64,000 nt of DNA, taken from positions 135,674 to 199,673 of the forward strand of contig JAHJTE010000003.1 in the NCBI GenBank assembly GCA_018830005.1. Reading direction: 5' to 3'. Position 1 is the first letter of the stretch; the number at the start of each line of letters is the position of its first letter. This document shows positions 1 through 64,000 of this stretch, piece after piece. A program made the translations under genes and the position numbers. Below the pieces are notes generated by a model. The model made no database searches and was not told the origin of the DNA. It saw only the letters and a program-made list of their open reading frames with translations. Source of the stretch: Candidatus Omnitrophota bacterium (GTDB lineage: Bacteria > Omnitrophota > Gorgyraeia > JAHJTE01).

Positions 1-360
1 TAATGACGATTACTGAAGCGACGAGCTGTATTAACCTTATGGAGATAATGCGAGGGGATAAAACTAGCGCAGCACATAAACACGATAGGGATATAAGTAA
101 ACGCGTAAAGAATCTCCAATTAACTGTTTTTAAGCCACGTAGGAGAAAAACTAAAAAAGTTAATATGGCCAGCAAAGTAAGCCAAGTAAATGAATTTGAC
201 AATAATAGTTTCATCTTTATACCTTATATAACTAATCTAAACGCTAATTTTATATTATTACGTCCCAAGCTATAATTTTAATATTTTGGTTAATCTAATC
301 AAAATAAATAGTCTATTAAGAAATTATAAATCTATTTTGGCTTGTCTTTTCACATCTAAA

Positions 361-400
361 CAAAAACCCCCTGCAATGTATTCTATCACAGAGGCTTAGG
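361..400. repeat. 40-bp element, copy A (35/40 identical to 12478-12517)
   Basis: By-eye alignment of caaaaaccccctgcaatgtattctatcacagaggcttagg with the copy at 12478; both lie just left of tRNA-3'-end-like segments. Confidence 0.6.
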
Positions 401-425
401 AAATCAAGCTCCCCCGCGAGGACTC
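399..425. repeat. att-like copy of tRNA-Asn 3' end (18-bp exact match 408-425 = 55561-55578)
   Basis: gctcccccgcgaggactc is identical to the acceptor/T-stem segment of the tRNA at 55561-55578. The preceding atcaa also matches, apart from a 3-bp gap. Confidence 0.6.
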
Positions 426-627
426 CTCGCTTCGCGCTAGAACCTGTCGCTTTTATAAAGTAGCCCCCGCTCGATCACTCACTCCCCATTATGTAGGGAA
501 GATTTTATTTCTGCTTTATTAATCCAAATTCTTCTTTACTAATTATGTTATTTATTTTAAAATAAGAAAGGAATAGAAGAATGATAAGAGACAGGCAAAT
601 AAAAGAGGGGAGGAAAATTTTACGATT

Positions 628-2787
628 ATGAGTCAAGAAATTCTTCACAAACACCACTTCCTGCCGCGTGAAGTTATCACGTTTATTATTATAACTATAT
701 TGAGTGGTATTTGTTTATTTAACTTTGTCTCTCTCGAGCCTACTGTTGATAATAACTTTTTCTTCTCCAGCGAAGATCCACAATTTCAAAGCGAACATTT
801 AATTAACAGTTTATTCATCCGTAAAGACTCCCAGCTTATTATCTCAGCCACTGGTAATATTAATGGTACAGGATACCACGAAAAGATTTCAGAGCTGAGT
901 AAAAGATTGCTAGAAATCGATGGCGTAACCAATGTTAATAGTCTAACGCATGCGGGACCAGGTGATGTAAAAGCGGCCTTTAAGAGCCCTCTGTGGAAAC
1001 GCCTCATTGTCGCCAGCAACAGAAAATCAACCAATCTCATTGTCCTTTTAGACGAAAATAAAGTCTCCCTAATCATCCCAGAGATTGAAGAAACCATGGG
1101 CATCTTCGAGGATGAAGGTTTTCATCTGCAGGCAGCCGGACTGCCTTACGTTGTTGAATTAATTAGGCGTAACCTTCAGAAGGACTTTAGAATCTTCAGC
1201 CTCCTGGCCTTTTTAATATTCGGCTTTTTAATCTTTCAGATTTTTCGTTCAAAAAGTATCCTTTTAGGAACAATGCTATCCTGTCTGAATGCGGTTATGT
1301 GGACATTTAAGATAACGGATTTAATTGGTATTCCTATGGGCATTCTCACAGCGAATCTAGGTACGATTATTTTTGTTATGACACTTTCCCATATTATCTT
1401 TTTGACATTTAATTGGCGGATCTTCCGCTCTGATCCAAATAGTAAGAATCCTGTGGCTGACGCCATAGCACGAACACTGCCTCCTTCTATCTGGAGTATG
1501 CTGACAACGCTTTTAGGATTTTTAAGTTTGATGTCCGTATCAGCGAAACCTTTAAGGGAATTGGGTCACTCCGGTGCCCTCGGTTCTATAGTGGCGATCG
1601 TTGTGGCCTACGGTGTGTTTCCTACATTCTTAAGAGTGGCAAGCCAGCAGTCTGAGAAAAAAGGTAAGATTGAAAACTATGGAATAAAGACATATAAGTT
1701 TATTAACCTAGAAAAACAATTTATCATGCTGATCATTTTTGTCACCTGCCTTTTGACCTTACCGGGATTAAAAAGGCTTGATTCTGATCCGAGTCTTCTT
1801 TCTTACTTTTCTAAATCCAGTGAAATTCATAAGGGTCTAAGTTATATTGATCAAAACGGTGGCAGTAGTCCGCTTATTCTAGTTGTTGGTACAAAAAGTA
1901 AGGAGAAAATTCATTCGGACAAATCTTATAAGCAGCTATGGAATCTCCAGGAATCACTGGAGCAACACCGTGGCGTTGGCTCAGTCATATCCTTGCCCGT
2001 GCTCATTGCCCAAGCCGCAAAGACGCCTATTTTTGGCTGGCTTTTTCCGCGATCAATTCTGTTAAAAGCAATGGAGATGCCGACGAACGATAAGATTGCC
2101 AAGAGCTTTATAACAAAAGACCGTAAATATGGTCTCTTCTATCTGCGCATGATCGAATCATATCGTGTTCTGCCTCGCCTGGATGTTGTTGAAGAGATTA
2201 AATCCATAGCTGAGAATGAAGGCTTTCATACCGAAATCATCGGAGGCATATACAACCTGCAAGGACACTTAGCTAAGCTTGTTGCATCAAGTTTAGTAGG
2301 AGGACTGGGGAAACTTATTCTCCTTTTTGCTCTTATTACCTGGTTTATTTCGCGCTCTTTGCGTATGACCTTAGCTGTGGTAGCTAGTATTTCTATCATC
2401 CCCTTGACCATCCTGGGATGCTTTGGGGTATATCGAATCCCCTTAGACATTATTTCTGCTCCGGCTTCGAATGTCGCGATCGCCATGGGCATTGATTCCA
2501 TGATCCATATGATAAAATCTTTCCGTCGTACGCGAAACTGGCAAACGGTCCGCGATGAACTCTGGCAGCCAATATTAACTTCTATGTTTGTTGTTGCCGC
2601 TGGCTTCGGTATCTTTTTATTATCGAGCTTTCCTCCCACCCAGCGATTTGGCGGGGCTATTCTCTTCGGTACTGTCCTAGCAGCACTTACTGCCCTCTAC
2701 ATAATGCCCTTACTTTTCGAATATATTAGTTTGGATAAATGGAGGTCTCTTCTAAAGAAAAAACCAAAGACAACCACCTCTACTTGA
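628..2787 (+). CDS. RND-superfamily exporter (MMPL/HpnN-like, two 6-TM SSD-type bundles)
   Basis: 719 aa. Two internally repeated hydrophobic 6-TM blocks, each preceded by a soluble loop. The architecture and TM motifs (GxxxD/E...IPL) are typical of RND/MMPL transporters. Confidence 0.7.
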   Translation: MSQEILHKHHFLPREVITFIIITILSGICLFNFVSLEPTVDNNFFFSSEDPQFQSEHLINSLFIRKDSQLIISATGNINGTGYHEKISELSKRLLEIDGVTNVNSLTHAGPGDVKAAFKSPLWKRLIVASNRKSTNLIVLLDENKVSLIIPEIEETMGIFEDEGFHLQAAGLPYVVELIRRNLQKDFRIFSLLAFLIFGFLIFQIFRSKSILLGTMLSCLNAVMWTFKITDLIGIPMGILTANLGTIIFVMTLSHIIFLTFNWRIFRSDPNSKNPVADAIARTLPPSIWSMLTTLLGFLSLMSVSAKPLRELGHSGALGSIVAIVVAYGVFPTFLRVASQQSEKKGKIENYGIKTYKFINLEKQFIMLIIFVTCLLTLPGLKRLDSDPSLLSYFSKSSEIHKGLSYIDQNGGSSPLILVVGTKSKEKIHSDKSYKQLWNLQESLEQHRGVGSVISLPVLIAQAAKTPIFGWLFPRSILLKAMEMPTNDKIAKSFITKDRKYGLFYLRMIESYRVLPRLDVVEEIKSIAENEGFHTEIIGGIYNLQGHLAKLVASSLVGGLGKLILLFALITWFISRSLRMTLAVVASISIIPLTILGCFGVYRIPLDIISAPASNVAIAMGIDSMIHMIKSFRRTRNWQTVRDELWQPILTSMFVVAAGFGIFLLSSFPPTQRFGGAILFGTVLAALTALYIMPLLFEYISLDKWRSLLKKKPKTTTST

Positions 2788-2838
2788 TTATTTAAGATTT
2801 ACGCTTCTCCTAGCTTTGCAACGACTAAAAATAAAAAA

Positions 2839-2866
2839 GCCCCAAATAAATTGGGGCATTTTTTAT
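2839..2866 (+). terminator. rho-independent terminator after the RND gene
   Basis: gccccaa-ataaa-ttggggc hairpin followed by a T-run. Confidence 0.6.
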
Positions 2867-3016
2867 TCCTCCTGCCCTATTGGCGAGATAAGCTCTCTGA
2901 GGTAGCTAGAGTTAATTATAAGTACCTACAAAGGAACTTGCAGGCATGTGTTTAAAAAGGAATGTCAAGCCGATCAACAACCCGGACCGCCGAAGCGGTC
3001 CGAGCGTCGTCAAAAC

Positions 3017-3047
3017 TGGCTCCCCCTATTGGACGAATTTCGCAACT
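3017..3047. repeat. conserved intergenic motif copy R1 (tggctccccctattggacgaatttcgcaact)
   Basis: Core ccctattggacgaNtttcgcaact is shared with copies at 4876, 5646 and 11555. Confidence 0.6.
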
Positions 3048-3183
3048 TTTTAACTTCTCAAGAGGCGAACAAAATATTCAAGGAACTTATTTACGTCCTT
3101 GGCTAGTATTTATCTTACTGGACTGACATCCTTGAATAACATTGGGGGCTATAATAAATTTGTCAATTAACTGCGCGTATCCG

Positions 3184-4701
3184 TTATTTTCTCCGCATCA
3201 TCTTAATAAAATAGTTACGGAAACACTCCCAGTCACCCACAATGATTCTATTTATCGCAAATTGAAGGTTGTCCAGCAGCGTAATTATTCTAAAGACAAT
3301 CATAGTCAATACAGGAAATGCGATACTAACTTTATAGTAGAATTTTGGTAAAAAAAATCTGGCTATCCACCGCGGGAAAAAGCTTAGATTAAGCAGAAGT
3401 AAAATGATATCATAGGAATTATGAGGCTCAAAATGATAACTGCTTCTGTACGCCTGTTTAATCTCGTCAATTGCCAACCCTTTTTCTTTAGCAATCTTGT
3501 TCAGTTTCGTTCCCGGAAACAACATAAGATTATAATATATAAACCTGTATGGCCTAGGAATTTTTAACAAAAATCCAATACTCTCTCTCTGTTCGCCAAT
3601 TGTACCTAAAGGATCATGGCAGATTATATCATATCTAGGCGGAGACATACGATCTCTATAGCGATTAATCATGCTTATTGCTCGATAGATAGTTTTTGTG
3701 TCGGCTTTACGGTTGTAGCGCATTAAAGCAGTCAAGCTACCCGACTCTATCCCCATACAAAGATTACATAACCCTACCTCAACCAAGGCTTCTAGTTTCT
3801 CTTCGGTTACTGCTGAAGGAACAGTGATTGCCTTAAATGGAAGAGAAACTCTTTCCTTGTACATTCTACTAAACTCAATAATCTCTTCGCTACTTCTTGA
3901 AAAGAAACTATCATCTGCAAAGTGAATAAGCTCTATAAAATCATTTTCTCTACAGACATTCTCAAGCTCCTTGATTACGTCTGATATGGACCTTTTTCGA
4001 TAATGCCTAGCTGTGTACATAGAGTGATAAATTGAATTATTGCAGTAAGTACATGCAAAGGGACAGCCTCGGGAGGTCATAGTTTTATAAAAACATCGGT
4101 AAACTCCTCTGGCATCTTCATATACACGCCTACATTTTTCACGGTAAAGTTCACGTGTCAATTCCCCAGATTGTCCCATAATAGGATTAATGTAGAAATG
4201 GTCCTCAAAAGTAAAGTCCTGAAACGGAAGAGTAGAGATATCTTCTATTAGCGGAGAAAAGGAATTTTCTACAATCTTTCCCTTCTCAATATACCAAAGT
4301 CCGAGTATTTGAGAAATTGGTTTGCCGTCCATAATATCTTTTAATACTGGCTCGCCTTCTCCTACACATACCCAATCTGCAAATTTAAGACATTCCAGAG
4401 GCCTAACTGTAGCATGTATCCCGCCCCAAATTATTTTTGCCCTTGTGTTTTTATGAATAGCTTCGCTTAGCTGAGCAGCGAGAAAGAATAGATTAGTAAT
4501 AACTGTAATACCTACTATATCGCTATCATTTAAAATATTAACTACTTCCTGCAGGGTAACATTAGAATAAGATTTAAGTAAGGTAGGAGTGGGTAGAAAA
4601 ATGATTCTAGATTTATGGCCAAGACTTCGTACATAAGAAGAAAGGACACGCGAGCTCATCCCCGAAAACTCATCTACCATTGAAATAAAGGTTATTTTCA
4701 T
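3184..4701 (-). CDS. B12-binding domain radical SAM protein
   Basis: N-terminal Rossmann-like B12-binding region. CxxxCxxC cluster motif (RGCPFACTYC). 505 aa. Confidence 0.75.
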   Translation of the reverse strand: MKITFISMVDEFSGMSSRVLSSYVRSLGHKSRIIFLPTPTLLKSYSNVTLQEVVNILNDSDIVGITVITNLFFLAAQLSEAIHKNTRAKIIWGGIHATVRPLECLKFADWVCVGEGEPVLKDIMDGKPISQILGLWYIEKGKIVENSFSPLIEDISTLPFQDFTFEDHFYINPIMGQSGELTRELYREKCRRVYEDARGVYRCFYKTMTSRGCPFACTYCNNSIYHSMYTARHYRKRSISDVIKELENVCRENDFIELIHFADDSFFSRSSEEIIEFSRMYKERVSLPFKAITVPSAVTEEKLEALVEVGLCNLCMGIESGSLTALMRYNRKADTKTIYRAISMINRYRDRMSPPRYDIICHDPLGTIGEQRESIGFLLKIPRPYRFIYYNLMLFPGTKLNKIAKEKGLAIDEIKQAYRSSYHFEPHNSYDIILLLLNLSFFPRWIARFFLPKFYYKVSIAFPVLTMIVFRIITLLDNLQFAINRIIVGDWECFRNYFIKMMRRK

Positions 4702-4841
4702 ATTATATGCCGCGTTATTAGAAAACTAAAAATAATAGGCTCTCAATTCATAGTTGCTTGACTCAATTATAACTCCGCCAATAAAAATGGGCGGTCCTAT
4801 TTTTCTAAATTTCATTATACGCCGCGAAGGGAAATTTACAA

Positions 4842-4872
4842 TAAAAAAGCCCACCTTATTCAGATGGGCTGA
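4842..4872 (-). terminator. rho-independent terminator (minus strand)
   Basis: agccca...tgggct stem preceded by an A-run on plus, which is a U-run on minus. It lies downstream of the Cys-rich peptide gene. Confidence 0.5.
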
Positions 4873-4875
4873 ATT

Positions 4876-4905
4876 TTCTCCCCCTATTGGATGACTTTCG
4901 CAACT
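4876..4905. repeat. conserved intergenic motif copy R2
   Basis: ttctccccctattggatgactttcgcaact. Confidence 0.6.
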
Positions 4906-4969
4906 GGCTAATAATAAGAAAGGGGTGCTATATAAACACCCCTTTCTTAAAGCTGCCAGCTAATCAGAT

Positions 4970-5188
4970 TTAATCTACTTTTTTAGCGCAGCTACAACCT
5001 CTCTTACAATTACATGCGTTGTCCTTACAGCAATCGCCTTTGCAAGCGCACTGTTTTTCCCTGCAACATGTTTCCTGTGTGCACTGGCATTTAGCCTGCA
5101 AGCAACACTTCTCTTGCGCTAAAGTTGGTGTATTACTAAAAGGCAGCAAAAATGAAAGTAAAAACAATATCACAATTGTTTTTTTCAT
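4970..5188 (-). CDS. secreted Cys-rich metallothionein-like peptide (signal peptide + ~48-aa mature region with 18 Cys)
   Basis: Signal peptide MKKTIVILFLLSFLLPF...LAQE, then CC/CxC/CxxC clusters (KCCLQAKCQCTQETCC...CACKGDCCKDNACNCKRGCSC). Confidence 0.55.
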   Translation of the reverse strand: MKKTIVILFLLSFLLPFSNTPTLAQEKCCLQAKCQCTQETCCREKQCACKGDCCKDNACNCKRGCSCAKKVD

Positions 5189-5230
5189 GATAATACTCCT
5201 TTTTAAAAAGATTTACTTAAATATTACAAA

Positions 5231-5533
5231 TTAGGAATATTGCTTAGGAGGATGGAAGATTGACCGAATGGATTCTTCAGGCTGGACAAAGATATATTCA
5301 AAATCAAAATTCTCTTCTGGAAATATTATAGAAATTGCATCGGTATTTTTTATAGAGTCTACTGGCTGGGATATTTTCACACATAATTGAGGTTGACAAT
5401 CGCAAGATGAACCGCAACAGTCACATGCCTTATGCATCTTATGCGAATCTTTAATAAACATTTCAGAGAAGGAACATAAAACCAATGAGATAAAAATGAA
5501 CGTAAATAGAATTGTTATAAATATTTTTCTCAT
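5231..5533 (-). CDS. secreted small protein with CDCCGSSCDC motif
   Basis: N-terminal signal/TM segment. Cys cluster CDCCGSSCDCQPQLC. Adjacent to the other Cys-rich peptide. Confidence 0.45.
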   Translation of the reverse strand: MRKIFITILFTFIFISLVLCSFSEMFIKDSHKMHKACDCCGSSCDCQPQLCVKISQPVDSIKNTDAISIIFPEENFDFEYIFVQPEESIRSIFHPPKQYS

Positions 5534-5599
5534 AGATACTCACCTAAATAGCATTTTAAGTATAGCATAATTTTTTAAGAAAAACAAATCAACAAGCCA

Positions 5600-5637
5600 T
5601 AAAAAACCCTCCGCAAGTTTTTAATTTGCAGAGGGTT
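5600..5637 (-). terminator. rho-independent terminator of acr3 copy A
   Basis: aaccctccgcaa...ttgcagagggtt hairpin plus an A-run on plus (U-run on minus). Nearly identical to the terminator at 6838-6872. Confidence 0.65.
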
Positions 5638-5645
5638 GTGGAATT

Positions 5646-5675
5646 TTCTCCCCCTATTGGACGACTTTCGCAACT
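5646..5675. repeat. conserved intergenic motif copy R3
   Basis: ttctccccctattggacgactttcgcaact. Confidence 0.6.
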
Positions 5676-5722
5676 TTTTGGAAGAATCTAAGGAGTATTG
5701 CCTTAACGATGAAATAAAGAAA

Positions 5723-6787
5723 TTACTTGAAGAAATGTCGAGTTTTCAAACACATTCGCACTAACATTAGCATAACTGGCACTTCAATAAGTACTCCAAC
5801 CACAGTTGCCAACGATGCTCCTGATGAAAGACCAAACAACATAGCAGAAGTAGCAATTGCAACTTCAAAGTGATTGCTCGCTCCAATTAGTGCAGACGGT
5901 GCGGCATCTCTGTAGGGTAACTTTAACCATTTAGCGATTGCATATGTTAAAGCAAAAATGAAACAGGTCTGGATAAAAAGTGGTATAGCTATTAAAAATA
6001 TTACTTGGGGCTGCTCAATAATAAGTTCTCCTTTAAACGAAAATAATAGAACAAGCGTAACAAGCAACGCCCCGATTGATATTGGTGTCAAATAATGAAG
6101 GAATTTTTCCTCAAACCATTTCATTCCTTTTTTAGCAATGATAAGTTTTCTTGAGTGATACCCTAAAAAGAGTGGCAGCCCCACATAGGTAACTACTGAC
6201 AATACAATTGTCTGCCACGGAATGGGCATCCTGTTTACACCTAAAAGCCAACCTCCCAATGGTGCATAAAGAAACAACATTGTGAGTGAATTTATTGCTA
6301 CCATAACAAGTGTATGACCATCATTACCTTTTGACAGATGCCCCCAAACAAGCACCATTGCTGTACAAGGAGCTATGCCTAATAAGATACAGCCAGAAAT
6401 ATATGAACGGTAAAGTTCAACCTGCGTACCACCTTTGATAATCTCAAATCCTGGGAGTAGCCCCTTAAATAAAACACCTAAAAATAAAGTAGCTATTGCA
6501 AGCATAGTGAAAGGTTTGATGCACCAGTTTACAAACAGGGTAAGCAAAACAGGTTTAGGACTTTTTCCTGCCTTAACAACCTCAGCGAAATCAATTTTAA
6601 CCATAATCGGATACATCATAAAGAAAAGGCATATCGCAATAGGTATAGATACCTGATAAATTGATATGCTGTCTAAGGTAACGGCAACTTGGGGGAATAA
6701 TTTACCCAAGAGTATTCCCAGACCGATACACCCTATAACCCATAGGGTAAGATATTTCTCAAAGGAACTTAATTGTCGTTCTTCCAT
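5723..6787 (-). CDS. acr3: arsenite efflux transporter, Acr3 family (copy A)
   Basis: 354 aa, about 10 TM. N-terminal FEKYLTLWV and the [13 protein letters not shown] and PCTAMV motifs are typical of the ACR3/BART family. Confidence 0.85.
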
Positions 6788-6837
6788 CTTTTTCTCCTCT
6801 GAATCTTACGACTTAGTTAAGTTATAATTCTACCTCA

Positions 6838-6872
6838 AACAAAAACCCTCCGCAAGTTTTTAATTTGCAGAG
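6838..6872 (-). terminator. rho-independent terminator of acr3 copy B
   Basis: Same hairpin as at 5600-5637. Confidence 0.65.
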
Positions 6873-6885
6873 GATTAGTGTAATT

Positions 6886-6920
6886 TTCTCCCCGAGACCC
6901 CCAAAAATCCGAACTTTTGG
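6886..6920. repeat. diverged motif copy R4 (ttctccccgagaccc...aaaatccgaacttttgg)
   Basis: Shares the ttttctcccc start with the other copies, then carries an atccgaactttt motif that also recurs at 11298-11450. Confidence 0.4.
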
Positions 6921-7015
6921 CAAGCAACAATATATCTAGGAAAGAACGGGCTAAAGAACGGAGAAAGGTGGAAAATTTTAGTTTAGCACTCACACTGCTT
7001 TGGCTGGTATTTCTT

Positions 7016-8209
7016 TTATTTAAACCATCCTCGCGTATTCAGGCAAACACGCACAAGCATCAGCATCACAGGAACCTCAATCAGCACGCCAACAACAGTC
7101 GCCAACGCTGCTCCCGACGAAAGCCCAAAAAGCATAGTCGCCGTTGCAATAGCAACCTCGAAATGATTACTTGCGCCAATCATTGCCGAGGGAGCCGCAT
7201 CCTCATAACTCAACCTCAATTTCTTCGCCAGCCAATATGTTATACCAAATATCAAGCATGTCTGGATAAATAAAGGAATTGCTATCCATAAAATCGTCAA
7301 CGGCTTAGCAAGGATAACTGCCCCTTTAAAAGAGAACAAAAGAACCAACGTAAAAAGTAAAGCAATTATTGAGACTGGTGACAGCACATGCAAAAACTTC
7401 TCATTAAACCAATCTATTCCTTTATGACTTATAATCCACTTTCTTGAAAAAAAACCTGCAACTAACGGCAACGCAACATAGATAGCAATAGATAACAGCA
7501 ACGCTTGCCACGGAACAGGCATCCTTCCCACACCAAGAAGGAACCCACCAAGCACACCGTAAAGCAAAAGCATTGTTAAGGAATTGATAGCAACCATAAC
7601 AAGGGTGTGTCCGTCATTGCCTTTTGCAAGAAATCCCCAGACCAAAACCATTGCTGTGCATGGAGCTATACCGAGAAGAATACATCCAGCAAAATAGCTT
7701 CTCCACAAAGGCACCTGCAACATTCTCATTCCTTCATGCATAACAACCTGACCTGCACCATGAATTGAACCTACAGCCCAATCTATTGCTCCAGGAGGGA
7801 GTTTTACAAAATCCACTGCTTCTGCACCAATAAAACCCTTAAACAGCACACCCAAAAACAGAAAAGCAATAGCATACATGGTAAAAGGTTTTATTGCCCA
7901 GTTTACAAATAGCGTTAAACCAACAGGCTTGGGCGACTTGCCAGCCTTAATAACCTCAGCAAAATCAATCTTAACCATGATAGGATACATCATGAAAAAA
8001 AGACATATCGCAATGGGAACCGAAACAACAGGAGCACCACCGACATAAATAGAAAGGCCGTCAAGACACTTCGCCATTCCAGGCGCAATCTTACCTATTA
8101 AGATACCCCCGCCGATACACAACAAAACCCACAGCGTCAGATACTTCTCAAAAACCGACATACCCCTATTAACATTCTTTTCCATTTTTATATCTCCACA
8201 CTCCATCAT
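7016..8209 (-). CDS. acr3: arsenite efflux transporter, Acr3 family (copy B, with ~45-aa insertion)
   Basis: Paralog of copy A with high identity across the TM regions. It carries an extra loop ([38 protein letters not shown]). The start may be the internal MSVFEKYL. Confidence 0.8.
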
Positions 8210-8886
8210 AAATAGTTAATCATGATGTGTGACCAGACAAAATATATCCCTACCACAATAAATATCACTCCTGTAATCTTTCTTGCCCATAATTCTAATT
8301 TTGCAGTCTTATGAAACCACTTCGAAAACGACTTCACGCCAAAAACAATCCCCAACGCAAAAATGGTAACAGGAATTCCTGTGCCGATACCGTAAATAAA
8401 AGGATAAGTCATCCCTATTTTACTGTTCAATGCAAGTGGGATAAGGCTTCCGAAGAACAATGCGGCAGCAATAGGACAGAATGATAAGGCGAAAAGCATC
8501 CCGAGAAGAAATGCTCCGCCAGTTCCTGACTCAGCCAGCTTATTCTGCTTCTCATGAGACAACGAAAAAGAAAACGAACTGAACCTGATAACGTCAAGAA
8601 GAAACAATCCGACAATTAACAGAATTGGCCCAATTATCTTATTCAGATAAATTTGCAGAAAATTTGCTATAGATGGAACGCTTACGAGAGAAGCGATAAT
8701 GACAGAACCGATAACTGCGTAAGTCACCATCCTCCCGAGAACGTAAGCAATGCTCGAAAGAAACACAGCCATGGGATGATTAACCTTCTTTGAAAGAAAA
8801 GAAACAGCCGCAATATTCGTTGCAAGCGGACAAGGACTGATGGAAGTAAGTATGCCAAGCCACAAAGCAGACAAAAGCTCAATCAT
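8206..8886 (-). CDS. ccdA: cytochrome c biogenesis/thiol-disulfide transporter CcdA (DsbD transmembrane domain)
   Basis: [10 protein letters not shown] motif at the first TM. 6-TM, 226 aa. Overlaps neighbouring genes (ATGA). Confidence 0.7.
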
Positions 8887-9380
8887 GAGGAACCCCCTGC
8901 AATAAACGCTTCGGTCTCCTTTTTGACGTAATCAAAAAACTGCTGCTTGTTCCTAATAAATTGCCAGACACCCTCAAGGTTTTTGTAACCGACTTCTTTT
9001 CCGTCCTCAACTTTTGAAAGGACTACGCTTTTTGTGTAAAGCTTGTAATCATTAACGAAGTGCTCATTGCCTTTTTCCTCAACATTCACGGCACGGAACT
9101 CAAGCCCTCCGGAAGCAATCTCGTCGCTGAAATAAAGCTCCAAGGCTTCCTTTGTATAAGCCTCAATAGCTTTGCACGAGGCGCATCTGTAATTGCCGTA
9201 AAAATAATACGCAACAACGCCGGAATCAGAAACAGGAACAGAAGCGATAGGCGATGAGTCGACGCTTGAGGCGTCTTCAACAACTCCCAAAGAAGACGTA
9301 TCGCTCTCTTTAGGCGAATCACAGCCAGGAAGAAAAGACATGGCGAGAAGACCTACGGCTAAAAAAACAGGCAAAAACAA
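8883..9380 (-). CDS. thioredoxin-fold lipoprotein (CxxC)
   Basis: Lipobox FLPGC. CASC redox motif. Positioned between the Thioredoxin_3 gene and CcdA. Confidence 0.4.
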   Translation of the reverse strand: MFLPVFLAVGLLAMSFLPGCDSPKESDTSSLGVVEDASSVDSSPIASVPVSDSGVVAYYFYGNYRCASCKAIEAYTKEALELYFSDEIASGGLEFRAVNVEEKGNEHFVNDYKLYTKSVVLSKVEDGKEVGYKNLEGVWQFIRNKQQFFDYVKKETEAFIAGGSS

Positions 9381-9410
9381 AAACTTTTTCGTTTGATCAT
9401 CCTCCCCTAT

Positions 9411-9641
9411 TTATGAAAACATTCCTTTAATCTCATCACTCGAAGGCACCTTTCCTGCAACCTTCACCTTTCCGTCAACAACCAAAGCAGGCGTGGTCAT
9501 AACGCCATACTCCGTTATCTTGTCCATATCCTCAACCTTGATTAGCTCTGCATCAACACCTATCTCATCAACAGCTTTTTGTGCATTATCATATAACTGC
9601 TTGCACTTAGGACAACCCATGCCCAAAATCTCAATTTTCAT
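9411..9641 (-). CDS. small thioredoxin family protein (redox-active disulfide protein 2 type, GCPKC)
   Basis: Start trimmed to the internal MKIEILGMGCPKC, which has a GGGAGG SD 8 nt upstream. 76 aa. This is the classic partner of DUF318 permeases. Confidence 0.7.
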   Translation of the reverse strand: MKIEILGMGCPKCKQLYDNAQKAVDEIGVDAELIKVEDMDKITEYGVMTTPALVVDGKVKVAGKVPSSDEIKGMFS

Positions 9642-9663
9642 CTCTAATACCTCCCTAAATAAT

Positions 9664-10848
9664 TTAGCCTGCAATCATTCCAAATATAATTCCGCTCAGA
9701 GTTGCCATAACGACAACAAGGCCAACATAGACAACAGTCTTCTTAGTTCCTATAACACCTCTAATAACAAGCATATTGGGAAGACTCAAAGCAGGCCCTG
9801 CAAGAAGCAATGCAAGTGCTGGCCCTTTTCCCATGCCAGAACCAATCAAGCCCTGAAGTATGGGAACTTCTGTAAGTGTTGCAAAATACATGAACGCCCC
9901 GACAATTGACGCAAAAAAGTTAGCGAAAAGCGAATTGCCGCCAACAAGCCTCTCAATGAACACTGAAGGGATCAAACCCTCTTGCCCCGGTCTTCCCAAA
10001 AGAAGACCAGCAACCAAAACGCCTGCAAGAAGAAGAGGCATAATCTGCTTTGCAAAACCCCACGAACTCTGCGTCCATTCTTTAAGCTTGTTTTTCTTAA
10101 ACCACCGAAATAACATGATGCCAAGAAGGGATAGAAAAATAAGCGTAATCACCCATTTTGAACCAAAAATAGTAGCCCACAAGCCTGTATCGCCTTCCTG
10201 TGGTTTTCCCCAATTAGCAAAAACAAGAACTGCGACCATAGAGAAAAAATACATTCCGTTCTTCCAAAGAGGTCGCGTTTTCTCTTCTTCGCCGAATTGA
10301 AACTTTCCGTTAACCTGTCTTTCTCGCTCCTCTTTGAGAAATATGAGGTGCATCAGAAGACCGACGACTACACTAAAAACGATTACCCCGACAGCTCTCG
10401 CCACACCAAGCTGCCAACCAAGAATCCTCGCAGTCATTATTATAGCCAAAACATTAATTGCTGGCCCCGAATACAGAAACGCAACAGCAGGCCCAAGCCC
10501 GGCACCCTTCTTGTAGATACCCGAAAACAGAGGAAGAACCGTGCAGGAACAAACAGCAAGAATAGTTCCCGAAACAGAAGCCACGCCGTAAGCAACAATC
10601 TTCTTTGCCTCAGCACCGAAATACTTAATGACAGAAGCCTGACTCACAAAAACAGAAATCGCCCCAGCAATAAAAAAGGCCGGAACAAGACACAACAAAA
10701 CATGCTCCCTTGCATACCACCGCACAAGAGCTAATGACTCAAACAAAGGATTTCTGAAAGGCAGAAGTTCGACAGGCAAATAAAAGCACGCCAAAAACGC
10801 CGCCGTCATCAACAAAAACTTGTCTCTTTCCTTCATTCTTATCTCCAC
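9664..10848 (-). CDS. DUF318/ArsP-type permease (putative organoarsenical efflux)
   Basis: Two 4-5-TM halves. CSC motif in TM (AVCSCTVLPLFSG) as in ArsP. Lies directly downstream of arsR. Confidence 0.6.
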   Translation of the reverse strand: MEIRMKERDKFLLMTAAFLACFYLPVELLPFRNPLFESLALVRWYAREHVLLCLVPAFFIAGAISVFVSQASVIKYFGAEAKKIVAYGVASVSGTILAVCSCTVLPLFSGIYKKGAGLGPAVAFLYSGPAINVLAIIMTARILGWQLGVARAVGVIVFSVVVGLLMHLIFLKEERERQVNGKFQFGEEEKTRPLWKNGMYFFSMVAVLVFANWGKPQEGDTGLWATIFGSKWVITLIFLSLLGIMLFRWFKKNKLKEWTQSSWGFAKQIMPLLLAGVLVAGLLLGRPGQEGLIPSVFIERLVGGNSLFANFFASIVGAFMYFATLTEVPILQGLIGSGMGKGPALALLLAGPALSLPNMLVIRGVIGTKKTVVYVGLVVVMATLSGIIFGMIAG

Positions 10849-10885
10849 ATTTCCATCTGGTTATGTAATTTCGGCAAAAAAATAT

Positions 10886-11227
10886 TCATTTCCTGCAACA
10901 GAGCTTTTTCCTGTTAGCTTTCTCTGCCCTCTTTAAATCATCAATCATTGCCTTGTCATCATTCAGCCACTGACTAAGCATAGCAAGCAGCTTCTTTGCA
11001 TAAAGATTCTTCGGGCTAACAAAATAGTTAGTCCAAAAACCGTCCTGTTCAGAAGCAACAAGGCCAGCACCCACCAACTTTTTAAGCTGTTTGGACACCG
11101 CAGGCTGAGAAACCCCAAGAACAAACGCAAGCTCACAAACACACATCTTACGCTTCTCAAGAAGCTTCAGAATCCTCACCCTGTTAACATCAGCCAACGC
11201 CTTAAAGATAGTATCCAAATCTTTCAT
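10886..11227 (-). CDS. arsR: ArsR/SmtB-family metalloregulator
   Basis: wHTH (VNRVRILKLL...CVCELAFVLGVSQPAVSKQLKKL) carrying the CVC metalloid-binding motif. Start taken at MKDLDTIF. Confidence 0.75.
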   Translation of the reverse strand: MKDLDTIFKALADVNRVRILKLLEKRKMCVCELAFVLGVSQPAVSKQLKKLVGAGLVASEQDGFWTNYFVSPKNLYAKKLLAMLSQWLNDDKAMIDDLKRAEKANRKKLCCRK

Positions 11228-11297
11228 AAATATACACCCTTTCACAACCAAATAACTAAACGGTTATATAAATCTTACTGTTTCCAACCCAAGAAGT

Positions 11298-11460
11298 CAA
11301 GAACAAAAAAGTTCGGATATTTGAATAAGGGGGGTCGATTCAGACAAAATCCGAACTCTGTATTTCTACTGCGAAAAACGCATTTTCCATATAAAAAAGC
11401 CCCAGCTACGATAAGTAACTGAGGCTATATCCGAAAAAAGTTCGGATTTTCAAATTGGCT
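11298..11460. promoter_or_regulatory. candidate operator: aaaagttcggat direct and inverted copies upstream of arsR
   Basis: agttcggat at about 11300 and 11437, and atccgaact at about 11354. They lie in the arsR upstream region. The same motif occurs at 6896. Confidence 0.3.
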
Positions 11461-11554
11461 CCCCGAAACGTTCTCTCATCAAACCACATTCACCTATGAG
11501 TTTCGATTTACGATACGGAGAACTGCTCACGGACAGAAGCGGCTTTCTTCAAAA

Positions 11555-11583
11555 CCCTCCCCTATTGGACGAGTTTCGCAACT
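11555..11583. repeat. conserved intergenic motif copy R5
   Basis: ccctcccctattggacgagtttcgcaact. Confidence 0.55.
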
Positions 11584-11654
11584 GGCTGGACTCAGAAAGA
11601 GACAACATCCATAATCTGAGTCTCAAGTAATTGTTAATATAAACTTAACTAAGC

Positions 11655-12449
11655 TCAATGTAGCACTTTGAAAGACTGGACTATCTTCGCCATTGTCTCA
11701 AGCAATTCCTCATCTGGAGGGTCGCGTGTAATCCGGATAAATTGCACAGAGCTAAAATGGCCTTTTAGGAAGCGGATTGCCCCATATATCTGCCGAAGAC
11801 TGCTGACCAGTCCAGACTCAAACACGGCTTCTTTATGAAAAATAATCATATCACCCAATACGTTACAAATAATTACCTTAGGGTTTAGGTTTCCGTTAGA
11901 GTCCAATCCAGTTATTACTTGTTTCTGTTCAGGGGTAACATTATTTAAAACAGAGTCATCGATTGAGATATGTTCCGATTTCGATAATTCGCTACAAAAA
12001 TTTGAAATTGTAAGATTTTCTACTTGGCTACGCAATCTCTCTTGAATAGCAACAGGAAACATATCTATAAATAAACCAACTGCTATAGGGTCATATAATC
12101 CCCCCAAAGCCTGCGCTCCCACCCACGTTCTGCCGGACCTAACCACAAGAGTGCCCCATAATACACTTTTACCCTTGTGCAATCCATATGAAAATTGCGG
12201 AAAGAAAATCGCTTCTCCTGAATCGCCGCCAGGCATATCTACATTATCAACATTTTTCGGAATACCAAAACTTACAGGATATGAAAATTCAAAACGATTC
12301 TGAGTATCGCGATAAATACTCCATTTTTCATTTGATGCTGTCTTCGAAAAAGGCGATTCCGCGAATGCCACCGCTAAAAAATGCACCAATCCAATAAAAA
12401 CAATAAGGACAAACGCAATAACAATATCAATAAATATTCTCCTCTTCAT
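11655..12449 (-). CDS. hypothetical membrane-anchored protein
   Basis: N-terminal TM helix. No recognisable motifs. Confidence 0.35.
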   Translation of the reverse strand: MKRRIFIDIVIAFVLIVFIGLVHFLAVAFAESPFSKTASNEKWSIYRDTQNRFEFSYPVSFGIPKNVDNVDMPGGDSGEAIFFPQFSYGLHKGKSVLWGTLVVRSGRTWVGAQALGGLYDPIAVGLFIDMFPVAIQERLRSQVENLTISNFCSELSKSEHISIDDSVLNNVTPEQKQVITGLDSNGNLNPKVIICNVLGDMIIFHKEAVFESGLVSSLRQIYGAIRFLKGHFSSVQFIRITRDPPDEELLETMAKIVQSFKVLH

Positions 12450-12477
12450 CTTTTCTCCTTTTGATATTCAGCTAAAA

Positions 12478-12517
12478 CAAAAACCCACTGCAATATATTA
12501 TATCACAGTGGGTTAGG
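12478..12517. repeat. 40-bp element, copy B (aacccactg...cagtgggtt hairpin)
   Basis: 35/40 identity to 361-400. Contains a 9-bp perfect inverted repeat. Confidence 0.6.
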
Positions 12518-12564
12518 ATGGCAACTCCACGCTTAGAGTCAGTTAAAACGGAGCCCCATTAAAA

Positions 12565-12984
12565 GTGGGGCTCCGTTTGAAGTGGCTCCCCGAGCGAGAC
12601 TCGAAGCGAACAATAAGGCGTGTCGTAACTGATGAATTGCCATACCATTACAGATGGCACAATAAAACAAAAACTCTATTTCGGGGCAAAAAGCCGGATT
12701 TTATTCCAAGAGGCAAGATTGTTTCAAAGAAAGAACTGCGGCATTACAAGTATTTGCAGGAGTATAAAAACCCGATTAAGAAGGCGATGGGATTTCAGCG
12801 GATCATGCAGGAAGAAAACCTGAACCAAGGACAACTGGCAAAAAAAATGGGAATATCACGAGTAAGAATAACTCAAGTATTAAACCTGCTCAAGCTACCA
12901 CAAGAACAACAGACTTACGTTTTGGAATATGGTAAAAAAGAACAAATAACCGAAAGAATGTTAAGAGAATCTCCGAACCATTAA
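12565..12984 (+). CDS. ParB-like HTH protein (truncated relative to full ParB)
   Basis: ENLNQGQLAKKMGISRVRITQVLNLLKLPQEQQ resembles the ParB/KorB HTH. The N-terminal ParB nuclease-like domain is absent. Confidence 0.4.
   Translation: MGLRLKWLPERDSKRTIRRVVTDELPYHYRWHNKTKTLFRGKKPDFIPRGKIVSKKELRHYKYLQEYKNPIKKAMGFQRIMQEENLNQGQLAKKMGISRVRITQVLNLLKLPQEQQTYVLEYGKKEQITERMLRESPNH
12583..12608. repeat. degenerate att-like copy of tRNA 3' end (tggctccccgagcgagactcgaagcg)
   Basis: About 75% identical to the tRNA-Asn 3' segment tggctcccccgcgaggactcgaacc, in the same orientation. Confidence 0.45.
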
Positions 12985-15428
12985 TTATTCGTTGGCTTCA
13001 TATTCATCGCCAATAGTACAGATTTTAAATAATTATTTCTTCCGTAACATAACAATAGTCTATTTACTGTATTAACGCTAAATCCCTGATCAGGAATATT
13101 AAATCTGATTTTCCCCAAAAATCTATAACTCTGTTGAGCACTATCAATATTTTGTTTATCCATCCATTGCCAATCTTTTTGAGCTTGATTATATGAAGAA
13201 TCCAACTCCGACAATAATGTGGATATAATCTGATTTGCTTTTGTTTGATCCGTTTCATTCCCCACAGAAAGAAATATTTTATGTAAAACTTGCCTTAAAT
13301 CCCTCAATTTTCCAGCTTTTCTCATTTCTAAACAAATAAAAGAATTAGCCTCAAATGTAAATTCATAAGCACTCATCTTTTTCGATAAATTTTCCCACAA
13401 GCATTGCCCCTTATTAGAAACTTTCAATATTTCTTCCCATCGGAACTGATTATCAGTATATAAAATTGCCCCTGTTAATTGAGCAAGAAAGAAACCCAAC
13501 TCAAAATTTGGCGTTAAATGAGATATAAGTATCTGCCCTGCTCCCTTTTTCCCAACAGACGGCTGCAATAAGGCAAGAGGATCTGCCTTGCGCTGCTGTT
13601 TCATATATTCTAATACTTTTTCTGTATCGTCTTCAGACAAATCAGGCAAAGCTTTTGTAATATTATGCCTCAAGCTTTCCTCCGGCAACCCACTCATCAT
13701 CCTTTTTATATCATCCATACAAAGATCCTTCATTGGTGCCATTTGATCATCGCTCAACTTAAGTCCTTTAAGGCGAGATTGAGCCATTTCCCATATTTGC
13801 TTTTGAAGTTGAAGATTCAAAGAACAAGGATCAGGAATCAAATTAATGATTCCTTTTTCAATAAAAGGCATTAACTGCATAAATAACAATGCGTTTTTAA
13901 GTGTCTCTTGTTTATATTGAGCAGGTGATTCAACAGGATTATATTCTGGTTTTATGTATGTGGGATTCATAAATGGGTTCATAACCAATATTTCATCAAA
14001 ATAAAGCGAATAACTAATAACATTTTGAAGAATTGTTCTCGGGTCAATCAGGCCAGCATAAAGAACCCTTGATACTCTTTTATCAGGCATTGGTAATAAC
14101 TCAATTATATTTGTCCCTTTAGGCCATAAACATTCAAATGCCTTATGAATATCTGCAACCTGCTTATCACTTAATTCGGCACGAATATCTTCCCATGTTT
14201 TTCCCCGTGATAATCCCAAAATATTCATCAACATGTTAAAAAACATTAAATTCCGTTCTCTAATACTCCGCACATTAGTTATTGGCATCTCACCTGATTT
14301 CTTATCCCTACAGCATTTTTTGTATTTTTTCCCACTACCACAAATGCATTCATCATTAGCCCCGACTTTCTCCTTTCTTTCTGGCTTTTTTAGATATGAC
14401 AAATCACCTACAGTGCGACCATATGCATCTTGATAATGAGTTCTACCATCTTCATAACCAACATATATTTCCCCTCCAAAATGATGCAACTCATTCTTAG
14501 GTGGCATTAACACTCGCCCCAACTCCGACCACTCACATCTAATTTCTTTCTCAGGAAATAACCATTCTTTTTGGGCTGCGGCTACATATCTTCGTGCACG
14601 ACACTTTAAAATCAAATTTATTTTATTTACATCATTAGCCTCTATTTTACGCGAGCGTATCATTGCATCAATACGCGAAATCGTCGAATCAAAATGTCTC
14701 GCATTCGTCCTGTTCGAAAGTAAGTCTTGGCTATCCGAATCTTTTGCATATTCTAAATTTGTTAAAATAAGACAATGATTTAAGTCTAGAGGAAATATAG
14801 TCTGAGAACCCTTAAAAGAAATTAAAGGATCATCGGGGTACTTACAATGAGTAGAATCAGGCGGGCAAGCAGCATTATATATTGTCACAGGGTGATCAGT
14901 AATAATAAATTTTACATCTGAGTCTTCAGCAGACACAATTTCACGGGTTGCTTCAACCCACATCGTACAGTGCATTTGTCTTATATGCTGCATTTCAAGC
15001 AACAATTGAATCTTATTTATACCAGGATACTTTGTTTGAAGCCAATTCAATCCCTTTGGTGTTCGAATCTTTTGGGCATCTAAATATCCAAAGAACTCCT
15101 GGAAGGTTTTATGCATCGAAAGAAAATCGTTACTAATAAATGCCCGAATCGCAGCAAAACCAAATGTATCAATTTCACCAAAAAGATACTTTTCAATCTC
15201 ATCATTAATTAAACCAAAAAAGAATGTCGTGTATAAATCCTTTTCACAAAAACACTGTGACGGCGACCACCAGTGATAACTGTTAAAGACAACTTCTTTG
15301 CCATTAGGAAGAATCTTTTTATCTGGATGTAAATTTAGATAACAAAGCTTACTCCCCTTTGATAATAAAAATCTCTTTTGATACCATTCTGGTACATAAT
15401 GATTTTTTCTAGTTACAGATTTTTGCAT
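12981..15428 (-). CDS. DUF4238-like N-terminal domain + SEC-C metal-binding motif protein (815 aa)
   Basis: N-terminal NHYVPEWYQKRF matches the HYVPQFYLRNF signature I associate with DUF4238. CICGSGKKYKKCC is a canonical SEC-C motif. Confidence 0.5.
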   Translation of the reverse strand: MQKSVTRKNHYVPEWYQKRFLLSKGSKLCYLNLHPDKKILPNGKEVVFNSYHWWSPSQCFCEKDLYTTFFFGLINDEIEKYLFGEIDTFGFAAIRAFISNDFLSMHKTFQEFFGYLDAQKIRTPKGLNWLQTKYPGINKIQLLLEMQHIRQMHCTMWVEATREIVSAEDSDVKFIITDHPVTIYNAACPPDSTHCKYPDDPLISFKGSQTIFPLDLNHCLILTNLEYAKDSDSQDLLSNRTNARHFDSTISRIDAMIRSRKIEANDVNKINLILKCRARRYVAAAQKEWLFPEKEIRCEWSELGRVLMPPKNELHHFGGEIYVGYEDGRTHYQDAYGRTVGDLSYLKKPERKEKVGANDECICGSGKKYKKCCRDKKSGEMPITNVRSIRERNLMFFNMLMNILGLSRGKTWEDIRAELSDKQVADIHKAFECLWPKGTNIIELLPMPDKRVSRVLYAGLIDPRTILQNVISYSLYFDEILVMNPFMNPTYIKPEYNPVESPAQYKQETLKNALLFMQLMPFIEKGIINLIPDPCSLNLQLQKQIWEMAQSRLKGLKLSDDQMAPMKDLCMDDIKRMMSGLPEESLRHNITKALPDLSEDDTEKVLEYMKQQRKADPLALLQPSVGKKGAGQILISHLTPNFELGFFLAQLTGAILYTDNQFRWEEILKVSNKGQCLWENLSKKMSAYEFTFEANSFICLEMRKAGKLRDLRQVLHKIFLSVGNETDQTKANQIISTLLSELDSSYNQAQKDWQWMDKQNIDSAQQSYRFLGKIRFNIPDQGFSVNTVNRLLLCYGRNNYLKSVLLAMNMKPTNN

Positions 15429-15609
15429 TACTTTCTAATATCTCCTGACAATGCCGCATCCAAATTCTTGCACAGATATCAATAATTTCTTCCCTTCTCT
15501 CTTCTTGTGATAAATGAGAACTAGGATTCATTGGATTAGGGTTATCTGGATCAGCAGGTATAAATGTAAGCTTTATGTTGTCCCAATCAATTTTATTTCT
15601 TCCCGCCAC
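15409..15609 (-). CDS. small hypothetical protein (operon partner, overlaps DUF4238 gene start)
   Basis: 66 aa. 20-nt overlap with the downstream gene. Confidence 0.3.
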   Translation of the reverse strand: MAGRNKIDWDNIKLTFIPADPDNPNPMNPSSHLSQEERREEIIDICARIWMRHCQEILESNAKICN

Positions 15610-15790
15610 CTTTCACCTCCCTTGTTTTTTCCTTTTTTAATATTGGCTCCAAAAGTTCGTCAGCATAAGGAAGTAACAAGTCGACCTCTTTGGGAAGAAC
15701 GATGTCAGAAATATCACCTAAATTATCCGTTATAATCAATTCCTTCTTTTTCTTCAGCACAAGAAACCTCCTCAAACCCTTTTTCTTCAT
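15593..15790 (-). CDS. small hypothetical protein
   Basis: 65 aa. Overlaps the next gene. Confidence 0.25.
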   Translation of the reverse strand: MKKKGLRRFLVLKKKKELIITDNLGDISDIVLPKEVDLLLPYADELLEPILKKEKTREVKGGGKK

Positions 15791-15901
15791 TTATTTCCTT
15801 ATTATTGTAAAGATACACCGCTTTAGCTAACAAAGCACCAATCCGGTCAATACGTTCACTCATTGATAAATGCTCATACATAATTCTACTCCTGGATATA
15901 A

Positions 15902-16360
15902 TTACTTTTGAACCTTGTCAATTATCTTGTGCCACGCTTCAAGACAATCATTAACTTGAGATGATTTAATATTTAGTCCTTTCCAGCCATCCGGATATCT
16001 AATGCAAAGTTCCTCATCAATCTTAATTTCTTTATATCGCTTTTTTTCCTCAGAGACAAGTTTCTTCCAATCCTCAACGCCAATCACATAAAAATCTGGT
16101 CGATCTTTAAATTTTTTCTTCTCAAAATCAATAAGTACCAAGAGATCGTTCTCCCTAAAGACGCCACTCACTCCTGGCCATTCGCGACCTTGTTTCGCCT
16201 TAACCTGAATTCTTAACATTTTATAATCCGTTTCAACAAGAATATCTGTCCGCTTATGATGTCCCATAGTCAACTGTGCATAAATCCCTCGTTTACATAA
16301 TTCACTCGCGACAGAATATTCACCACTCAAGCCAAGAAACTCTTTGGATAATTTCTTCAT
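15902..16360 (-). CDS. hypothetical protein, possible PD-(D/E)xK-fold nuclease
   Basis: D-x(n)-E-x-K-like pattern (DILVET...IQVKAK). Weak call. Confidence 0.3.
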   Translation of the reverse strand: MKKLSKEFLGLSGEYSVASELCKRGIYAQLTMGHHKRTDILVETDYKMLRIQVKAKQGREWPGVSGVFRENDLLVLIDFEKKKFKDRPDFYVIGVEDWKKLVSEEKKRYKEIKIDEELCIRYPDGWKGLNIKSSQVNDCLEAWHKIIDKVQK

Positions 16361-16390
16361 ATCAATTCTTCTCCTTAAACATTCCCCATA

Positions 16391-17548
16391 CTATCTCTTC
16401 GTTGAATATTTCTTGTTTTTCCTCAACCAACCCATAGCTCTATACACATCTTTAATCCCAAGGAACCATTCTGCTAATAATTGTGTAGCTGACTCATCTT
16501 TCTCATCAGGAAAAGATTCATCCCATTTCTTTGCACAATCTCTAGCATTATCTCCAATACACCCCATATTGAATAATTCTCTTTTCACACATTCTAAGAA
16601 TACTAAATCAGCAACAATATGATAGTTAATCCATTTCTTGTCAGACACGTGATAACGTTGCAGCTTTGGCTCTATATGCTCGCCATGTACAATGCTATTT
16701 CGTAAATTATAGAAATCCCAAGCCCACCAGTAAAGTTTACTGCACCTGTGTTTCTTCCCCTTATTATCTGTTCTTGTTAGTTTAATAAATTCAGAACATT
16801 TTACCTGCTCATCAAGTTTCTCGGCTATCCAGCCTTTCTTATTAGGCACATTAGGAACCTGTAATAGAATTTCAAATGCCGTTGCCATCATAACAATTTT
16901 AGACAAAAAAGACACATCTTCATTTTGCACATGAGATAATCGAAACCATTCGAGACTTCTAAAAATTCGCTCTCTCACTTCAACCGAGACATTATTTTCA
17001 AACATTTTATTAAAACCGCTCATAAGTTCTTCGTTGGGCGATTTAAAGAATCCGCCAGTACTCCACGGTTTAGGAAAAGTAACTTCTCCCATTTCCCAAC
17101 CACCACTAAGCAAATTTCCTGCACGAACAGCAATATGATTATTGCCAGGAATAAAATTTTGAGTTATTAATTGAAATACTTCCGAACTTGATGGTCCCAT
17201 ACTTCGATTATTAGCGCATACAGCATTCTTTACTGTTGGAGCAATGGCACAAAAAGTAAGCATATTTACCGCATCCCTTAAATCGGAGTATTCTTTCTTG
17301 CTTAAACATCTGAAATTATTCTTCTTATAGGAACAGACTACAATCGTATCTACAGCTTTACCTTGATGATCTACATAAGAACTAAAATACCTTGTTAGAT
17401 GTTTCAACAAAGATTGGTTCTTAATCTTCGTATCAGCGTTTGTAAAAGACCAGAATAAGACAGGGCCAATTTGCAACTCATCCTTAAAATCCGCCCATGG
17501 CATAAATGATACTTGATGATATTTTTGTTTCTTTATTTTTGTACCCAT
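16391..17548 (-). CDS. hypothetical protein with HEPN-type Rx4HG motif (Abi-like?)
   Basis: YNLRNSIVHGEHI resembles the RNxxAHxE motif of Abi_2/HEPN proteins. Confidence 0.3.
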   Translation of the reverse strand: MGTKIKKQKYHQVSFMPWADFKDELQIGPVLFWSFTNADTKIKNQSLLKHLTRYFSSYVDHQGKAVDTIVVCSYKKNNFRCLSKKEYSDLRDAVNMLTFCAIAPTVKNAVCANNRSMGPSSSEVFQLITQNFIPGNNHIAVRAGNLLSGGWEMGEVTFPKPWSTGGFFKSPNEELMSGFNKMFENNVSVEVRERIFRSLEWFRLSHVQNEDVSFLSKIVMMATAFEILLQVPNVPNKKGWIAEKLDEQVKCSEFIKLTRTDNKGKKHRCSKLYWWAWDFYNLRNSIVHGEHIEPKLQRYHVSDKKWINYHIVADLVFLECVKRELFNMGCIGDNARDCAKKWDESFPDEKDESATQLLAEWFLGIKDVYRAMGWLRKNKKYSTKR

Positions 17549-17711
17549 TTTTTCAACACTTATTTATTATTCCGATCCAATCTGTTGGTTGGCTATTGCT
17601 TCAGCAACACTAAGCATCAAATTGTACAGAGAATCCGACATCATAAAATATGTTCCTCCAGAAGGTTATTATACCAAAACGAGGGGGTAAAAACACCAAA
17701 GAAGTCCTGAG

Positions 17712-17984
17712 TCAAACGTCATCATCAAGCTCACAGATAATTGCCTCAACTTTCTCCTCGGAAATTTCTATTTGGTAGTCGGGATGTTCTTCAGTTTTTT
17801 GCTGTTCTTCTTCCATGCGCTGCTTCTCATCAGTAAAATCTCTGTATTCCTCGTAATCCCTCACTCTCCGCACGCTTTTAATAGCCGCTGGGCTATTCAT
17901 CCTTCGCCTTACGGCATTCAAAGCACTGTTGATGTCTTTTGTACTCATTCTTCTCAGGTTTGGTATTTGACTCATGCATATCAC
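17712..17984 (-). CDS. small acidic hypothetical protein
   Basis: ORF only. Confidence 0.25.
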   Translation of the reverse strand: MICMSQIPNLRRMSTKDINSALNAVRRRMNSPAAIKSVRRVRDYEEYRDFTDEKQRMEEEQQKTEEHPDYQIEISEEKVEAIICELDDDV

Positions 17985-18032
17985 CTCAATTGTTTTTTTT
18001 CTCGTACGAAAGAAAGAGAAAAAAACAATCCC

Positions 18033-18383
18033 TCAGGAAGCCTTTAACCCCGGCTTAAAGTCATACATCCGCGTCTGGCTAATCTCACACTGCATTCTTT
18101 CCTCATCACAATAAAGCGACTTAGGCACTATGGTGAATTTGAACGCTTCCCTTACTCTGGGCAAGTTATCGTACACCGTAGACACCGGAATTCCTGTGCG
18201 CTTTGATATCTCTGTGAGAGTCATGCGGCTGTCTTCAAGAAGAAGAGGCACGATCTTCTTCATCATATGCATGCGCTCGCTAATAAACACCAGAGAGTGC
18301 GTGAATTGCCGTTCCTTCCTCACAAACTCAATCTCGCCCCTCAGGTACCCAACAGACCTTGCAATTCTTTCTTTGCGATTCAT
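18033..18383 (-). CDS. HTH transcriptional regulator (Lrp/AsnC-like HTH)
   Basis: LLEDSRMTLTEISKRTGIPVSTVYDNL. Confidence 0.4.
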   Translation of the reverse strand: MNRKERIARSVGYLRGEIEFVRKERQFTHSLVFISERMHMMKKIVPLLLEDSRMTLTEISKRTGIPVSTVYDNLPRVREAFKFTIVPKSLYCDEERMQCEISQTRMYDFKPGLKAS

Positions 18384-18715
18384 ACTCTCACCTTTTTCAT
18401 AGCCATCATAATTTTCTCGACGCCTTTTGCCTTTGTGGGCTCAAAATACAAATCCCTATCTACTTCAATACCGTTTGCGCTAAGCTTGCAAAGCTCCCTG
18501 AAGCTTATGTAGCCCCACTCAGCCATCTGGTAATCGTTGTTCAGAATAGCAAAGCCGAAAAGCAGCTCCTTTTCAGCATCGTACTCCGCGACATACCAGT
18601 CGCAGCCGCCCATGAAGAAATGCATGTGAATAACCTTTTCTTCCGCAGCTACGTCTTCTGTCTCATAGAATTTCGGTATTTTCTCAAGTTCCTTATCTGA
18701 TGGTTCATTCCACAT
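18380..18715 (-). CDS. DUF2958-like protein, paralog 1
   Basis: MWNEP...IHMHFFMGGCDWYVAEYD...FGFAILNND.QMAEWGY. Paralogous to 22802-23146. Confidence 0.45.
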   Translation of the reverse strand: MWNEPSDKELEKIPKFYETEDVAAEEKVIHMHFFMGGCDWYVAEYDAEKELLFGFAILNNDYQMAEWGYISFRELCKLSANGIEVDRDLYFEPTKAKGVEKIMMAMKKVRV

Positions 18716-18784
18716 CTGGCACCGCCTCCGGGATAATTTGTTTCCCGAAGGAAAAGAAACAAATTAGCACCAAACCCAACAGAT

Positions 18785-18800
18785 TCTTTTCAGTGCAAAA
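18785..18800 (+). promoter_or_regulatory. TTTTCAGTGYAAA motif copy 1 (~37 nt upstream of ATG 18837, no SD)
   Basis: cttttcagtgcaaaac. Confidence 0.4.
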
Positions 18801-18836
18801 CTTAAAAGCAACCTTGTCCCCACTAATCAATAGAAA

Positions 18837-19322
18837 ATGCAGAACGGATACGCATACCCAATCATCAGCCCCGAATACTTTAGCAAAAGCCATGACCGAT
18901 ACCTCACTATCACAAGCCAAAAATACGCGCCCCCACCGCCAATCCCCGCCGCACCTTCAAGCTCATCAGGCATTGAAGACATCCTCGAACAAGACTCACA
19001 AGCCCTCCTCGACCAAGTTGTAACCACAGCGTTCTCAATTGTTTACCGCCTCAGAATTTACAATGATATAAACACCAAGCTGGATTACAGCTGGGCAAAG
19101 ACCAAGAGCCAGCTCTTTCAGCTCTATGACTGGATTCCCGGCACTAACATGAACGTAGAAAGGCGTAGAAGTATGCTGCAAAAAGAGCTTAACGGCATAG
19201 ACAAACAAAAACTCGAAGAAAAAATAAACTGCTGGAAAGACCTCACACAACCAACCAACTACTTTGTCAACCTGTTCCACAAACACAAAGAACTAAAGCA
19301 AGATAAAAAGATGATGGAATAG
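18837..19322 (+). CDS. hypothetical protein
   Basis: 161 aa ORF. Confidence 0.35.
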   Translation: MQNGYAYPIISPEYFSKSHDRYLTITSQKYAPPPPIPAAPSSSSGIEDILEQDSQALLDQVVTTAFSIVYRLRIYNDINTKLDYSWAKTKSQLFQLYDWIPGTNMNVERRRSMLQKELNGIDKQKLEEKINCWKDLTQPTNYFVNLFHKHKELKQDKKMME

Positions 19323-19376
19323 ATTTCTATATGCAGTTTTTCATATATATGTGATTAGCTAAAATTTCGGGCATCA

Positions 19377-19712
19377 CTACAGGACTAATATCCCTGCCCT
19401 GATCAGAAACGACCCAAATAGGATTGCAGCAATCCAGAATAAGACCTTGCTTACCTCAGGATACCCAGTGAAATACAATTCATGCCAAGTAATCCTCTCA
19501 GTGCCTTTTTCAGTAATGTTTTCTTTTGTATGCGTTTGTGCGTTAAAAGACATTCCAAAAAACATACAAAAGGCACTGGCTCCAAATAAGAAAATCAGAA
19601 AATTGTCTATTTGGGTCGCAAACAAGGAGAAAACGATGATAACTAATGAGCACATTATTCCAAGCCGGTCAGGGCTTAATATACTCTTGAGTTCTCTAAT
19701 AATCCCTTCCAT
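19377..19712 (-). CDS. small membrane protein
   Basis: Hydrophobic segments. Confidence 0.3.
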   Translation of the reverse strand: MEGIIRELKSILSPDRLGIMCSLVIIVFSLFATQIDNFLIFLFGASAFCMFFGMSFNAQTHTKENITEKGTERITWHELYFTGYPEVSKVLFWIAAILFGSFLIRAGILVL

Positions 19713-19778
19713 ACGACAGGGAGAGAGAATACAACTATTTAAATATTGGGCTGTCAGAAAACTCTTCCAGTGCTCGCC

Positions 19779-20069
19779 TCAAAATCTGCCCTTAACCAAT
19801 TTCTTAACCAGCACTGTAATCAGAACGGTAAAAATTCCAGAAACCTCGCTTGCAATAATACCCTTTATTATTGGGTCCAATGCATTAGCTAACCGTTCTG
19901 GGATTGATGGAAAATCAAACAATAAGCTAGCCATATAAACAACAAAAGGAACCAAAACTGCGAATTTAGCAATAAATACCAAATCCTTATTTAGATTCTT
20001 TGCTTGAACACCGCCAATGCCTGCCACAATAAAAATATCCAGTATAATTAATATTGAGTCTATTTCCAT
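19779..20069 (-). CDS. small membrane protein
   Basis: Two TM helices. Confidence 0.3.
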   Translation of the reverse strand: MEIDSILIILDIFIVAGIGGVQAKNLNKDLVFIAKFAVLVPFVVYMASLLFDFPSIPERLANALDPIIKGIIASEVSGIFTVLITVLVKKLVKGRF

Positions 20070-20149
20070 ATGTCTGTAGATGTCAGCTCCCTATTTAATA
20101 ATTATGTTTATGGGCAGATTTTGAACTCTTGCGCTCCTCCTTCTTCAGT

Positions 20150-20165
20150 ATCTTTTCAGTGTAAA
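20150..20165 (+). promoter_or_regulatory. TTTTCAGTGYAAA motif copy 2 (34 nt upstream of ATG 20199)
   Basis: tcttttcagtgtaaac. Confidence 0.4.
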
Positions 20166-20198
20166 CCATTTATACCCTTCTGCTACTACTTTGATTTA

Positions 20199-21623
20199 AT
20201 GACAGATACAACTCTCACAGACGAGCTTCTTCTCAAGCTTGAGCCGGAATGGGGCAGCAAAAAAATAGAAAGCCTCAAGCTAATATACGCGCTTGGTGAC
20301 GAAGACCGAAAAACCAGAATAGAAAAAATCCTGAACATTTCATCCAGAAAACTCCTGAATGACAACCTCCTCAACACCAACGTTCTGCTGCCGCCGGTAA
20401 CAAAAGAAGAATGCGAAGGAAAAAAAGAAGTCTTTGCCGGAACAGTCTGCTACGGCAAAAATGGCGAGGACAAGCATAGGGAGCTATATCCCTTGTATCT
20501 CAATTTCGAAGACGTAAAAAACCACACACTCATAACAGGCCTCTCAGGCACAGGAAAAACCACGCTCGGCTACAACCTCCTAATAGAACTCTCACAAAAA
20601 GGCAAACGCTGCATCGTATTTGATTGGGACAGAACATGGCGAAACCTACTCTCACTCGACAAAAAAGAGTATCCATTCACTGAGAAAATAAAGGTCTACA
20701 CGATAGGGCGAAGCGACATTATGCCGTTTAGCTGGAACATGTTCTTCAACCCGCCACCAAACGTGAAATTCTCAAACTGGCTCGGCATATCATCCAGCAA
20801 ACCACTCCAAAAAAGCCTGTATTCCGGGCAAGGTGTAAGCGACTATCTCGAAAACGAAGCAGAACAGCTCATGGACGCATACCAAAACGGCGTACTCAAA
20901 ATGCTCCCAAACATCGAAGATATGAAAATCCGCATACAGGCAAAATACGCCCAAGCACGACAGCTCCTCTGGAAACAAAGCACAGAAAGAATCCTAAAAG
21001 AACTCACACGAGAAAGCATGAAAGAAGTATTCGGCTCACGACAGCCCATAGACATATCAAAAGAAATCCTTGAAAGAGACGGCATAACAATCATAGAAAT
21101 GGACATAGAAACACCCGAACACCTAAGAGTCCTGTTCCAGGAACTGGTCCTCAACTACTTCATGCTTTACTACCTGCACAAAGGCGAAGCAGAAAAAGAA
21201 GAACTCCGCACAGTAGTATTTCTCGAAGAATTCCCAAACATGCTACCCAAATCTAAAATTGAAACGCAAACCGGAGGAGAAATCATCAAAATGCTCTTCA
21301 AAGAAGCCAGAAAATTCGGGCTGGGAATCGTAGCCATAGCACAAGAAAGCTCAGAACTCCCAAACTATGTTACAGCAAACTGCAAAATCCAGGCACACTT
21401 CGCCTGCCAAACCAAGCGAGACATAGAAGCCACAGCGGGAAGTCTTTTTCTAAAGAAACATGAGATTCCTTATATGGATCTCATCTGGCAGGGTGAAGCA
21501 ATAATGAAAGTCAAAGGCAGAGTCAAAAACTGCCTCGTAAAAATCCCACTCGCTCCAATTAAAGAAAAAATCACTGACGAACAGCTCAAAGAGATGAAAG
21601 AAAAATGGCAGCCCCAAAGCTAA
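20199..21623 (+). CDS. FtsK/HerA-superfamily P-loop ATPase (conjugative DNA-translocase-like), paralog 1
   Basis: Walker A LITGLSGTGKTTL, and a Walker B region (VVFLEEF). Start moved to MTDTTL because the upstream 43 codons look noncoding. Homologous to 50166-52289. Confidence 0.55.
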   Translation: MTDTTLTDELLLKLEPEWGSKKIESLKLIYALGDEDRKTRIEKILNISSRKLLNDNLLNTNVLLPPVTKEECEGKKEVFAGTVCYGKNGEDKHRELYPLYLNFEDVKNHTLITGLSGTGKTTLGYNLLIELSQKGKRCIVFDWDRTWRNLLSLDKKEYPFTEKIKVYTIGRSDIMPFSWNMFFNPPPNVKFSNWLGISSSKPLQKSLYSGQGVSDYLENEAEQLMDAYQNGVLKMLPNIEDMKIRIQAKYAQARQLLWKQSTERILKELTRESMKEVFGSRQPIDISKEILERDGITIIEMDIETPEHLRVLFQELVLNYFMLYYLHKGEAEKEELRTVVFLEEFPNMLPKSKIETQTGGEIIKMLFKEARKFGLGIVAIAQESSELPNYVTANCKIQAHFACQTKRDIEATAGSLFLKKHEIPYMDLIWQGEAIMKVKGRVKNCLVKIPLAPIKEKITDEQLKEMKEKWQPQS

Positions 21624-21970
21624 AGATAGTGTTCTACGAAAACGAAAATGTGCAGAGCTACTTCTACCTTGAGAAAACCGAATCGCTCCGAGTAATTAAA
21701 ATCCTAAAAATCCTTCCCCAGCTTACAGAATGGACACCCGTATCTACAATATCGAAAAAGATAAGCGCCAAATTGCCTGCAACCTTATGGACAATACAGA
21801 AGCTCGCAGGAGCACAACGCATAGAAATCAACACAGGCAAAGAAACCCAAACCATAGCAGAACGCCCCATAATCCTCGTCCAGAAAAAACAATACAACAC
21901 CCTCAACAACATCCTCAAAACAAAATACCTAAGAGCAACGGTATACGTCAAAGCACATATTCGAAAATAA
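21605..21970 (+). CDS. hypothetical protein
   Basis: ORF overlapping the previous gene end. Confidence 0.3.
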   Translation: MAAPKLKIVFYENENVQSYFYLEKTESLRVIKILKILPQLTEWTPVSTISKKISAKLPATLWTIQKLAGAQRIEINTGKETQTIAERPIILVQKKQYNTLNNILKTKYLRATVYVKAHIRK

Positions 21971-22184
21971 GGGGCACACATAAATACTTTAGTATTTATA
22001 TATCGAAAATGTGAAGCTCTCATCCTGATTGTTGCTTTTTTTTGTTAGCCTGCGGTTCTCCTGCCAGGGAGAAAAAACGCCTTTGAGGCGTAGCCGAGAA
22101 GTGGTTTTAGCATGGCAAGCCTTTGCGAGCAAGGCGAGCAATGGTAACAAAAAAACGATCCTTGCCACCCCATCCCTGCCAGTG

Positions 22185-22200
22185 CCTTTTCAGTGCAAGC
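22185..22200 (+). promoter_or_regulatory. TTTTCAGTGYAAA motif copy 3
   Basis: ccttttcagtgcaagc. Followed by about 200 nt of leader with CCTGCCAG copies and hairpin/U-runs. Confidence 0.35.
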
Positions 22201-22411
22201 ATTAAATACCTGCCAGATATTACCTGCCAGTAATTAACCAAATTCATACACGCTGACGAAAAGCACAAATTCTGAGAAGCCAAGCGAAAAGGCATCTCAC
22301 AGCGAACAGAAATCTTGAAGAGGGAGCACGCTCCTGTTTTTACGCGAAGGTTTTAACAGGAGAACCCCTAAAAAAATGCTCCCTCCTCTTTTTTGAAAGG
22401 AGGTGATTGTT

Positions 22412-22519
22412 ATGCAGTTTTGTCCTGATTGCGGAGGCCAGCTGATTCACGAGGAAGGCTGCGTGCTGTGCCCGTGCTGCGGCTGGAACGCATGCCAATG
22501 TGCACTGTGCATTGGCTAA
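22412..22519 (+). CDS. 35-aa zinc-ribbon peptide (CPDC...CPCC...C..C)
   Basis: MQFCPDCGGQLIHEEGCVLCPCCGWNACQCALCIG. Strong SD aaaggaggtg. Not in the ORF track (<60 aa). Confidence 0.4.
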   Translation: MQFCPDCGGQLIHEEGCVLCPCCGWNACQCALCIG

Positions 22520-22534
22520 CAAGAAAGGAGGTAT

Positions 22535-22783
22535 ATGTTGAGAAGTATTACGCATGAAGAAGCAAAGAAATTCAGGGACCTGATAAGTGGCCAGTTTAGC
22601 AATTTTGTTTTGCTCGCAACAGAGCTGGACGGAATTGAAACCTGCGTTATCGCTTCCCTGGACGGCACCCAAGGAGACTACGTTACAACGCCCCTGGCTG
22701 TGCTAGTCAACAAGCCAATCTTCAGGAAACTCAAAAACCCGGGAGCCACGCTAACCCACAACCAAAACCTGATACTCGAATAA
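22535..22783 (+). CDS. hypothetical protein
   Basis: SD aaggagg upstream. Confidence 0.35.
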   Translation: MLRSITHEEAKKFRDLISGQFSNFVLLATELDGIETCVIASLDGTQGDYVTTPLAVLVNKPIFRKLKNPGATLTHNQNLILE

Positions 22784-22801
22784 AAAAAGGAGAAAAAAGC
22801 C

Positions 22802-23146
22802 ATGTGGAACAAACCAACAAGCAAAGACCTCGAGCAAATCCCCGCCTTTTACTCAACGGAAAGCACACCGCTAAAAGACAAAATCATACACGCCCACTTC
22901 TTCATAGGCGGATGCGACTGGTACGCAACAGAATACGATCCAAAGGATGAACTCTTCTTCGGGTTTGCCATACTCAACAACGACCTCGAAATGGCAGAGT
23001 GGGGATACTTCAGCCTCAAAGAGTTAAGCGATTTGAAAGTGTCTTTTCTTGAAGTTGACAGAGACCTCCACTGGAACCCAACAAAAGCACAGAACATAGA
23101 AAAGATTGCGGAAGCACAGGGATGGCAAACAGTAAGCACCACATAA
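22802..23146 (+). CDS. DUF2958-like protein, paralog 2
   Basis: MWNKP...IHAHFFIGGCDWYATEYD...FGFAILNNDLEMAEWGY. Confidence 0.45.
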   Translation: MWNKPTSKDLEQIPAFYSTESTPLKDKIIHAHFFIGGCDWYATEYDPKDELFFGFAILNNDLEMAEWGYFSLKELSDLKVSFLEVDRDLHWNPTKAQNIEKIAEAQGWQTVSTT

Positions 23147-23156
23147 GGAGGGCTGC

Positions 23157-23381
23157 ATGAGAAGTCTAATCGAAAAAAATCTGGAACGCACATCAATCCA
23201 GACAAGCCTGCCAGCAATGCTCAAAACACTCAGGTACTTCTGCCTGAGCATGACATCAATCCTGCTATCCCTCATCTTCCCAATAGCAGAACTTCAATTC
23301 CTTGTGCTTGCCATAATCACAGGAGCCAAGTGGATAACAGACAGCAAACACAATGGAATAATCATTATCGAAAGGGGGTGA
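23157..23381 (+). CDS. small membrane protein
   Basis: 2 TM. Confidence 0.3.
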   Translation: MRSLIEKNLERTSIQTSLPAMLKTLRYFCLSMTSILLSLIFPIAELQFLVLAIITGAKWITDSKHNGIIIIERG

Positions 23382-23386
23382 AAAAA

Positions 23387-23635
23387 ATGATACAGGTTGC
23401 AAGGTTATGCAGGTTCGATAGCGACTCATCATTAAAGGCATTCGTTGACGTGTCTATCAACGGACAGGTGCTTGTGAAAGGCATACGAGTTGTTATGGGA
23501 AAAAAGGGCTTGTTTACTTCAATGCCAAGAGAAAAGTCCAAAGACGGCAAATGGTACGAAACCGTCATGCTCCTGAACGAAGAAATAAAACAGGAATTGC
23601 AAGAAGCAGTTCTTGAAGCTTTTAATACTGAGTAA
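23387..23635 (+). CDS. spoVG: SpoVG-family protein
   Basis: VDVSINGQVLVKGIRVVMGKKGLFTSMPREKSKDGKWYETV...LQEAVLEAF matches the SpoVG pattern. SD aagggggtg. Confidence 0.65.
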   Translation: MIQVARLCRFDSDSSLKAFVDVSINGQVLVKGIRVVMGKKGLFTSMPREKSKDGKWYETVMLLNEEIKQELQEAVLEAFNTE

Positions 23636-23888
23636 CAGGATAAAAGTTGCTGGCTTGCTCAAAACCAGCCCCTATGAAGGTGAAAAACCTATCTAACTTA
23701 TTTCGCAAAAGGAATAAGGACAACAGCGGGGAAAAGCCAAAACCAACACTACCACCACTACCACCACCGAAAAAGCTCCTGGGCACGAGCCATAAACTGC
23801 CCGCTTCCTTTGACTGAAAAAGAAAGGGGGCAAGAAAAGCGAAAGCTTTAAATAATCTAAAGTAATACTATGTTGCATGGTGTTATAA

Positions 23889-24074
23889 ATGGTAAAGATT
23901 TTAGTTGAATTATCCGCCGAGGAAGATAAAATCGTCGAAGTGTACAAAATAGTGAACAAGCTGAAGACAAAACAAGACGCAATTAAGGACATGGTAAGAT
24001 ACTTTGAAGTCAACATAACACCAAAAAAGCTTAATAAGAACGAAGAATACTATAAAAAAGCCCTAAAATTTTGA
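23889..24074 (+). CDS. small hypothetical protein
   Basis: 61 aa. Confidence 0.3.
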   Translation: MVKILVELSAEEDKIVEVYKIVNKLKTKQDAIKDMVRYFEVNITPKKLNKNEEYYKKALKF

Positions 24075-24084
24075 GGTGGAACAA

Positions 24085-24612
24085 ATGATTAGCACTACTT
24101 GGACAATAGTCAGCGTTGTTGCAATAATTGTCTTAGGCTATATTTGGCATACATACAACAAACTTGTGAACCTACGAATACTCGTAGAAAGACAAGCAAG
24201 CCACTTAGAAGCACATTTAAAAAAGAAATTCGACCTAATACCTGCGCTAACAGAAGTAGTGAAAGGCTACTCTAACCACGAAAAAGGAATACTGACCGAA
24301 GTAACAAAGCTCAGATCACAATGGGGTACAGCAAGCAATACTACTGACAAGATGAAAACAGCAAATATGCTAGAATCAGCATTATCCAAATTACTCATTG
24401 TTCACGAAAGATATCCGAACATAAAAGCAGACAGAAGCTTCAACAACATCCAAAAGAACATCCACTACGTCGAAAGAGAATTACTCCACGAAAGAAAAGT
24501 ATTCAACAAAAGAGTTAGCTACTTCAAACAAAAGGTAGAACAGTTTCCCTCAAATATCATAGCAAAGATGTTCAGGTTTAAAGAAAAAGAATTTTTTTCA
24601 ATGGAAGAATGA
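24085..24612 (+). CDS. LemA-family membrane protein
   Basis: N-terminal TM, then YNKLVNLRILVERQASHLEAHLKKKFDLIPALTEVVKGYSNHE, typical of LemA. SD gaggtgg. Confidence 0.65.
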   Translation: MISTTWTIVSVVAIIVLGYIWHTYNKLVNLRILVERQASHLEAHLKKKFDLIPALTEVVKGYSNHEKGILTEVTKLRSQWGTASNTTDKMKTANMLESALSKLLIVHERYPNIKADRSFNNIQKNIHYVERELLHERKVFNKRVSYFKQKVEQFPSNIIAKMFRFKEKEFFSMEE

Positions 24613-24806
24613 AAATGAATGGCAAAAAAATTAAGAAAGCAGTATCCCTATCTCTAGGGCTATTAGTCGCGTTCTTTGCGCATAAATGGTTTGAGCAAGC
24701 TTATACTCAGCCTACTGATTGGGGAAAATGGGTAATGATAGCAGTCACGTTGATTATTTTGATGGTAATTGTCTATTTTAATGTTGACAAGGACGGTAAT
24801 TTTTAA
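24609..24806 (+). CDS. small membrane protein (LemA partner)
   Basis: 65 aa, 2 TM. Overlaps the LemA stop. Confidence 0.3.
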   Translation: MKMNGKKIKKAVSLSLGLLVAFFAHKWFEQAYTQPTDWGKWVMIAVTLIILMVIVYFNVDKDGNF

Positions 24807-24836
24807 TTACGGCAAGGTTTTCTTGCCCCTCTTTTT

Positions 24837-25130
24837 TTAGTAATGGCAGAACTGTCTTATTGTATTAAGAACATTGGAAGGTGCTTTTTCTTTCAAAACT
24901 TTGAAAGCTTCGTAAAAAGCATTGATTTGATCAGTGGATAAAGCGGCAAAGAAATCAATATTATCACAGTAAGGATTAAACCCAACTTCAAGATTCTCAT
25001 AAAACCCAAAATAAGAGCTCATCTTTCCCCCGCAAACATTTTTCAATGCCTCAAAGTTTTCAGAAGAAAGATTCGTCCAAAGAAACCGGACAAAATTAGC
25101 CTCGAGTAATGATCTCTTCAAATTATCCAT
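24837..25130 (-). CDS. hypothetical protein
   Basis: ORF. Confidence 0.3.
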   Translation of the reverse strand: MDNLKRSLLEANFVRFLWTNLSSENFEALKNVCGGKMSSYFGFYENLEVGFNPYCDNIDFFAALSTDQINAFYEAFKVLKEKAPSNVLNTIRQFCHY

Positions 25131-25156
25131 ATTTTATGTGGGCGATTATACGTTTT

Positions 25157-25735
25157 TTATTCTAATCTTAAAAAAGCTGACGTCGTACCATCTTTATTGA
25201 TATCCCAATACTTAGGCTGATGTAGAACCATCGCACCCTTATTGTTATCGTGGCCAAAAATTTCTTTTTCAATGGTTGAGAGACATTTTAAATTTTGTTG
25301 TGCCAACTTTCGGAATGGGATTTCTGCAATTTTTGGATTCATATGATGTATATCAGCCCGAAAACTTTCCCAAATTTTCGTTGAAGCATCAGCACAATCT
25401 TGCGAAATAATGTTTTTTATATTAAATTCATCAATTAATTCTTTGATGGTTTTTGTGATTCCATCTTCTTTGTGTCTTTCAATATTATTTCTTTCAGCGA
25501 TGAATTTAATTATGCCTTCATTAATGGCATGACTCATCATGACTGCTCCAATAAAATAACCGTCTCGATAGAGATAAATGCATTCAGAGGAAACTTTGGC
25601 AAAATAATGCCCTCCAACAATCCCCTGGTGTTCAATTTCTAAATATCTTGTTATTTTTTCTTCAATTGAGCCTTTGCATTGAGATTCAATGCTTTCTTTT
25701 AATTGAATTCTTCTTAGTTTTTCGACATTATCCAT
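25157..25735 (-). CDS. hypothetical protein
   Basis: 192 aa ORF. Confidence 0.3.
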   Translation of the reverse strand: MDNVEKLRRIQLKESIESQCKGSIEEKITRYLEIEHQGIVGGHYFAKVSSECIYLYRDGYFIGAVMMSHAINEGIIKFIAERNNIERHKEDGITKTIKELIDEFNIKNIISQDCADASTKIWESFRADIHHMNPKIAEIPFRKLAQQNLKCLSTIEKEIFGHDNNKGAMVLHQPKYWDINKDGTTSAFLRLE

Positions 25736-25908
25736 TTTATTCTTTCATATTTCATAAGATTTTGGTATCTTTTCAATGATTCCCTACATTTTAATAGTTT
25801 ACACCTACCAACACACCAAAACAACACTATTCTTTTCATTGCAAAACAAGTGCAAATAATAAATACTTTTCTGCAACTACTTCAGAATAGATTCAACGAA
25901 AGGGGGTA

Positions 25909-26112
25909 GTGATGGCTTATACGCCAGAACTAAGTTTTGAAAAAAGCTGCGTGCTGCGAAGAATTGCATGGTCATTGCACAAGCCGATGACTTATGCAAT
26001 TGAATGGGCCTTTGACGAACTCGTCAAAAACCTTGACGCGCAGGCAATCTGTAAAGCCTGCAAAGACCCAACCCAATGCGGCACCTGTCCATTCAAAGCG
26101 GGGAGGCTCTAA
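25909..26112 (+). CDS. small Cys-containing hypothetical protein
   Basis: 67 aa, CKACK...CGTC. Confidence 0.3.
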   Translation: MMAYTPELSFEKSCVLRRIAWSLHKPMTYAIEWAFDELVKNLDAQAICKACKDPTQCGTCPFKAGRL

Positions 26113-26153
26113 GCCTCCCACCACTTTTCAACCAACAAGGGGGTATTAAAAAA

Positions 26154-26354
26154 ATGGCAAAGAAAGAAGAAACCAAACAGGCAGAAAAGAAATTTGAGGG
26201 AAAACAGCCAGCTAAACAGTTCGAGGAAAAACAGCCAATACTCGAAAGAAAGATAAGCCTAAGTAACGACGGCAATTGGCTCATCATCAAGACAATCAGG
26301 ACAGACATTGTTCACGTCAACTACATGAACAAAATCCTCAACAAAGGTGAATAG
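26154..26354 (+). CDS. small Lys/Glu-rich hypothetical protein
   Basis: Start at MAKKEE with SD aaggggg. Confidence 0.3.
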   Translation: MAKKEETKQAEKKFEGKQPAKQFEEKQPILERKISLSNDGNWLIIKTIRTDIVHVNYMNKILNKGE

Positions 26355-26356
26355 CA

Positions 26357-26545
26357 ATGGACGACCTCGAAGAGCGCTGCAAAAAAGCAGTGCTCAACAT
26401 AGCCAGCCACGTCAGCGACATTAAACACAACGTCAAAGACATGAACCACAAACTCAGCCACTTCCTGAGAAATTATCGTGAGGACTACTACGAAGCACTC
26501 GACGGCATAAAATACCAAAAACAACTGAAAGAATACCAAAGATAA
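26357..26545 (+). CDS. small hypothetical protein
   Basis: 62 aa. Confidence 0.25.
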   Translation: MDDLEERCKKAVLNIASHVSDIKHNVKDMNHKLSHFLRNYREDYYEALDGIKYQKQLKEYQR

Positions 26546-26599
26546 ATTCCTGACAAAAAGTTTATATAGGCGAATCACGTTAAAATATCTGATAGCCAG

Positions 26600-27226
26600 T
26601 TGAAAATTGAAAAAAAATACATGGTCTTAAGTTGTGTTTTCCTTATTCCAGTTTTACTTATCATATTATTTTTGTTAACTGGCTGTGCAAGAAGCGTGCA
26701 ACAAACCGAGGCAAGCCAACCCGAAAGAAACTGCGACCAATATCCAAATAATGGAGACTGCGTTTGTCCTGAAGGACTTACTAAAAGAGCGTCAAGCATA
26801 GGTCTTTATTGCGAAAATATCACCTGCTTTGGTTACTTGACGCATGATGGACAGTGTGTTGATGAATGTCCTGAAGGTTATGAGCCAATTATGAGCACAG
26901 CTCCAGGCCCACCTCCGGATTGCGTTATTGAAGGCTATTTCTCTTCTGAAAGAAGAAAGCAAGAAACTGAATGTGAAAAGGATAATGACTGTGTTTGGGA
27001 TGAGTACGAGATTAACTCTTGTTGCACCTGTATTCCCCAAATTGTTAATGTCAAAACGCGTGAAAGGAATATGCAGTGGCGAGAGAAAAACTGTGTTGGA
27101 CCAGCGAATTATTCCGAGTGGAAATGGCGTCTCTGCCCCGACAGCCCTTACATAGAGCACAGGTGCAATTGGACAATTGAAACAGAACCGCTTATTTGTT
27201 GGGAAGGAAAAAAATGCACAGTATAG
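26600..27226 (+). CDS. Cys-rich secreted lipoprotein
   Basis: Lipobox LLTGC. More than 20 Cys in the mature part. Confidence 0.4.
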   Translation: MKIEKKYMVLSCVFLIPVLLIILFLLTGCARSVQQTEASQPERNCDQYPNNGDCVCPEGLTKRASSIGLYCENITCFGYLTHDGQCVDECPEGYEPIMSTAPGPPPDCVIEGYFSSERRKQETECEKDNDCVWDEYEINSCCTCIPQIVNVKTRERNMQWREKNCVGPANYSEWKWRLCPDSPYIEHRCNWTIETEPLICWEGKKCTV

Positions 27227-27270
27227 GAACAACAATCAACAACACCAAAACATAACCGTTTTTCTTAGTA

Positions 27271-27286
27271 CCTTTTCAGTGTAAAC
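27271..27286 (+). promoter_or_regulatory. TTTTCAGTGYAAA motif copy 4
   Basis: ccttttcagtgtaaac, about 30 nt upstream of the 27318 start. Confidence 0.4.
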
Positions 27287-27317
27287 TTCTTAAACAGCTA
27301 ACCCCATAACTGATTCT

Positions 27318-27755
27318 GTGGCATCTGCGCAACACCTCATCAAGAAAATGTTTGAAATCCTCGAAGCACAGAAAAGAGACATAAACCAGCTCTACCTCGT
27401 CACACAGCACGCCGTAACAGACATATACAGGGCAAACTCTTACGCAGCCCAGCTGGAAGGCATCCTGCAAAAAATAAGCAGCCTCCTGGCCATCTATGAA
27501 AGCCTCAAAAATAGCGCAGCGGACATGACAGACAAAGAAGCAAAAAAGTACGCGCAGCTCCTCAACAACATAGCCACAGAAACCAAATTCCTCAAAGCAA
27601 CAAGCGAAGCAATGGACGACACCATAAAAAAGGTTAAAGATTCAGGGGACATAGAGCACAGAATCAGTGGAAACATAGTGCACTTAAAGAAGCAAGTAAA
27701 TAAGACGCTTAAGAAAATGGAGCAAATCATATCAACAAATCAAACTATATTCTAA
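27318..27755 (+). CDS. coiled-coil hypothetical protein
   Basis: GTG start, no SD. Confidence 0.3.
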   Translation: MASAQHLIKKMFEILEAQKRDINQLYLVTQHAVTDIYRANSYAAQLEGILQKISSLLAIYESLKNSAADMTDKEAKKYAQLLNNIATETKFLKATSEAMDDTIKKVKDSGDIEHRISGNIVHLKKQVNKTLKKMEQIISTNQTIF

Positions 27756-27931
27756 ACAAACCAAAGATATTTATACTTAAACAACTCTTGTTTTCACACG
27801 CAAACAACTTTTTTCAATAGCACATTGAACCTTCTCAACTATGGGCTCAGAGCTCAGCCGGAGACTGGTTTAGTGTTCTATTGGTTGTTAAACAATATTT
27901 TTATATTGTGCGTTACTGTGAGGTGATGAAT

Positions 27932-29359
27932 ATGGCTGAAGACGATATTTATGGGAACAAAAGGCATTATGAGAATTTTAAGCAAAATATTAGGTATCTT
28001 ACTCTGCCACCTGATGTTTATCTTAAGGTAGTGCTGAGAGATCCAATAATCCCGTTAAGAGGTTCCAGAAGAAAATATTATTGTCTTAACAAGGCGAACC
28101 TCTCTTATTTTTACCAGATGGTTGAGTACTTGGAGGCAAAAGACATGTCTTATATCGCAAGGATGAGAATTCTTCGGGATATCCTGTTCATCTGCCACCA
28201 TGTCCCTAAAAACCTTGAAGAATGCACCAGGGAAGACATAAACAAGCTAATGGCACACGCCCACCGCAGTTATAAAACACCTTCCAGCAAAAACCACTTC
28301 ATCAAACACCTGAGATACATCTGGAAAATCCTATTTCCAGAAAAGGACTCGCACGGCAGAACAGAGGATACTATCACACCTTATCCCGTTAGGCACGTCT
28401 CTCCAAGCATCGATAAAAGCAGACAAAAAATACGCAAGGACAAATTCACAACACAAGAACTCCAAAACATAATCAGCTATTTCGGAAAAGACCCAAGAAT
28501 GCAAGCATACCTGACACTAGCCCTAGAAAGCCTCGGCAGGCCGCAAGAACTGCTTTACCTCCGAATAGGCAACGTCGAGATGCACGACAACTATGCCAAA
28601 ATCTTTCTTTCCGAACACGGCAAAGAAGGAACAGGCATACTTCAATGCATAGACAGCTACCCATACCTCCTTAAATGGCTTAACCAACATCCGCTAAAGA
28701 ACAACCCCCAAGCATTCCTCTTTGTAAACACGGGAACAACCAACACACTCGAACAATTCAAGCCAACAAACATAAACAAAATGCTGGCAAAAGCCGTTAA
28801 GGACCTCCGAATAAACAAGCCAATAACATGCTATAGCCTAAAAAGAAACGGCGTAACCCTAAGAAGGCTTAGAGGAGAAAGCGACATGGAAATACAGCAC
28901 GCCGCCAGATGGACAAGCACGCAAGTCCTGAAAACATACGACCAAAGCAGCCAAAACGAAGCCCTAAAGCTGCAACTCCAAAAAAGAGGCCTGATACCAG
29001 TAGCCACCGACAATAACCCTCTCACAAACAAGAAATGCGCCTTCTGCAACACCGTAGCCGGCAGCACAGACATCACCTGCCCGCAATGCAAGCGCCCACT
29101 AGACAGGAAACACGTAATCGAGGAAACAAAAAAAGACGAGCAAATACAAAACCTAAAAGAAACAGTAAGCCAATTCACCAAGCAAATATCCACCATGAAA
29201 CAAGAAATACTACAAGACCTGGCAAAAGAAATACTACACAATCAGCAAGGCTACAGGCCGGACAACCGGGAAGACACGGGAAACTTTTCATCCAAGAGCT
29301 CCTCAAAAACACCCGTCAGCGACTTACCCTTAGAAACCTCGCGCTTCAAAGCCCTATAA
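27932..29359 (+). CDS. tyrosine-type site-specific recombinase with C-terminal zinc ribbon
   Basis: C-terminal H..R...Y-like block (HAARWTSTQVLKTYD) and CAFCN...CPQC. Start at MAEDD with SD gaggtga. Confidence 0.5.
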   Translation: MAEDDIYGNKRHYENFKQNIRYLTLPPDVYLKVVLRDPIIPLRGSRRKYYCLNKANLSYFYQMVEYLEAKDMSYIARMRILRDILFICHHVPKNLEECTREDINKLMAHAHRSYKTPSSKNHFIKHLRYIWKILFPEKDSHGRTEDTITPYPVRHVSPSIDKSRQKIRKDKFTTQELQNIISYFGKDPRMQAYLTLALESLGRPQELLYLRIGNVEMHDNYAKIFLSEHGKEGTGILQCIDSYPYLLKWLNQHPLKNNPQAFLFVNTGTTNTLEQFKPTNINKMLAKAVKDLRINKPITCYSLKRNGVTLRRLRGESDMEIQHAARWTSTQVLKTYDQSSQNEALKLQLQKRGLIPVATDNNPLTNKKCAFCNTVAGSTDITCPQCKRPLDRKHVIEETKKDEQIQNLKETVSQFTKQISTMKQEILQDLAKEILHNQQGYRPDNREDTGNFSSKSSSKTPVSDLPLETSRFKAL

Positions 29360-29885
29360 TGGCCAGACTTAACACGAAAAGCAACCCACACCTTAGCCAT
29401 AAGGCACACCTCGCTCAGAAACCACATAGTTAGCTCTGGAATAAATCAGGCGAAAGAACAGCAGCCTCTTCTCGCGCGGCAAATAAGATAAGTTTGCCTT
29501 AACAAAATCATCCAAGCTACTAAAGCCTTGGCTGCGCACAATTCCTTCCAAACAATCGTTATTCATCTATCCAGAAGTAGTAACTACTTTTAATATAAGC
29601 TTTGCACTGACAACGCACTTAATCCTTCAGTGCATCTTCTATGAGCTTGACAACGTCAAGCTGGCCCCTGCCGCGCTCAGTAAGCTCGCCCTTACGTTCG
29701 AGTTCCTCACAGTCAGCCTTGACCCGCTCAACCACAGCCATAACTTTTTCTAGCTTCGACTCCATAGTAAATCACCTCGCGAGAACACCCCTTTTTTTCC
29801 AAAAGAACACAATTAATATCCTGAATAACCACCAAATATATAAGCCTTATGCCCCCAATTTATCCCGCAAGTTCTTCAGCACTGA

Positions 29886-29899
29886 TTCAGTGTAAATCT
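29886..29899 (+). promoter_or_regulatory. TTTTCAGTGYAAA motif copy 5 (ttcagtgtaaatct)
   Basis: 35 nt upstream of ATG 29934. Confidence 0.35.
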
Positions 29900-29933
29900 T
29901 AATTACACGCAGTACCCCTCAAGCATAAAAAAG

Positions 29934-30206
29934 ATGGTAGACTTAAACACATACGCCTGGGTAGTCAGAGGCAAACAACGCACAGCAACACTCAAAACAA
30001 TCACACACCAAATGACACCCAGCCAAATATGCAAAAAGAGCAAGCAATACGACGAAAAAATAAGCCTCAACAACACAAGCGACACACTCCGAAGCCTCGT
30101 CAGACAAGGACTGGCAACATGCTTGAATCCGGAAGCAAAAACAGGAAGGCTATACAAGCTTACAGAAATGGGAGAAGGAATAAAAGAAGAACTAATGAAA
30201 GGATAA
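29934..30206 (+). CDS. small wHTH DNA-binding protein
   Basis: TLRSLVRQGLA...GRLYKLTEMG is a winged-helix pattern. Confidence 0.35.
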   Translation: MVDLNTYAWVVRGKQRTATLKTITHQMTPSQICKKSKQYDEKISLNNTSDTLRSLVRQGLATCLNPEAKTGRLYKLTEMGEGIKEELMKG

Positions 30207-30207
30207 A

Positions 30208-31734
30208 TCAATAGTTCTTGTAGAATGCTTCCGCGGTGAATTTCATGAATTCGTCTTTTTTATCAATACTTCTGCTTATTACTTGCCAAGGTTCCAATCT
30301 GGCTATTTCTGTTTGAAGGTCCTTAGCGGTTTTTGTGTTGCACCCGAGGATTTCTTGGACGGATGATGACGAAACTCCCTCGCATTGAAAAATAAAGGCA
30401 AATTCTAGGAGTTCTTGGAAATTAAAGAATTTTTGTTGGTAGTCGTTTGGTGATTGGCTGGCGAAGAATACGACGACCCCTTTTGATCTGCCTTCTCGGA
30501 TTATTTTTTCAAGGAAGATATTTTTTTGGCCCAGATAATTATGTGCTTCATCAAATACTAGGATCGTTCTTATAGTTCGCCTATTGTTTTCGACGGGGCT
30601 ATCAGGCATGGTTGTCATTTCTTTGTATAGTCTTTCTATTACTAGGTATGCCACTAATTCCTTAAGCACTGGCATTGTGTGGACGTCTATTAGTAATGTT
30701 CGGTCTGTCAGTCTTTCTATTGGTGGAATTTCTGATCCGTGGGACCAGAATAGGTCAAAGTCAGATAGGTCTCTTAACACTTCTATAAGACTGTCATCAC
30801 GTTTTCCTTGTTCTTCATAGGTGATGCGGGCTATTTCGTAGACATCTCTAAAGTCTGGGTATGGTTTATCGGTGTTGGCTCTTCGGGAATAAGCTGCGCG
30901 GATTGTTTCTGTTAAAGCGCCTTTTTGGACTACTCCTAATTTAGAGTTTATGGAAGCAAAACTTTCTGCTTTTTCTCTTGCGGATACATTTATTGTTTGT
31001 TCGTCATATGCCGGCAGAATAAATGGATTTATGGGTAATGTTTGGGCTCCCTGCAGCAAACGATAAAGCTGAACCTTCGAATTGTCTAGGAACTTCTGGT
31101 TGTCTCCAACATCACCCTTATAATCAAAATAAATAAAGTTTGTTTGGAAATTTGACTGTAAACGAATATCTGTAAGAATCTTTAGAAGAAACTGAGTCTT
31201 CCCAACCCCAGGCTTCCCCATAATCGCCAAGTGAGAATTCGCATGAATATTTGTGTTGTTTAACTCTATAACAACATCAGATTTTTGCAATAGCGTCTTT
31301 CCAAGCAGAATTTCGAATCCCTTCCCAAGCATTTCCTTCCTTCCTTTAAACTCGACTTTGGAAACTAATTTCTTTATTAGCAGGTCTGCATTATTTCCGC
31401 ATTCTTCGAATATTCTTTGAAGCTTGATACTGCCATTATCTATATGGTTCTTCACAATTGATTTATTTGAGTAAAAATTTTCGTCGTTTATATCTGCTCG
31501 ATGATATACGGAACTTATTAATGTCTTAAGAAACACCTCATCAGCACCGATAAAGGTTGGTCGTTTAATTTCTGCACCGCTAAAATCTGTGTTTTCAGCG
31601 ACTTTTACTCCATCTTCTGTCAGAGAAAGCATGAACGCTATTCTAGCTAGTATATATTTCTCTAATTTTGTTTCCAGACGTAACGCACTCAATATCTCGT
31701 CTGTATCTCTTGATGTGTATAGTCTATCGGCCAT
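30208..31734 (-). CDS. HerA/FtsK-like (DUF87-type) P-loop ATPase
   Basis: Walker A AIMGKPGVGKTQFL. Walker B VFDEAHNYLG. FASQSP motif. Confidence 0.55.
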   Translation of the reverse strand: MADRLYTSRDTDEILSALRLETKLEKYILARIAFMLSLTEDGVKVAENTDFSGAEIKRPTFIGADEVFLKTLISSVYHRADINDENFYSNKSIVKNHIDNGSIKLQRIFEECGNNADLLIKKLVSKVEFKGRKEMLGKGFEILLGKTLLQKSDVVIELNNTNIHANSHLAIMGKPGVGKTQFLLKILTDIRLQSNFQTNFIYFDYKGDVGDNQKFLDNSKVQLYRLLQGAQTLPINPFILPAYDEQTINVSAREKAESFASINSKLGVVQKGALTETIRAAYSRRANTDKPYPDFRDVYEIARITYEEQGKRDDSLIEVLRDLSDFDLFWSHGSEIPPIERLTDRTLLIDVHTMPVLKELVAYLVIERLYKEMTTMPDSPVENNRRTIRTILVFDEAHNYLGQKNIFLEKIIREGRSKGVVVFFASQSPNDYQQKFFNFQELLEFAFIFQCEGVSSSSVQEILGCNTKTAKDLQTEIARLEPWQVISRSIDKKDEFMKFTAEAFYKNY

Positions 31735-31736
31735 GC

Positions 31737-33725
31737 TTAGTCCTCCCAGAAATAGCCGGTTCTAACGGTTGTAAGTTCTTGCTTAGAATCGAACTCTAGT
31801 TTTGCTGCTCCTGCAAGATGATTTGAGAGATTTCGATAATAATTCTTGTCTATTTCTGTATCCGTTGAAAGAATAATAACTTGTTCCCCTGCATTTGGGA
31901 AGTAGTTATTGACAATATTATCTCTGTGAGTACTATCTAGCCTTGATAGAGGAGTGTCAATTATGATAGGAAGCTTTAGTTGGCTTGTTTGGGCCAATCC
32001 CCACAGTAACGAAACGGCAAATACTTCTTTTTCTCCTGCAGAAAGTCCTGACTTCCTTATTTCATGGCCATTACGGTCAATAATTCTGATTTCATAGGTT
32101 TTGTCATCTATATTAATGTCTTTTATCAATCCGCCTTTACTGGATAGCAGCTTATACATTTCAAAGGTTTTCTCTTGAAGCAAGTGTACTTTATTTTTCC
32201 TTAGACGAACGACAAACTGGTTCAAAAGATTGGAGATAGCGTCACATTCTGAAATAAAATCTGCCTTGTCCTTTGAAAGGTGGTGTTTTTCATAAAGTTT
32301 CTCGATTTCTATTTCGATATCACGGATGCTATGGTCAATAGTCAATATCTCGTCTTCAATCATTCTAAGCTGCTCTGTTTTTCTCCCGATTTGAATGGAA
32401 CAATTTTCTATCTGGTCCTGAAGCATAGCAAATAATTCCCGTTCTGATTCGCTTGCCCCTTTCCCTCGACAAGAGCCTTCAATTTCTTTTATTTGAATTG
32501 TCAACTCCCTCTTTTCTTCTAAGAGAGGAGCAACCAAGAAGACATCACTTTTTTCTAGAGTTTCCATCTGATTCATCACTTTTGCAGAATCTCTTTCGGA
32601 GAGGCTAAGAACCTTTTCTACATGCGTCGAATCTCCTTCGCTAAGCAGTCGTTCAATGCGTCGTTCTAATTCCTTCATTTTCTCGATTGAAAGTTTTTCG
32701 CGATATATAGGTTCAGGTTCTTCAACTACTCGCACAATTTTCTTGGCAAGCTCTCCTGCGTGTTCACGAATTGCTTCGCCGTGATTAGTGTTGCGCTCTT
32801 TTTCAATTTGGGCCCTTACTTTATCGAAAAGTTTTCCAGCAAGTCCGAATGGCAGCGCTGATTCACATAGATGTTTTATTTCGCTATCTAGTTGGCTTAA
32901 CCTATTTGCTACCTGAATACGCCTTTTTTCATTCTGCCTGATAACATCTTTTGATTCTGGAGTTTCATGAAAGGCTGCTTGAAAACGTTTTTTTGCTTCT
33001 TCCTGTTGTTCAGTGAATTCTACAATTTCAGCCTTAATTTCGCCTTTTTCCGTACACTTTTTTTCTCGTTTGCTTTTTTCCCGTTTCAATTCACTTTGCT
33101 TGAATTCGAGGTCTGCATCAGAAATCTCGATGAAGCCTTTGCGTTCTTCTTGCTTAAGATAGGCCACATCACTTGCAAGCCTATTGATGTATTGGATGCC
33201 TAATGCCGCTTCTAAAGAAGTTTGTAAGCGAACTTCGGAATGGTCATCAGAAGCAATCTCTTGTATTTTTTCTCCATCAAAAAAGAAGAATTGAGTTATT
33301 CCTGGTGGAATCGCGGCACGAATATATTCTTGCCAAATATCTTTATTTTGCACGGTAACGCGTTTCCCGTCTTTTACTACGACGAGCCGTTCCGCTATGT
33401 CTTTTGATTTTGGATCTTCCACTGTCCCGGCTGACCATGTCCTTTTAATGATTAGTTCTGAACCGTCATCTTCTTCTATGGCGAGCTCAAAAGAAACTGC
33501 CGTGTTGTTCTTTGCTTTCTCTTTTCGGTTTATACAACGATATATTTCTTCGTTTTTTGCCCCATATAGGCAATAATTGACAGCCTCCATGATAGCCGTC
33601 TTACCCGACCCATTCATTCCTCCTATTAAAAAAATACTTTTTCCTTCTTCATTGTCTGGAAAAAGAATTTCTGTAGGAAATTGAAACGACTTATAGTTCT
33701 CAATTATTAACTTGCGTAGTTTCAT
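31737..33725 (-). CDS. SMC-like ABC ATPase (DndD/SbcC-like)
   Basis: N-terminal Walker A IGGMNGSGKTAIMEAV. Long coiled coil. Signature LSAGEKEVFAVSLL. Walker B LPIIIDTPLSRLD. 662 aa. Confidence 0.6.
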   Translation of the reverse strand: MKLRKLIIENYKSFQFPTEILFPDNEEGKSIFLIGGMNGSGKTAIMEAVNYCLYGAKNEEIYRCINRKEKAKNNTAVSFELAIEEDDGSELIIKRTWSAGTVEDPKSKDIAERLVVVKDGKRVTVQNKDIWQEYIRAAIPPGITQFFFFDGEKIQEIASDDHSEVRLQTSLEAALGIQYINRLASDVAYLKQEERKGFIEISDADLEFKQSELKREKSKREKKCTEKGEIKAEIVEFTEQQEEAKKRFQAAFHETPESKDVIRQNEKRRIQVANRLSQLDSEIKHLCESALPFGLAGKLFDKVRAQIEKERNTNHGEAIREHAGELAKKIVRVVEEPEPIYREKLSIEKMKELERRIERLLSEGDSTHVEKVLSLSERDSAKVMNQMETLEKSDVFLVAPLLEEKRELTIQIKEIEGSCRGKGASESERELFAMLQDQIENCSIQIGRKTEQLRMIEDEILTIDHSIRDIEIEIEKLYEKHHLSKDKADFISECDAISNLLNQFVVRLRKNKVHLLQEKTFEMYKLLSSKGGLIKDINIDDKTYEIRIIDRNGHEIRKSGLSAGEKEVFAVSLLWGLAQTSQLKLPIIIDTPLSRLDSTHRDNIVNNYFPNAGEQVIILSTDTEIDKNYYRNLSNHLAGAAKLEFDSKQELTTVRTGYFWED

Positions 33726-34360
33726 AGATGTTCCTCGCTAAGTTCCCAAATTCCTCGAGGCGAATTGTTCTTTAGTGTGCCATCTTGCGTCATTCGATAT
33801 CGTTCCCAATTAGTGTTATTCTGCCATATGTAATCATTTGTTGCTTTACGCCATTCGAGGTCTCGTGGCAAGAGCTTGCCGTCTAACATTTTTTCAATCT
33901 CTTCTCGGACCTTTCGTCCAGGTGCCGAGCCTCCCAATCTTTTCAAGGCTTTGATAATGAGTTCGCGAAGCACAGCTCCCTCAGTTTTAGGTGCACGTGA
34001 GTGAGTGCGTTTTTTCTTGCCCCTATTGTTTAGCGAATCACTTCCTCCTATGCGCTGCCTCAACTCGTTAACAATATCTTCAAATTCGTCAGCAAGATGA
34101 CCAAATAATTTGTCTGCATTATTGGGGCCGCTTAAGGCCGCTATCAACCTAGACTTTTCTGAACGAAGCGCATCTGGTACAGCTACATTTGCCTTTTCAA
34201 GTCGCTTAATGGTCTTGGTAATCTCCTGTAGTTGCTTCTCACGCTCTCTTATTTCACTTTTTTGCACGCTACTATCAAGATGCTTAATTACTTCTCGGCA
34301 AAGCTTTACGAGCAAAGTATGGTCTTTCAAATAAGGGGTAACATCTGGAGTAACGCTCAT
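33722..34360 (-). CDS. coiled-coil protein with C-terminal Mrr_N-like winged helix
   Basis: LRELIIKALKRLGGSAPGRKVREEIEKML...SPRGIWELSEE follows the Mrr_N pattern. Confidence 0.45.
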   Translation of the reverse strand: MSVTPDVTPYLKDHTLLVKLCREVIKHLDSSVQKSEIREREKQLQEITKTIKRLEKANVAVPDALRSEKSRLIAALSGPNNADKLFGHLADEFEDIVNELRQRIGGSDSLNNRGKKKRTHSRAPKTEGAVLRELIIKALKRLGGSAPGRKVREEIEKMLDGKLLPRDLEWRKATNDYIWQNNTNWERYRMTQDGTLKNNSPRGIWELSEEHL

Positions 34361-34551
34361 TAGCCGGCACCTTCGTTTGTCTCAAAATTGGTCTTCATAA
34401 TCTCACGCAAAGCATCGTAAATCCCTGCTCTGCGATCTTTAAATTCGTGTTCCTGAACGGTCTCAAGGAGCTTGATTACTTTATCAAAATTGACCTCGTG
34501 CTGACGGCAAAGGTCCTGCAAGAGTGTTTTGTCTTCATTTGTTAGATTCAT
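34360..34551 (-). CDS. small hypothetical protein (operon member)
   Basis: 63 aa. Start/stop overlaps on both sides. Confidence 0.3.
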   Translation of the reverse strand: MNLTNEDKTLLQDLCRQHEVNFDKVIKLLETVQEHEFKDRRAGIYDALREIMKTNFETNEGAG

Positions 34552-35936
34552 TTCTGCACCGCCTCTTCAATAAGATCCTCAACATGACGCTTGGCTGTTT
34601 CAAGTAGATTTTGAGATTCCCTAAGCGCCTGTTTAGATTGAATAACCAAATCAGCCAACTTATCCCTTTTACTTTTTGATAATAAGGGTATCTTCAATTT
34701 TTTTATAGATCCTAGTTTCCAATGTACAATTAAAGCACCTGAACATTCTCTTTCGATTTGCATGCGGCATGCTTTTGAATTGATTGCTAAAGCTAAATAT
34801 TCAGGAGAAATTGAAGGATCAATTATTGATAATCTAACTATTCCACTCGAAATTATACCATCTAAAAGAGTATCTAAACAGTAGCATACACCTGGTGTTC
34901 CATCCTTCGTCAGAAGCAATTCCCCTACTGCTGGCTTAAAAGCTGCTAGAGATTTAAATAAGCTATCGGAAATATATTTATCGCTGCTACCCGTGATAAT
35001 TCCCATCTCTTTCATGTTGCTTACTCTTGCAAAAAGTTTTCCTGAATCAGTATACTTTCCGCTGCCGACTTCTATACCTTTTGAAAAAGTGGCAATCTTT
35101 GAAAGAGGAATCGTTTGAATAGACGTCAAGTGGCTTTCAATCTGACGAAACGCAATCTGATAATAATCCGCATCTGCTCGATTGTTTCCCACTACCTCCG
35201 ACAGCCTTGCCTCATATGACAGCGGCTTGTCAAAGACAAGCTTGTCCAGCTCCAACTCGCTTTCCAGAAGCTCCTGCGCCTGAGCGTATAGGGATTTGGA
35301 GCTATCTAAAAGGGCAAATGATTTTTGTATTAAACTACCGATTTTATCTTGCAGAGATATAGGAGGGCTTGGTATTAAAATGCGTTCAACCTCACGACAG
35401 TTTAAATTTACCTGTTCAGTTTGGCGGGAATGTCTCCAAAGCTGGTCTCTACCCATTTTGATTTGCAAATAAGCAGTCAAATAATAAGGATTTAAGGAAT
35501 TACTAGTCTTTATAATAGCAACATTTTGATTTGTTACTCTCTTAGGGTCAACAGATCTGATTATTGCAGCACGACCAACAATCTCATGAGTTGCACCTAT
35601 TATTGTTACAACAACACTGTCATCGTTAATATAGTCCTTAGGCGATAAAGCGTACTCTGGAATAAAGTCACAATTATCGTAATCTATACGCCCCTCACGT
35701 AATGTATTGGTCTTAATAAAATGAACAGTGGAGTCATTTTTAGTTATTCTCCGGTTTCGTGGTGTTCTTCCAGTTCGCACTGGTTCAGATATCATTTTAG
35801 AAAGCCGTTTGACATCATACTTTTGTGAAAATGATTTCCAAACTGAATCTTCCCAGAGATAATGGGGTTTATAAAATTCACTATCAATTCTTGTATACTG
35901 AATGTCGGATATTTTTACTTCACTCCAAACAGCCAT
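34548..35936 (-). CDS. hsdS: HsdS-like DNA specificity subunit (two TRDs)
   Basis: RIDSEFYKP is a conserved S-subunit motif. 462 aa. Confidence 0.6.
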   Translation of the reverse strand: MAVWSEVKISDIQYTRIDSEFYKPHYLWEDSVWKSFSQKYDVKRLSKMISEPVRTGRTPRNRRITKNDSTVHFIKTNTLREGRIDYDNCDFIPEYALSPKDYINDDSVVVTIIGATHEIVGRAAIIRSVDPKRVTNQNVAIIKTSNSLNPYYLTAYLQIKMGRDQLWRHSRQTEQVNLNCREVERILIPSPPISLQDKIGSLIQKSFALLDSSKSLYAQAQELLESELELDKLVFDKPLSYEARLSEVVGNNRADADYYQIAFRQIESHLTSIQTIPLSKIATFSKGIEVGSGKYTDSGKLFARVSNMKEMGIITGSSDKYISDSLFKSLAAFKPAVGELLLTKDGTPGVCYCLDTLLDGIISSGIVRLSIIDPSISPEYLALAINSKACRMQIERECSGALIVHWKLGSIKKLKIPLLSKSKRDKLADLVIQSKQALRESQNLLETAKRHVEDLIEEAVQK

Positions 35937-38710
35937 TATTCCGTCCTCCAGAAGTCGAATTTTTGTTTTAATGCAAATTTGACAAAGGATTCGGCTATGC
36001 AGAGTTTGTCTTCTGATAATTTTTTTGCGTTGGCAAGGTCTTCTGGTGTTAAGTTGAAGTTGACCAAATCCTGATTAATCATTGGTTGCCCTTCTTGGGG
36101 GTGACCATTTGGAAATTCGATTAGGTTTCCGTCTTCATCGATTAGGTGCTCGTAGTCTCCAGAATTATTTTTACCACCCCGTTCACTCACAGCCATAAAA
36201 ATAGAATAGTCCAATTTCTTAGCAACTTCAGCGTCGATGTAGCGGTTTTTAAGTGTTCCAATAAGGTCACTATCTAATAACACAAGTTCCAGCTTTCCGC
36301 GAGTAGTTAGGGCTTTTAGTTCGTATTCTGCTTGAGGTATTGCTTTTTCCAACGCTTTAATTTCAGCTTTAAGTCGTTTCTGTTGACCTTTTATCTTTTC
36401 TTTAAGCTTTTTTTCTTCTGCCCTGCTATTTTCTTTTAGCTTTTTCTTTTCTGCGCTCAGCTCTCCATTGGTTCCTTTCCATCCTTTTTCTAATGCCTTT
36501 ATTTCAGTTTGTAATTTCAGTCTTACTGCTTCTATGTCCGATTCCGTGTCAGAAAGTTTTTGTTTGGCTTTAATTAGTTCGCTTTTTAACGAGTTGAGCT
36601 TTTCTTCGGCTTCCTCTTTTTTCTCTTCAATACTTAAGGGATTGACATCCTCTTCACTTTCCTTAACGTCTTCGACTTCGTTTTCTTCATTTGTTTCGTT
36701 AATATGGTCAGCTTCTTCCTGTTCACTAAAGGTTTCTAGTAATAAATCCGCAATTGCTTCAGGAATGACGTCTTCAGGTATATCCGTTGCTTTCTGATAT
36801 TTCTTAAGCAATGAATTAATGATTGCTTCGTAATCGGGGCAGGATGCGGCTATGGCCTGTTTTGCTTTTTCAATTTTTGCCAATTCGTCTTCAGTATATT
36901 TCTGCACGAATAGTACTGATGTTTTGGTGCCTGTATGAGGTTTAAAAGTATTCTGATGAAGTCCCACAACTGCTAAGAGTCGAGCCTTTCGGAGTATCCA
37001 TTCTCGAATAAATGCCAGTGATGAGTTGTTGAATTTTCCTTGCGGAAGGACAATTCCTGCGCGCCCTCCCGGTCTTAAAAATTTCAGTATTCGTTCAATG
37101 AATAGAACGTCTCGTTCTTCCTTTGCTTGCTTGTCTTTAGCTCTCTTGAGCGCTGGTTTTGCGAGGTCATAGTGAGCAAGCATTTTCTTGTCTTTCATTT
37201 CTCCTGCAAATGGGGGATTTGCAAGGACGACATCAAACTTTAATTCGTCAAAGTATTTCCATGCGAGGTCTTCTTCTTTAAGAAGATTTGATTCATCTTG
37301 AGCTATTAATCTATTTTTAAGTAGTTTGGCGTCTTTGAGGCCTTGCATGAGTTTTTGGCCTGATTGTGTGCTGTACCATGTTTTTGGGTCTAGACTATTT
37401 ACGTCTGGTCCAAAGATATTGGTGTGACCGTCGCCAGCGATGAGCATTAATGCACGTGATGTCTTTGCGGCTCGCATTTCGAAATCGATTCCCCAAAGGT
37501 ATTTTGATGCATAACGGTGTTTGCGGAGTTCGCGCTGTGCAGTGCCGGCTGCTGGATAGCACCATTCCATAGCGTGGATTAGAAATCCTCCTGAACCACA
37601 TGCGGGATCCATGACGTATTCGTCTTTTTTTGGATTGAGCATTCGAACACACATTTCAACGACGTGCCGTGGCGTGAAAAATTGTCCTTTTTTCTTTTTT
37701 GCTTCTGTCGGTAGCAAGTATTCAAAAGCGTCATCCATAATCCTGAGGTTTGAGCCTAGTAGTCTTACCCCTTCAATGGGACCTACGCAAACTTGCAGGT
37801 GGTCTTTTCGAAGTTTAATATCCTCGTTTTCGTCAAATATGCCTGGCCATTCTTCACTTGATTTATGGAATAGTTTATTGATGCGGTCATAGGTTATTTC
37901 TGGGTCTATTGACTTCCTGAATTCGACTTCTTGATTCCTTCTTTTGGGGTTTTCTACGGCTTCTTTTTCATCCCATATCTTAGCGAAAATAAGTTTAAAT
38001 ATTTCGTTGAATTCGTCGACTCCGCTGTCTGCCAAAACAAGTTCTTCCAAATCTTGAACTATTTTTTTGAAATTAAAACTCTTTTTGAGGTGGGCTAATG
38101 TTTTCTTTGCTTCAAGTACATCTTTTGGTTCCTGGCCTCTGCGAGGTATGTCAAATAGGGTGTCGTCAAATTCTTTTGGATATGGACGATATAGTATGAT
38201 ACTGTCGCTTCCATTCGACCATACACCAACGGGTGAGCCTTCAGCATTTAAATAACTCTTAAGCTGTTCAATTCCGTCTTTGCGTTTTGGCTTTTTAACT
38301 TCAACTATAATTTTGGGTGTTTGCTTTGTTGAATCAGTATAAACGATGATGTCGGCAGCTTTCGTGTTAACTTCAGTCCCAAATTGAACGGACTTTTCCA
38401 GCTCTATCTCTTCTGGTTTATATTCATAGGAATATATGAGCTTGTACACCCAAAGCTGCCTTACTATTTCTTCAGGATGGGATTTGCCATCAGCTGAATA
38501 AACAAGAACTTCTTCTTTGCCTGAAGAAAAGGGTATCATGCTTTTAACATAATATTTTGTTTTTCCTGCCTCGCGCCCTGATTCGACTACTTTAGGGTAA
38601 ATCTTGATTATTTCGTGTATTGGTTTTTCTAAATTCTCAAATTCTGTTAATTCATACTGAGTTTTAGGATCTTTAAAAACCTTATCTAGCACTTCTTTTG
38701 TGTTCATCAT
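35936..38710 (-). CDS. N6-adenine DNA methyltransferase with N-terminal HSDR_N-type nuclease-like domain and C-terminal coiled coil
   Basis: DPACGSGGFL (motif I) and LANPPFAGEM (NPPF motif IV). N-terminal ADIIVY...IIVEVKKPK...GVWSNG resembles HSDR_N (PD-(D/E)xK). 924 aa. Confidence 0.65.
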   Translation of the reverse strand: MMNTKEVLDKVFKDPKTQYELTEFENLEKPIHEIIKIYPKVVESGREAGKTKYYVKSMIPFSSGKEEVLVYSADGKSHPEEIVRQLWVYKLIYSYEYKPEEIELEKSVQFGTEVNTKAADIIVYTDSTKQTPKIIVEVKKPKRKDGIEQLKSYLNAEGSPVGVWSNGSDSIILYRPYPKEFDDTLFDIPRRGQEPKDVLEAKKTLAHLKKSFNFKKIVQDLEELVLADSGVDEFNEIFKLIFAKIWDEKEAVENPKRRNQEVEFRKSIDPEITYDRINKLFHKSSEEWPGIFDENEDIKLRKDHLQVCVGPIEGVRLLGSNLRIMDDAFEYLLPTEAKKKKGQFFTPRHVVEMCVRMLNPKKDEYVMDPACGSGGFLIHAMEWCYPAAGTAQRELRKHRYASKYLWGIDFEMRAAKTSRALMLIAGDGHTNIFGPDVNSLDPKTWYSTQSGQKLMQGLKDAKLLKNRLIAQDESNLLKEEDLAWKYFDELKFDVVLANPPFAGEMKDKKMLAHYDLAKPALKRAKDKQAKEERDVLFIERILKFLRPGGRAGIVLPQGKFNNSSLAFIREWILRKARLLAVVGLHQNTFKPHTGTKTSVLFVQKYTEDELAKIEKAKQAIAASCPDYEAIINSLLKKYQKATDIPEDVIPEAIADLLLETFSEQEEADHINETNEENEVEDVKESEEDVNPLSIEEKKEEAEEKLNSLKSELIKAKQKLSDTESDIEAVRLKLQTEIKALEKGWKGTNGELSAEKKKLKENSRAEEKKLKEKIKGQQKRLKAEIKALEKAIPQAEYELKALTTRGKLELVLLDSDLIGTLKNRYIDAEVAKKLDYSIFMAVSERGGKNNSGDYEHLIDEDGNLIEFPNGHPQEGQPMINQDLVNFNLTPEDLANAKKLSEDKLCIAESFVKFALKQKFDFWRTE

Positions 38711-38829
38711 AAATCAACCTCTTTGTATATCGTGTGTTATATTTACTCGCCTCTCACTTATTAATAGCTATAAATTATTTCAGCATTAATAAACTTTGGC
38801 AGTGTTTGTAGCCTTTCTTAATATTTCTT

Positions 38830-40398
38830 CTATAACTGTAATTTGAAAAGTTTCTTTAGTACTTTCTGCACGGTTTCTTGATAATCTTCAATTTGGCGTT
38901 CATCAATTCCTACTGTGGCGCGTTCATGAATTAGTTTACATCGCAATCCGTAGTAGTGGTTAATCTTTTTCCAGAGTTTCTCGCTAATCTTGACGTATTT
39001 TTTTATTTCTTTCTCAACTTTATGCCTTGCATTAAACAGGTCTAACAATTCTCTGTCCGTATAGTGATGTCTCGATTCATTGACCAAATACTCTTTAAAT
39101 GCGATTTCTAGGGTGCTATCTAATAATATCAGGCAGATGCGGTTCTTTTGCTCTAGCTTTTGATGATAGATGATATCTACAGCAATCATTCCTTCATAAA
39201 GACCGCTTGTCCAAGGTTTATCCTTTGCAATCTTTCGATTAGCTTGCTTAATAATGTCACTATATCTTAAGTTGGCTTTAGGCAAAGGGGGGAGATATGA
39301 CCTTTTTGCCTCCGGAAAATTGTCTATCTTCTTTGCCACAATATGTCCGGAAGGATATTTAAAAACTTTGTCTGACCAGTCGCCCTCCCATCTCCTAGAA
39401 AGTGACGCAAAATCTTTCACAACCTGAACAAGCCAACCACGCAACGCAACAAAAATTGGATGATTTTGATTAATCCCTGACTTACTGCTATTCCATGGCA
39501 TTAAGTCAGCCTCTCCTTTAAGCGAAACAATGACTCTGGTGAGGGAAATGCTGGGATGCGGTCGTCCTGCTAATCCTTTTGTAAAACCAACTTCATAATT
39601 TTTGAGAGCTTTCGCAATTAATCGGTCATTACAGTAGAAGTAGACCCCATACTCACCACTAGCAGGACTTGACTCCATGCTGAGACCAGCAAGAACCTCA
39701 ACTTTAACAACCTTACCTTCTGCGCTTGGTAAATCACCATGATACCTATGTGGTAAATACTCCGGAGGGTATGCCCAATTTTCAAAGATATGTGGTTTTA
39801 AAACGTCTGCATTAAGCTGAATTTTTAACTGCTTATTAAATAAAAATTTGGCGTAGGTAGCTTCTAAATGCTCTCTAAGGTATTTGAGACTACCATCGGT
39901 TATTACAAAACGAAGTTTATGAAGTTCAATTCTAGTAGTTCCTTCAGTTATCTGATCAACCTCATAAACAGGTAGCTCCCAATCATCATTATCAAGCCAA
40001 GTTTCATCAAATTCTATACTATAAGTTTTTTCTTTAGCATACCGAGTTATTATTCGTATATCCTGAGACAAAGCTACAACCGCCCTTTTGCTTCCAACTC
40101 CAAAAATCCCTATTGTCTCATCTGTTGGCAAATTACTAGTCTGCCCGGGCCCAACAATTAAATTAAGTTCGGATTTCTTAATTCCCCCGGCACTATCAGA
40201 AACATTAATCAACTGCCTGTCTTTATCAATATCTATATGGATTTCTAAAGACCTCTTTCTGCCGATTTTCACCCATATATCAAGGGCATTATCAATTAGC
40301 TCACAAATGGAGCGATTAAGGTCATAATCCGCAATAATGGAAAGAAATATCCTTTTAGAAGGGACAGCATCTATCGTATCTACTTCTTTCTTTACCAA
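38830..40398 (-). CDS. GHKL-family ATPase (MORC/paraMORC-like)
   Basis: Bergerat-fold motifs ELIDNALD, SDSAGGI and GIFGVGSKRA. Confidence 0.55.
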   Translation of the reverse strand: MVKKEVDTIDAVPSKRIFLSIIADYDLNRSICELIDNALDIWVKIGRKRSLEIHIDIDKDRQLINVSDSAGGIKKSELNLIVGPGQTSNLPTDETIGIFGVGSKRAVVALSQDIRIITRYAKEKTYSIEFDETWLDNDDWELPVYEVDQITEGTTRIELHKLRFVITDGSLKYLREHLEATYAKFLFNKQLKIQLNADVLKPHIFENWAYPPEYLPHRYHGDLPSAEGKVVKVEVLAGLSMESSPASGEYGVYFYCNDRLIAKALKNYEVGFTKGLAGRPHPSISLTRVIVSLKGEADLMPWNSSKSGINQNHPIFVALRGWLVQVVKDFASLSRRWEGDWSDKVFKYPSGHIVAKKIDNFPEAKRSYLPPLPKANLRYSDIIKQANRKIAKDKPWTSGLYEGMIAVDIIYHQKLEQKNRICLILLDSTLEIAFKEYLVNESRHHYTDRELLDLFNARHKVEKEIKKYVKISEKLWKKINHYYGLRCKLIHERATVGIDERQIEDYQETVQKVLKKLFKLQL

Positions 40399-40407
40399 AT
40401 TAACCCC

Positions 40408-40590
40408 CTATGAAACAATGTTACTCCTGCTCTTAATAAAGCTTTCCAAGTCCTCGGGATAAACCCGCCACCTGCCAATCTTTGTTGCCTTTATCTGCTT
40501 GGCCTTGATTAGGTCGCGCACCCATTTCTCGGTTACGTCCAGTTTCTTAGAGACTTGTTTTACTGTGAAATATTTTTTTAGGTCATCCAT
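40408..40590 (-). CDS. xis: excisionase/AlpA-family HTH protein
   Basis: 60 aa: FTVKQVSKKLDVTEKWVRDLIKAKQIKATKIGRWRVYPEDL. Confidence 0.5.
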   Translation of the reverse strand: MDDLKKYFTVKQVSKKLDVTEKWVRDLIKAKQIKATKIGRWRVYPEDLESFIKSRSNIVS

Positions 40591-40690
40591 AGCTTTGTGG
40601 CTCCGGAATTGAGGCAGATTATGAGATATTGACGACTTATCTTTACTTATTATTACTTCCTATTGTACAGGAAGCGCTTTAAAAGTCAAC

Positions 40691-40718
40691 AGAATACTGA
40701 AAACAGAATACTGAAAAC
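40691..40718. repeat. exact 14-bp tandem duplication (agaatactgaaaac x2) upstream of xis
   Basis: Direct reading. Confidence 0.7.
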
Positions 40719-40729
40719 ACGATTTGCTA

Positions 40730-41140
40730 TTTGTTTCTATAGCTTCATTTATATAATACCACACCCAGAAACAAACCCAACCAATCACAAATCAAGCACT
40801 TACGCAGTAGAAACAAATCTACCACCGTAGAAACAATACCCACCACCAACATCGCCCCCAAAAATAAACCCATATAATAAAAAGGGGCAACACACAAAAC
40901 GCCTTCAAGCCCATAAGGCAAACAAGCACCAACCCAAAAAAGGCTACATCACCCCAGCCCCCCTAGAATAATGCCATATAAGATAAAGGGGGCACATCTA
41001 AACGCCCACCCAAAAATAAAACTCCACATAAAAACAAGGAGGGCCAAGAATACAGCGCCAGCAAGCCGAAAGGCAATACAGCGCATCCAGACCACCAAAC
41101 AAAAAAGAAGAAACAATGAAAGGAAAAAAAGGAAGCAAAC
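40730..41140. repeat. A+C-rich noncoding region with two sets of direct repeats (iteron-like)
   Basis: 20-bp tandem gtagaaacaaatctaccacc / gtagaaacaatacccaccacc at 40807-40847. 33-bp imperfect repeat at 40870-40903 and 40974-41006. No ORF. Confidence 0.5.
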
Positions 41141-41413
41141 CTAAATCAAAAGCTCCTCCTCCTTAAGAACCAACCTCGAAACCTCCCTGAACTCCGCCTG
41201 CTCAGCCAACCCAACCAGCTCAGCCTTCAGAAGCTCCTGCTCCCACCCCGTGAGAACCGCACATACACCGTATGACGCCAGGACACCCTGCAAATCATCC
41301 AAGACATCCTCAACATCAAACCAGACATCAAACTGCCTCACATACTCCACGACACGATACACCAGCCACGAACCAGACTCACTGACAACTTTGTCTTTAC
41401 ACATATCGAACAC
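41141..41413 (-). CDS. hypothetical protein
   Basis: ORF. Confidence 0.3.
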   Translation of the reverse strand: MFDMCKDKVVSESGSWLVYRVVEYVRQFDVWFDVEDVLDDLQGVLASYGVCAVLTGWEQELLKAELVGLAEQAEFREVSRLVLKEEELLI

Positions 41414-41616
41414 CTCCGAATTTCTTTTTTATAGCGCCAGCTATTAGAAAAAAGAAATGGAGGACACCCAACCAAACAAAAGCCACCACAAACTATGTAA
41501 TGTTTTAGACGGCCCCTAAGGGAAAAGGTTTAGGAACGGATTTTGCGAACGAGCAAAAGCCTCCATAAACCTTTAGGCGTGAAAAAAACACAAGAAATCA
41601 GACACAGAAAAAAAGA

Positions 41617-41811
41617 TTAAAACAGAAAAGAAAAATACTCCTGCATCTCACCCAGAAGCTGCTTTCCCTGCTCACTTTCAAATTCAACAAACTCAATCTC
41701 TTTCCGTTCATAATCCACTTTCCTAAACTGCATAAGCACAGCATCAACAGTGAAACCCCTAAAAGTCGGCAACTGAAACGGAACATTTTGTAACATCCTC
41801 AACACCTCCAA
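41617..41811 (-). CDS. hypothetical protein
   Basis: ORF. Confidence 0.25.
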   Translation of the reverse strand: MEVLRMLQNVPFQLPTFRGFTVDAVLMQFRKVDYERKEIEFVEFESEQGKQLLGEMQEYFSFLF

Positions 41812-41829
41812 GCAAAAAAAGAGGGGGAT

Positions 41830-42177
41830 TCACCCCTCAACATCACCGTCCTGCTCTCCCTCCTTCAGCACCAAGTACTCAAACGCCTTCTCGAGAACAA
41901 GAACAGCCTTGGGCAAATCATTCACTCCTAAAGAACTCGAACTCTGCCAATCACCATTGTTATCCTTGTAACGCCTCTGCAACGTCACAGAACAATACTC
42001 AACATCTTTGCCCTTAATGTTCCTGGCATTCTTCCAGACAGTAGCACTTATAGCTCCTGTGCTAAACTTCTTCTCAGGCTTGTTTCCATCTCCCATTTTC
42101 ATAAACTCCATTCCAGCTCTTCTAAACGAGAGCAAGAATTTTATTTCTGCCAAGAAATAATAAAATTCGTGCGACAA
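41830..42177 (-). CDS. hypothetical protein
   Basis: ORF. Confidence 0.3.
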   Translation of the reverse strand: MSHEFYYFLAEIKFLLSFRRAGMEFMKMGDGNKPEKKFSTGAISATVWKNARNIKGKDVEYCSVTLQRRYKDNNGDWQSSSSLGVNDLPKAVLVLEKAFEYLVLKEGEQDGDVEG

Positions 42178-42220
42178 AACTTAAAAAGGAAAAAATAATT
42201 AGAAAAAAGGAATAAGGCAA

Positions 42221-42514
42221 TCAGTACCGGGAATAATACCGTTTATCTGACAGAAGCTTCTTCTCAACACTGCCAACACCTTCAGCTTGGCGGGAACCGG
42301 CCTTGCACTCATCAATAATCTTATCAATAGTGTCGCCCCTCAAGTCAGCCAAGCTAGTGTTCGGCAGCCGAAGACACATCTCCTCAGATATTGAATACGT
42401 CTGCCTCGCATAAACGATACCGCTACCATAAGAACTACTGGAATCGCCAACAGGAATCCTCCTGATGCGAGTAACTTTCTTCTTCCGCCACACCCTCAAC
42501 AACGCGTCAGTCAT
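42221..42514 (-). CDS. hypothetical protein
   Basis: ORF. Confidence 0.3.
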   Translation of the reverse strand: MTDALLRVWRKKKVTRIRRIPVGDSSSSYGSGIVYARQTYSISEEMCLRLPNTSLADLRGDTIDKIIDECKAGSRQAEGVGSVEKKLLSDKRYYSRY

Positions 42515-42795
42515 CTATAGCCACCTCGATAATCAGGGCCATCATAAAGATTAACAGGAACGTCAGCACACCTCATAGTCTTCTCAGCTTCTTTCCAGGC
42601 ACCTTTCAGCAAACTGTCAAAATAACTGGCAGGATCCCACGCAATCCTATTATCCTCAGACTCCTTCAGCCAAGCATCAAGGTCAACAATATTCCTCAAA
42701 ATGTCATAATCCCCATTAGGAAAAACCCTGGCGTAAACCACGCCAGGCCTTTCCAACTCCTTCACGGAATGTTTTACACAGTCATTAATCCCCAT
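42511..42795 (-). CDS. hypothetical protein
   Basis: ORF, overlaps the previous gene. Confidence 0.3.
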   Translation of the reverse strand: MGINDCVKHSVKELERPGVVYARVFPNGDYDILRNIVDLDAWLKESEDNRIAWDPASYFDSLLKGAWKEAEKTMRCADVPVNLYDGPDYRGGYR

Positions 42796-42910
42796 GGCAC
42801 CAAAAAAACAAGAACATGCTTAAAAAGGTTACGAAAGAAAATCCGAAAGATTTATGCACAAAAACAATAAGCCTTAAATATCCCGCTAGTATTTCAGGAA
42901 ATATTAGAAA

Positions 42911-43324
42911 ATGTATAAGAAAAGCAATTACGGCATAGGATTTTCGCCACTAGAAAAAGCAACCTACAGTGTTGGACTTAGAGCATACGCTCCGGAATTA
43001 CAGAGTCAAGAACTCTTATTTGCTAGAGTCAAGAATCCGCAGGCATACGAGTCAATCCTAGCAAAACACTACAACAAATTTTTGGACTACATAAAAGGCA
43101 TGACAAGATACAACCCAACCAGCAACACGGAAGAGACAAGCACGCTGGAAAAAAACATCACAAACTACCATTCCGACATCAAAGACAAGAAGCAAATAGA
43201 CCCGCGAACTCATTACGCATTCCCCCTCGGCCCAGAAGCAGCAATAATCGTAGACATCGGACTAAACCCAACCGGACTAAAAACAAACAGCCTCGGCAAT
43301 ATAGAACAAATTCGACTTAAATAA
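42911..43324 (+). CDS. hypothetical protein
   Basis: ORF. Confidence 0.3.
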   Translation: MYKKSNYGIGFSPLEKATYSVGLRAYAPELQSQELLFARVKNPQAYESILAKHYNKFLDYIKGMTRYNPTSNTEETSTLEKNITNYHSDIKDKKQIDPRTHYAFPLGPEAAIIVDIGLNPTGLKTNSLGNIEQIRLK

Positions 43325-43448
43325 TAAAGCAAGTTTCTTTTTCTACCCGAAACTGAATTACAAACCCGATTGCGCACTAAGAACGGTCTGGATACCCGCG
43401 AGAAGATGTGGTATCATAATAGCCAAAATATAAAAGTGGACAAAAGAT

Positions 43449-43745
43449 ATGCCTGACTATTACGATAAATATTCATATTTAGAAAAAGCTTTCAAAAACG
43501 ACACTCGCTCATTAGATCTCCTATACGAATTCCACGACAAGTCACTAGACTACTTCAAATGTACACTAAAAACAAAATTCGACTATATCAAAGAACAGGA
43601 ACTCCTTGATAAGATAGAAATATCCATCGGCAACTTGAACGATTATATTCGGCAAACCAACATAGCAATAAAACAGCTGCCAACGCCAAACAAACCCGGC
43701 AAAATAATGCGTTTCACGCAAGAATGTTATCGGCAGGAAGAATAA
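43449..43745 (+). CDS. hypothetical protein
   Basis: ORF. Confidence 0.3.
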   Translation: MPDYYDKYSYLEKAFKNDTRSLDLLYEFHDKSLDYFKCTLKTKFDYIKEQELLDKIEISIGNLNDYIRQTNIAIKQLPTPNKPGKIMRFTQECYRQEE

Positions 43746-43757
43746 AAGGGATTCCGT

Positions 43758-44360
43758 ATGGAAGAATCGCAATACGCTAAAGACTACGAATTTGCTCAAC
43801 ACTGCATAAAAAACAGTGACTTTGATGAATTCTACAAACGCTACAAAGCAAACATAGAAAAAACTATTAAAAAAAGATTGTACGGAGAAATGGCAACCTA
43901 CCTAGAAGACATAAGCCAAGAAATCATAATGTACCTACTCTACAAAGGCGGACTTGGAAAATATCAAGGCAGATCTCGACTAAGTACATGGCTGTTCGTA
44001 GTAGTAAGGGGACGCACCATAGACTTCATCAGAAACATCACGAGACACAAAGAATCATCATATGACCCGGTAGTACTTAATGGCAAAGCAAAAAAAGACA
44101 GGTCAGTAACTCGCAAACTCATAGAAGAAGAAACCACAAGCCTTGTCTGGAAAACACTAAAAGAAATGCGAGATACGTGGAATCTTCAAAAAACGGTATT
44201 TATGGAAAAACACCACCTCGAACGACTCACATATAAACAAATCGGGCAGATGTTCAACATAAAACAGACAACAGTATACAACCACATACTCAAAGCAGAA
44301 GATAAGTTTAGAGAACTGTTTAGCGACCTAAATCCGGATTACGAGGAGGAACAAATATGA
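43758..44360 (+). CDS. sigma-70 family (ECF-type) RNA polymerase sigma factor
   Basis: Region 2 (STWLFVVVRGRTIDFIR). Region 4 HTH (LTYKQIGQMFNIKQTTVYNHILKA). Confidence 0.55.
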   Translation: MEESQYAKDYEFAQHCIKNSDFDEFYKRYKANIEKTIKKRLYGEMATYLEDISQEIIMYLLYKGGLGKYQGRSRLSTWLFVVVRGRTIDFIRNITRHKESSYDPVVLNGKAKKDRSVTRKLIEEETTSLVWKTLKEMRDTWNLQKTVFMEKHHLERLTYKQIGQMFNIKQTTVYNHILKAEDKFRELFSDLNPDYEEEQI

Positions 44361-45070
44361 ATAAATTATGCAAAATAAGCGGGCACCTCATACGATTCTA
44401 CCCCCATCTCCCCGAGAAGCTAATGCAACACATTCACAGCTGTGCGGAATGCAGCGAAAAACTAAAAACAATAAAGCTATTTGCAAAACTGCAAGGAGAC
44501 AAACCAGACTACGCCAAGATAGAAAAAGCACCCACCTGCCCCGATGACAACACCTTCGCAGCACTCCTTGACGGACAACTTCAAGGGAAAGAATTGCAAA
44601 AAATGGAAAGCCACCTCCTCAACTGCGCCCAGTGCTTCCACATAGCCGCAGAATACATCAAAGAACACCAACCAGCAACAGAAACCATAGAGCAACTGCT
44701 GGCAGATGCAGAACCAAGCCTTGAGGCAGCAGCTCTCTTGGACAAAGTTCGCGGGCTAAGCGAAGCATTCATCAACAAGTATTATCCGGCTATGCAGGAA
44801 TGGTTTGATGGCGCATTCGGAGCGATAAGAGAAAGTATCTTGGCAGGAGAACAACTGGCAACAGTTCCAGTAAGGGGAATGGGTTTCTCTCAGAATAAGC
44901 AACAAATAATTGCGAAGACAGTGCTGATAATGCAGGAAGTCCTCAAAGAAGCCAAGCCGGACTGGACACGCGAGCAATACAAGAAATGTATCGAAAAACA
45001 GTGCAAAAAACTCAAGGCCGACAGAAAACTGAAAAACGCTCTACTGGAATATTGTGAGCACCTTAAATAA
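44357..45070 (+). CDS. putative zf-HC2 anti-sigma factor
   Basis: HxxxCxxC motifs (HIHSCAECSEKL, HLLNCAQCFH). Immediately follows the sigma gene and overlaps it. Confidence 0.4.
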   Translation: MNKLCKISGHLIRFYPHLPEKLMQHIHSCAECSEKLKTIKLFAKLQGDKPDYAKIEKAPTCPDDNTFAALLDGQLQGKELQKMESHLLNCAQCFHIAAEYIKEHQPATETIEQLLADAEPSLEAAALLDKVRGLSEAFINKYYPAMQEWFDGAFGAIRESILAGEQLATVPVRGMGFSQNKQQIIAKTVLIMQEVLKEAKPDWTREQYKKCIEKQCKKLKADRKLKNALLEYCEHLK

Positions 45071-45076
45071 AAAACC

Positions 45077-47893
45077 ATGTCTATTTCAGTTGAAACATTC
45101 AACTTCCTTTATTGCACCATTCTTTTCATTTTAATCGCATGGCATGGATTCTCAAAAAAATCCGTAACTATCGACCTTAGCGAATCTTCAATAAGAATTA
45201 TCCTAGCCTATATCGTAACGGGGCTTATAATGACAAGCTCGCTCATAACCATTGCCCATTCCACCTTCATTCTCAACATGCGAATACCCACGAATCACCG
45301 ACTGCTTCTAGCCGCGCTACCATGCCTCATATTAGTTACAACCCTGCTTGTCAGCTTAGTAAGGCTGTCAAAATATCTCAAAAAAATTATACGGACATCC
45401 AAAGATTACGAAGACGCAGAAATAGTTGAAAAAGCCAATGACCTATCCGATGCGATAGGCTTGCCAAAAGCACCAACCATCCTCTTTGCAAAAGAAAAAA
45501 ACCGAACACCCGAAGTCCAATCTTACCCGTTACTCAGGAAAAGCTTTGTGATATTCCCCTCTAACTTACGACAATACATCGAAAGGTTTATGACAAAAGA
45601 AACCGGGATAGAACCCACAGATGCAAATTGGAAAAAACACTATGAAACATTTCGCGATTTTATAATTCTTCACGAGCTATCACACATAAAAAACAAGGAC
45701 ACCAGCTACTGGACACACTCATCGTCGCTTATAACTCAAAGTATCCTCTGGTTTCTGGCGTCTGTGATACTCTCTGCTCACGTATATTTTGGCAAAATAA
45801 ATAAGTTTGGCATCTCACCCCTCACTTCTATATCAGGCATAGCATTACTCTTTTTGCTAACAGCATCATTTAGACGAACAAGGGAATACCTGTCTGACGC
45901 CTCAGCCATGCTCTACCTCTCTTATAGTAAAAGCAACTTGTTGTCCCAAAAAAAGCCGGGCACAAACAAAACGCTAATAGAAACTTTCCTGAATTGGCAC
46001 GAACACCAACCCGAAACAGTAAGCCCTTCCCGCGGACCCGGCTTTTCCTCACTAAACAGGCTGGCACACCCCTCACACAAGAAGCGCTCGGAAGCTATAA
46101 CCAAACAAGAGTATATATCACCCAAAATCCCATACCCGACCAACGAATCAATTATTTTCATAGCAATACTAAATGTCATATTAACATATGCCCTGCTTGA
46201 AGGCATTGGACAATTCTTCACTCATTTCATGCCATTAAAAAGTGTTATCGACGGCTGGGCGGGCTCAACAACCTATATGATAGCCTTCATTACACCACCC
46301 TTATTAAGCGCCATGTTCTTAACCCTCCCAATAAAGAACACCATAAGCCCACTAAATAACATGAATACGTACCTTAAACCAATCGTTGTTAAAACGCTGA
46401 TTTTCACTGCAATCTCAACACTCACATTTATATTTTTAGGAAACACTACAAGAGCAATGGCATCTATTGCTGAATCCCGAGGCCCATATTTCTTCTGGTT
46501 CCTGACATCTTTCAGCGCGCTGACAGTCATAGCTGCCACACTTCTTCTTACATTAATAATATCCTTAGTTAACGAAACAAATCCTGCATCAAAAAAACTT
46601 CTTAAAACGCTATTAGCAGTAACACCCATTGTAATCGCATTCATAGTGGCGCCACCCCTGCTGCTGGGATTTCTTTTCAAACCCAATTATTTCCTTGCAA
46701 TATTCTCATTCGTAATCGCATATGGCATATGGCTACGCATACCTCCCAAGAAAAATATCATCATATGGGATGACCGCTCTTTTTACCCAAAAATATTCAA
46801 CCGCTCGATATGCTGCGAAGCTAAAGGACACGGCATATTATCCAGGCTTCGCTTTGCCGCACTTATAGCCCTTTTCGACTTCAGCATCCCTCTACTTTTA
46901 TGCATACCAATATATTTATTCCTCAACACCATTCTAGACAGCAACACACTCGAATTCACGAGAAACCTAATTAGCGCATCAAGATCATCAGAGCTGTACT
47001 CTTCCAAACAATTTATTATTCTCGCAGTTTTCTTCATAGGTGCTTTTTGGACGCTGTATGCCCGGGAAAAAGACCACATTCCATCCAAGATAGTTAACTG
47101 CTCTGAAATGATAGGCATATCCGAACTCGTCCAACACAAAGATTTCTCAAGAATCTATAAAACAATTCTTGCCAAGACCAAAAACCACTTGGAAAAAAAT
47201 AAATTCGTTGAATTCCCAAACAGCAACTTAGAAACCGCATATATCGCGTTTTGCGCAACAAACATCATCAAGCATGACACACATGAAACATCCCTAATAA
47301 AAGAACAAACGACACATTTCCTGACCTCACTTTACAACAACAAAGGAGGCTTTGGCGCAGCAAAAGGCGGGGAGCCCAGGCTAAGGGAAACATACTACGC
47401 GGTAGAAATAATCAGCGTGCTCCAGACCCTGAAAAGCATCGACAAGGACAAAATATCAGAATGGATAATATCATGCCAGAATATTAATGACGGCAATTTT
47501 GTCACACCGTACTTCGGCCAGCCAAGCATAGAAGAAACATTCTACGCGATTAACACTCTAAACCGTCTTTCATCCCACATCCCAAACTATGAAAAATGCA
47601 AACAATGGCTCCTGACAACATGGCGGAAAAAAGCCGACATCGAAAACACCTTCTACCTGACAAGCGCTCTCCCGCAACTTGAGCCCCAATACATCGAAGA
47701 AATCACAAAAAAATATCTTCACATAAACAATGACCGTTTTTTCCGATTCCGCTACGACAAGGACTTAAGAAAAATACGCATGCACCTGCATATAGCACGC
47801 CAGTGCTATGGGCTTAATTCAGACGAATTCAAGCAGTTAACCAAAAACACAGAAGAAGAAATTGAGAAAATAATAGCGTCGTCCCAATTTTAG
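45077..47893 (+). CDS. polytopic membrane protein: M48/M56-like HExxH peptidase + C-terminal prenyltransferase/terpene-cyclase-type repeats
   Basis: HELSHIKNKD in a membrane context. More than 12 TM. C-terminal repeats GGFGAAKGGEPRLRETYYAVEII and NDGNFVTPYFGQPSIEETFYAINTL. Confidence 0.45.
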   Translation: MSISVETFNFLYCTILFILIAWHGFSKKSVTIDLSESSIRIILAYIVTGLIMTSSLITIAHSTFILNMRIPTNHRLLLAALPCLILVTTLLVSLVRLSKYLKKIIRTSKDYEDAEIVEKANDLSDAIGLPKAPTILFAKEKNRTPEVQSYPLLRKSFVIFPSNLRQYIERFMTKETGIEPTDANWKKHYETFRDFIILHELSHIKNKDTSYWTHSSSLITQSILWFLASVILSAHVYFGKINKFGISPLTSISGIALLFLLTASFRRTREYLSDASAMLYLSYSKSNLLSQKKPGTNKTLIETFLNWHEHQPETVSPSRGPGFSSLNRLAHPSHKKRSEAITKQEYISPKIPYPTNESIIFIAILNVILTYALLEGIGQFFTHFMPLKSVIDGWAGSTTYMIAFITPPLLSAMFLTLPIKNTISPLNNMNTYLKPIVVKTLIFTAISTLTFIFLGNTTRAMASIAESRGPYFFWFLTSFSALTVIAATLLLTLIISLVNETNPASKKLLKTLLAVTPIVIAFIVAPPLLLGFLFKPNYFLAIFSFVIAYGIWLRIPPKKNIIIWDDRSFYPKIFNRSICCEAKGHGILSRLRFAALIALFDFSIPLLLCIPIYLFLNTILDSNTLEFTRNLISASRSSELYSSKQFIILAVFFIGAFWTLYAREKDHIPSKIVNCSEMIGISELVQHKDFSRIYKTILAKTKNHLEKNKFVEFPNSNLETAYIAFCATNIIKHDTHETSLIKEQTTHFLTSLYNNKGGFGAAKGGEPRLRETYYAVEIISVLQTLKSIDKDKISEWIISCQNINDGNFVTPYFGQPSIEETFYAINTLNRLSSHIPNYEKCKQWLLTTWRKKADIENTFYLTSALPQLEPQYIEEITKKYLHINNDRFFRFRYDKDLRKIRMHLHIARQCYGLNSDEFKQLTKNTEEEIEKIIASSQF

Positions 47894-47901
47894 CTGGTGA
47901 A

Positions 47902-48585
47902 TCACAAAAGCGACATTAAATCATTCCTCATAAGCTTGCAAACCTCTATAATCCTGTTAGTAAACCGCAAACGATTATCTTTCACGTAAACAGCTTCTAC
48001 AACAAGATCCTCTGCTGCAGCAATACCAGAAGCCCTAACATCATGCCTATCACACTGATACAAAGAAACTATCCGTTTCTTGTCATAACTGTTTACGGGC
48101 AACGATAAGTGCTCAACACTCTTACCCGCGATGTACTCACGTAAAGCTTTTACTCTAGAATCCCACCGCACTGCTTCATCTTTAGTCAAACGCACAATCC
48201 TTACTTCAAACAAATCAATATCCTTTAGTAATAACTTAATCGCGTCTTCCCCATTACCTTTCCTTATTAATACCGGAATGCGCCTATAAAGAACCACCAT
48301 CTCACCCCAAAGCTTCTTAAAAAGCTTTTTTTCAAAATACAAAGATTTACAACCAGGCTCAGGCTCGTTTTCAGCAAAATGAATATGCGGACTGAAATAG
48401 TGATTAAAATACCTGATAAGTCCTCTAATAAAACTCTCATATTTAAGCTCGAGCAGGAAATCCTTATTCTTGTAACTCCCATCCCACTCCTGAATAAGTA
48501 CCGCTAACTGCTTCTCAACCTTCTCTATAAGCCGCACTTCTTCCGGACTCAACTCGCGTCTCCTGCCAAACCATCCCATATTCAT
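47902..48585 (-). CDS. hypothetical protein
   Basis: 227 aa ORF. Confidence 0.3.
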   Translation of the reverse strand: MNMGWFGRRRELSPEEVRLIEKVEKQLAVLIQEWDGSYKNKDFLLELKYESFIRGLIRYFNHYFSPHIHFAENEPEPGCKSLYFEKKLFKKLWGEMVVLYRRIPVLIRKGNGEDAIKLLLKDIDLFEVRIVRLTKDEAVRWDSRVKALREYIAGKSVEHLSLPVNSYDKKRIVSLYQCDRHDVRASGIAAAEDLVVEAVYVKDNRLRFTNRIIEVCKLMRNDLMSLL

Positions 48586-48928
48586 AACTCCTATATTAAC
48601 AATATATATACTTATCTATCTGATCCCGTATTCCTACAAGTAGGCACACCCTTTGCTATTAGTCGTTCGGAAAGAACTATATTTTCCAAAGTTTCTGATA
48701 AATATTTCTCTCAAAAAAAGCACTTTTCTGGAAAATTTGGCTAATTCAACACGACTAAGGAGTAGAAAAATAAATGTGGAAATTGAAAAAAGTTTGGAAA
48801 ATCTTGCGGAATGATTCGACTATTAGGTGAAGAACAAAAAGTCAAGCTGAAAGGGGGTAAAAATTCTTGGAAAAAAGAGGGTGTTCGATACAACAAATAG
48901 TTGGAACGAAAAAAGAGGAGGTAAAAAT

Positions 48929-49222
48929 ATGTACTGTTCATTTTGCAACTCTTATTCTTGTAAGTGCGATGACGACAAGTTCAGCCCGCTAACCCCGAAT
49001 TATCTTTGGCCTGATAAACCAAAGAGTCACAAAAAAATCTTCGGTGAAACCTTTGATGACCCCGGAAGAAAGATTTTGCACGAGAAGAAACCAATAGAGC
49101 GTGAGCCAGTATTTCCTCCGAAGCCTGATTTGCATTACATGAGACCATTGCACAGACCTCTTGGGATAGATAGCATGCGGTGGCAGATGATGCCCACTCC
49201 CCCAGGGTTCATCAAATTCTAA
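48929..49222 (+). CDS. small Cys-containing hypothetical protein
   Basis: Start MYCSFCNSYSCKCDDD with SD agaggagg. Confidence 0.3.
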   Translation: MYCSFCNSYSCKCDDDKFSPLTPNYLWPDKPKSHKKIFGETFDDPGRKILHEKKPIEREPVFPPKPDLHYMRPLHRPLGIDSMRWQMMPTPPGFIKF

Positions 49223-49328
49223 ACGTAGGATCAACGAAGCATCCAGCAGAAGGAACTACCAATAACCGGTTAGCTAGGGGGGCGCAAGCAGCCCCCCCCA
49301 TTACTTTCTCAAGAAGGAAAAAGAAATC

Positions 49329-49709
49329 ATGAAGGTAATCAATTACACAAATATTAAAGCAGTAGAAAGAATTCTGCGCATCCTAGCAACTGGCGTGGAT
49401 ACCGCAGACCTCGTCGTTTACATCACGTTCCCCAACATCGAAGAGGAAAAATTTAACGGATTGTTCATTGATGATAAGCCGCCTACAATAAAAATATTTA
49501 TGCGCAAAAACAACAACGTCTACTACAAGCCTGCAAAACGCCTGATAGCGATAAGAAACTACTGCCAATTCATTGCATACATATTCCTGCACGAATTCTA
49601 CCATTACGCAGCAAGACTCAAAAACTTTCGCTATGCTAATGAACGCGAAGAAAACCTTGCAGACCAGTACGCCTACGACACACTCAAAAAAGCAGGACTC
49701 ACGCTATAA
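49329..49709 (+). CDS. small HExxH-motif protein (putative zinc metallopeptidase-like)
   Basis: FLHEFYHYAARL. Confidence 0.3.
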   Translation: MKVINYTNIKAVERILRILATGVDTADLVVYITFPNIEEEKFNGLFIDDKPPTIKIFMRKNNNVYYKPAKRLIAIRNYCQFIAYIFLHEFYHYAARLKNFRYANEREENLADQYAYDTLKKAGLTL

Positions 49710-49728
49710 AAACGGGAGAAGTAAGACT

Positions 49729-50148
49729 ATGGAAAAAAATAATGAGCTTGAAAAAATCATGCAGGAATCAATGGGACAGGATCTGAGCGAAAACACAATA
49801 AACACCATTCCTGTAGACGCTTATGTCCAGCAAAACTTCATTGGAAGCTCATTCAGAGACAAAGAAAAAACCGAAGCCGACGGCTCCAGCAACCGCACAC
49901 GAAACTTTTTCATAAAAAAATTTCACTGCGGATGCTACACCGGCACCATCAAGACCTACGGAAGATACTGCGACAACCCCGTGCCACCAGGCAGAAAAAC
50001 GTGGAAAGAACCCTACCACATCCTGTGCGTCAACTGCGCCAAAATCCTCGAATGCGAAGGGTGCGGAAAAACCGGCGACAGGATATGCTTTACCAAGCGC
50101 GGTCAGAAATGGTACTGCCTTGACTGCCTCAGAACGCTAAGACTATAA
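49729..50148 (+). CDS. Cys-rich zinc-binding protein
   Basis: CGCYTG...CVNCAKILECEGCG...CLDC. Confidence 0.3.
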   Translation: MEKNNELEKIMQESMGQDLSENTINTIPVDAYVQQNFIGSSFRDKEKTEADGSSNRTRNFFIKKFHCGCYTGTIKTYGRYCDNPVPPGRKTWKEPYHILCVNCAKILECEGCGKTGDRICFTKRGQKWYCLDCLRTLRL

Positions 50149-50165
50149 GAAAGGAGAAAAAAATT

Positions 50166-52289
50166 GTGAAGGTAAGCCCCAGATTCCAACAAGCGCGGAA
50201 CACAATAGAATTCTTCGGCCTGCAAAACAACGAGGTCATACTTCGCCTTTTCAAAACTTTTGCAAGAAACCAGCGCAACACCACAGCATACCATACGCTA
50301 ATGCGCGCAATCCACAACCACCCTTATGTAATGAACAAACAGATCAGCCAAAGCCCATTCGCCACGCCACCACCCCCCACAACACAGCAAGGCAAAATGC
50401 GCATCGGCTTAGACGAACACAACAGGCCATACCACCTTGAAATAAAAAATTTCACCAAACACCTCCTGATAACAGGAACAACAGGCTTTGGAAAAACATC
50501 ATTTTTCCAAAACACAATGACCTTCCTGCACAAAATGGGAACAAAGTTCTTGGCGATTGACATAAAGAAAGACACGCGCGAACTGCTCCACCGCATTCCA
50601 ATGCTCATCCTGCGCTTCAAAGAAAACACCAACTTCAAACTCAACCCCCTACAGCGACTGCCAGGCGTAAGCCAGATAGAACAGGACGACCTCTTTATCA
50701 GACTGCTCGCAGAAACCACATTCTTGGCTGAAGGCTCCACAAGCCTATTGCTTGACTCTCTCTGCGAACTACGAAACAAAAAAGGCGCCATAACCGTCTT
50801 TGACCTTTACCAATCAATCGAAGAAAAAGGAAAAAAATTCCGCACATTAAGACAGCTGGGATGGCGGGACAGCTGCCTCCGAAGCCTAAAAACACTAGTC
50901 CTATCATTCGGGCCAATGCTAGACTGCGCAGAAGGACTTCCCATCCACCGCATAATCCAAGAACACAACGTCGTAGCAGAGCTTGACTCGGCAGGCTCAT
51001 ACAAAAGCTTCTTCGGCACCCTCCTCCCAGCCTACTACCTGAAATGGAAAATCAGCAACAACATCAAAAGCCCGTTTCACGCAAACTTCTGCGACGAAGG
51101 AAACATGCTGCTAAGCAAAACCATAGAGTTCCACAGCGTCACAAAAAAGCTAAGCATCCTCACACTCATAGAGCTTGGCAGGGAATTCCAAGAATCATGG
51201 TTCATCTCAAGCCAAGAACCAAAAAAGCTGTCAGAAAGCGTGAAGTGCAACACAGCCACAAAAATCCTCCTTCCCCTGGAAGACGGGCCCAGCAGAAATT
51301 ACATGAGCGATACCGTAGGCATGACACAAACACAAACAATACACACAACCCTGTTCGTCACAGGACAGTCAGTCGTAAAACAAGAAGGACAAAAACCACA
51401 CAAAATAACCCTGGACCCCCCTCCTGAAAATGCCGGGCTCACAGAATTCAGCGACCAAGAAGCCGAACAAGAAAGCCAACCCATCATAAACCAGTACCCC
51501 ACAAAAATGAAAAAACAGACAATAACTATCGAGGAATTCAAGCCGGCACAAAAGTGCCCCAGATGCGGAACCGGAGAACTAATAATTAAAGAAGGAAAAT
51601 TTGGAAAATTCATAGCCTGCAATCAGTACCCAAACTGCAAACACACGGAGCAACTCAAAAACGAACAGCCACAAGAACTCACACAACAACAAAAAGAACT
51701 ATTATGGCACATCAAACTACACCCCGAACTTTCCAAAACACAACACTACAAAAGCCTCAATCTCTCAGCCGGAAAAGCAGACAACCTTATGAAAAAAATG
51801 CGTCACCTCGTAAGAGAAATCACCATTCCCACACAACAGCGCGGCAGACAACCAATCCTACTCGCGCTCACCAAACAGGCATGCCAACAGCTCGGCGTAG
51901 AACAGCCTCGCACCAGAGGAGCAGAAATAGAACACGACTTCCACGTAGCCCGCTACGTCGCACAGCTCAAAAAAGCGGGACACAAAGCAGAGCCGAACTT
52001 CAAGCTCAAAGATAAAGAAGCAGACATCGGCATAATGCTCCCCAACGGAGAAATAATCGCAGTAGAAATAAGCACGACAACAACGCCCGAATGGGAAATG
52101 CAACAAGCCATCAAAAACATCAAAGCAGGATTTGACAAAACAATAATCATAAACACCAACCCTGACAAATCTCAGGAGTTTAACATAAAAGCGCAGTTTC
52201 AGCTAAGCCCCGAACAAGAAAGCAAAATAACCATATCGCAGCTGATACCAGACATAACAGAACTGATACGAAAGGAGCAAGAAACGTGA
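50166..52289 (+). CDS. FtsK/HerA-superfamily ATPase fused to topoisomerase-type C4 zinc ribbon and C-terminal nuclease-like domain, paralog 2
   Basis: Walker A LITGTTGFGKTSF. CPRCGTGELIIKEGKFGKFIACNQYPNCKH zinc ribbon. C-terminal EIEHDFHV...DIGIML...AVEIST. GTG start with SD aaggag. Confidence 0.55.
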   Translation: MKVSPRFQQARNTIEFFGLQNNEVILRLFKTFARNQRNTTAYHTLMRAIHNHPYVMNKQISQSPFATPPPPTTQQGKMRIGLDEHNRPYHLEIKNFTKHLLITGTTGFGKTSFFQNTMTFLHKMGTKFLAIDIKKDTRELLHRIPMLILRFKENTNFKLNPLQRLPGVSQIEQDDLFIRLLAETTFLAEGSTSLLLDSLCELRNKKGAITVFDLYQSIEEKGKKFRTLRQLGWRDSCLRSLKTLVLSFGPMLDCAEGLPIHRIIQEHNVVAELDSAGSYKSFFGTLLPAYYLKWKISNNIKSPFHANFCDEGNMLLSKTIEFHSVTKKLSILTLIELGREFQESWFISSQEPKKLSESVKCNTATKILLPLEDGPSRNYMSDTVGMTQTQTIHTTLFVTGQSVVKQEGQKPHKITLDPPPENAGLTEFSDQEAEQESQPIINQYPTKMKKQTITIEEFKPAQKCPRCGTGELIIKEGKFGKFIACNQYPNCKHTEQLKNEQPQELTQQQKELLWHIKLHPELSKTQHYKSLNLSAGKADNLMKKMRHLVREITIPTQQRGRQPILLALTKQACQQLGVEQPRTRGAEIEHDFHVARYVAQLKKAGHKAEPNFKLKDKEADIGIMLPNGEIIAVEISTTTTPEWEMQQAIKNIKAGFDKTIIINTNPDKSQEFNIKAQFQLSPEQESKITISQLIPDITELIRKEQET

Positions 52290-52558
52290 TAGATGACAAA
52301 AAATTACAGGACGAGCTGCTCGAACTGCTGACAGAACAGCAAATACCAGAAGAACTCAGATCCCACCCGCCACCATATGACTGGAAAAGCCTTCTCCGTC
52401 CCCTGGGAAAATTTGTGCTGGTAATCATCGGTATCTGCGCAGCCCCTTTTGTGGCGTCAATCATCATAGCAATAGTAACGCTCTGCCCCGTCATAGTTCC
52501 AATCTGGATACTGATGTACATTGCACAACAAAAAACCAATCCCACCAACAGGAGATAA
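52286..52558 (+). CDS. small membrane protein
   Basis: GTG start overlapping the previous stop (GTGA). 2 TM. Confidence 0.3.
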   Translation: MIDDKKLQDELLELLTEQQIPEELRSHPPPYDWKSLLRPLGKFVLVIIGICAAPFVASIIIAIVTLCPVIVPIWILMYIAQQKTNPTNRR

Positions 52559-52565
52559 AAAAATC

Positions 52566-53396
52566 ATGGAAGAAACTGAAGGAATGGAAAACATGGAAAC
52601 ACCTGAAGAAATGGAAGGCATTGAAGAAGCAGAAAACATCTCCCTTGATGCAACAAAAGAAGCTGACGAACTTATCGAACAGTCAATGCAGGAAGGCATC
52701 TCCGAATTCAGCGCGGACGCAACAAAAGATACCATAGCTAATATTATGCACGAAGAAGGAATTCCGGAAGAAAAAATTGAAGCACTAACAGAAAAAGGAC
52801 ACGAGCTGCTCAGCAAAGAACCAGCAAAACACGAGGTCTCTGAAGAAAAAGAAATACAAGGACTAAAACAAACCTCTGGCCGTGAAGGATCGCCAAAGCC
52901 ATACAACTATCCATCAGAACCCGGGAAAAAAGCTCAGCACAACATTCCTTATCCTTTTGGCAAGAACACAGAAGAAATCAGCCAAAGAGAACGGCTTGAA
53001 GCCATGAAAGAAGGGCTTGAAGAATTCCTAGAAACACCCCACAAGACACCACATCAGGAAGAAGCGGTAATTGAAAAACTGGAAGAAATACAACAGCAAC
53101 TAAGCGGGCTGCCACCAGACCCGCCAGAACCAGAAGAGCCAGAAATTGAAGACGTAACAGACAAACAAGCACAAGCTGAAGGATGGCAAGACGCAAGAGA
53201 AAGAAAAACATGGCTGGACGGCACAGAAAGCGTAAAACAAATACCTAAAAACGTATACAAACCCGCCAAGCTCAATACCATCAAAGGCATGTACAGCCAA
53301 GGCTTAGAAAACAAAGGTAAAGTGGGATATGACGGATTCGGAGAACTAATGGACGACCTAGACGACACAATAAATGACATGGGAACAATGTTCTAA
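52566..53396 (+). CDS. highly acidic Glu-rich protein (candidate DNA mimic)
   Basis: MEETEGMENMETPEEMEGIEE... SD aggag. Confidence 0.35.
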   Translation: MEETEGMENMETPEEMEGIEEAENISLDATKEADELIEQSMQEGISEFSADATKDTIANIMHEEGIPEEKIEALTEKGHELLSKEPAKHEVSEEKEIQGLKQTSGREGSPKPYNYPSEPGKKAQHNIPYPFGKNTEEISQRERLEAMKEGLEEFLETPHKTPHQEEAVIEKLEEIQQQLSGLPPDPPEPEEPEIEDVTDKQAQAEGWQDARERKTWLDGTESVKQIPKNVYKPAKLNTIKGMYSQGLENKGKVGYDGFGELMDDLDDTINDMGTMF

Positions 53397-53430
53397 TAAT
53401 TTTCAACACTTAAACAATAAGGAGGACGTT

Positions 53431-53685
53431 ATGGCAAAACCACAAAAGCTGACAGAAGCAGAACAAGAACTGGTAGTATTTCTTGCAAATTGTCCCGAAC
53501 CTGAGTCTATACACGGCATAGCCGACATTTACCACCTATCGACAGAACAAACGTTAAACATGCTTGCAAGATTAAGTAAGAGTTTGCGGATTTACAGAAA
53601 TAAAAAGCTCGAAATCAGTCTTGCAATTGACCCTGACGCAATCACGAATCAAGAAAACGAAATACCAACAGACGAAACTCTATAA
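53431..53685 (+). CDS. small hypothetical protein
   Basis: SD aaggagg. Confidence 0.3.
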   Translation: MAKPQKLTEAEQELVVFLANCPEPESIHGIADIYHLSTEQTLNMLARLSKSLRIYRNKKLEISLAIDPDAITNQENEIPTDETL

Positions 53686-53714
53686 ATCCAAAACCGAAAA
53701 AAGGGGCCGGAACA

Positions 53715-53900
53715 GTGAAGAAAGCAGTAAGCAAAAAATGCAGAAGCAGAAAAATGAAGCTTCACAGCTTCACGTGGGAACTTCTGCCTCCCGGCACCCT
53801 CAAACGAGATAAATCAAAACACCAAAAGCCCGAAGAACGATGGAACGAAATACAAGCCATAGGCAGCCAGATAATAGCCGAAAGCAAAGAAACTAATTGA
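53715..53900 (+). CDS. small basic hypothetical protein
   Basis: ORF. Confidence 0.25.
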   Translation: MKKAVSKKCRSRKMKLHSFTWELLPPGTLKRDKSKHQKPEERWNEIQAIGSQIIAESKETN

Positions 53901-53953
53901 CAAAATGTCTTATTTGGACTACCATATGATACAGTTAATAACAGGAAAGAATT

Positions 53954-55606
53954 ATGAAAGACAAAAAGTGCGCCCTATATATTCGAGTTTCTACCCCCCG
54001 CCAGGCAAGCGTTGAAGACGGCAGCCTCGACGCCCAGGAATCCAAGCTAAAAGCCTACGTCAACTACGAAAACACATCCAAACAAGACAAGTGGAAAATA
54101 AGCGGAACCTACCGAGAAGAAGGACGCAGTGCCAAAGACCTCAAGCGCCCACAATTCCAGCGCATGATGCAAGACATCAACGACGGCAAAATAAACACCA
54201 TAGTCGTCTGGAAAATCGACAGGCTCACCCGCAGCCTCAAAGACTTCTCCAACCTATGGGAAACATTCAAAGACCAAGGCATACAACTCATCAGCCTAAA
54301 CGAAAAATTCGACACAAGCACAGCAATCGGCAGAGCAATGCTCACCATCATCCTCGTCTTCGCTCAACTCGAACGCGAGCAAACCGGAGAAAGAACCTCA
54401 GCCACAATGCAATACCGCGCAGAACAAGGACTCTGGAACGGAGGCAGAATACTCGGCTACGACCTTGATAAAGAAAAAAAGGGCGTGCTCAAAATCAACA
54501 AAGAACAATCCAAACTGATAAACAAAGCTTTCGAGCTATGCATGCAAAAAGGCAGCGCAGGCCAAACCCAACAAATACTTAACGAACTCGGCCACAGAAT
54601 GCCAACATACGAATCACGCAGAGGCAAAAAACACGGCAATACCCTCTTCACAAAACAAGCAGTAATAAGACTTCTGACAAACTCCGCCTATATTGGAAAA
54701 ATCAGTTGGGCCGGCAAACTATACAAAGGAATACAGAAGCCCATCATAGATGCAAAAACATTCGATAAAGTCCAGACAATACTAGGAAAGAACCGTAAAA
54801 CAAGAACCAATGAAAGAGCACCCAAGCAACACGTCTACATCCTCCAGGGCATTCTCAAGTGCGGCAAGTGCGGCTCAATGCTCACTCCAAAAAGCGGCAA
54901 GAACGGCTCCGGACAGCCATACCATTATTATCAATGCACCCAGAACAGCCACATAGGAAAACAAGCGTGCAAAGCCAAATATGTTCCTGCTAAAAGCATT
55001 GAAGACTTTGTTCTCGAAAGAGTCCGCGAGCTGTCAACCAAGCAAGAAGAAATTGACGCAATGATAGAAAGGGCTAGCAAGGCAGGAAACAAACAGATAA
55101 CCCAGCTTGAGGAGAATAAAAAAAGGCTTCTGGCAAAACTTCAAGAAGTCAAAGGCAGGCTCGGAAAGATAGTGGACGCCATAGAGGCCGGACAGGCATT
55201 CAGAACATTCTCTGAACGCGTCAAAACTCTTGAAGAAGAACGCGAAAGCCTAGAAAAAAAGATAGAAGAAACTTCTTTCGAAATAGAAAAAGCCAGTCAG
55301 GAAATACTGAGCGCAGAAACAATGAAGCAAAACTTCCAACAGCTCAGGGACGTAATAGATAAAGCTAATCCTCAGCAACTGAAAGACCTGCTCTACAACA
55401 TCATAGAAGTCATCGAATACCACGAATCAACAGACGACAAATCAACAGGACACCTCAAAATAAGCTACTTCGAACAACCCAACCTCACCATACCCGACCC
55501 CAAAAATACAAAGAGCGAACAACACCCAAATGGGGCATTGTTCGCTCAGAGTATCAAATGGCTCCCCCGCGAGGACTCGAACCTCGGACATGGTGGTTAC
55601 AAGTGA
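53954..55606 (+). CDS. large serine recombinase (resolvase-domain integrase)
   Basis: N-terminal resolvase catalytic domain (YIRVSTPRQ...VWKIDRLTRS). Recombinase domain and zinc ribbon (CGKCGSML...YYQC). Coiled coil. The 3' end overlaps the tRNA 3' exon. Confidence 0.8.
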   Translation: MKDKKCALYIRVSTPRQASVEDGSLDAQESKLKAYVNYENTSKQDKWKISGTYREEGRSAKDLKRPQFQRMMQDINDGKINTIVVWKIDRLTRSLKDFSNLWETFKDQGIQLISLNEKFDTSTAIGRAMLTIILVFAQLEREQTGERTSATMQYRAEQGLWNGGRILGYDLDKEKKGVLKINKEQSKLINKAFELCMQKGSAGQTQQILNELGHRMPTYESRRGKKHGNTLFTKQAVIRLLTNSAYIGKISWAGKLYKGIQKPIIDAKTFDKVQTILGKNRKTRTNERAPKQHVYILQGILKCGKCGSMLTPKSGKNGSGQPYHYYQCTQNSHIGKQACKAKYVPAKSIEDFVLERVRELSTKQEEIDAMIERASKAGNKQITQLEENKKRLLAKLQEVKGRLGKIVDAIEAGQAFRTFSERVKTLEEERESLEKKIEETSFEIEKASQEILSAETMKQNFQQLRDVIDKANPQQLKDLLYNIIEVIEYHESTDDKSTGHLKISYFEQPNLTIPDPKNTKSEQHPNGALFAQSIKWLPREDSNLGHGGYK

Positions 55607-55886
55607 CCCGAAATTACTTTCGGACTTGGACTATATCATTGCCCTCGACTTTACGTTAGGGCAGCGGGTATATAGTCTCTGCACATTTAGGCTCGGCTCT
55701 TTAGCCTCGCACACTTAGCTCAGGATTATCCTTGGTTTTGAGGACTTCCCTGAATTAGCCCGCTTTGTCAACTGCGGTTTCCCGCAGAAGCTGCGCTTTC
55801 TAAATCCCTTGGCTTTACCTCAGGATGTTCATCCGGCTTTGACGGACTCGCACAGCCACCCGCTCTACCAACTGAGCTACAGGGGA
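55559..55886 (-). tRNA. tRNA-Asn(GUU) interrupted by a group I intron; exons 55852-55886 and 55559-55599
   Basis: The reverse complement gives UCCCCUG UA GCUC AGUUGGUA GAGC G GGUGG CUGU|intron|UAA CCACC AUGUC CGAGG UUCGAGU CCUCG CGGGGGA G CCA. Spliced length is 76 nt. The body closely resembles E. coli tRNA-Asn (U1-A72, G73). Confidence 0.8.
55600..55851 (-). ncRNA. group I intron (252 nt) in tRNA anticodon loop
   Basis: Carries the conserved group I elements. P is UGCGGGAAA. Q/P4 is AAUCCUGAGCUAAG. R is GUGCAGAGACUA. S is AUGAUAUAGUCCAAG. CCCUAACGUAAAGUCGAGGG is also present. Very similar to cyanobacterial tRNA-Leu introns. Ends in G, and the 5' exon ends in U. Confidence 0.8.
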
Positions 55887-55977
55887 ATTTTATTCATCAT
55901 TCATATTTAGTATTTCGCTTTAAAAGAACGTTCTACTATTTTATCTGAATGCCCTATTTAGTCAAGAAGAAACCTTC

Positions 55978-56568
55978 TTAGTAGCCGCGGGAGATAATAT
56001 ACAGACGTTCTAAGATAAAACGTATATTATCAAGTGTTATATCCTCTCTTATCCTGTAATTAGGCTTGCTGATGGAAAATTCTTTCTTTGCCCTTAACTG
56101 AGTAAAGCCCCTTGAAAATATATCCCTTATTGCCTGCTTTACTTCTAGTCTGCTCAAGATACTTAAAACCGTGCCTTTATTTTTAGATATGCATAAAAAC
56201 TCTTTATCAAAATCCGGATCACGAGTCTTTATAGCCTGAACCATGCCAAACTTCTTACCAAAACGCATCAGGGATGATTCTTTGCGAATAATAAGATTAA
56301 AGGATGGCCTTTTGTAAAAATAAACATACAAATATGGGGGGCTATGACGACTTGCAGGAATAAGCCAAAGCTTAAAATTTACGCCATTAAATTTCCCTTT
56401 TAAGGTAACCACGGGAAAAATCGAAATTTTACCCGAAAACTCCTTAGCTAAAGACTGTAATATCTTCGACTTCTTCTTACCGGAAGCAAACGCAACGACA
56501 ATCAAAACTACCGCTATGAGCAAAAATGGTAAGAATTCAAAAATAAGATGCATTATTTTCTCATCCAT
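55978..56568 (-). CDS. hypothetical membrane-anchored protein
   Basis: N-terminal TM. Confidence 0.3.
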   Translation of the reverse strand: MDEKIMHLIFEFLPFLLIAVVLIVVAFASGKKKSKILQSLAKEFSGKISIFPVVTLKGKFNGVNFKLWLIPASRHSPPYLYVYFYKRPSFNLIIRKESSLMRFGKKFGMVQAIKTRDPDFDKEFLCISKNKGTVLSILSRLEVKQAIRDIFSRGFTQLRAKKEFSISKPNYRIREDITLDNIRFILERLYIISRGY

Positions 56569-56668
56569 AATGCAATATTATAGGCCTAAAGAATAGAACA
56601 TTCAATTCAAAAAAGCCTATTTATTCTATTTGCCTCAACTATCAGCTAGCAGTATAATACATATTACT

Positions 56669-58144
56669 ATGCGCAAAGTCCTATTCTTAACTACTTTCCT
56701 TGTAATTGCGATTGCCTTGCCACATGCATCCCTTGCGCTGGATATCAAAAATGCTGATTTATCTGGAAGCTGGTATCCGGCTAACAAGCTCATCCTCTCC
56801 CATCAGATTGAAAATTATCTGAAAAAAGCTGAAATTGCTCCGGTTAAGGGAGAGGTAATTGCCATAATCTCTCCCCATGCAGGCATTAAATATTCAGGCC
56901 AGGTGTCAGCTTATGGCTTTAAAGCAGTCAAAGATAAACAGATTAATACTGTTATAGTCGTGGGCTTTAATCATGCCATTGACTATGATGGCATTGCTGT
57001 ATTTGACAAAGATGGAATAAAAACCCCTTTGGGCGTTCTCCATATTGAAAAAGATTTAAGTACTAAACTTATAAATAGCCATAAGAAAATATTTAGTAAA
57101 ATCGATGCATTTCAAAATGAAAATTCTATTGAACTTATATTGCCCTTTATCCAGACTGCCCTGGGGAATCCAAAGGTTGTACTTATTGCTATTGGCAGAC
57201 AAGATCTCAAAAATTGCGAAATTCTAGGCGCGAGCCTTTATCAGGTGTTAAAAGATCGACAAAACTTCCTCATCATAGCAAGCACTGATATGAGCCATTA
57301 TCTTTCATACAACCAAGCAAATGAGACTGATGCAAAGACTATAGATTTAATAAAAAAAATGGAGCCGGAAGAATTATTTTTATCCAGCCACGGGAAAAAC
57401 CGTATGTGCGGAACAGCTAGCGTGGTCTCTACGATGATTGCTGCTAAAAAATTAGGTGCCAATACAGTGCAAATTCTAAAGCAGGCTAACTCAGGAGATG
57501 TCCTCTGGGATAAAAATCGTGTGGTTGGATATCTAAGTGCAGCATTTATAAAAGAGGATAAGAAAAAAATAGCGGAGAATGAAAAAATGGAAGAAAAAGA
57601 ACTCTTAAGCCAAGATCAGAAAAATAAACTCTTAAAACTTGCACGTGATACGATTAGGCATTTCCTTACTACTGGTAAGACCTTGGAAGTTAAAGAAGAT
57701 GATCCTATTCTGAAGCAAACTATGGGCGCTTTTGTCACTTTGCATAAAAAAGGACAACTACGGGGTTGCATTGGAAACATTATCGGGACAAAAGCGTTGT
57801 ATTTAACGGTCAGGGATATGGCGATCGCATCTGCAACTGAGGATCCGCGTTTTAGTTCAGTCACAAAAGATGAGTTGCCCGATATCGACATCGAGATCTC
57901 TGCCTTATCGCCATTAAAAAAGATTACTAATCATGATGAAATAATTCTAGGAAAACACGGTGTGCTTGTTAAGGATTTCTTTAGAAGTGGTGTATATCTG
58001 CCGCAGGTAGCAACCGAAACCGGCTGGACTAAAGAACAATTTATGAGTTCACTCTGCGCTAGTAAAGCAGGAATAGCGCCTGATGCCTGGAAAACTGGTA
58101 AATGCGAAATCTATATCTTCTCTGCAGAGGTATTTAGAGAGTAG
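56669..58144 (+). CDS. AmmeMemoRadiSam system fusion protein: Memo-like (protein B) + AMMECR1 (protein A), with signal peptide
   Basis: Memo motifs (ISPHAGIKYSGQVSAYGF, VVGFNH). C-terminal GAFVTLHKKGQLRGCIGNI (AMMECR1). Start at MRKVLFL with a TATAAT about 10 nt upstream and no SD. Confidence 0.7.
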   Translation: MRKVLFLTTFLVIAIALPHASLALDIKNADLSGSWYPANKLILSHQIENYLKKAEIAPVKGEVIAIISPHAGIKYSGQVSAYGFKAVKDKQINTVIVVGFNHAIDYDGIAVFDKDGIKTPLGVLHIEKDLSTKLINSHKKIFSKIDAFQNENSIELILPFIQTALGNPKVVLIAIGRQDLKNCEILGASLYQVLKDRQNFLIIASTDMSHYLSYNQANETDAKTIDLIKKMEPEELFLSSHGKNRMCGTASVVSTMIAAKKLGANTVQILKQANSGDVLWDKNRVVGYLSAAFIKEDKKKIAENEKMEEKELLSQDQKNKLLKLARDTIRHFLTTGKTLEVKEDDPILKQTMGAFVTLHKKGQLRGCIGNIIGTKALYLTVRDMAIASATEDPRFSSVTKDELPDIDIEISALSPLKKITNHDEIILGKHGVLVKDFFRSGVYLPQVATETGWTKEQFMSSLCASKAGIAPDAWKTGKCEIYIFSAEVFRE

Positions 58145-60456
58145 CCTTTCAGCAATATTAATCCTGCCAAGTTTAATCCCGCAACTAAAAGACATGTCAG
58201 GGGTATCCCAAGCATAGGAATTAAAAATATAGAGGTTAGAATTGCACCTAGACATGAACCAAAAAGATCTATACCATAGGTAAGGCCAGCTGAACGAGAA
58301 ACTCCCAGAGCGTTAGCCTCAAGATTTAAGCTATTGGCTAAAGGAAACTGGAATCCGCCAATAAAACCAGGGATTAGAGGCAATAGCGGAAATATAATAT
58401 TTGAGCCCAGCCAAAAACTAAATCTACCTTTTAGATTTAAAAATAGCCAAAATAGAAGCGGCAGCATTAAAGGATAGATAAATATTGCTATCTGCGTCTT
58501 GGAAAACAATTTATAATTCTCTGTTTTGATTTTGAATGAAATTTCATAATCTTGTTTTTCCAATCTCTTCGTAATACACCAGCTGCCAAAGATTAAACCT
58601 ATCATATAAGAAGTTAAGATAATCCCCAATTTATAATAGACGTATCCGTAGAGAACCTGGAATGAAAGCAAGGTTATAATCTGAAATGTTATTTCCGCAA
58701 AGCCCGTAGTTCCCATACAAGTCAGAACCCCCCAATTAGCAAACCTCCTGCCTTTAATCCTAAACCATATAGGCCAGAGCAGAAGAACATAAATAAATGC
58801 TGTTGCAATATAAATCTTTTTAGGGCTTATAAATTTGAATAGCTTTTTTAAATTATATTTAAAATATGTGTTCCAGAGGACTAAATTATAGTAATAAGCA
58901 ATGGGCTTAAAATCTGTATTGATAGCCCCTGCCTTTGACTGAGCCAACATTTTCTTAAAAGAATCTATCCTTTCTTGGGAGAATTCGCTAAAGAGATAGT
59001 ACTCCCTCACATACCTTGCTTGAATGCTTCTCTTCTTAAGCCTCTCTATCAGGACCTGCCAGTCTAAAGTAAGTATTCCCTTCTTATTTGAAGCAAAAAA
59101 GAAATTTGTCTCACCCGGAGTTATCTCTACTTGAGAAAAAACACTCTCTAAGGTCCTTTCTAATGTAAGGTAAAGTTGCTTCTGCTCTGTGCTGATATAA
59201 TTAGGGTTGGATTGCATCGAAAAACATAAGATTCCATCGGACTTTAGAACATTTTCTGCCTCAGCATAAAATTCTTTAGTATAGAATCTATTAAGCTGGG
59301 CAGTATTGGGAGACGGAAGATTTATAATCACCACATCGTAACTCTCCTTTGACCTCTTGATAAATAACCTTGCATCCATATTCGTTATAATCCTAACCCT
59401 GGGATCATCTAATGCCTCATTCGGCGGAAGAAATTCTCTTGCCAAGCTAATTAGCAAAGGATCTAGCTCAACATAATCTACTCTTTCTACCGGATGTTTT
59501 AATACCTCCTGCAATTGCCCGCTTGAACCACCTCCTATCAGCAAAACCTTTTTAGGATCAGGATGTTGAAGAAGCGGAAGATGAGCCTTGCTTTCACTGC
59601 TAAAGTCATCTGGCACAGTAAAGCTATATAATCCATTGCTAAAAACACTAAAAAGTTCTTTCCTCCTGGTAATGGCGATATTTCCATATACTGAATTTTG
59701 CGATGTCAGAAGTTTGTAATCCCTCCATTGCAGACTTAAGGAGTGCTGACGTAGTAAATATAGCTGGCCTGAGGAAATAAGGAAAATGAATACAATAATA
59801 AGCGCTGCGCAAAAAATAGCCAAAGTCCTCCTCTTGCGCAACAGCAAAAAGGCAGAGAATAAATTCAATATACTAAGTAAAAACATAATGTAGATAGGTG
59901 AAAGCAAGCGGATTAACAAAAGACTGGTTATCAACCCTCCCACAGAAGCTCCTATGGCTTCTAAAATATATACGTAACCAATCTGGCTTGCCCCTCCTCT
60001 AGCAGGACCTGCCTTGATTCCATTAGAATCATCAAGCTCTACGTGAGTCTTATAGGTTTGGCAACCTAAAACAAAAAGAAATCCTCCCAATAGACAAATG
60101 GGTGCTAATAAAATAAAAGTAGCCAAACTCATAGGAAGAACCCCAATAATCTCACCTGGTAAGTAATGTAGCCATAAAGGAACGAGCCTGACTGCTAAAA
60201 CACTTAGAGGCAAGATAAATGCTAATATTATTTCACCCAGGCTTAAAATAACTAACCTTTGACTAATCCGCTCAACCATCCACCTGCCTAGCCCCCAGCT
60301 TCCTAGCGCCATCCAGAATAACCAGCTAGCCAATGTAATACCCAGGGAAAGTTCGTTTCCGTAGAAGACTACCAGAAACTCACGCATCAAGATGATTTGC
60401 CCGGCCATGGCGCTAAAGCCGATTAATATCAAGGCAAAGCTAAGCTGTTTCTTCAT
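58111..60456 (-). CDS. polytopic membrane protein with spermidine-synthase-like domain
   Basis: VLLIGGGSSGQLQEVLKHPVERVDYVELDP...DPRVRII...YDVVIINLPSP...FYTKEFY is a spermidine synthase fold. More than 12 TM. Confidence 0.6.
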   Translation of the reverse strand: MKKQLSFALILIGFSAMAGQIILMREFLVVFYGNELSLGITLASWLFWMALGSWGLGRWMVERISQRLVILSLGEIILAFILPLSVLAVRLVPLWLHYLPGEIIGVLPMSLATFILLAPICLLGGFLFVLGCQTYKTHVELDDSNGIKAGPARGGASQIGYVYILEAIGASVGGLITSLLLIRLLSPIYIMFLLSILNLFSAFLLLRKRRTLAIFCAALIIVFIFLISSGQLYLLRQHSLSLQWRDYKLLTSQNSVYGNIAITRRKELFSVFSNGLYSFTVPDDFSSESKAHLPLLQHPDPKKVLLIGGGSSGQLQEVLKHPVERVDYVELDPLLISLAREFLPPNEALDDPRVRIITNMDARLFIKRSKESYDVVIINLPSPNTAQLNRFYTKEFYAEAENVLKSDGILCFSMQSNPNYISTEQKQLYLTLERTLESVFSQVEITPGETNFFFASNKKGILTLDWQVLIERLKKRSIQARYVREYYLFSEFSQERIDSFKKMLAQSKAGAINTDFKPIAYYYNLVLWNTYFKYNLKKLFKFISPKKIYIATAFIYVLLLWPIWFRIKGRRFANWGVLTCMGTTGFAEITFQIITLLSFQVLYGYVYYKLGIILTSYMIGLIFGSWCITKRLEKQDYEISFKIKTENYKLFSKTQIAIFIYPLMLPLLFWLFLNLKGRFSFWLGSNIIFPLLPLIPGFIGGFQFPLANSLNLEANALGVSRSAGLTYGIDLFGSCLGAILTSIFLIPMLGIPLTCLLVAGLNLAGLILLKGYSLNTSAEKI

Positions 60457-60472
60457 TTATTTAATCCTTATT

Positions 60473-61636
60473 TTACCAAACCCCTGATATGTCTGTTTGA
60501 CAGAATTTGCACTTTCCATTTACAATATTATTCTCTAATATCTTGTAGCCAAGTCTGCGAATCAATAGCTTGCCGTCAGTTGGGCAATATGTGTTTTCAG
60601 CCTCATGTCCAGGTACATTGCCGATATAAACAAACAAAAGCCCTTCTTCCATCGCTACTCTTCTTGCCTCCTCCAGAGTCTTTAGGGGAGTAGGGGAAAT
60701 ATTCTTCAATTTATAAGTAGGATAGAATCTGGAAAAGTGGACAGGGACATCTTTACCTACTTCACTCTTCAACCACTTGCACATCTTTCTTATCGTTGCC
60801 ATATCATCGTTAAGAGAAGGAATTATTAAGTTAGTAATCTCTACATGAACTCTATTCTTTTTAAGAATCTTTATAGTATTTAATACTGTATCCAGATCCC
60901 CTTCTGGAATTTTGCTGTAGAATTCCTGTGTAAAACCTTTCAGGTCAATATTAGCTCCGTCCAGATAAGCTGCGAGTTTCTCTGCCGGCTTGGGGTTAAG
61001 AGATCCGTTGGAGTGATAGATGTTTCTCAGGCCGTGGCTACGTGCAATCTCCGCTGTATCTAACATATATTCGTAGAATATAGATGGCTCACTATAAGTA
61101 TAAGCTATGGTAGGACATCTGTATTTCATGCTGGCTTCAACTGCAGCCTTAGGCGGTAGATATTGATTTGAGGTTTCCTCAGGAGGAAATTGTGAGATCT
61201 GCCAGTTCTGGCAATATTTACATCGGAAATTGCAACCTGCTGTGGCAATAGAGAATGCCAAGGTTGCGGGCAAAAAATGAAACAATGGTTTTTTCTCAAT
61301 GGGATCAACATGTACTGCAGTAGGATTCCCATATACGAGGGTATAGTGTTTACCATCGTGTGGTTCTCTTACCTTACAAAAACCCCTCATTCCATTTTTG
61401 AGCACACAATTCCTCGGACAGAGATGACATTGAATTGTTGTCTCATCTAACTTCTCATAAAACATTGCCTCTTTTGAATTGAGAAAGCCCATGCCTCCTT
61501 TTCCTTCTTCGGCCTGGCTAGATCTGTTCAATAAATCCAGAACTAACGGAGAAACCACAAGACCTGCTCCTGTTAGAAGACAGGCCTTACAAAAATCTCT
61601 ACGGGAAATCACTTTCTCAAATAAAGTTCTATTCAT
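60473..61636 (-). CDS. AmmeMemoRadiSam-system radical SAM enzyme with Tat-like N-terminal signal
   Basis: CNFRCKYCQNW (CxxxCxxC). N-terminal SRRDFCKACLLTGAGLVV. Confidence 0.7.
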   Translation of the reverse strand: MNRTLFEKVISRRDFCKACLLTGAGLVVSPLVLDLLNRSSQAEEGKGGMGFLNSKEAMFYEKLDETTIQCHLCPRNCVLKNGMRGFCKVREPHDGKHYTLVYGNPTAVHVDPIEKKPLFHFLPATLAFSIATAGCNFRCKYCQNWQISQFPPEETSNQYLPPKAAVEASMKYRCPTIAYTYSEPSIFYEYMLDTAEIARSHGLRNIYHSNGSLNPKPAEKLAAYLDGANIDLKGFTQEFYSKIPEGDLDTVLNTIKILKKNRVHVEITNLIIPSLNDDMATIRKMCKWLKSEVGKDVPVHFSRFYPTYKLKNISPTPLKTLEEARRVAMEEGLLFVYIGNVPGHEAENTYCPTDGKLLIRRLGYKILENNIVNGKCKFCQTDISGVW

Positions 61637-61717
61637 GATAGTAAAATCATCCTATCATACTATTCTAATGGGCTTGATTCGAAGTGCTTATAACAATCAG
61701 ATAAGATTTTACTTAAA

Positions 61718-62332
61718 TTAGGCTCTTTCGCTACAAATCTCTTTTCTGTGTTCTAAGGCTTGGCTTATTGTGTGGGAATCTGCGTATTCGATATTACCTC
61801 CCATAGGAATGCCTAAGCCTATACGAGTAATCTTTACGCCGGTGGGTTTAAGAAATTTGGTTAGGTATAAAGCGGTGGTTTCACCCTCTGTATCAGCATC
61901 AGTAGCTATAATCAATTCATTTATCCCCTCTTGCTTTATGCGCTGCAAGAGATCATCAATCTTTAAATCCTCTGGCCCCTTACCTTCAAGAGGAGCAATC
62001 GAACCTAACAATACATGATATCTGCCTTTAAAAGTACCTGCGTTCTCAATAACAGCTACATCATTGGGACCTTCAACAATACAAAGACCGGTTTTGATCC
62101 GAGCCGGGTCCTGACAAATAGAACAGATTTCTTTATCGCTTAAGTTATTACATACCTTGCAGAAACAAATAGATTCCTTTGCCCTTATAATTGCCGAAAC
62201 CAATCTTTTAACTTCGGGACGCACAGAATGCAGTATGTAAAAAGCAATGCGTTGCGCGCTCCTTCTGCCTATCCCAGGCATCTTTACTAATTCCTTGATA
62301 AGATTTTCTAAGGTAGGAGGAAAATTTGCCAT
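61718..62332 (-). CDS. recR: recombination protein RecR
   Basis: HhH (GIGRRSAQRIAFYIL). C4 zinc finger (CFCKVCNNLSDKEICSIC). Toprim. Confidence 0.85.
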   Translation of the reverse strand: MANFPPTLENLIKELVKMPGIGRRSAQRIAFYILHSVRPEVKRLVSAIIRAKESICFCKVCNNLSDKEICSICQDPARIKTGLCIVEGPNDVAVIENAGTFKGRYHVLLGSIAPLEGKGPEDLKIDDLLQRIKQEGINELIIATDADTEGETTALYLTKFLKPTGVKITRIGLGIPMGGNIEYADSHTISQALEHRKEICSERA

Positions 62333-62335
62333 TAT

Positions 62336-63913
62336 CTAAATCACCCTGCCTTTAAATGTATCTAAGACATCCTTTAGAAAATCATCTGTCCCGCCCGGCT
62401 CTTGAACCTCTCTATCACCGATAATAACATCTATTCTAATTTTAGCCTGCAGCAGAACTCCTAAAGTCTGCTCAATAAGTTCGCGGTTCTCCTTATGCAC
62501 TAAGAATTCTTTGTGGAAATCTGAGGTCTTAGGAAGAACTAAGGTAATTAGATCCTCCTGGCACTTCTGAGGCTTAGCATCTGCTAGATATGTGGCTACA
62601 GACATCTTCTTCTTGCCAATAGCAATCAGGCATTGCTTCCAGATAGAATTTATCATTTCCAGGCTAACGCTAGCTGTCTCCTTGTTGCCTACATCAGGAG
62701 TATCCTCTTTAGTAGGCTCTTTCTCACTTGAAATCATAAACGAACCACGTTCACTCTTTATAACAGTCGGTATTGTTCTTATAATCGGCTCGACATCAGG
62801 AGCTTTCTTATCTTGATTATGCGCCTTATACGTTAATTTTACAAGAGATACTTCAAGTGGTATACGTAAAGAATTAATTCTCTTTCCCAGCGCCTTAACA
62901 TCAATCAAGACTCCTAAAATATGCAAGATTCTGTCTAGGCTCAATTGTTGGCTCTGTTTGGAAATCGCCTCAATAAATTCTTGAGGTAAATCAACAATGC
63001 CTGTTAATTTAGACGAATCACTAATTCTTGCTATCATAAGATTTCGAAAATGTTCAATTATATTATCCAAAAGCTTACTCAAATCTTTACCACCAGCGAT
63101 TAAGGTATCTAACAGTTTTACCAGTGCAATGCTATCACTTTGAATAATCCTCTTGCTGAATTCAAAAAGTACATCCTGTTCAATTAGGCCTAAGACAGAA
63201 CTTACATCTTTAAGCGATATCTTATCGGCGCTATAAGAGATAAGCTGATCAAGAATCGATTCTGCGTCGCGTAGCGAACCTTCGCAGGCCTTTGCAATGG
63301 AAAGCAGGACTTTTTCATCAATCTTGACATGCTCAGACTTGATTATTTCTTCTAACTTTTGTGTAATCTTTAAGATAGGGATCTTCCTGAAATCAAAACG
63401 CTGACAACGAGACAGGACTGTTGAAGGCACTTTATATGCTTGAGTCGTAGCAAAAATAAATTTAACATGTTCGGGTGGTTCTTCCAGGGTCTTTAGAAGC
63501 GCATTGAACGCCTCAGTAGTAAGCATATGCACTTCATCTATTATATATATCTTGAATCTTCCGGAAGAAGGAGAAAACTTAACATTTTCTCTCAATTGCC
63601 TTATCTCATCAATGCCGCGATTAGAAGCACCATCTATCTCTAAGATATCAAGGTTTGTGCCTTTAGAAATCTCTTCGCAAGTTGAGCATTTATTACAAGG
63701 GTTGGAAGAAATCCCTTTCTGGCAGTTGAGGGCCTTGGCAAGAATGCGGGCGGTAGAAGTCTTTCCCACTCCCCGCGGACCGCAAAAAATATAGGCGTGG
63801 GCTATGCGTTCTGAACTGAGAGCATTCTTGAGTGTTTTTGCGACATGCTCCTGACCTAAAACTTCATCAAAATTTTGTGGTCGCCATTTACGGGCAAAGA
63901 CTATATAAGACAT
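62336..63913 (-). CDS. dnaX: DNA polymerase III subunit gamma/tau
   Basis: RPQNFDEVLGQEHV...GPRGVGKTSTARILAKALNC. Zn module CNKCSTC. DExx box IIDEVHML. Confidence 0.85.
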   Translation of the reverse strand: MSYIVFARKWRPQNFDEVLGQEHVAKTLKNALSSERIAHAYIFCGPRGVGKTSTARILAKALNCQKGISSNPCNKCSTCEEISKGTNLDILEIDGASNRGIDEIRQLRENVKFSPSSGRFKIYIIDEVHMLTTEAFNALLKTLEEPPEHVKFIFATTQAYKVPSTVLSRCQRFDFRKIPILKITQKLEEIIKSEHVKIDEKVLLSIAKACEGSLRDAESILDQLISYSADKISLKDVSSVLGLIEQDVLFEFSKRIIQSDSIALVKLLDTLIAGGKDLSKLLDNIIEHFRNLMIARISDSSKLTGIVDLPQEFIEAISKQSQQLSLDRILHILGVLIDVKALGKRINSLRIPLEVSLVKLTYKAHNQDKKAPDVEPIIRTIPTVIKSERGSFMISSEKEPTKEDTPDVGNKETASVSLEMINSIWKQCLIAIGKKKMSVATYLADAKPQKCQEDLITLVLPKTSDFHKEFLVHKENRELIEQTLGVLLQAKIRIDVIIGDREVQEPGGTDDFLKDVLDTFKGRVI

Positions 63914-64000
63914 GAGATTGGGTAAGATCTAAAGATAGCTTAAAGGAACAACAAAAAAATTATAGCACAACTAAAAAATTTAAACAAGAATAAGTAATCT

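Follow-up and report, generated by a model that had tools for sequence, protein, structure and literature searches.

Our central finding is a six-gene cassette, rm–s–sp–p212–dndD–dndE::herA, located between positions 30208 and 40398 of the window, i.e., the whole 64,000-nucleotide stretch of Omnitrophota DNA analysed here. Judged from its genes, it is predicted to be a widespread defence cassette, in which a self-contained cut-and-methylate enzyme is combined with two DNA-motor ATPases taken over from the DNA-sulfur (Dnd) system. The reading we favour, to which we assign slightly less than an even chance, is a mobile, m6A-based cassette of the restriction-modification type that is composed of two modules, with a Dnd-derived ATP engine (module 2) serving the nuclease of the RM protein (module 1).

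An ORF check found seven reading frames on the minus strand within 30208–40398, with the sizes given in the first-pass annotation of this DNA, which had described a seven-gene locus. Profile searches (Pfam, PADLOC, NCBIfam) also upheld its domain calls, namely HSDR_N_2 plus N6_Mtase, Methylase_S, a weak Mrr_N, DndD, HerA/DUF87, and GHKL. The GHKL ATPase gene indeed lies about 120 bp upstream (the gap to rm is 119 bp). It is absent from 155 of 155 related loci, however, and is therefore outside the unit, which comprises six genes rather than seven. Overlapping stop and start codons, claimed for every junction, occur at four of the five junctions of the cassette: TAATG for RM to S and for Sp to p212, ATGA for S to Sp and for p212 to DndD. 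DndD and DndE::HerA do not overlap but are separated by a 2-nt spacer (TAAGCATG). One further ORF (102 aa), which overlaps the dndE::herA gene at its end, was rejected as a gene; it is of low complexity, unconserved, and matches neither p212 profile.

The setting on a mobile element next to Xis, as originally proposed, is supported because a Xis-like HTH_17 ORF (40408–40590) and a tyrosine integrase (27881–29359) adjoin the locus. The island in the window also has genes for a serine recombinase and for two further ATPases, both FtsK/TrwB-like. A megablast search of the locus against plasmids gave no match. Promoter and terminator scanning returned sites no more numerous than in shuffled sequence, and thus says nothing on operon boundaries. 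Among the window ORFs of at least 150 aa, all of which were scanned except two short ones (152 and 161 aa), none encodes an SF2 helicase-nuclease, in accordance with the first-pass annotation, and neither DndA, a full DndC, a PAPS reductase, a desulfurase, nor an HKD protein was found.

Module 1 consists of rm and s. The gene rm (35936–38710, minus strand, like all cassette features given below) encodes a 924-aa bifunctional nuclease-methyltransferase, which is homologous along its length to the RM subunit of the Type IIB enzyme BsaXI. A phmmer search against the PDB matched RM.BsaXI (8w0p, E=7e-32) across the nuclease, the methyltransferase (MTase) and the last beta-strand, and further matches were obtained to HSDR_N_2 (73 bits), N6_Mtase (E=1e-35) and the PADLOC family MTase_I (PDLC03034, E=1.9e-151). 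In the PD-(D/E)xK nuclease domain (residues ~70–190; 38141–38503), E105, D120, E137, and K139 align to E73, D90, E105, and K107 of BsaXI, whose alanine mutants have lost cleavage (PMC11997821). The catalytic E/D/E-x-K residues and the NPPF motif are invariant in 108 homologs (28 from genomes, 80 from metagenomes). The N6-adenine MTase core (residues ~321–610; 36881–37750) carries motif I as DPACGSGGF (368–376) and motif IV as NPPF (498–501), which are essentially invariant, the sole variation seen being at two motif I positions. Mean pairwise identity reaches 85% in the MTase domain; the insertion/C-terminal region is variable (44% identity) and unlike that of BsaXI. The product of s (34548–35936) is a specificity subunit of the HsdS type, 462 aa long and with two target-recognition domains (TRDs). 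It is recognized by Pfam Methylase_S and by PADLOC Specificity_I (E=9.5e-37), many of whose models match two separate stretches. Its TRDs are hypervariable, with a mean identity of 23–27% compared to 70–85% for the neighbouring genes.

As had been noticed from the start, the HSDR_N domain on the MTase is the only nuclease-like module of the six-gene system. The accompanying idea that the two ATPases stand in for HsdR is not supported in that form, since RM keeps all four BsaXI catalytic residues. Homology identifies RM and S together as an already complete restriction-modification enzyme, so that HsdR is not "missing". Stand-alone RM-S pairs that are 68–72% identical to the pair described here occur with intact catalytic residues (on plasmid D of T. 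variabilis and at locus L092). Type IIB enzymes, moreover, are ATP-independent. Consequently, module 2 appears not to be strictly required by module 1.

Module 2 is composed of sp, p212, dndD, and dndE::herA. The first-pass annotation had read this half without its Dnd origin; it is a remodelled Dnd module with DndD, a DndE fusion and a DndC tail. The gene sp (34360–34551) encodes a 63-aa protein of the family 'Sp-DndD' (Pfam PF20306, 40.1 bits), a name that reportedly goes back to Krishnan et al. 2020 (NAR). It is homologous to the DndC C-terminus: PADLOC DndC models are matched at positions 403–460/481 (E=9e-9), BLASTP aligns it to residues 450–504 of 544 of Aliivibrio DndC (E=4e-6), and TIGR03183 (DndC) scores 23.4 bits at a cutoff of 290.4. 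Of DndC, a C-terminal tail of ~55 aa alone remains. In E. coli B7A, residues 433–482 of DndC bind the DndD head, and DndE binds DndD coiled-coil 2 (PMC12193691). By its alignment, Sp matches the DndC segment reported to bind DndD and would fit the published Dnd contacts. It is present in 50 of 52 loci and, in its distribution, follows DndD rather than RM-S.

The gene dndD (31737–33725) encodes a 662-aa Rad50/SMC-like ABC ATPase that exceeds the TIGR03185 cutoff (381.7 versus 245.85 bits), matches DndD in PADLOC (E=4.8e-138), and aligns end-to-end to canonical DndD (28% identity, E=2e-70). Its Walker A motif (GGMNGSGKT, 35–43) and signature motif (LSAGEKE, 562–568) are conserved in 51 homologs. 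These matches identify the SMC-like protein as a bona fide DndD. In the last gene, a DndE domain (residues 1–106; 31417–31734) is fused to a HerA/FtsK-type ATPase domain (residues ~141–508; 30208–31314). The DndE domain lies above the cutoff of PF08870 (47.6 versus 25 bits), matches DndE in PADLOC (E=1.6e-8) and stays below the TIGR03184 equivalog cutoff (43 versus 71.85); with a mean identity of 66% it is not hypervariable. The earlier statement that no DndABCE-type gene is present is thus right for DndA and full DndC and wrong in part, because this DndE domain and the DndC-tail protein Sp are encoded. The ATPase domain is matched by the HerA/DUF87 profile, by the C-terminal domain of DptH (PDB 7es4, E=1e-20), and in PADLOC by the DndH C-terminus (E=2.2e-43) and mad8 (E=2.2e-20), which places it in the DptH/DndH clade. 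Its Walker A (GKPGVGKT, 173–180), Walker B (D395/E396) and Q427 are invariant in 30–63 homologs, as is R416 in the motif EGRSKG, a candidate arginine finger. An AF2 model of DndE::HerA (pLDDT 57.5) was too poor for a fold search and was discarded.

The remaining component, p212 (33722–34360), is a 212-aa accessory protein, for which AF2 (pLDDT 74.5) predicts a helical/coiled-coil N-terminus that is joined by a disordered, basic linker to an Mrr_N-like winged helix at the C-terminus. A fold search with this model gave generic winged-helix matches only (E>0.05). Among 52 proteins of the family, Mrr_N was found in 16, DUF4357 in 11 and RAMA in 9. The protein is hypervariable (mean identity ~29%) and occurs in 0–3 tandem copies upstream of DndD; in 15 loci, a paralog also lies downstream of DndE::HerA. 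With its Mrr_N or RAMA domain, p212 may read the methylation state of DNA.

The distribution of the genes was studied in a protein search, which yielded 893 DndE::HerA homologs, in a genome scan with 75 loci from as many species-representative genomes of many phyla, and in a metagenome scan with 284 RM loci. The order RM–S–Sp–(p212)–DndD–DndE::HerA is always the same. Its collinear recurrence in dozens of loci and many phyla lies far beyond chance. RM is present in 33 and Sp in 38 of the 39 genome loci anchored on DndE::HerA, and DndD accompanies RM in 32 of 33 RM-anchored metagenome loci, which gives a co-occurrence of RM and the ATPase module of 85–97% in both directions. The genes thus form one unit, as first proposed, and are not chance neighbours; the refuting case named in the first-pass annotation, ATPases that consistently occur apart from the MTase/S pair, is not borne out from either anchor. 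RM, DndD, and DndE::HerA (EH) show a similar level of conservation (~72–76%), and their pairwise identities are correlated (RM-DndD 0.72, RM-EH 0.68, DndD-EH 0.92; all Mantel p=0.001). In L039, L053, and L054, where other genes or none stand in place of RM-S, Sp and p212 remain with DndD and EH; stand-alone RM-S loci lack both. Occasionally, module 2 is found beside unrelated MTases (L039, L054), a Type II RM pair, or no MTase. No conserved helicase cluster was detected in the 75 genome loci. Several cultured strains carry the cassette, which is therefore testable.

From these findings we derive the following mechanism. By analogy with BsaXI, module 1 would be a Type IIB-like enzyme that assembles as (RM)2S; S would choose a bipartite site, and host-DNA adenines at this site would be methylated by the RM subunit, which also bears the sole nuclease. 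Module 2 would represent the Dnd modification machine minus its sulfur chemistry. DndC would be reduced to the DndD-docking peptide Sp, DndD would act as a Rad50-like, ATP-driven DNA clamp, and its partner DndE would be fused to a DptH-type HerA/FtsK ring translocase. Coupled physically to module 1, such an ATP-powered scanning or translocating engine might work with the RM nuclease on unmethylated DNA, e.g., by reeling DNA in or by drawing distant sites together, and the hypervariable p212, with its coiled coil and Mrr_N or RAMA DNA-binding domain, would report the state of the DNA or of its methylation. A more specific version is conceivable, if somewhat doubtful: a new, ATP-dependent class in which a Type IIB-type (RM)2S enzyme is driven by the DndD clamp and the HerA/FtsK ring, DndE and Sp serve as tethers, and p212 reads m6A and stops the motor on self DNA. 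If true, this would make the cassette a functional counterpart, based on methylation, of the entire Dnd system (DndCDE plus DndFGH) within a single operon.

The engine could also serve methylation instead of restriction, which we regard as rather unlikely. DndD-DndE(::HerA) would then scan the host chromosome with ATP and recruit the RM-S adenine MTase, which takes the place of DndC, via the adaptor Sp; this would keep the genome completely methylated and protect it from the RM nuclease, and restriction would be an ATP-independent Type IIB reaction. That Sp corresponds to the part of the Dnd modifying enzyme which docks on DndD agrees with this role, and so do the other MTases adjoining module 2 (L039, L054). 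Sp-like tails are also known from MTases (at the C-terminus of PADLOC PDLC03333 and in one MTase fragment, P0359), yet the support from such fusions is thin, because an Sp profile search of 1.84 billion representatives gave 122 matches, nearly all of them free-standing small proteins. Rakesh et al. describe the DndD-DndE core from computational work as an apparatus that targets modification rather than an engine of restriction, and propose that it recruits alternative nucleobase modifications (PMC10853773). On the other hand, RM-S pairs whose nuclease active site looks intact persist without module 2, so that methylation cannot depend on module 2 in those genomes. The HerA domain, furthermore, belongs to the clade of the ATPase in the restriction protein DptH, and for the MADS system the tested accessory genes are reported to be needed for defence, with methylation attributed to the MTase (bioRxiv 10.1101/2023.03.30.534895).

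We hold it to be less likely still that two independent systems stand side by side, i.e., a Type IIB RM enzyme and a separate 'HerA/FtsK capture' or ABC-ATPase system (Sp-p212-DndD-DndE::HerA) with its own trigger, held together only by being co-selected in defence islands or by a synergy that involves no physical contact. Either module does occur without the other, and RhuM, YhcG, DarTG, and NOV_C are inserted as hitchhikers exactly at the S/Sp boundary. However, profile searches reveal no nuclease or other recognisable effector in module 2 itself, and the high co-occurrence, the fixed order, the ATGA overlap across the S-to-Sp boundary and the correlated histories of the modules all speak against independence. 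A role that is not primarily antiviral, as an addiction or maintenance module or epigenetic regulator, or with the HerA/FtsK pump and DndD acting in element segregation or transfer, is very improbable: RM systems can act as addiction modules and the island carries the integrase, Xis-like HTH, recombinase and FtsK/TrwB-like genes named above, but the contexts of the cassette are many and varied, chromosomal ones included, and not of one element type, S and p212 diversify as if in an arms race, the cassette harbours known defence hitchhikers, and no relative turned up when viral contigs of IMG/VR were scanned for DndE::HerA.

Should the modules cooperate as in the favoured reading, the DndD-DndE "scanning" core would be a portable ATP engine available to an ordinary base-methylation restriction enzyme, and SMC/Rad50-like clamps together with HerA/FtsK pumps could do the work of the SF2 motors of Type I and Type III restriction systems. 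The cassette would then offer a simpler, genetically tractable entry to the action of DndD and DndE on DNA, as well as to the mode of DNA restriction in MADS and other multi-gene methylation systems.

In comparison with known systems, the parts are familiar, and their conserved six-gene combination appears to match no named system in PADLOC and NCBIfam; the first-pass annotation, too, had been unable to match it to a named defence system. PADLOC-DB v2.0 gave component-level matches only (MTase_I, Specificity_I, DndC tail, DndD, DndH C-terminus/mad8). Membership in MADS, Pbe, canonical Dnd, Type I, BREX, and DISARM was ruled out by their defining features. For BREX and DISARM, only weak PglX MTase-domain matches were obtained (E=1e-11 to 1e-13), with no PADLOC or NCBIfam match to PglZ, BrxC/PglY, DrmA, DrmB, or another component. 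PbeC models of PADLOC (PbeABCD/CxC-ABC) do match DndD but are outscored by DndD models among the best 25 of 70 families; the DndD coiled coil shows no CxC motif by eye, an HKD-SF2 helicase (PbeA) is lacking, and DndE is fused to HerA. Type I systems (HsdMSR) have in common with the cassette the HsdS-type S subunit, the gamma-class N6A MTase, the HsdR-N-type nuclease fold, and the hitchhikers RhuM, YhcG, and DarTG, which are common in Type I loci. They differ in that here the nuclease is fused to the MTase and no SF2 HsdR motor is encoded among the scanned ORFs of the window. With DndFGH/DptFGH only the HerA/FtsK ATPase domain is shared, whose closest relative is the C-terminal domain of DptH; DptF, DptG, and the N-terminal, inactive-DAM and REase regions of DptH are absent from the cassette.

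MADS (mad1-8) likewise has an HSDR_N-type MTase (MAD2), an S subunit (MAD5) and a HerA-like ATPase (mad8), and the best NCBIfam matches of RM and S are MAD2 (NF047738, 267 bits, cutoff 720) and MAD5 (NF047740, 140 bits, cutoff 400). MADS is antiviral by experiment, MAD2, MAD5, and MAD8 are all required for methylation-based defence, MAD6, MAD7, and MAD8 are mandatory in the authors' detection model, and DndD, DndE, and Sp are not among the components described (bioRxiv 10.1101/2023.03.30.534895). As a functional analogy, this counts towards the favoured reading of the cassette. Among the PADLOC and NCBIfam matches listed for the seven proteins (for DndD, the best 25 of 70 PADLOC families), none was to MAD3, MAD4, MAD6, or MAD7, and the mad8 match of the HerA domain is distant (E=2e-20) and weaker than that to DndH.

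The two closest systems each account for one module. Dnd (DndCDE) shares full-length DndD, the DndE domain and the DndC tail; in the cassette, by contrast, catalytic DndC, a PAPS-reductase-like sulfurtransferase, is lacking together with its sulfur donor DndA/IscS and with DndB, DndE is fused to HerA, and modification falls to an N6-adenine MTase with a nuclease in the same protein. The variant DndD plus DndE::HerA was noted by Rakesh, Aravind, and Krishnan (NAR 2024, PMC10853773), citing Krishnan et al. 2020, which may already describe part of the RM-S linkage; within the literature covered, the combination is mentioned in one sentence of PMC10853773 and nowhere else. With Type IIB enzymes (BsaXI; BcgI-like, (RM)2S), RM shares the N-terminal PD-(D/E)xK nuclease with all four BsaXI catalytic residues, the helical connector and an N6A MTase with an insertion before the last strand. 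A separate HsdS-type S with two TRDs is present in both, and close relatives are two-gene stand-alone systems. Type IIB enzymes cut on both sides of a bipartite site and need no ATP, whereas the RM clade described here nearly always comes with four further genes downstream, two of them for ATPases, a linkage that is atypical for this class.

The six genes rm, s, sp, p212, dndD, and dndE::herA, encoded in this order on the minus strand, constitute a real, widespread, and uncharacterised composite system. They specify a 924-aa nuclease-methyltransferase (RM; 35936-38710), an HsdS-type specificity subunit (S; 34548-35936), a 63-aa protein (Sp; 34360-34551), a 212-aa accessory protein (p212; 33722-34360), a 662-aa ABC ATPase (DndD; 31737-33725), and a 508-aa ATPase (DndE::HerA; 30208-31734). 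The first-pass annotation had counted a GHKL ATPase about 120 bp upstream as a seventh member. All seven minus-strand ORFs were found at the coordinates it had claimed, with a measured gap of 119 bp to the GHKL gene, and its domain calls were upheld by Pfam, PADLOC, and NCBIfam. Overlaps, proposed for every junction of the six genes, occur at four of them as stop/start overlaps (TAATG, ATGA, TAATG, ATGA), whereas dndD and dndE::herA are separated by a 2-nt spacer. As claimed, no HsdR-type SF2 helicase-nuclease was detected in a scan of the window, which covered all ORFs of at least 150 aa except two short ones (152 and 161 aa). The same scan revealed neither DndA nor a complete DndC. The claimed lack of DndABCE-type genes holds in this respect, but a DndE domain in the last gene and the DndC-tail homolog Sp had been missed.

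RM shares homology with RM.BsaXI, the corresponding subunit of a Type IIB enzyme, and the match (E=7e-32) extends over the nuclease and MTase domains and the final strand. In BsaXI, each alanine substitution of E73, D90, E105, and K107 kills cleavage (PMC11997821). The aligned counterparts in RM, E105, D120, E137, and K139, show no variation across 28 full-length homologs from genomes and 80 homologs from metagenomes, and neither does the NPPF motif; MTase motif I varies at two positions only. The homology and the invariant catalytic residues argue that rm and s by themselves would already form a complete Type IIB-like restriction-modification enzyme, and as a pair they satisfy the sequence-level definition of such an enzyme. 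Mean pairwise identities amount to 81% for the nuclease domain, 85% for the MTase domain, and 44% for an internal insertion of RM (611-805). The target-recognition domains of S reach 23-27%, which points to S as the predicted seat of sequence specificity.

Three further components are derived from Dnd. Sp belongs to the Pfam family Sp-DndD and matches the C-terminal tail of DndC, both in PADLOC DndC models (positions 403-460/481, E=9e-9) and by BLASTP (residues 450-504 of a 544-aa DndC, E=4e-6). The SMC-like ATPase exceeds the TIGR03185 cutoff (381.7 versus 245.85 bits), aligns end to end with canonical DndD, and is, as judged from its sequence, a true DndD. The last gene opens with a DndE domain (PF08870, 47.6 bits versus a cutoff of 25), and its ATPase domain has its closest match in the C-terminal HerA/FtsK domain of DptH/DndH, a restriction protein (PADLOC E=2.2e-43; PDB 7es4 E=1e-20). 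The first-pass annotation had called RM an MTase with an HSDR_N nuclease-like domain, left the 63-aa protein unassigned, and described the last gene as a HerA/FtsK-like ATPase; it overlooked the RM.BsaXI homology, the Sp-DndD/DndC-tail identity, and the N-terminal DndE with the DptH/DndH affinity, respectively. Its DndD-like SMC ATPase is indeed SMC-like, but the full DndD status had escaped it.

Both ATPases retain intact, conserved Walker A/B, signature, and sensor motifs. Mean pairwise identities are 68% for Sp, 78-83% for the DndD heads, 63% for the DndD coiled coil, 66% for the DndE domain, and 80% for the HerA domain. In canonical Dnd, DndE was proposed as a hypervariable specificity element (PMC10853773), whereas the DndE of the cassette is not such an element. 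Sp-like segments were also observed at the C-terminus of an Eco57I-type methylase fragment (metagenome protein P0359, 192 aa) and of the PADLOC MTase_II model PDLC03333, a hint that the putative DndD-docking tail may be fused not only to DndC but also to methyltransferases.

The accessory protein p212 is less conserved (mean pairwise identity about 29%). In its AF2 model (pLDDT 74.5), a helical N-terminal half is joined to a C-terminal winged helix by a linker that is basic and disordered, and a fold search returned generic wHTH matches only. Within the family (52 members), the C-terminal domain switches between Mrr_N (16 members) and RAMA or DUF4357 (nine and 11 members, respectively). Mrr_N and RAMA are DNA-binding domains tied to methyl-dependent restriction enzymes and adenine methylases. 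Given these associations, a role of p212 as a reader of DNA state or methyl state is plausible. The gene occurs in zero to three tandem copies, often with one more downstream of dndE::herA. Tandem triplications upstream of dndD were seen in some Cloacimonadota, Bacteroidota, and Desulfotignum loci (L041, L058, L059, L064), and a divergent paralog follows dndE::herA in 15 loci.

A search of GTDB genomes, one for each species, with DndE::HerA as the anchor yielded 75 loci with 62-83% identity in this protein. They are dispersed over Desulfobacterota, Gamma-, Beta- and Alphaproteobacteria, Bacteroidota, Bacillota, Cloacimonadota, Nitrospirota, Planctomycetota, Spirochaetota, Acidobacteriota, Chloroflexota, and others. 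Of the 39 loci whose sequence extends 6.5 kb or more upstream of dndD, 33 contain an RM homolog (at least 50% identity), 33 contain S, and 38 contain Sp, in constant order. Conversely, when metagenomes were sampled independently with RM as the anchor, DndD was present in 32 of the 33 loci whose downstream sequence reached 4.5 kb or more. Pairwise-identity matrices are correlated between RM and DndD (rho 0.72), RM and DndE::HerA (0.68), and DndD and DndE::HerA (0.92; all Mantel p=0.001). Thiocapsa sp. KS1 (L049) is among the cultured carriers of the cassette. In two other cultured strains rm is interrupted: the conserved W405 codon is replaced by an in-frame TGA in Paracoccus sulfuroxidans CGMCC 1.5364 (L055, ~3111-5900), and the gene is split into 497 and 420 aa in Desulfobacter curvatus DSM 3379 (L067); this may reflect inactivation of the nuclease-bearing gene or sequencing errors.

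The cassette splits into two modules, RM-S and Sp-p212-DndD-DndE::HerA. RM-S stands alone, with catalytic residues intact, on plasmid D of Trichormus variabilis ATCC 29413 (L076, 60-4198; RM 67.6% identical), where parAB follows, and on a metagenome contig flanked by housekeeping genes (L092). A distant single-chain RMS relative (42%) without the ATPase module is located on pAQ6 of Picosynechococcus PCC 7002 (L077, 11872-15411). The second module follows an unrelated 930-aa Eco57I-like MTase in L039 (4159-6951) and a Type II pair of N6_N4 MTase and TdeIII endonuclease in L054 (4556-7038), and occurs without any MTase in L053. Sp and p212 always accompany the ATPases and never the stand-alone RM-S. 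The S/Sp boundary is the insertion point of hitchhikers, namely RhuM, YhcG (PDDEXK), DarT with macro/DarG, and NOV_C (L017, 6137-7183; L008, 5383-6435; L030, 5469-7163; L011, 6007-7200). In L003 (11097-12866), an AIPR protein lies downstream.

The mobile setting claimed earlier was confirmed, and the cassette looks like part of a large integrative or mobilisable element. Its surroundings encode a tyrosine integrase (27881-29359, plus strand), a large serine recombinase (53954-55606, plus strand), and two more HerA/FtsK/TrwB-like ATPases (20070-21623 and 50166-52289, both plus strand), one with a topoisomerase zinc ribbon; no tRNA gene was found in the window. The 522-aa GHKL ATPase (38830-40398, minus strand; HATPase_c_3), for which PADLOC gave a marginal TmtA match only, is preceded by an HTH_17/Xis-like ORF (40408-40590, minus strand) that lies 10 bp upstream. 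None of the 155 related loci has either gene beside the cassette; hence the GHKL ATPase is an unrelated neighbour rather than a member of the system, and the two may together be independent cargo of the island. The window also contains an unusual three-gene set (43758-47893, plus strand) of an ECF-type sigma factor, an anti-sigma factor of the zf-HC2 type, and a protein of 938 aa in which an M48 peptidase is joined to a prenyltransferase-like alpha-alpha toroid. An 815-aa protein with DUF4238 and a SEC-C motif (12981-15428, minus strand) is encoded on the island as well.

From AlphaFold3 modelling and pull-down tests with E. coli B7A proteins, three contacts of DndD have been reported: its head with DndC residues 433-482, coiled-coil 1 with the last DndC helix, and coiled-coil 2 with DndE (PMC12193691). 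By analogy, Sp would dock on the DndD heads and the DndE domain on the coiled coil, which would link the Rad50-like clamp to a ring ATPase of the HerA/FtsK type. We tentatively infer that this ATP engine acts together with the RM nuclease to restrict DNA that lacks methylation, the likeliest reading although somewhat short of an even chance. It is favoured because MADS needs a homologous HSDR_N-MTase along with an S subunit and a HerA-like ATPase for its methylation-based defence (bioRxiv 10.1101/2023.03.30.534895), because the HerA domain is of DptH ancestry, and because the second module is devoid of any effector. As the main rival, the engine might steer the methyltransferase to host DNA in a Dnd-like manner, which we regard as rather unlikely; the Sp-like tails on PDLC03333 and P0359 are compatible with both restriction and modification targeting. 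Less likely than either is that two independent systems merely travel together, an improbable account: owing to the two-way linkage of RM and the ATPases, the latter are not consistently found apart from the MTase/S pair. A role outside defence, likewise ranked below the first two, is very improbable.

Several known systems were ruled out: Type I RM (no HsdR in the window ORF scan), canonical Dnd (neither DndC catalytic domain nor DndA), MADS (no MAD6/MAD7 among the matches listed, RM and S far under equivalog cutoffs), Pbe (no HKD-SF2 protein), and BREX and DISARM (core components absent). Rakesh, Aravind and Krishnan 2024 (PMC10853773), citing Krishnan et al. 2020, devote a single sentence to a DndD-related ATPase paired with a DndE::HerA fusion. 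In the literature searched, where the 2020 work is represented by this citing sentence, there is no account of a conserved linkage to nuclease-bearing Type IIB-like RM-S or of the p212 family, and no experiment on the cassette. The system is uncharacterised as regards the combination and its logic, while the components themselves are of known kinds and partly catalogued, as is the Sp-DndD family in Pfam.

Follow-up and report, generated by a model that had tools for sequence, protein, structure and literature searches.

A homologue of the BsaXI RM subunit heads an operon with putatively Dnd-derived ATPases in a Candidatus Omnitrophota bacterium

The 924-aa protein encoded in the window (the whole 64,000-nucleotide stretch of Candidatus Omnitrophota DNA that was analysed) is homologous to the RM subunit of BsaXI, a type IIB enzyme. 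Its gene is the first of six in an operon, in the order RM, S, Sp-DndD, a 212-aa protein, DndD, and DndE-HerA/FtsK (Table 1), which recurs nearly unchanged in more than 10 phyla. Sequence comparison indicates that both ATPases of the operon are derived from the DNA-phosphorothioation (Dnd) machinery. We consider it probable that in this operon a Dnd-derived ATPase module governs a restriction-modification enzyme of the type IIB style.

Table 1. Genes of the operon and parts of the RM protein, with their positions in the window
Feature	Position	Strand	Evidence
RM subunit gene	35936..38710	(-)	Uninterrupted 924-codon ORF; Pfam HSDR_N_2 and N6_Mtase; BsaXI RM best PDB match
Predicted PD-(D/E)xK endonuclease domain, N-terminal, aa 79-180	38171..38476	(-)	HSDR_N_2 E 2.5e-20; alignment with BsaXI
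Methylase core to strand 7, aa 324-606	36893..37741	(-)	N6_Mtase E 1e-35; DPACGSGGF and NPPF invariant
Predicted Lys/Glu-rich antiparallel helical hairpin, aa 694-799 (106 residues)	36314..36631	(-)	AlphaFold2 models; composition; periodicity; arm lengths
Conserved C-terminal region, aa 800-924	35939..36313	(-)	Aligns with BsaXI 684-758 including LDYPIFMA; high conservation; model
Specificity (S) subunit, 462 aa	34548..35936	(-)	Pfam Methylase_S; PADLOC Specificity_I full length
Sp-DndD protein, 63 aa	34360..34551	(-)	ORF; PF20306 E 4.1e-10, above cut-off; PADLOC DndC tail
Optional component, 212 aa	33722..34360	(-)	C-terminal Mrr_N-like winged-helix match, weak
DndD-family ABC/SMC-like ATPase, 662 aa	31737..33725	(-)	TIGR03185; PADLOC DndD; motifs
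DndE domain (aa 4-106) fused to HerA/FtsK-type ATPase, 508 aa	30208..31734	(-)	Pfam DndE and DUF87; PADLOC; motifs

The RM gene is a single uninterrupted ORF, as the first-pass annotation had described it; that annotation gave no strand, and the gene is read on the minus strand (38710 to 35936). The true start is probably the second Met, at 38707, which is where the sequence begins in homologues and in the database copy (P0001, 923 aa). The encoded protein is composed of a nuclease, a helical connector, a gamma-class N6-adenine methylase with a helical insertion, and a C-terminal region. The HSDR_N-type PD-(D/E)xK domain that had been proposed for the N-terminus was recovered by Pfam, where HSDR_N_2 scored 73 bits against a cut-off of 25, and its motifs read AADIIVY...IIVEVKKP...GVWSNG. 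The predicted catalytic residues E105, D120, E137, and K139 were unchanged in 41 close homologues and also in a wider set of 150 sequences, among them a sister family with 41% identity. They align with E73, D90, E105, and K107 of BsaXI, respectively, which are essential by mutagenesis (PMC11997821). As far as domain matches indicate, this is the sole nuclease domain detected in the operon. The methylase had also been read correctly from its motifs: N6_Mtase covers residues 324-699, and DPACGSGGF (368-376) and NPPF (498-501) are both invariant among homologues, with motif I ahead of motif IV, which is the gamma-class order.

Among solved structures, BsaXI RM (PDB 8w0p, 8w2p, and 8w2q) was by far the closest match in both sequence and fold. 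The sequence match (phmmer E 7e-32; profile E 2e-41) takes in the nuclease motif, connector, and methylase as well as the LDYPIFMA strand. When a model with a pLDDT of 78 was searched with Foldseek, the three BsaXI chains were at the top (E 5e-21 to 1.6e-20, about 950 columns), followed by type I M subunits at about 1e-11. The TM-score to BsaXI was low (0.35-0.37), which is expected of a flexible protein with several domains, so the relative placement of domains in the model is not established. The two proteins are single RM polypeptides of nearly equal length (916 aa in BsaXI) with the same domain order, including a helical insertion between strands 7 and 8, and with conserved essential nuclease residues, although identity is only about 20%. 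Both have a separate two-domain S subunit, and in the operon this gene lies next to RM: it is full length, type I-like, with two target-recognition domains, and PADLOC Specificity_I models match both of its halves. The BcgI (type IIB) design suggested in the first-pass annotation is thus borne out by a nuclease and a gamma-class N6-adenine methylase in one ORF, an adjacent S subunit, and homology to a biochemically characterised enzyme whose nuclease catalytic residues are intact. BsaXI is a two-gene system that works without ATP (PMC11997821), whereas the RM gene studied here is in an operon with two ATPases.

The long Lys/Glu coiled coil that had been placed at the C-terminus is real. However, it is smaller than supposed and is an internal insertion before strand 8; the 'about 250 aa' given for it corresponds to everything inserted between strands 7 and 8 (233 residues), of which the hairpin occupies only 106. 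In the second AlphaFold2 model (mean pLDDT 78), knob-like helices (607-673) and a disordered acidic linker (about 664-692) precede two helical arms, 694-742 and 748-799, with a pLDDT of roughly 75-86, and the first, poorer model gives the same two helices. The arms are joined by the turn GWKGT, with the conserved W744 at the tip, and the modelled hairpin is inside the methylase fold, between strands 7 and 8. Lys and Glu make up 43-46% of its helices, compared with 24% protein-wide. The 3.5-residue hydrophobic periodicity was significant against shuffles in the first helix (p 0.0015) and not in the second (p 0.17). Arm lengths were 44/48 in 148 of 182 homologues, and all six homologues in which the first arm is longer by 11 residues also have a second arm longer by 11 or 12. 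In the 125-residue region that follows, two helices are accompanied by the final strand of the methylase (LDYSIFMAV, 833-841); this region also has a small beta-rich part and helices at its end.

BsaXI also has two long antiparallel helices that are exposed to solvent and contain many charged residues; this 'paddle' starts from the end of methylase strand 8 (PMC11997821). The hairpin, in contrast, is in the strand 7-8 insertion (the 'knob' position), and in the alignment and the model only about 80 residues, without long helices, follow strand 8, so the protein does not belong in the BsaXI 'knob + paddle' subgroup. Since one element precedes strand 8 and the other follows it, the two were probably acquired independently. 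The hairpin would probably reach along the DNA and help to position the nuclease, as the paddle of BsaXI does; given its different position and its W-x-G-T tip (D/E/K-rich in BsaXI), this function is carried over by analogy only. Full-length RM homologues (893-929 aa) persist in loci with M and S only, and therefore the extra length is not tied to the Dnd-like module.

The downstream ATPases, which had rightly been remarked on as foreign to the BcgI design, turned out to be a DndD and a DndE-HerA/FtsK fusion, both of them integral, co-conserved parts of the cassette. DndD scored 381.7 bits with TIGR03185, above the equivalog cut-off of 245.85, and matched PADLOC DndD with an E of 4.8e-138. The DndE domain scored 47.6 bits with Pfam DndE (cut-off 25) and 43 with TIGR03184, below the cut-off of 71.85 because DndE is here a fused domain. 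The fusion protein also matched the C-terminus of PADLOC DndH (E 2.2e-43) and mad8 (E 2.2e-20). Walker motifs are intact in both ATPases: DndD has a Walker A GMNGSGKT (36) and the signature LSAGEK, and the fusion has a Walker A GKPGVGKT (173) and a Walker B ILVFDE (391). The small Sp-DndD protein, found in the cassette of other genomes as well, resembles the C-terminal tail of DndC (PADLOC DndC positions 403-460 of 481). The Mrr_N match of the 212-aa protein (E 2.5e-5) is below the Pfam gathering score, and the protein was detected in 23 of the 51 genome loci with the Dnd-like module. The start of S overlaps the RM stop by 1 nt and Sp-DndD overlaps the S stop by 4 nt; throughout the operon the junctions are overlaps of 1-4 nt or have a 2-nt spacing, and the genes are all translationally coupled.

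The Dnd likeness comprises a DndD above the TIGR03185 cut-off paired with DndE, a HerA/FtsK domain related to the DndH C-terminus, and the PF20306 protein. A Dnd phosphorothioation cluster holds DndC and a cysteine desulfurase (DndA/IscS). The operon has no DndA and no catalytic (PAPS-reductase) part of DndC, only a DndC tail of about 60 residues in the form of Sp-DndD, and neither PAPS_reduct nor a convincing desulfurase was among the Pfam hits around loci L001 and L003, two annotated homologous loci. With these parts missing, no incorporation of sulphur is to be expected; the enzyme for modification is instead a nuclease-fused N6-adenine methylase that has an S subunit. On a megaplasmid of Methylorubrum extorquens, a DndD and DndE-HerA pair that is 24-29% identical follows a PAPS-reductase (DndC-like) gene. 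The module has already been noted in part in comparative genomics. DndE fused to HerA/FtsK beside a DndD-related ATPase is on record, and the same study proposes that DndD-DndE cores recruit other (base) modifications (Rakesh, Aravind & Krishnan 2024, PMC10853773); in its accessible portion the methylases mentioned are cytosine methylases only and occur solely with a CxC-type ATPase clade. The pairing of an N6-adenine methylase with the Dnd module may already be drawn in the figures of Krishnan et al. 2020 (NAR 48:10045), which that study cites.

The distribution of the cassette bears on whether it is one system or two. Of 58 informative genome loci, 51 have Sp-DndD, DndD, and DndE-HerA downstream of M-S. 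In the reverse search, which started from DndE-HerA, M was upstream in 26 of 27 metagenome loci. Across more than 10 phyla, RM, DndD, and DndE-HerA each keep an identity of about 70%; identity of S among loci was only 24-67%. The remaining seven informative loci, as well as Trichormus plasmid D, have M and S without the Dnd-like module, and the sister family is an M+S+263-aa unit that has no ATPase. Both observations mean that the RM-S enzyme may be self-sufficient. Type IIB enzymes cleave both DNA strands to either side of a bipartite site and need no ATP; the obligate ATPase partners make ATP independence of the enzyme studied here doubtful. In the loci examined, unrelated genes (Fic, RhuM, or YhcG) lie directly after S, and many module-bearing loci have a 1-2 kb unannotated gap between S and Sp-DndD, which suggests that the cassette consists of two sub-modules with a permissive junction.

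From these findings one could argue for two independent systems side by side, namely a self-sufficient, ATP-independent type IIB enzyme (RM + S) and a separate Dnd-derived HerA/FtsK 'capture' defence module, travelling together in defence islands. The loci with M and S alone, the genes and gaps after S, the sister family that needs no ATPase, and the activity of BsaXI without ATP (PMC11997821) are all consistent with it. We regard it as rather improbable, because linkage is near-obligate in both directions, gene order is fixed, start and stop codons overlap in the window, and the Dnd-like module itself includes neither a nuclease nor a modification enzyme and was found without a detectable M in a single locus (L157).

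The operon also resembles the methylation-associated defence system MADS, a multi-gene operon that restricts phage and has a bipartite site as its methylation target (Maestri et al. 2024; preprint 10.1101/2023.03.30.534895). Both have an HSDR_N-type methylase (MAD2), an S subunit (MAD5), and a HerA-like ATPase (MAD8). In a MADS- or BREX-like defence, M and S would only mark self, the ATPases would drive the blocking or extrusion of foreign DNA, and the nuclease-like domain would serve for DNA binding or nicking. The similarity to MAD2, MAD5, and MAD8 is weak but real, the restriction mechanism of MADS is unknown, and HerA/FtsK pumps are proposed to intercept invading DNA (PMC10853773). However, neither of the two families shows any change in the four catalytic residues known from BsaXI, and the NCBIfam scores were far below cut-offs for MAD2 (267 bits against 720) and MAD5 (140 against 400). 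Among the PADLOC and NCBIfam matches listed, mad2, mad5, and mad8 were the only MADS models matched, and no cassette protein matched mad6 or mad7; MAD6, MAD7, and MAD8 are all mandatory in the model of the authors (10.1101/2023.03.30.534895). MADS lacks DndD, DndE, and Sp-DndD, and MAD2 is about 650 aa long (profile length 654), which leaves no room for the hairpin. A defence of this kind is thus even less probable than two co-travelling systems. None of the components of MANTIS / Gao_RL (AAA+ MtsA, MtsB, the BREX-type methylase MtsC, and the PLD-helicase MtsD) was found, and PglX-type models match weakly.

Type I systems such as EcoKI and EcoR124I have a homologous methylase core and S and ATP-dependent partners, and in classical type I operons Fic, RhuM, and YhcG genes are likewise downstream of S. 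They encode an HsdR SF2 helicase motor and nuclease with hsdM and hsdS; in the operon M itself carries the nuclease, and the ATPases belong instead to two other classes, ABC/SMC-like and HerA/FtsK. That the protein is an ordinary type I M subunit with a vestigial N-terminal domain and an HsdR motor-nuclease encoded elsewhere is very improbable. Database entries of the family do read 'type I restriction enzyme M protein' or 'N-6 DNA methylase', and its best PADLOC model is MTase_I. However, an HsdR-like protein was absent from the operon, from the large ORFs scanned in the window, and from within 10 kb in L001 and L003; type I M subunits match much more weakly than BsaXI, and in a vestige the catalytic tetrad would not have stayed invariant with overall identity at about 70%.

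Under the preferred reading, a type IIB-style enzyme governed by the Dnd-derived module, two RM and one S would assemble as in BsaXI, methylate adenines in a bipartite site and so mark the host DNA, and the N-terminal nuclease would cut unmodified DNA. The module would be the DNA-scanning, loading, or translocating apparatus, with DndD as an ABC/SMC-like ATPase, DndE as a ribbon-helix-helix DNA binder joined to a hexameric pump of the HerA/FtsK type, and the peptide that resembles the DndC tail. An equivalent module in distant relatives serves a phosphorothioation enzyme; here it would serve a methylase-nuclease and take the place held by HsdR in type I systems, making modification, cleavage, or both ATP-dependent. 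We infer in this way that the operon methylates and cleaves DNA, depends on ATP, and defends against phage.

It is conceivable, and we put it forward tentatively, that this is a new ATP-dependent mode of restriction, in which the nuclease-methylase is loaded, moved, or licensed by DndD and DndE-HerA/FtsK in replacement of the HsdR SF2 motor. Sp-DndD would then have been kept as an adaptor: formerly a tether for the sulphur-inserting enzyme, it would now tether the methylase-nuclease. If true, the modification 'head' would have been swapped on a conserved DNA-scanning chassis.

The open reading frame heading the operon was confirmed as a gene of 924 residues, and will be called RM. Its homologues start at the second methionine, and so does the identical protein deposited from a Candidatus Omnitrophica MAG, which gives 923 aa. 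Pfam placed an HSDR_N_2 domain at residues 79-180 (E 2.5e-20, well over the gathering score) and an N6_Mtase domain at residues 324-699 (E 1e-35). The DPACGSGGF motif (368-376) precedes NPPF (498-501), which is the gamma-class order. An HSDR_N-type domain in front of a gamma-class methylase core, as proposed in the first-pass annotation, was thus recovered, together with all the motifs quoted for it.

In BsaXI, a restriction-modification enzyme of type IIB, alanine in place of E73, D90, E105, or K107 of the N-terminal domain abolishes cleavage (PMC11997821). A HMMER alignment paired these residues with E105, D120, E137, and K139 of RM. All four were invariant in 41 homologues with 71-93% identity, and remained so after the addition of 30 members of a sister family of 674-aa HSDR_N_2-methylases that are 41% identical to RM. 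The SAM-binding and NPPF motifs were likewise invariant in these alignments. The alignment of the catalytic residues had been named beforehand as the comparison that could overturn the nuclease assignment; since they aligned and did not vary, the assignment held. These alignments show that the predicted nuclease and methylase active sites of RM are intact.

RM matched the BsaXI RM subunit with an E value of 7e-32 in a single-sequence search and 2e-41 with a profile of 41 sequences, and type I M subunits trailed at 1e-20 or weaker. The match came in pieces: the nuclease motif, the connector and methylase, and the strand LDY(S/P)IFMA. A first AlphaFold2 model, based on the 41 close homologues, had a mean pLDDT of 54.6 and was unusable outside a helical hairpin. 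A second one, with the sister family added to the alignment, reached a mean pLDDT of 78 and a pTM of 0.66. In a Foldseek search of the PDB with the second model, the three BsaXI chains headed the list, with E values of 5e-21 to 1.6e-20 and alignments of about 950 columns, and the next matches were about ten orders of magnitude weaker. The TM-scores were low (0.35-0.37), which is to be expected of a protein with several domains and some flexibility. These results show that RM is homologous to the BsaXI-type RM subunit. The initial reading of the protein was correct and its interpretation stands.

The long Lys/Glu coiled coil of the first-pass annotation is real and rich in these residues, but it is internal and not a C-terminal tail. 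Both AlphaFold2 runs predicted helices at 694-742 and 748-799 (pLDDT roughly 75-86) with the turn GWKGT between them; the hairpin helices are 43-46% Lys and Glu, versus 24% for the protein overall. The hairpin lies within a 233-residue insertion between methylase strand 7 (595-604) and strand 8 (838-841, in LDYSIFMAV). Ahead of it, an acidic linker (aa 660-699) is disordered in the prediction and varies from 30 to 47 residues among homologues. Counted from a MAFFT alignment, the arms measured 44 and 48 residues in 148 of 182 homologues, and in all six homologues whose first arm has gained 11 residues, the second arm has an insertion of 11 or 12 residues as well. These comparative data support an antiparallel hairpin. 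The arm sequences are variable, and at least 90% of sequences keep the tryptophan W744 at the tip.

In BsaXI, the position between strands 7 and 8 is occupied by the "knob," whereas the long helical "paddle" extends after strand 8. The two hairpins are alike in form and differ in their placement in the fold; therefore, they are only analogous and probably arose independently. RM is a new and widespread relative of the BsaXI-type RM subunit, with its own version of the long helical hairpin.

The 674-aa sister family retains strand 8 and the C-terminal motifs and is too short to accommodate the hairpin. Its members (L086, 11881-16096; L167-L169, 9001-13216) conserve the nuclease residues and share 86-100% identity over hosts that include Enterobacteria, Pseudomonas, and Rhizobium. 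They form a three-gene unit with an S gene and a 263-aa protein that has no annotation, and in some cases GmrSD genes come next.

The six operon genes overlap by 1-4 nt or lie 2 nt apart at their junctions, and both operon ATPases have intact Walker motifs, with the Walker A sequences GMNGSGKT in DndD and GKPGVGKT in HerA. No HsdR was found among the large window ORFs scanned, and promoter and terminator scans performed no better than on shuffled sequence. The PADLOC and NCBIfam models that were run recognized separate parts of the operon (a type I methylase, DndD, and DndE) and not the whole. A relationship between the 212-aa protein and Sp-DndD was considered and set aside, the likeness being marginal (E 0.004 in one pairwise comparison).

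Features of the operon and its surroundings (window positions)
Feature	Position	Strand	Description
RM	35936-38710	-	First gene; 924 aa
S		 	Second gene; specificity subunit, 462 aa
Sp-DndD protein	34551-34360	-	63 aa; Pfam Sp-DndD, E 4.1e-10; matches the last ~60 residues of DndC
212-aa protein			Fourth gene; weak Mrr_N-like match
DndD-family ABC ATPase			Fifth gene; passes TIGR03185 equivalog cut-off (381.7 vs 245.85)
DndE-HerA/FtsK fusion			Sixth gene; 508 aa; HerA/FtsK part most like DndH C-terminus
GHKL ATPase	38830-40398	-	522 aa; MORC/MutL-like, HATPase_c_3; 119 bp upstream of RM
Small ORFs	41141-42795	-	
HerA-like ATPase (DUF87)	20070-21623	+	517 aa; second in window, unrelated to that of the operon
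ORF	21605-21970		Overlaps the 517-aa HerA-like gene
815-aa protein	12981-15428	-	DUF4238 and SEC-C motif
Tyrosine integrase	27881-29359	+	Just past operon 3' end
Large serine recombinase	53954-55606	+	15 kb past the other end of the operon
ECF-type sigma factor, zf-HC2 anti-sigma protein, 938-aa protein	43758-47893	+	938-aa protein: M48 peptidase and prenyltransferase-like alpha-alpha toroid

A scan of one genome per species gave 80 loci, nearly all with an RM identity of 50-78%. They came from Bacillota, Pseudomonadota, Desulfobacterota, Bacteroidota, Planctomycetota, Spirochaetota, Nitrospirota, Kiritimatiellota, Omnitrophota, and other phyla, and the cassette is present in Cyanobacteria too. 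Cultured species that carry it include Paenibacillus polymyxa (CP097770), Vibrio vulnificus, and Acinetobacter towneri. Sp-DndD, DndD, and DndE-HerA followed M (RM) and S in unchanged order in 51 of the 58 loci with enough downstream sequence. The reverse search, starting from DndE-HerA, found an RM gene in 26 of 27 metagenome loci with at least 7 kb upstream. Operon structure and co-conservation are therefore matters of observation, and the downstream ATPases, a puzzle at first because the BcgI design has none, belong to a conserved Dnd-derived module. RM, DndD, and DndE-HerA each keep about 70% identity across phyla, which, judged from the proteins, indicates strong constraint and active horizontal transfer. 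The S subunits share only 24-67% across loci, in line with a subunit that diversifies in its specificity. The gene for the 212-aa protein was detected in 23 of the 51 module-bearing loci.

The main rival explanation is that M-S and the Dnd-like module are independent neighbors. Seven loci and plasmid D of Trichormus carry M and S alone, with M still full length (893-929 aa). In four of the seven, Fic, RhuM, or YhcG (DUF1016) genes lie directly 3' of S (L044, 4598-5647; L052, 10299-11345; L058, 6654-7796; L084, 5629-6753). Such hitchhiker genes follow S in classical type I operons. Many module-bearing loci also have unannotated gaps of 1-2 kb from S to Sp-DndD. Together, these features argue for some autonomy of M-S, and the constant gene order and the result of the reverse search stand on the other side. 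Our reading is that the system joins an enzyme of type IIB style with a DndD-DndE/HerA core.

Among informative loci, one metagenome contig (L157, Ga0180009_10001746) was the only one with Sp-DndD, DndD, and DndE-HerA in which neither RM nor S could be detected in the 7 kb upstream; there, a 344-aa ORF stops right where Sp-DndD begins. An RM gene 69% identical to that of the window occurs on a 4.8-kb contig assigned to a Candidatus Woesearchaeota archaeon MAG; either the gene was transferred into archaea or the contig was misbinned. No relatives were found in the viral contigs scanned. A search for a conserved upstream regulator found none: a minority of loci have small helix-turn-helix genes there, and these are of various kinds.

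A clue to the origin of the ATPase module comes from a phosphorothioation-type relative of it in Methylorubrum extorquens AM1. Its megaplasmid (L170, 6464-11446, a segment with no gene entries in the PLSDB table) encodes a PAPS-reductase (DndC-like, 380 aa), a 70-aa ORF, DndD (24% identical), and DndE-HerA (29%). From this gene order, a distant relative uses an equivalent ATPase pair to serve an enzyme of the phosphorothioation type. The 70-aa ORF resembles Sp-DndD by eye; BLASTP and Pfam gave no support, and we treat the two as equivalent in position only. The family of the window has lost the catalytic DndC and retains only its tail, as Sp-DndD; RM and S stand upstream instead. In the accessible part of one comparative study, the DndD-DndE core is viewed as machinery that scans DNA and can recruit modifications of different kinds, and some DndE proteins are fused to HerA/FtsK beside a DndD-related ATPase (PMC10853773). 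The loss of DndC, with a nuclease-methylase and S in its place, fits both views as that part presents them. The methylases it places in the DndD-DndE role are cytosine methylases only, occurring with the CxC-type ATPase clade only (PMC10853773).

In the joined system, an (RM)2S complex would methylate a bipartite site and would use the N-terminal nuclease to cut DNA that is unmodified; no other nuclease domain was detected in the cassette. The hairpin may help to place this nuclease on DNA, and DndD, DndE-HerA, and Sp-DndD could load, move, or license the complex with ATP. A second rival is a mechanism like that of MADS (methylation-associated defence system), with no direct cleavage by the RM nuclease domain. 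MADS likewise pairs a comparable methylase with an S subunit and has a HerA-like ATPase, and deletion of mad5 is lethal in that system; however, the scores fell far under the family cut-offs, and neither MAD6 nor MAD7 was among the matches listed, so we rejected membership in MADS. MANTIS (Gao_RL), with its BREX-type methylase, AAA+ ATPase, and PLD-helicase, is unrelated.

The GHKL ATPase gene upstream of RM, on the same strand, was rejected as a seventh component, as it was not detected in any of 84 genome-derived and 80 metagenome loci. It had no PADLOC match and may be part of a different defence gene set with the small ORFs beyond it. The 517-aa HerA-like ATPase may likewise be part of another HerA-based system in the region. 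Because a tyrosine integrase and a serine recombinase flank the operon, the arrangement suggests that the cassette is carried on a mobile island. Elsewhere, the cassette adjoins an integrase and a D5_N primase (Paenibacillus, L001) or lies inside a Tn7-like element with Mrr adjoining (Bowmanella, L003).

Comparative genomics has anticipated the cassette in part. In the literature searched, we found no experimental work on it, nothing on Sp-DndD, and nothing on DndD, HerA, and DndE together with a specificity subunit. The RM hairpin would make it possible to test independently how long "paddles" act in BsaXI-like enzymes, since a comparable element arose here at a different point of the fold. 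New type IIB-like specificities could come from this family, given the great diversity of its S subunits. If the operon is one unit, it joins two separately studied fields, type IIB enzymes and the Dnd machinery, and would provide a tractable DNA-scanning ATPase core that swapped its chemistry from phosphorothioate to N6-methyladenine.

Follow-up and report, generated by a model that had tools for sequence, protein, structure and literature searches.

A polytopic M48-type zinc metalloprotease that ends in a toroid resembling prenyltransferase beta subunits is encoded directly downstream of an ECF sigma factor and a zinc-finger anti-sigma factor, and this three-gene cassette belongs to an integrated mobile element of an uncultured Omnitrophica bacterium. 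The window, by which we mean the whole 64,000-nucleotide stretch of DNA that was analyzed, holds one of several such elements. From the adjacency of protease and regulator genes, we give roughly an even chance to the cassette being a proteolytic transcription switch in which the protease inactivates the neighboring regulator, here freeing the sigma factor.

The cassette and its mobile element

The sigma factor, anti-sigma factor, and protease genes are tightly packed on the forward strand, exactly where the initial annotation had placed them (Table 1). The first two overlap by 4 bp (ATGA), and the protease gene starts 6 bp past the anti-sigma stop. The sigma factor scores 60.4 bits against NCBIfam TIGR02937, sigma70-ECF (cutoff, 42.9; aa 21 to 186), with Pfam Sigma70_r2 and r4_2 slightly under cutoff. 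The anti-sigma factor scores 25.5 bits against Pfam zf-HC2 (cutoff, 22.2; aa 69 to 93), carries one HxxxCxxC motif at aa 25 and another at aa 86, and is taken to be soluble because its translation, as read, has no evident hydrophobic segment. The overlapping pair that had been described from the open reading frames is thereby upheld. A sigma-dependent promoter was looked for, and none was identified.

The cassette, including its HExxH membrane protease, is conserved under purifying selection in three elements (the window, L020, and L027). The sigma factor is 56% identical to its homolog in L020 and 65% identical to that in L027 (dN/dS, 0.12 to 0.17), and the anti-sigma factor is 74 to 75% identical to P0157 in L020 and 63% identical to P0160 in L027 (dN/dS, 0.12 to 0.20). 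Flanking genes are partly shared too. The 137-aa open reading frame upstream of the cassette has a weak L020 homolog in the same position (48% identity over 46 aa), and L027 has a 132-aa gene in the equivalent position. Immediately past the cassette, the convergent 227-aa gene has a 243-aa counterpart in the same position in L027 (E about 1e-78) and no match in Pfam, PHROG, or PADLOC searches.

The mobile-element setting claimed at the outset holds. The neighborhood contains a tyrosine integrase, a large serine recombinase, an HTH_17 gene, two HerA/FtsK ATPases, and restriction/defense cargo, and elements on unrelated contigs share synteny with its backbone. The HTH_17 (excisionase-like) gene, so assigned through the Pfam match of its L020 homolog, is the left limit of synteny with L020. 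The serine recombinase probably marks the right end of the element; past it, from 56630 on, lie the housekeeping genes Memo/AMMECR1, RecR, and DnaX. In L016, L018, and L027, a family protease is followed, 3' of it, by a homolog of the ATPase listed in Table 1.

Table 1. Features of the cassette and its surroundings, in window coordinates.
Feature	Coordinates	Strand	Evidence
Small backbone gene	40408..40590	-	71% identical to L020 HTH_17 gene
137-aa ORF, opens the + strand block	42911..43324	+	no Pfam match
ECF-type sigma-70 family sigma factor, 200 aa	43758..44360	+	TIGR02937
Zinc-finger (ZAS-type) anti-sigma factor, 237 aa, soluble by reading	44357..45070	+	Pfam zf-HC2
First anti-sigma Cys/His cluster, C5, H10, H25-x3-C29-x2-C32	44369..44452	+	5/5 residues invariant, three homologs
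Second, canonical ZAS motif, C61 ... H86-x3-C90-x2-C93	44537..44635	+	zf-HC2 match; residues invariant
Helix VRGLSEAFINKYYPAMQEWFDGAFGA, anti-sigma aa 131-156, putatively common with partner N-terminal core	44747..44824	+	hhalign P = 0.0025-0.005
Polytopic M48 zinc metalloprotease with C-terminal prenyltransferase-beta-like toroid, 938 aa	45077..47893	+	Pfam M48, Prenyltrans
M48 catalytic domain, aa 100-355, cytoplasmic (predicted)	45374..46141	+	family-conserved signature
HELSH, aa 199-203	45671-45685	+	M48 catalytic domain
REYLSDASA, aa 269-277	45881-45907	+	M48 catalytic domain
Eight-helix transmembrane block, aa 356-660	46142..47056	+	family-averaged hydropathy, K+R alternation
Alpha-alpha toroid, aa 661-938, cytoplasmic (predicted)	47057..47890	+	prenyltransferase beta profile matches
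227-aa gene, convergent, immediately past cassette	47902..48585	-	L027 counterpart
FtsK/HerA-type ATPase with topoisomerase-type zinc ribbon, backbone gene	50166..52289	+	Pfam Zn_ribbon_Top1, FtsK_SpoIIIE, TrwB
Large serine recombinase	53954..55606	+	Resolvase, Recombinase, Zn_ribbon_recom domains

The membrane protease and its C-terminal toroid

The initial annotation regarded the 938-aa protein as an M56 (BlaR1-like) peptidase; it passes Pfam M48 (33.1 bits; cutoff, 20.3) and fails M56 (13.8 bits; cutoff, 31), which makes it HtpX-like instead. Its one HELSH and its REYLSDASA motif are accompanied by the HP....R of the M48 catalytic domain (aa 331 to 337) and by a transmembrane (TM) hairpin embedded in that domain (aa 224 to 261). 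Across 36 family members, H199, E200, H203, D208, R269, E270, D274, P332, and R337 are invariant or at least 90% conserved, so that the HExxH sits in a complete catalytic signature. Among PDB sequences, the sole protease match is the HtpX fragment 3cqb (1e-3), and the NCBIfam HtpX model matches at 4.3e-4. HtpX (M48B), the active site of which faces the cytoplasm, shares the arrangement of HExxH, TM hairpin, ExxAD, and HPxxxxR, but it has about 290 aa, four TM helices, and no extra domains, and it is a chromosomally encoded enzyme without a paired regulator that degrades misfolded membrane proteins.

As first estimated (more than 12 helices), the protein is highly polytopic, with 13 hydrophobic segments. 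Family-averaged hydropathy likewise gives 13 TM segments, and the short loops between them alternate, with no exception, between K+R-rich and K+R-poor; the periplasmic loops are all 26 residues or shorter. Because the K+R density of the loops alternates in this way, the N terminus is placed outside and the catalytic loops and C-terminal domain inside, an orientation derived solely from the positive-inside rule, by which the active site and the toroid are both predicted to face the cytoplasm. An AF2 model computed from the family alignment (pLDDT 74; pTM 0.80) is confident in the M48 catalytic domain (pLDDT 85 to 95) and of low confidence in the eight-TM block (about 45 to 60), and in it, eight helices separate the protease domain from the toroid. 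This block has no recurrent Pfam match across the 36 members and no recognizable domain.

The C-terminal prenyltransferase-type repeats proposed from the sequence (found as GGFG...ETYYA and DGNF...ETFYA) score as such by several methods. Pfam Prenyltrans matches aa 685 to 847 with 55.6 bits (cutoff, 26.5). In a PDB comparison, the toroid family profile matches RabGGTase beta at 4.5e-29, FTase beta at 2e-21, and terpene cyclases at about 1e-9, and the best 41 Foldseek matches in the PDB are all prenyltransferase beta chains. Nevertheless, the D-x-C...H zinc-ligand triad of prenyltransferases is not conserved in the toroid family, and the collinear match is confined to the N-terminal half of RabGGTase beta (16 to 167), so that isoprenoid or lipid binding, as had been suggested for this fold, is not supported. 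By these comparisons, the toroid appears to descend from the beta subunits of protein prenyltransferases, in a shortened form that lacks the catalytic zinc ligands. It shares the homologous alpha-alpha repeats and the (here predicted) cytoplasmic location with the beta subunits of RabGGTase, GGTase-III, and FTase, but it is about 270 aa long rather than 330 to 440 aa and is fused to a membrane protease; moreover, no alpha subunit was found among the window proteins scanned.

Regulators adjacent to the protease family

The combination of domains was initially thought to be undescribed. Indeed, no member of the M48-toroid family is characterized or discussed in the searchable literature, but the fusion is no one-off: at least 36 metagenomic clusters at 50% identity have the same layout, occurring on integrase/HerA-bearing elements, and distant members are only 16 to 20% identical.

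A partner-family or zf-HC2 gene adjoins the protease in 10 of 14 distinct loci, running in the same direction and often abutting or overlapping the protease gene. The four loci without a matched partner comprise a frameshifted copy (L001), two loci with less than 0.7 kb of flank (L023 and L024), and L025, where a 440-aa gene 3' of the protease has no match to the partner HMM. Most partners consist of a common N-terminal core and an OmpR-type winged helix; Trans_reg_C is matched by four of nine (best E, 7.9e-5), and the partner profile aligns over the full length of the DrrD, SaeR, and CovR effector domains (E, 0.0016 to 0.07). The zf-HC2 anti-sigma factor takes the partner's place in the clade of the window and its two relatives. 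The proteolytic-signaling logic originally proposed thus gains support from the family at large, in which a transcription regulator nearly always adjoins the protease, whereas the sigma/anti-sigma pairing is confined to one clade and most members pair with a winged-helix regulator.

One partner, that of L021, appears from its sequence to bridge the two forms. A partner-family HMM from which it was excluded still matches it (E, 1.7e-18), which makes it a bona fide member; it also has an HxxxCxxC motif, and the anti-sigma HMM matches it at an E of 3.2e-4. In BLASTP, it aligns with the window anti-sigma factor collinearly over both motifs (E, 3e-4), the second ZAS motif pairing with its HMLACTRC. 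Conversely, among the 191 window ORFs, the anti-sigma factor is the best match to the partner HMM (E = 0.0011; 0.016 when L021 is left out of the model). The similarity of the anti-sigma C-terminal part to the partner core spans some 25 residues and, without L021, is weak, with an hhalign probability of 7 to 12% (E, 0.016 to 0.14), so a relationship between the helix at aa 131 to 156 and the partner N-terminal core is suggestive but not conclusive.

Two proteases of the three-element clade are full length; each is the other's best hit, but they are only 32% identical, compared with 63 to 65% for the sigma and anti-sigma factors. That the protease diverges so much faster than the anti-sigma factor is uncommon for an enzyme and its dedicated substrate; the pattern is also compatible with an arms-race role.

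Proposed proteolytic switching and its alternatives

The sigma and anti-sigma factors might merely control transcription of the operon, with the M48-toroid protein being an output, a regulated effector, rather than an input. ECF sigma operons often autoregulate and contain effector genes, and the rapid divergence of the protease resembles that of conflict genes. Also, large defense cargo adjoins the cassette on the element, the nearest solved protease relative by sequence is a quality-control enzyme, and partner-family genes are found without the protease as well (L028 and L029). Such an effector could act in superinfection exclusion, abortive infection or defense, degradation of host membrane proteins, or HtpX-like membrane protein quality control. 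Despite these points, we find this reading doubtful, albeit possible: two kinds of regulator, unlike in structure but with a putatively common core, stay beside proteases as divergent as those of this family, which is unexpected for ordinary regulators; PADLOC matched none of the three cassette proteins; and the eight-TM block and cytoplasmic toroid would be left without a role. The initial annotation favored signaling of the true BlaR1 type, in which a toroid outside the cytoplasmic membrane senses an isoprenoid or lipid ligand and activates the cytoplasmic protease. Sub-threshold or weak M56 matches in 29 of the 36 members are in line with this model, as are the homology of the toroid to lipid-binding enzymes and an HExxH at about aa 200 after three N-terminal TM helices, which is also where BlaR1 has it. 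We nonetheless judge it improbable, given that 13 segments with alternating K+R put the family-average C terminus on the side of the catalytic loops, that the eight intervening helices of the AF2 model do likewise, that the periplasmic loops are short, and that the zinc-binding residues are not conserved. A toroid that is cytoplasmic, as predicted, therefore cannot act as a BlaR1-like sensor outside the cell.

A bacterial CaaX-like machine, in which a catalytically active toroid would prenylate a protein, the anti-sigma factor or another neighbor, and the M48 domain would trim the product as Ste24 does, seems to us highly improbable. Ste24, the eukaryotic CaaX protease, is an M48 enzyme (PMC2148179), the toroid is nearer to protein prenyltransferase beta subunits than to terpene cyclases, both domains are predicted to face the cytoplasm as in eukaryotes, and the anti-sigma factors end in ...YCEHLK (window) and ...YCQNLK (L027). 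However, that cysteine is at -5, not -4, and is missing from the L020 homolog, and no such Cys motif ends the winged-helix partners. The protease is also nearer to HtpX than to Ste24, the Asp/Cys/His zinc ligands are not conserved in a toroid collinear with just half a beta subunit, and the window proteins scanned include no alpha-subunit-like gene.

Metalloproteases that flip a switch by attacking a neighboring regulator have precedents. In ICEBs1 and prophages, ImmA is encoded beside ImmR, the regulator that it cleaves, forming a mobile-element transcription switch. IrrE, which PMC7593790 lists, forms a comparable pair with DdrO in a stress system. The proposed arrangement resembles these M78 systems, but ImmA and IrrE are small soluble M78/COG2856 enzymes without a membrane part, toroid, or sigma factor. 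BlaR1 and MecR1 (MEROPS M56), which are paired with the winged-helix repressors BlaI and MecI, are, like the protease here, polytopic membrane zinc metalloproteases, often borne on mobile elements, with HExxH in a cytoplasmic loop and a gene beside that of a soluble regulator; they inactivate a cytosolic repressor (PMC7593790), as we propose for the regulator here. The M48-toroid family differs in having a toroid after eight extra TM helices in place of an extracellular penicillin-binding sensor, and its partner is an anti-sigma factor or OmpR-type winged helix, not a BlaI/Penicillinase_R repressor. For the sigma/anti-sigma pair, translational coupling of an HxxxCxxC anti-sigma gene to an ECF sigma gene recalls ZAS/ECF pairs such as RsrA-SigR. 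Sigma release through destruction of the anti-sigma factor would follow a general principle (PMC7593790), with the cleavage of RseA by DegS/RseP and of RsiW by PrsW/RasP as examples. Unlike RseA and RsiW, the anti-sigma factor here is not membrane anchored but is taken as soluble, with two zinc motifs and a C-terminal extension, and the place of a site-1/site-2 cascade is taken by a candidate protease of the M48 type that is encoded within the operon itself and predicted to face the cytoplasm. The searchable literature describes no anti-sigma factor as the target of an M48 or M56 protease.

Under the preferred reading of a proteolytic switch, the protease probably turns element genes on by cutting a regulator, because the family is almost always found beside one. 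Judging from what is known of such families, the ECF sigma factor would be held inactive by its tandem zinc-finger anti-sigma factor, while the 13-helix protease sits in the inner membrane with its active site and toroid predicted to face the cytoplasm. A membrane-borne or cytoplasmic cue would then lead the protease to cleave or otherwise inactivate the anti-sigma factor, with recognition probably at the C-terminal part that resembles the N-terminal core of other partners, and the freed sigma factor would transcribe element genes. The toroid may serve as a noncatalytic binding module, either docking the substrate or binding a ligand that gates the protease. Most other family members, which combine the same chassis with a shared-core, OmpR-type winged-helix regulator, may follow the same logic without a sigma factor.

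The cassette and its host element

The three open reading frames that the initial annotation had picked out are exactly in place, all on the plus strand. By its profile matches, the 200-aa protein is an ECF (group 4) sigma-70 factor with the sigma2 and sigma4 regions only: NCBIfam model TIGR02937 reaches 60.4 bits (cutoff 42.9) across aa 21 to 186, and the Pfam r2 (aa 42 to 95) and r4_2 (aa 151 to 181) models match slightly under threshold. The 237-aa protein matches Pfam zf-HC2 (PF13490, 25.5 bits against a cutoff of 22.2), which makes it a ZAS (zf-HC2) anti-sigma factor and putative sigma inhibitor. It has one HxxxCxxC motif at aa 25 and another at aa 86, within the zinc sites C5/H10...H25xxxC29xxC32 and C61...H86xxxC90xxC93, both of which are invariant in three homologues. 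The anti-sigma gene directly follows the sigma gene, an order that is identical in L020 and L027, two elements with the same sigma-type cassette, and because no hydrophobic segment is seen when its translation is read by eye, the protein is treated here as soluble. For the 98-aa ORF upstream of the sigma gene, neither L020 nor L027 has an equivalent and no family is matched; it may be lineage specific or not a gene.

Features of the element and its cassette, in window coordinates
Feature	Position	Strand	Remarks
HerA/FtsK-type ATPase	20070-21623	+	
LemA	24076-24612	+	
Tyrosine integrase	27881-29359		
Restriction/defence cargo block	30208-40398	-	contiguous
Small backbone gene	40408-40590		HTH_17 in L020 homologue
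ORF	43449-43745	+	98 aa; between a 137-aa gene and the sigma gene
Sigma gene	43758-44360	+	200 aa
Anti-sigma gene	44357-45070	+	237 aa; 4-bp ATGA overlap with the sigma gene
M48-toroid protease gene	45077-47893	+	938 aa; starts 6 bp past the anti-sigma stop
Convergent gene	47902-48585	-	227 aa
FtsK/HerA-type ATPase with topoisomerase zinc ribbon	50166-52289		
Large serine recombinase	53954-55606		

The element that holds the cassette spans about 18 to 55.6 kb of the window. Its mobile nature, proposed at the outset, is borne out by the integrase, the recombinase, and the HerA/FtsK ATPases. Outside it, the right flank, from 56630, encodes the housekeeping genes Memo/AMMECR1, spermidine synthase, RecR, and DnaX, and the left flank, before about 17.5 kb, carries transporter and radical-SAM genes. 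No tRNA lies at the element borders. The cargo block encodes DndE fused to a HerA-type ATPase, an SMC/RecF-like ATPase, and an Mrr_N protein, together with a type I S subunit, a 924-aa N6_Mtase+HSDR_N fusion, and a 522-aa HATPase_c_3 protein. Since L020 holds a different type I R-M set at the same backbone position, the site is a swappable cargo slot. PADLOC returned no defence-system match for the three cassette proteins or their neighbours.

The LemA-family protein also matches a PHROG annotated as "virion structural protein," and the HerA-type ATPase matches one annotated as a HerA/FtsK-type "terminase large subunit." These matches hint at a non-tailed virus rather than a conjugative element, in a gene set where no capsid gene was recognised. 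The IMG/VR scan returned no relative, so a viral nature is unsupported by that route.

A scan for sigma-70 promoters and terminators stayed at chance level, and no ECF-type promoter was definable. The motif CTTTTCAGTG[CT]AA occurs on the plus strand in four exact copies and one with a single mismatch (window 18786, 20152, 22186, 25832, and 27272), all in the left arm and in one orientation, some of them shortly before an ORF start. The motif is a candidate for an element promoter or operator and possibly a target of the ECF sigma factor; it was not seen in the related loci, which do not cover the left arm. Between window positions 50000 and 56000, the AT skew is very strong (0.33 to 0.44) and the GC content reaches 0.47, relative to the rest of the window, and several long out-of-frame ORFs rich in R, K, T, and H lie inside the FtsK-like gene.

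The M48-toroid protease and its family

The 938-aa protein has an exact counterpart at NCBI, under the name "MAG: M48 family metalloprotease." Its M48 match (PF01435) scores 33.1 bits against a cutoff of 20.3 over aa 152 to 343, whereas M56 (PF05569), the peptidase family named in the initial annotation, reaches 13.8 bits against a cutoff of 31 and is therefore below threshold. The single HELSH, at aa 199, belongs to the series H199-E200-L-S-H203, R269-E270-Y-L-S-D274, and H331-P332....R337, and residues H199, E200, H203, D208, R269, E270, D274, P332, and R337 are each either invariant or kept in no less than 90% of 36 sequences. Across the family, the full M48 signature reads LLHELSHIKNxD ... 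RxRExLADARA ... HPxxxxRxxxL. A noncatalytic setting for the HExxH, weighed in the initial annotation, is at odds with this complete and conserved signature; the HExxH, the downstream Glu ligand of the ExxAD type, and the HPxxxxR motif place the protein in M48 and predict that it is proteolytic.

Family-averaged hydropathy gives 13 transmembrane segments, in agreement with the more than 12 counted earlier: 3-22, 42-65, 76-91, and a hairpin at 224-261 (segments 1 to 5), followed by 361-378, 400-417, 439-460, 476-498, 514-532, 534-553, 594-615, and 642-657 (segments 6 to 13). In the family mean, short loops rich and poor in K+R follow each other in strict alternation, with densities of about 0.15 to 0.17 in loops 23-41, 418-438, 499-513, and 554-593 and 0.06 to 0.09 in loops 66-75, 379-399, 461-475, and 616-641. 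This alternation predicts an N-out protein with both catalytic loops and the C-terminal toroid inside, and the AF2 secondary structure concurs, with eight helices separating the protease domain from the toroid. Given an inside C terminus and a longest periplasmic loop of at most 26 residues, the protease would be without an external sensor domain, and the active site, toroid, and soluble anti-sigma factor are predicted to share one compartment. The AlphaFold model built with the family alignment has a mean pLDDT of 74 and a pTM of 0.80, with most of the M48 core and toroid at 80 to 96; it was used in place of a single-sequence model whose pLDDT of 38 made it unusable. A BFVD viral fold search returned weak matches only, to giant-virus M48 peptidases.

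The prenyltransferase-type repeats first read in the C terminus were upheld by three lines of evidence. Pfam Prenyltrans (PF00432) scores 55.6 bits against a cutoff of 26.5. In searches of the PDB, the single sequence finds RabGGTase beta at E 4e-10 and FTase beta at E 8e-5, and the family profile matches them at 4.5e-29 and about 2e-21, with terpene cyclases at only about 1e-9. Among the Foldseek matches in the PDB, protein prenyltransferase beta chains take the first 41 places, ahead of C3d and terpene cyclases, at modest scores (E about 1.5e-3; TM 0.45 to 0.51 on target). Together, these results confirm the prenyltransferase-type toroid and narrow it to the protein-prenyltransferase branch. 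With about 270 aa, however, it is a short domain, and its collinear alignment covers RabGGTase beta residues 16 to 167 only. The Zn2+ ligands (RabGGTase beta Asp238/Cys240/His290) are not conserved in the toroid family: the stretch that bears zinc ligands, PDVCYSWW, can be aligned only with a shifted register, opposite the family repeat LEdTFyAL, and the distal half of the family alignment has no D, C, or H column more than 72% conserved and no D-x-C...H pattern. Conserved columns are repeat-structural (GGF, T, A, L, and W), and a His kept in 86% of family members is Ile793 in the window protein. From the short domain and the missing zinc-ligand pattern, we conclude that the toroid is a noncatalytic derivative. 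No PPTA (alpha subunit) match was found among the approximately 36 window proteins scanned.

An exhaustive HMMER scan of 1.84 billion representatives gave 308 matches, and at least 36 representatives among the matches listed, each standing for one cluster at 50% identity, have the same design: 908 to 1000 aa, the HExxH at about aa 156 to 214, 10 to 14 hydrophobic segments of which the last ends at about aa 600 to 700, and then a soluble tail of about 270 to 300 aa. Overall identity to the query is only 15 to 20%. M48 and Prenyltrans are matched in 36/36 members and M56 in 29/36 (best E 1.8e-10), and no other domain recurs. The family is entirely metagenomic and rare (1 to 3 sequences per cluster), with names that go no further than "hypothetical protein" or "Zn-dependent protease with chaperone function." Word-indexed protein searches, whether with the single protein or the 36-sequence alignment, recovered the query alone, and it was the exhaustive scan that exposed the family. 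A genome-contig scan with a generic HELSH pattern gave mostly ordinary M48 genes and one true relative (locus L001), a metagenome scan with the P0009 subclade gave three further useful loci, and one with the anti-sigma alignment had no matches.

M48/M56 proteases are commonly fused to other domains of various kinds. Full-text literature searches found no paper on an M48-toroid fusion and none on an M48/M56 protease paired with an anti-sigma factor, in line with the initial view of the combination as undescribed. The fusion nonetheless recurs: it is a member of an undescribed family, beyond chance juxtaposition. Family proteases also occur in pairs or beside M48-like paralogues. At L001:1-5117, two head-to-head copies, one of them frameshifted, are followed by a gene with a PadR-like motif (read by eye); at L004:16-7149, two long M48-like genes precede the family member; and at L026:2315-4276, a 653-aa M48-like gene lies upstream of it.

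Conservation of the cassette and the adjacent regulator

The sigma-type cassette is conserved within one clade. L020 (24 kb) is syntenic with window 40408-46081, up to its contig end, with identities of 56% for sigma, 75% for anti-sigma, and 74% for the protease fragment. L027 carries the whole module (a 206-aa sigma, a 238-aa zf-HC2 protein, and a 911-aa M48-toroid protein), which continues with a convergent 243-aa gene and an FtsK/Zn-ribbon ATPase. Sigma and anti-sigma are under purifying selection (dN/dS 0.12 to 0.20). The L027 protease (5196-7931) is 32% identical to that of the window, compared with 65% for sigma and 63% for anti-sigma, and the two proteases are reciprocal best hits (331 and 305 bits versus at most 175 for other members). 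Such a pairing at low identity indicates that the protease diverged in place, much faster than its neighbours, for which diversifying selection is one possible explanation. The L020 NCBI protein is labelled Desulfobacteraceae and the window element Candidatus Omnitrophica, which are different phyla, and the two elements share 75% nucleotide identity over the cassette; this likeness reflects either a broad host range or mis-binned mobile-element contigs.

At the other family loci, Pfam, NCBIfam, and an HMM of three sigmas detected no sigma or anti-sigma among the neighbours. Clustering all ORFs of the fetched loci revealed a partner family of regulators whose gene follows immediately after the protease gene in the same direction, often with no gap or with an overlap between the two (L015-17/31, L018/19, L026, L030, L032/33, and L034), or two genes away (L021/22). 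A partner or a zf-HC2 protein adjoins the protease in 10 of 14 distinct loci; the four without a partner are L001, which is frameshifted, L023 and L024, with a flank of <0.7 kb, and L025, whose 440-aa downstream gene has no match to the partner HMM. Pfam Trans_reg_C is matched by 4 of 9 partners (best E 7.9e-5), and the partner profile covers the entire OmpR/PhoB-type effector domain of DrrD (E 0.0016), SaeR (0.006 to 0.009), and CovR (0.07). These alignments identify the usual neighbour as a soluble transcription factor of the winged-helix type whose N-terminal core is particular to the family.

The L021 partner (230 aa) is without the winged helix and has an N-terminal HxxxCxxC motif, HMLACTRC. 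It is securely in the family (E 1.7e-18 against an HMM built without it), scores E 3.2e-4 in a search of 1658 ORFs with the HMM built from the three anti-sigmas, and aligns with the window anti-sigma in BLASTP (E 3e-4), collinearly over the zinc motif and LS..FI.KYYPA...FD. Direct partner/anti-sigma comparisons are weaker. In hhalign, P = 0.0025 to 0.005 over 25 to 26 columns (anti-sigma aa 131 to 156). With the partner HMM, the anti-sigma comes out on top of the 191 window ORFs (E 0.0011, or 0.016 when L021 is left out of the model), and among 1658 ORFs the best non-member matches are the three anti-sigmas (E 0.14 to 0.32). There is thus moderate evidence that the C-terminal half of the anti-sigma has the same core as the winged-helix partners. 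A single protease-associated module would then be joined to either of two different domains for transcriptional output. Pairing with a sigma and an anti-sigma is the form that one clade gives to a general pairing of protease and regulator.

The convergent 227-aa gene downstream of the protease is conserved in L027 (E about 1e-78). In winged-helix-type elements, its position is held by an unrelated convergent family of 186 to 224 aa with no detectable homology to it, and the two are positional analogues. A convergent downstream gene was considered as a family-wide third component and set aside, being conserved in the sigma-type clade only. Two further loci, L028:10001-10930 and L029:10001-10930, carry a winged-helix partner gene without any M48-toroid gene; a 496-aa gene lies upstream of the partner on the opposite strand, and the element has the same HerA / RemA-like / HTH_17 / integrase backbone.

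Proposed regulated proteolysis and competing explanations

We propose that the protease inactivates the adjacent regulator, here the anti-sigma factor, which would free the ECF sigma factor to transcribe element genes. The toroid would either offer a docking site or, gated by a ligand, regulate the protease, and the cue may be membrane-borne or cytoplasmic. So read, the cassette would follow a known principle, in which a membrane metalloprotease controls a transcription regulator by regulated proteolysis. A parallel logic operates in ICEBs1 and prophages, in their ImmA-ImmR switch. The same holds for BlaR1-BlaI and MecR1-MecI (PMC7593790), although the sensor in the BlaR1 model is extracellular (PMC7593790). 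BlaR1 and MecR1 have a C-terminal penicillin-binding (class D beta-lactamase-like) sensor and an adjoining BlaI/MecI-type repressor, whereas the window protein ends in a toroid that is predicted to be cytoplasmic and adjoins an ECF sigma and a zf-HC2 anti-sigma; in other family members, the neighbour is a Trans_reg_C-type protein, not one of the BlaI/MecI type. The main departure from the BlaR1-style sensor layout of the initial annotation is a toroid predicted to lie inside, with no external domain. Neither the inward-facing prenyltransferase-derived domain nor the anti-sigma partner has a precedent in the literature searched.

The predicted topology also disfavours any model in which the toroid is an external sensor. 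CaaX-type lipidation is disfavoured because the toroid lacks the zinc ligands; in addition, the C-terminal Cys of the anti-sigma is at position -5, not -4, and is missing in L020. The main rival holds that the protease is the regulated product and not the regulator, in which case the cassette would be an ordinary ECF operon with an unusual cargo protein. Rapid protease divergence and the defence-rich neighbourhood both fit this explanation, but it leaves unexplained why regulators that share a core and differ in output are kept beside very distant proteases.

A bolder version of the proteolytic model, which we consider improbable as a whole, is that M48/8-TM/toroid proteins form a new inward-facing class of sensor proteases of mobile elements, in which the toroid, at the cytoplasmic membrane face, binds a polyprenyl or other isoprenoid lipid and reports envelope synthesis or membrane stress, and the regulator is cleaved. 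Candidate ligands would include undecaprenyl phosphate, its diphosphate, and lipid-linked envelope precursors. The cleaved modular regulator, made of the shared core plus an anti-sigma domain or a winged helix, would time element gene expression. If true, this would be the first time that bacteria are seen to use a protein-prenyltransferase fold for regulatory ligand sensing, and no anti-sigma factor would have been known before as the target of an M48 protease.

More generally, if the protease does control its neighbouring regulator, the family would represent a new input-output design in regulated proteolysis, with an intracellular sensing or docking domain descended from eukaryote-type protein prenyltransferases and a substrate module that has a DNA-binding domain in some cases and an anti-sigma domain in others. 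At least 36 uncharacterised protein clusters would gain a first functional handle, as would the circuits that control a little-studied group of integrative elements found in Omnitrophota, Planctomycetota, and further uncultured lineages.
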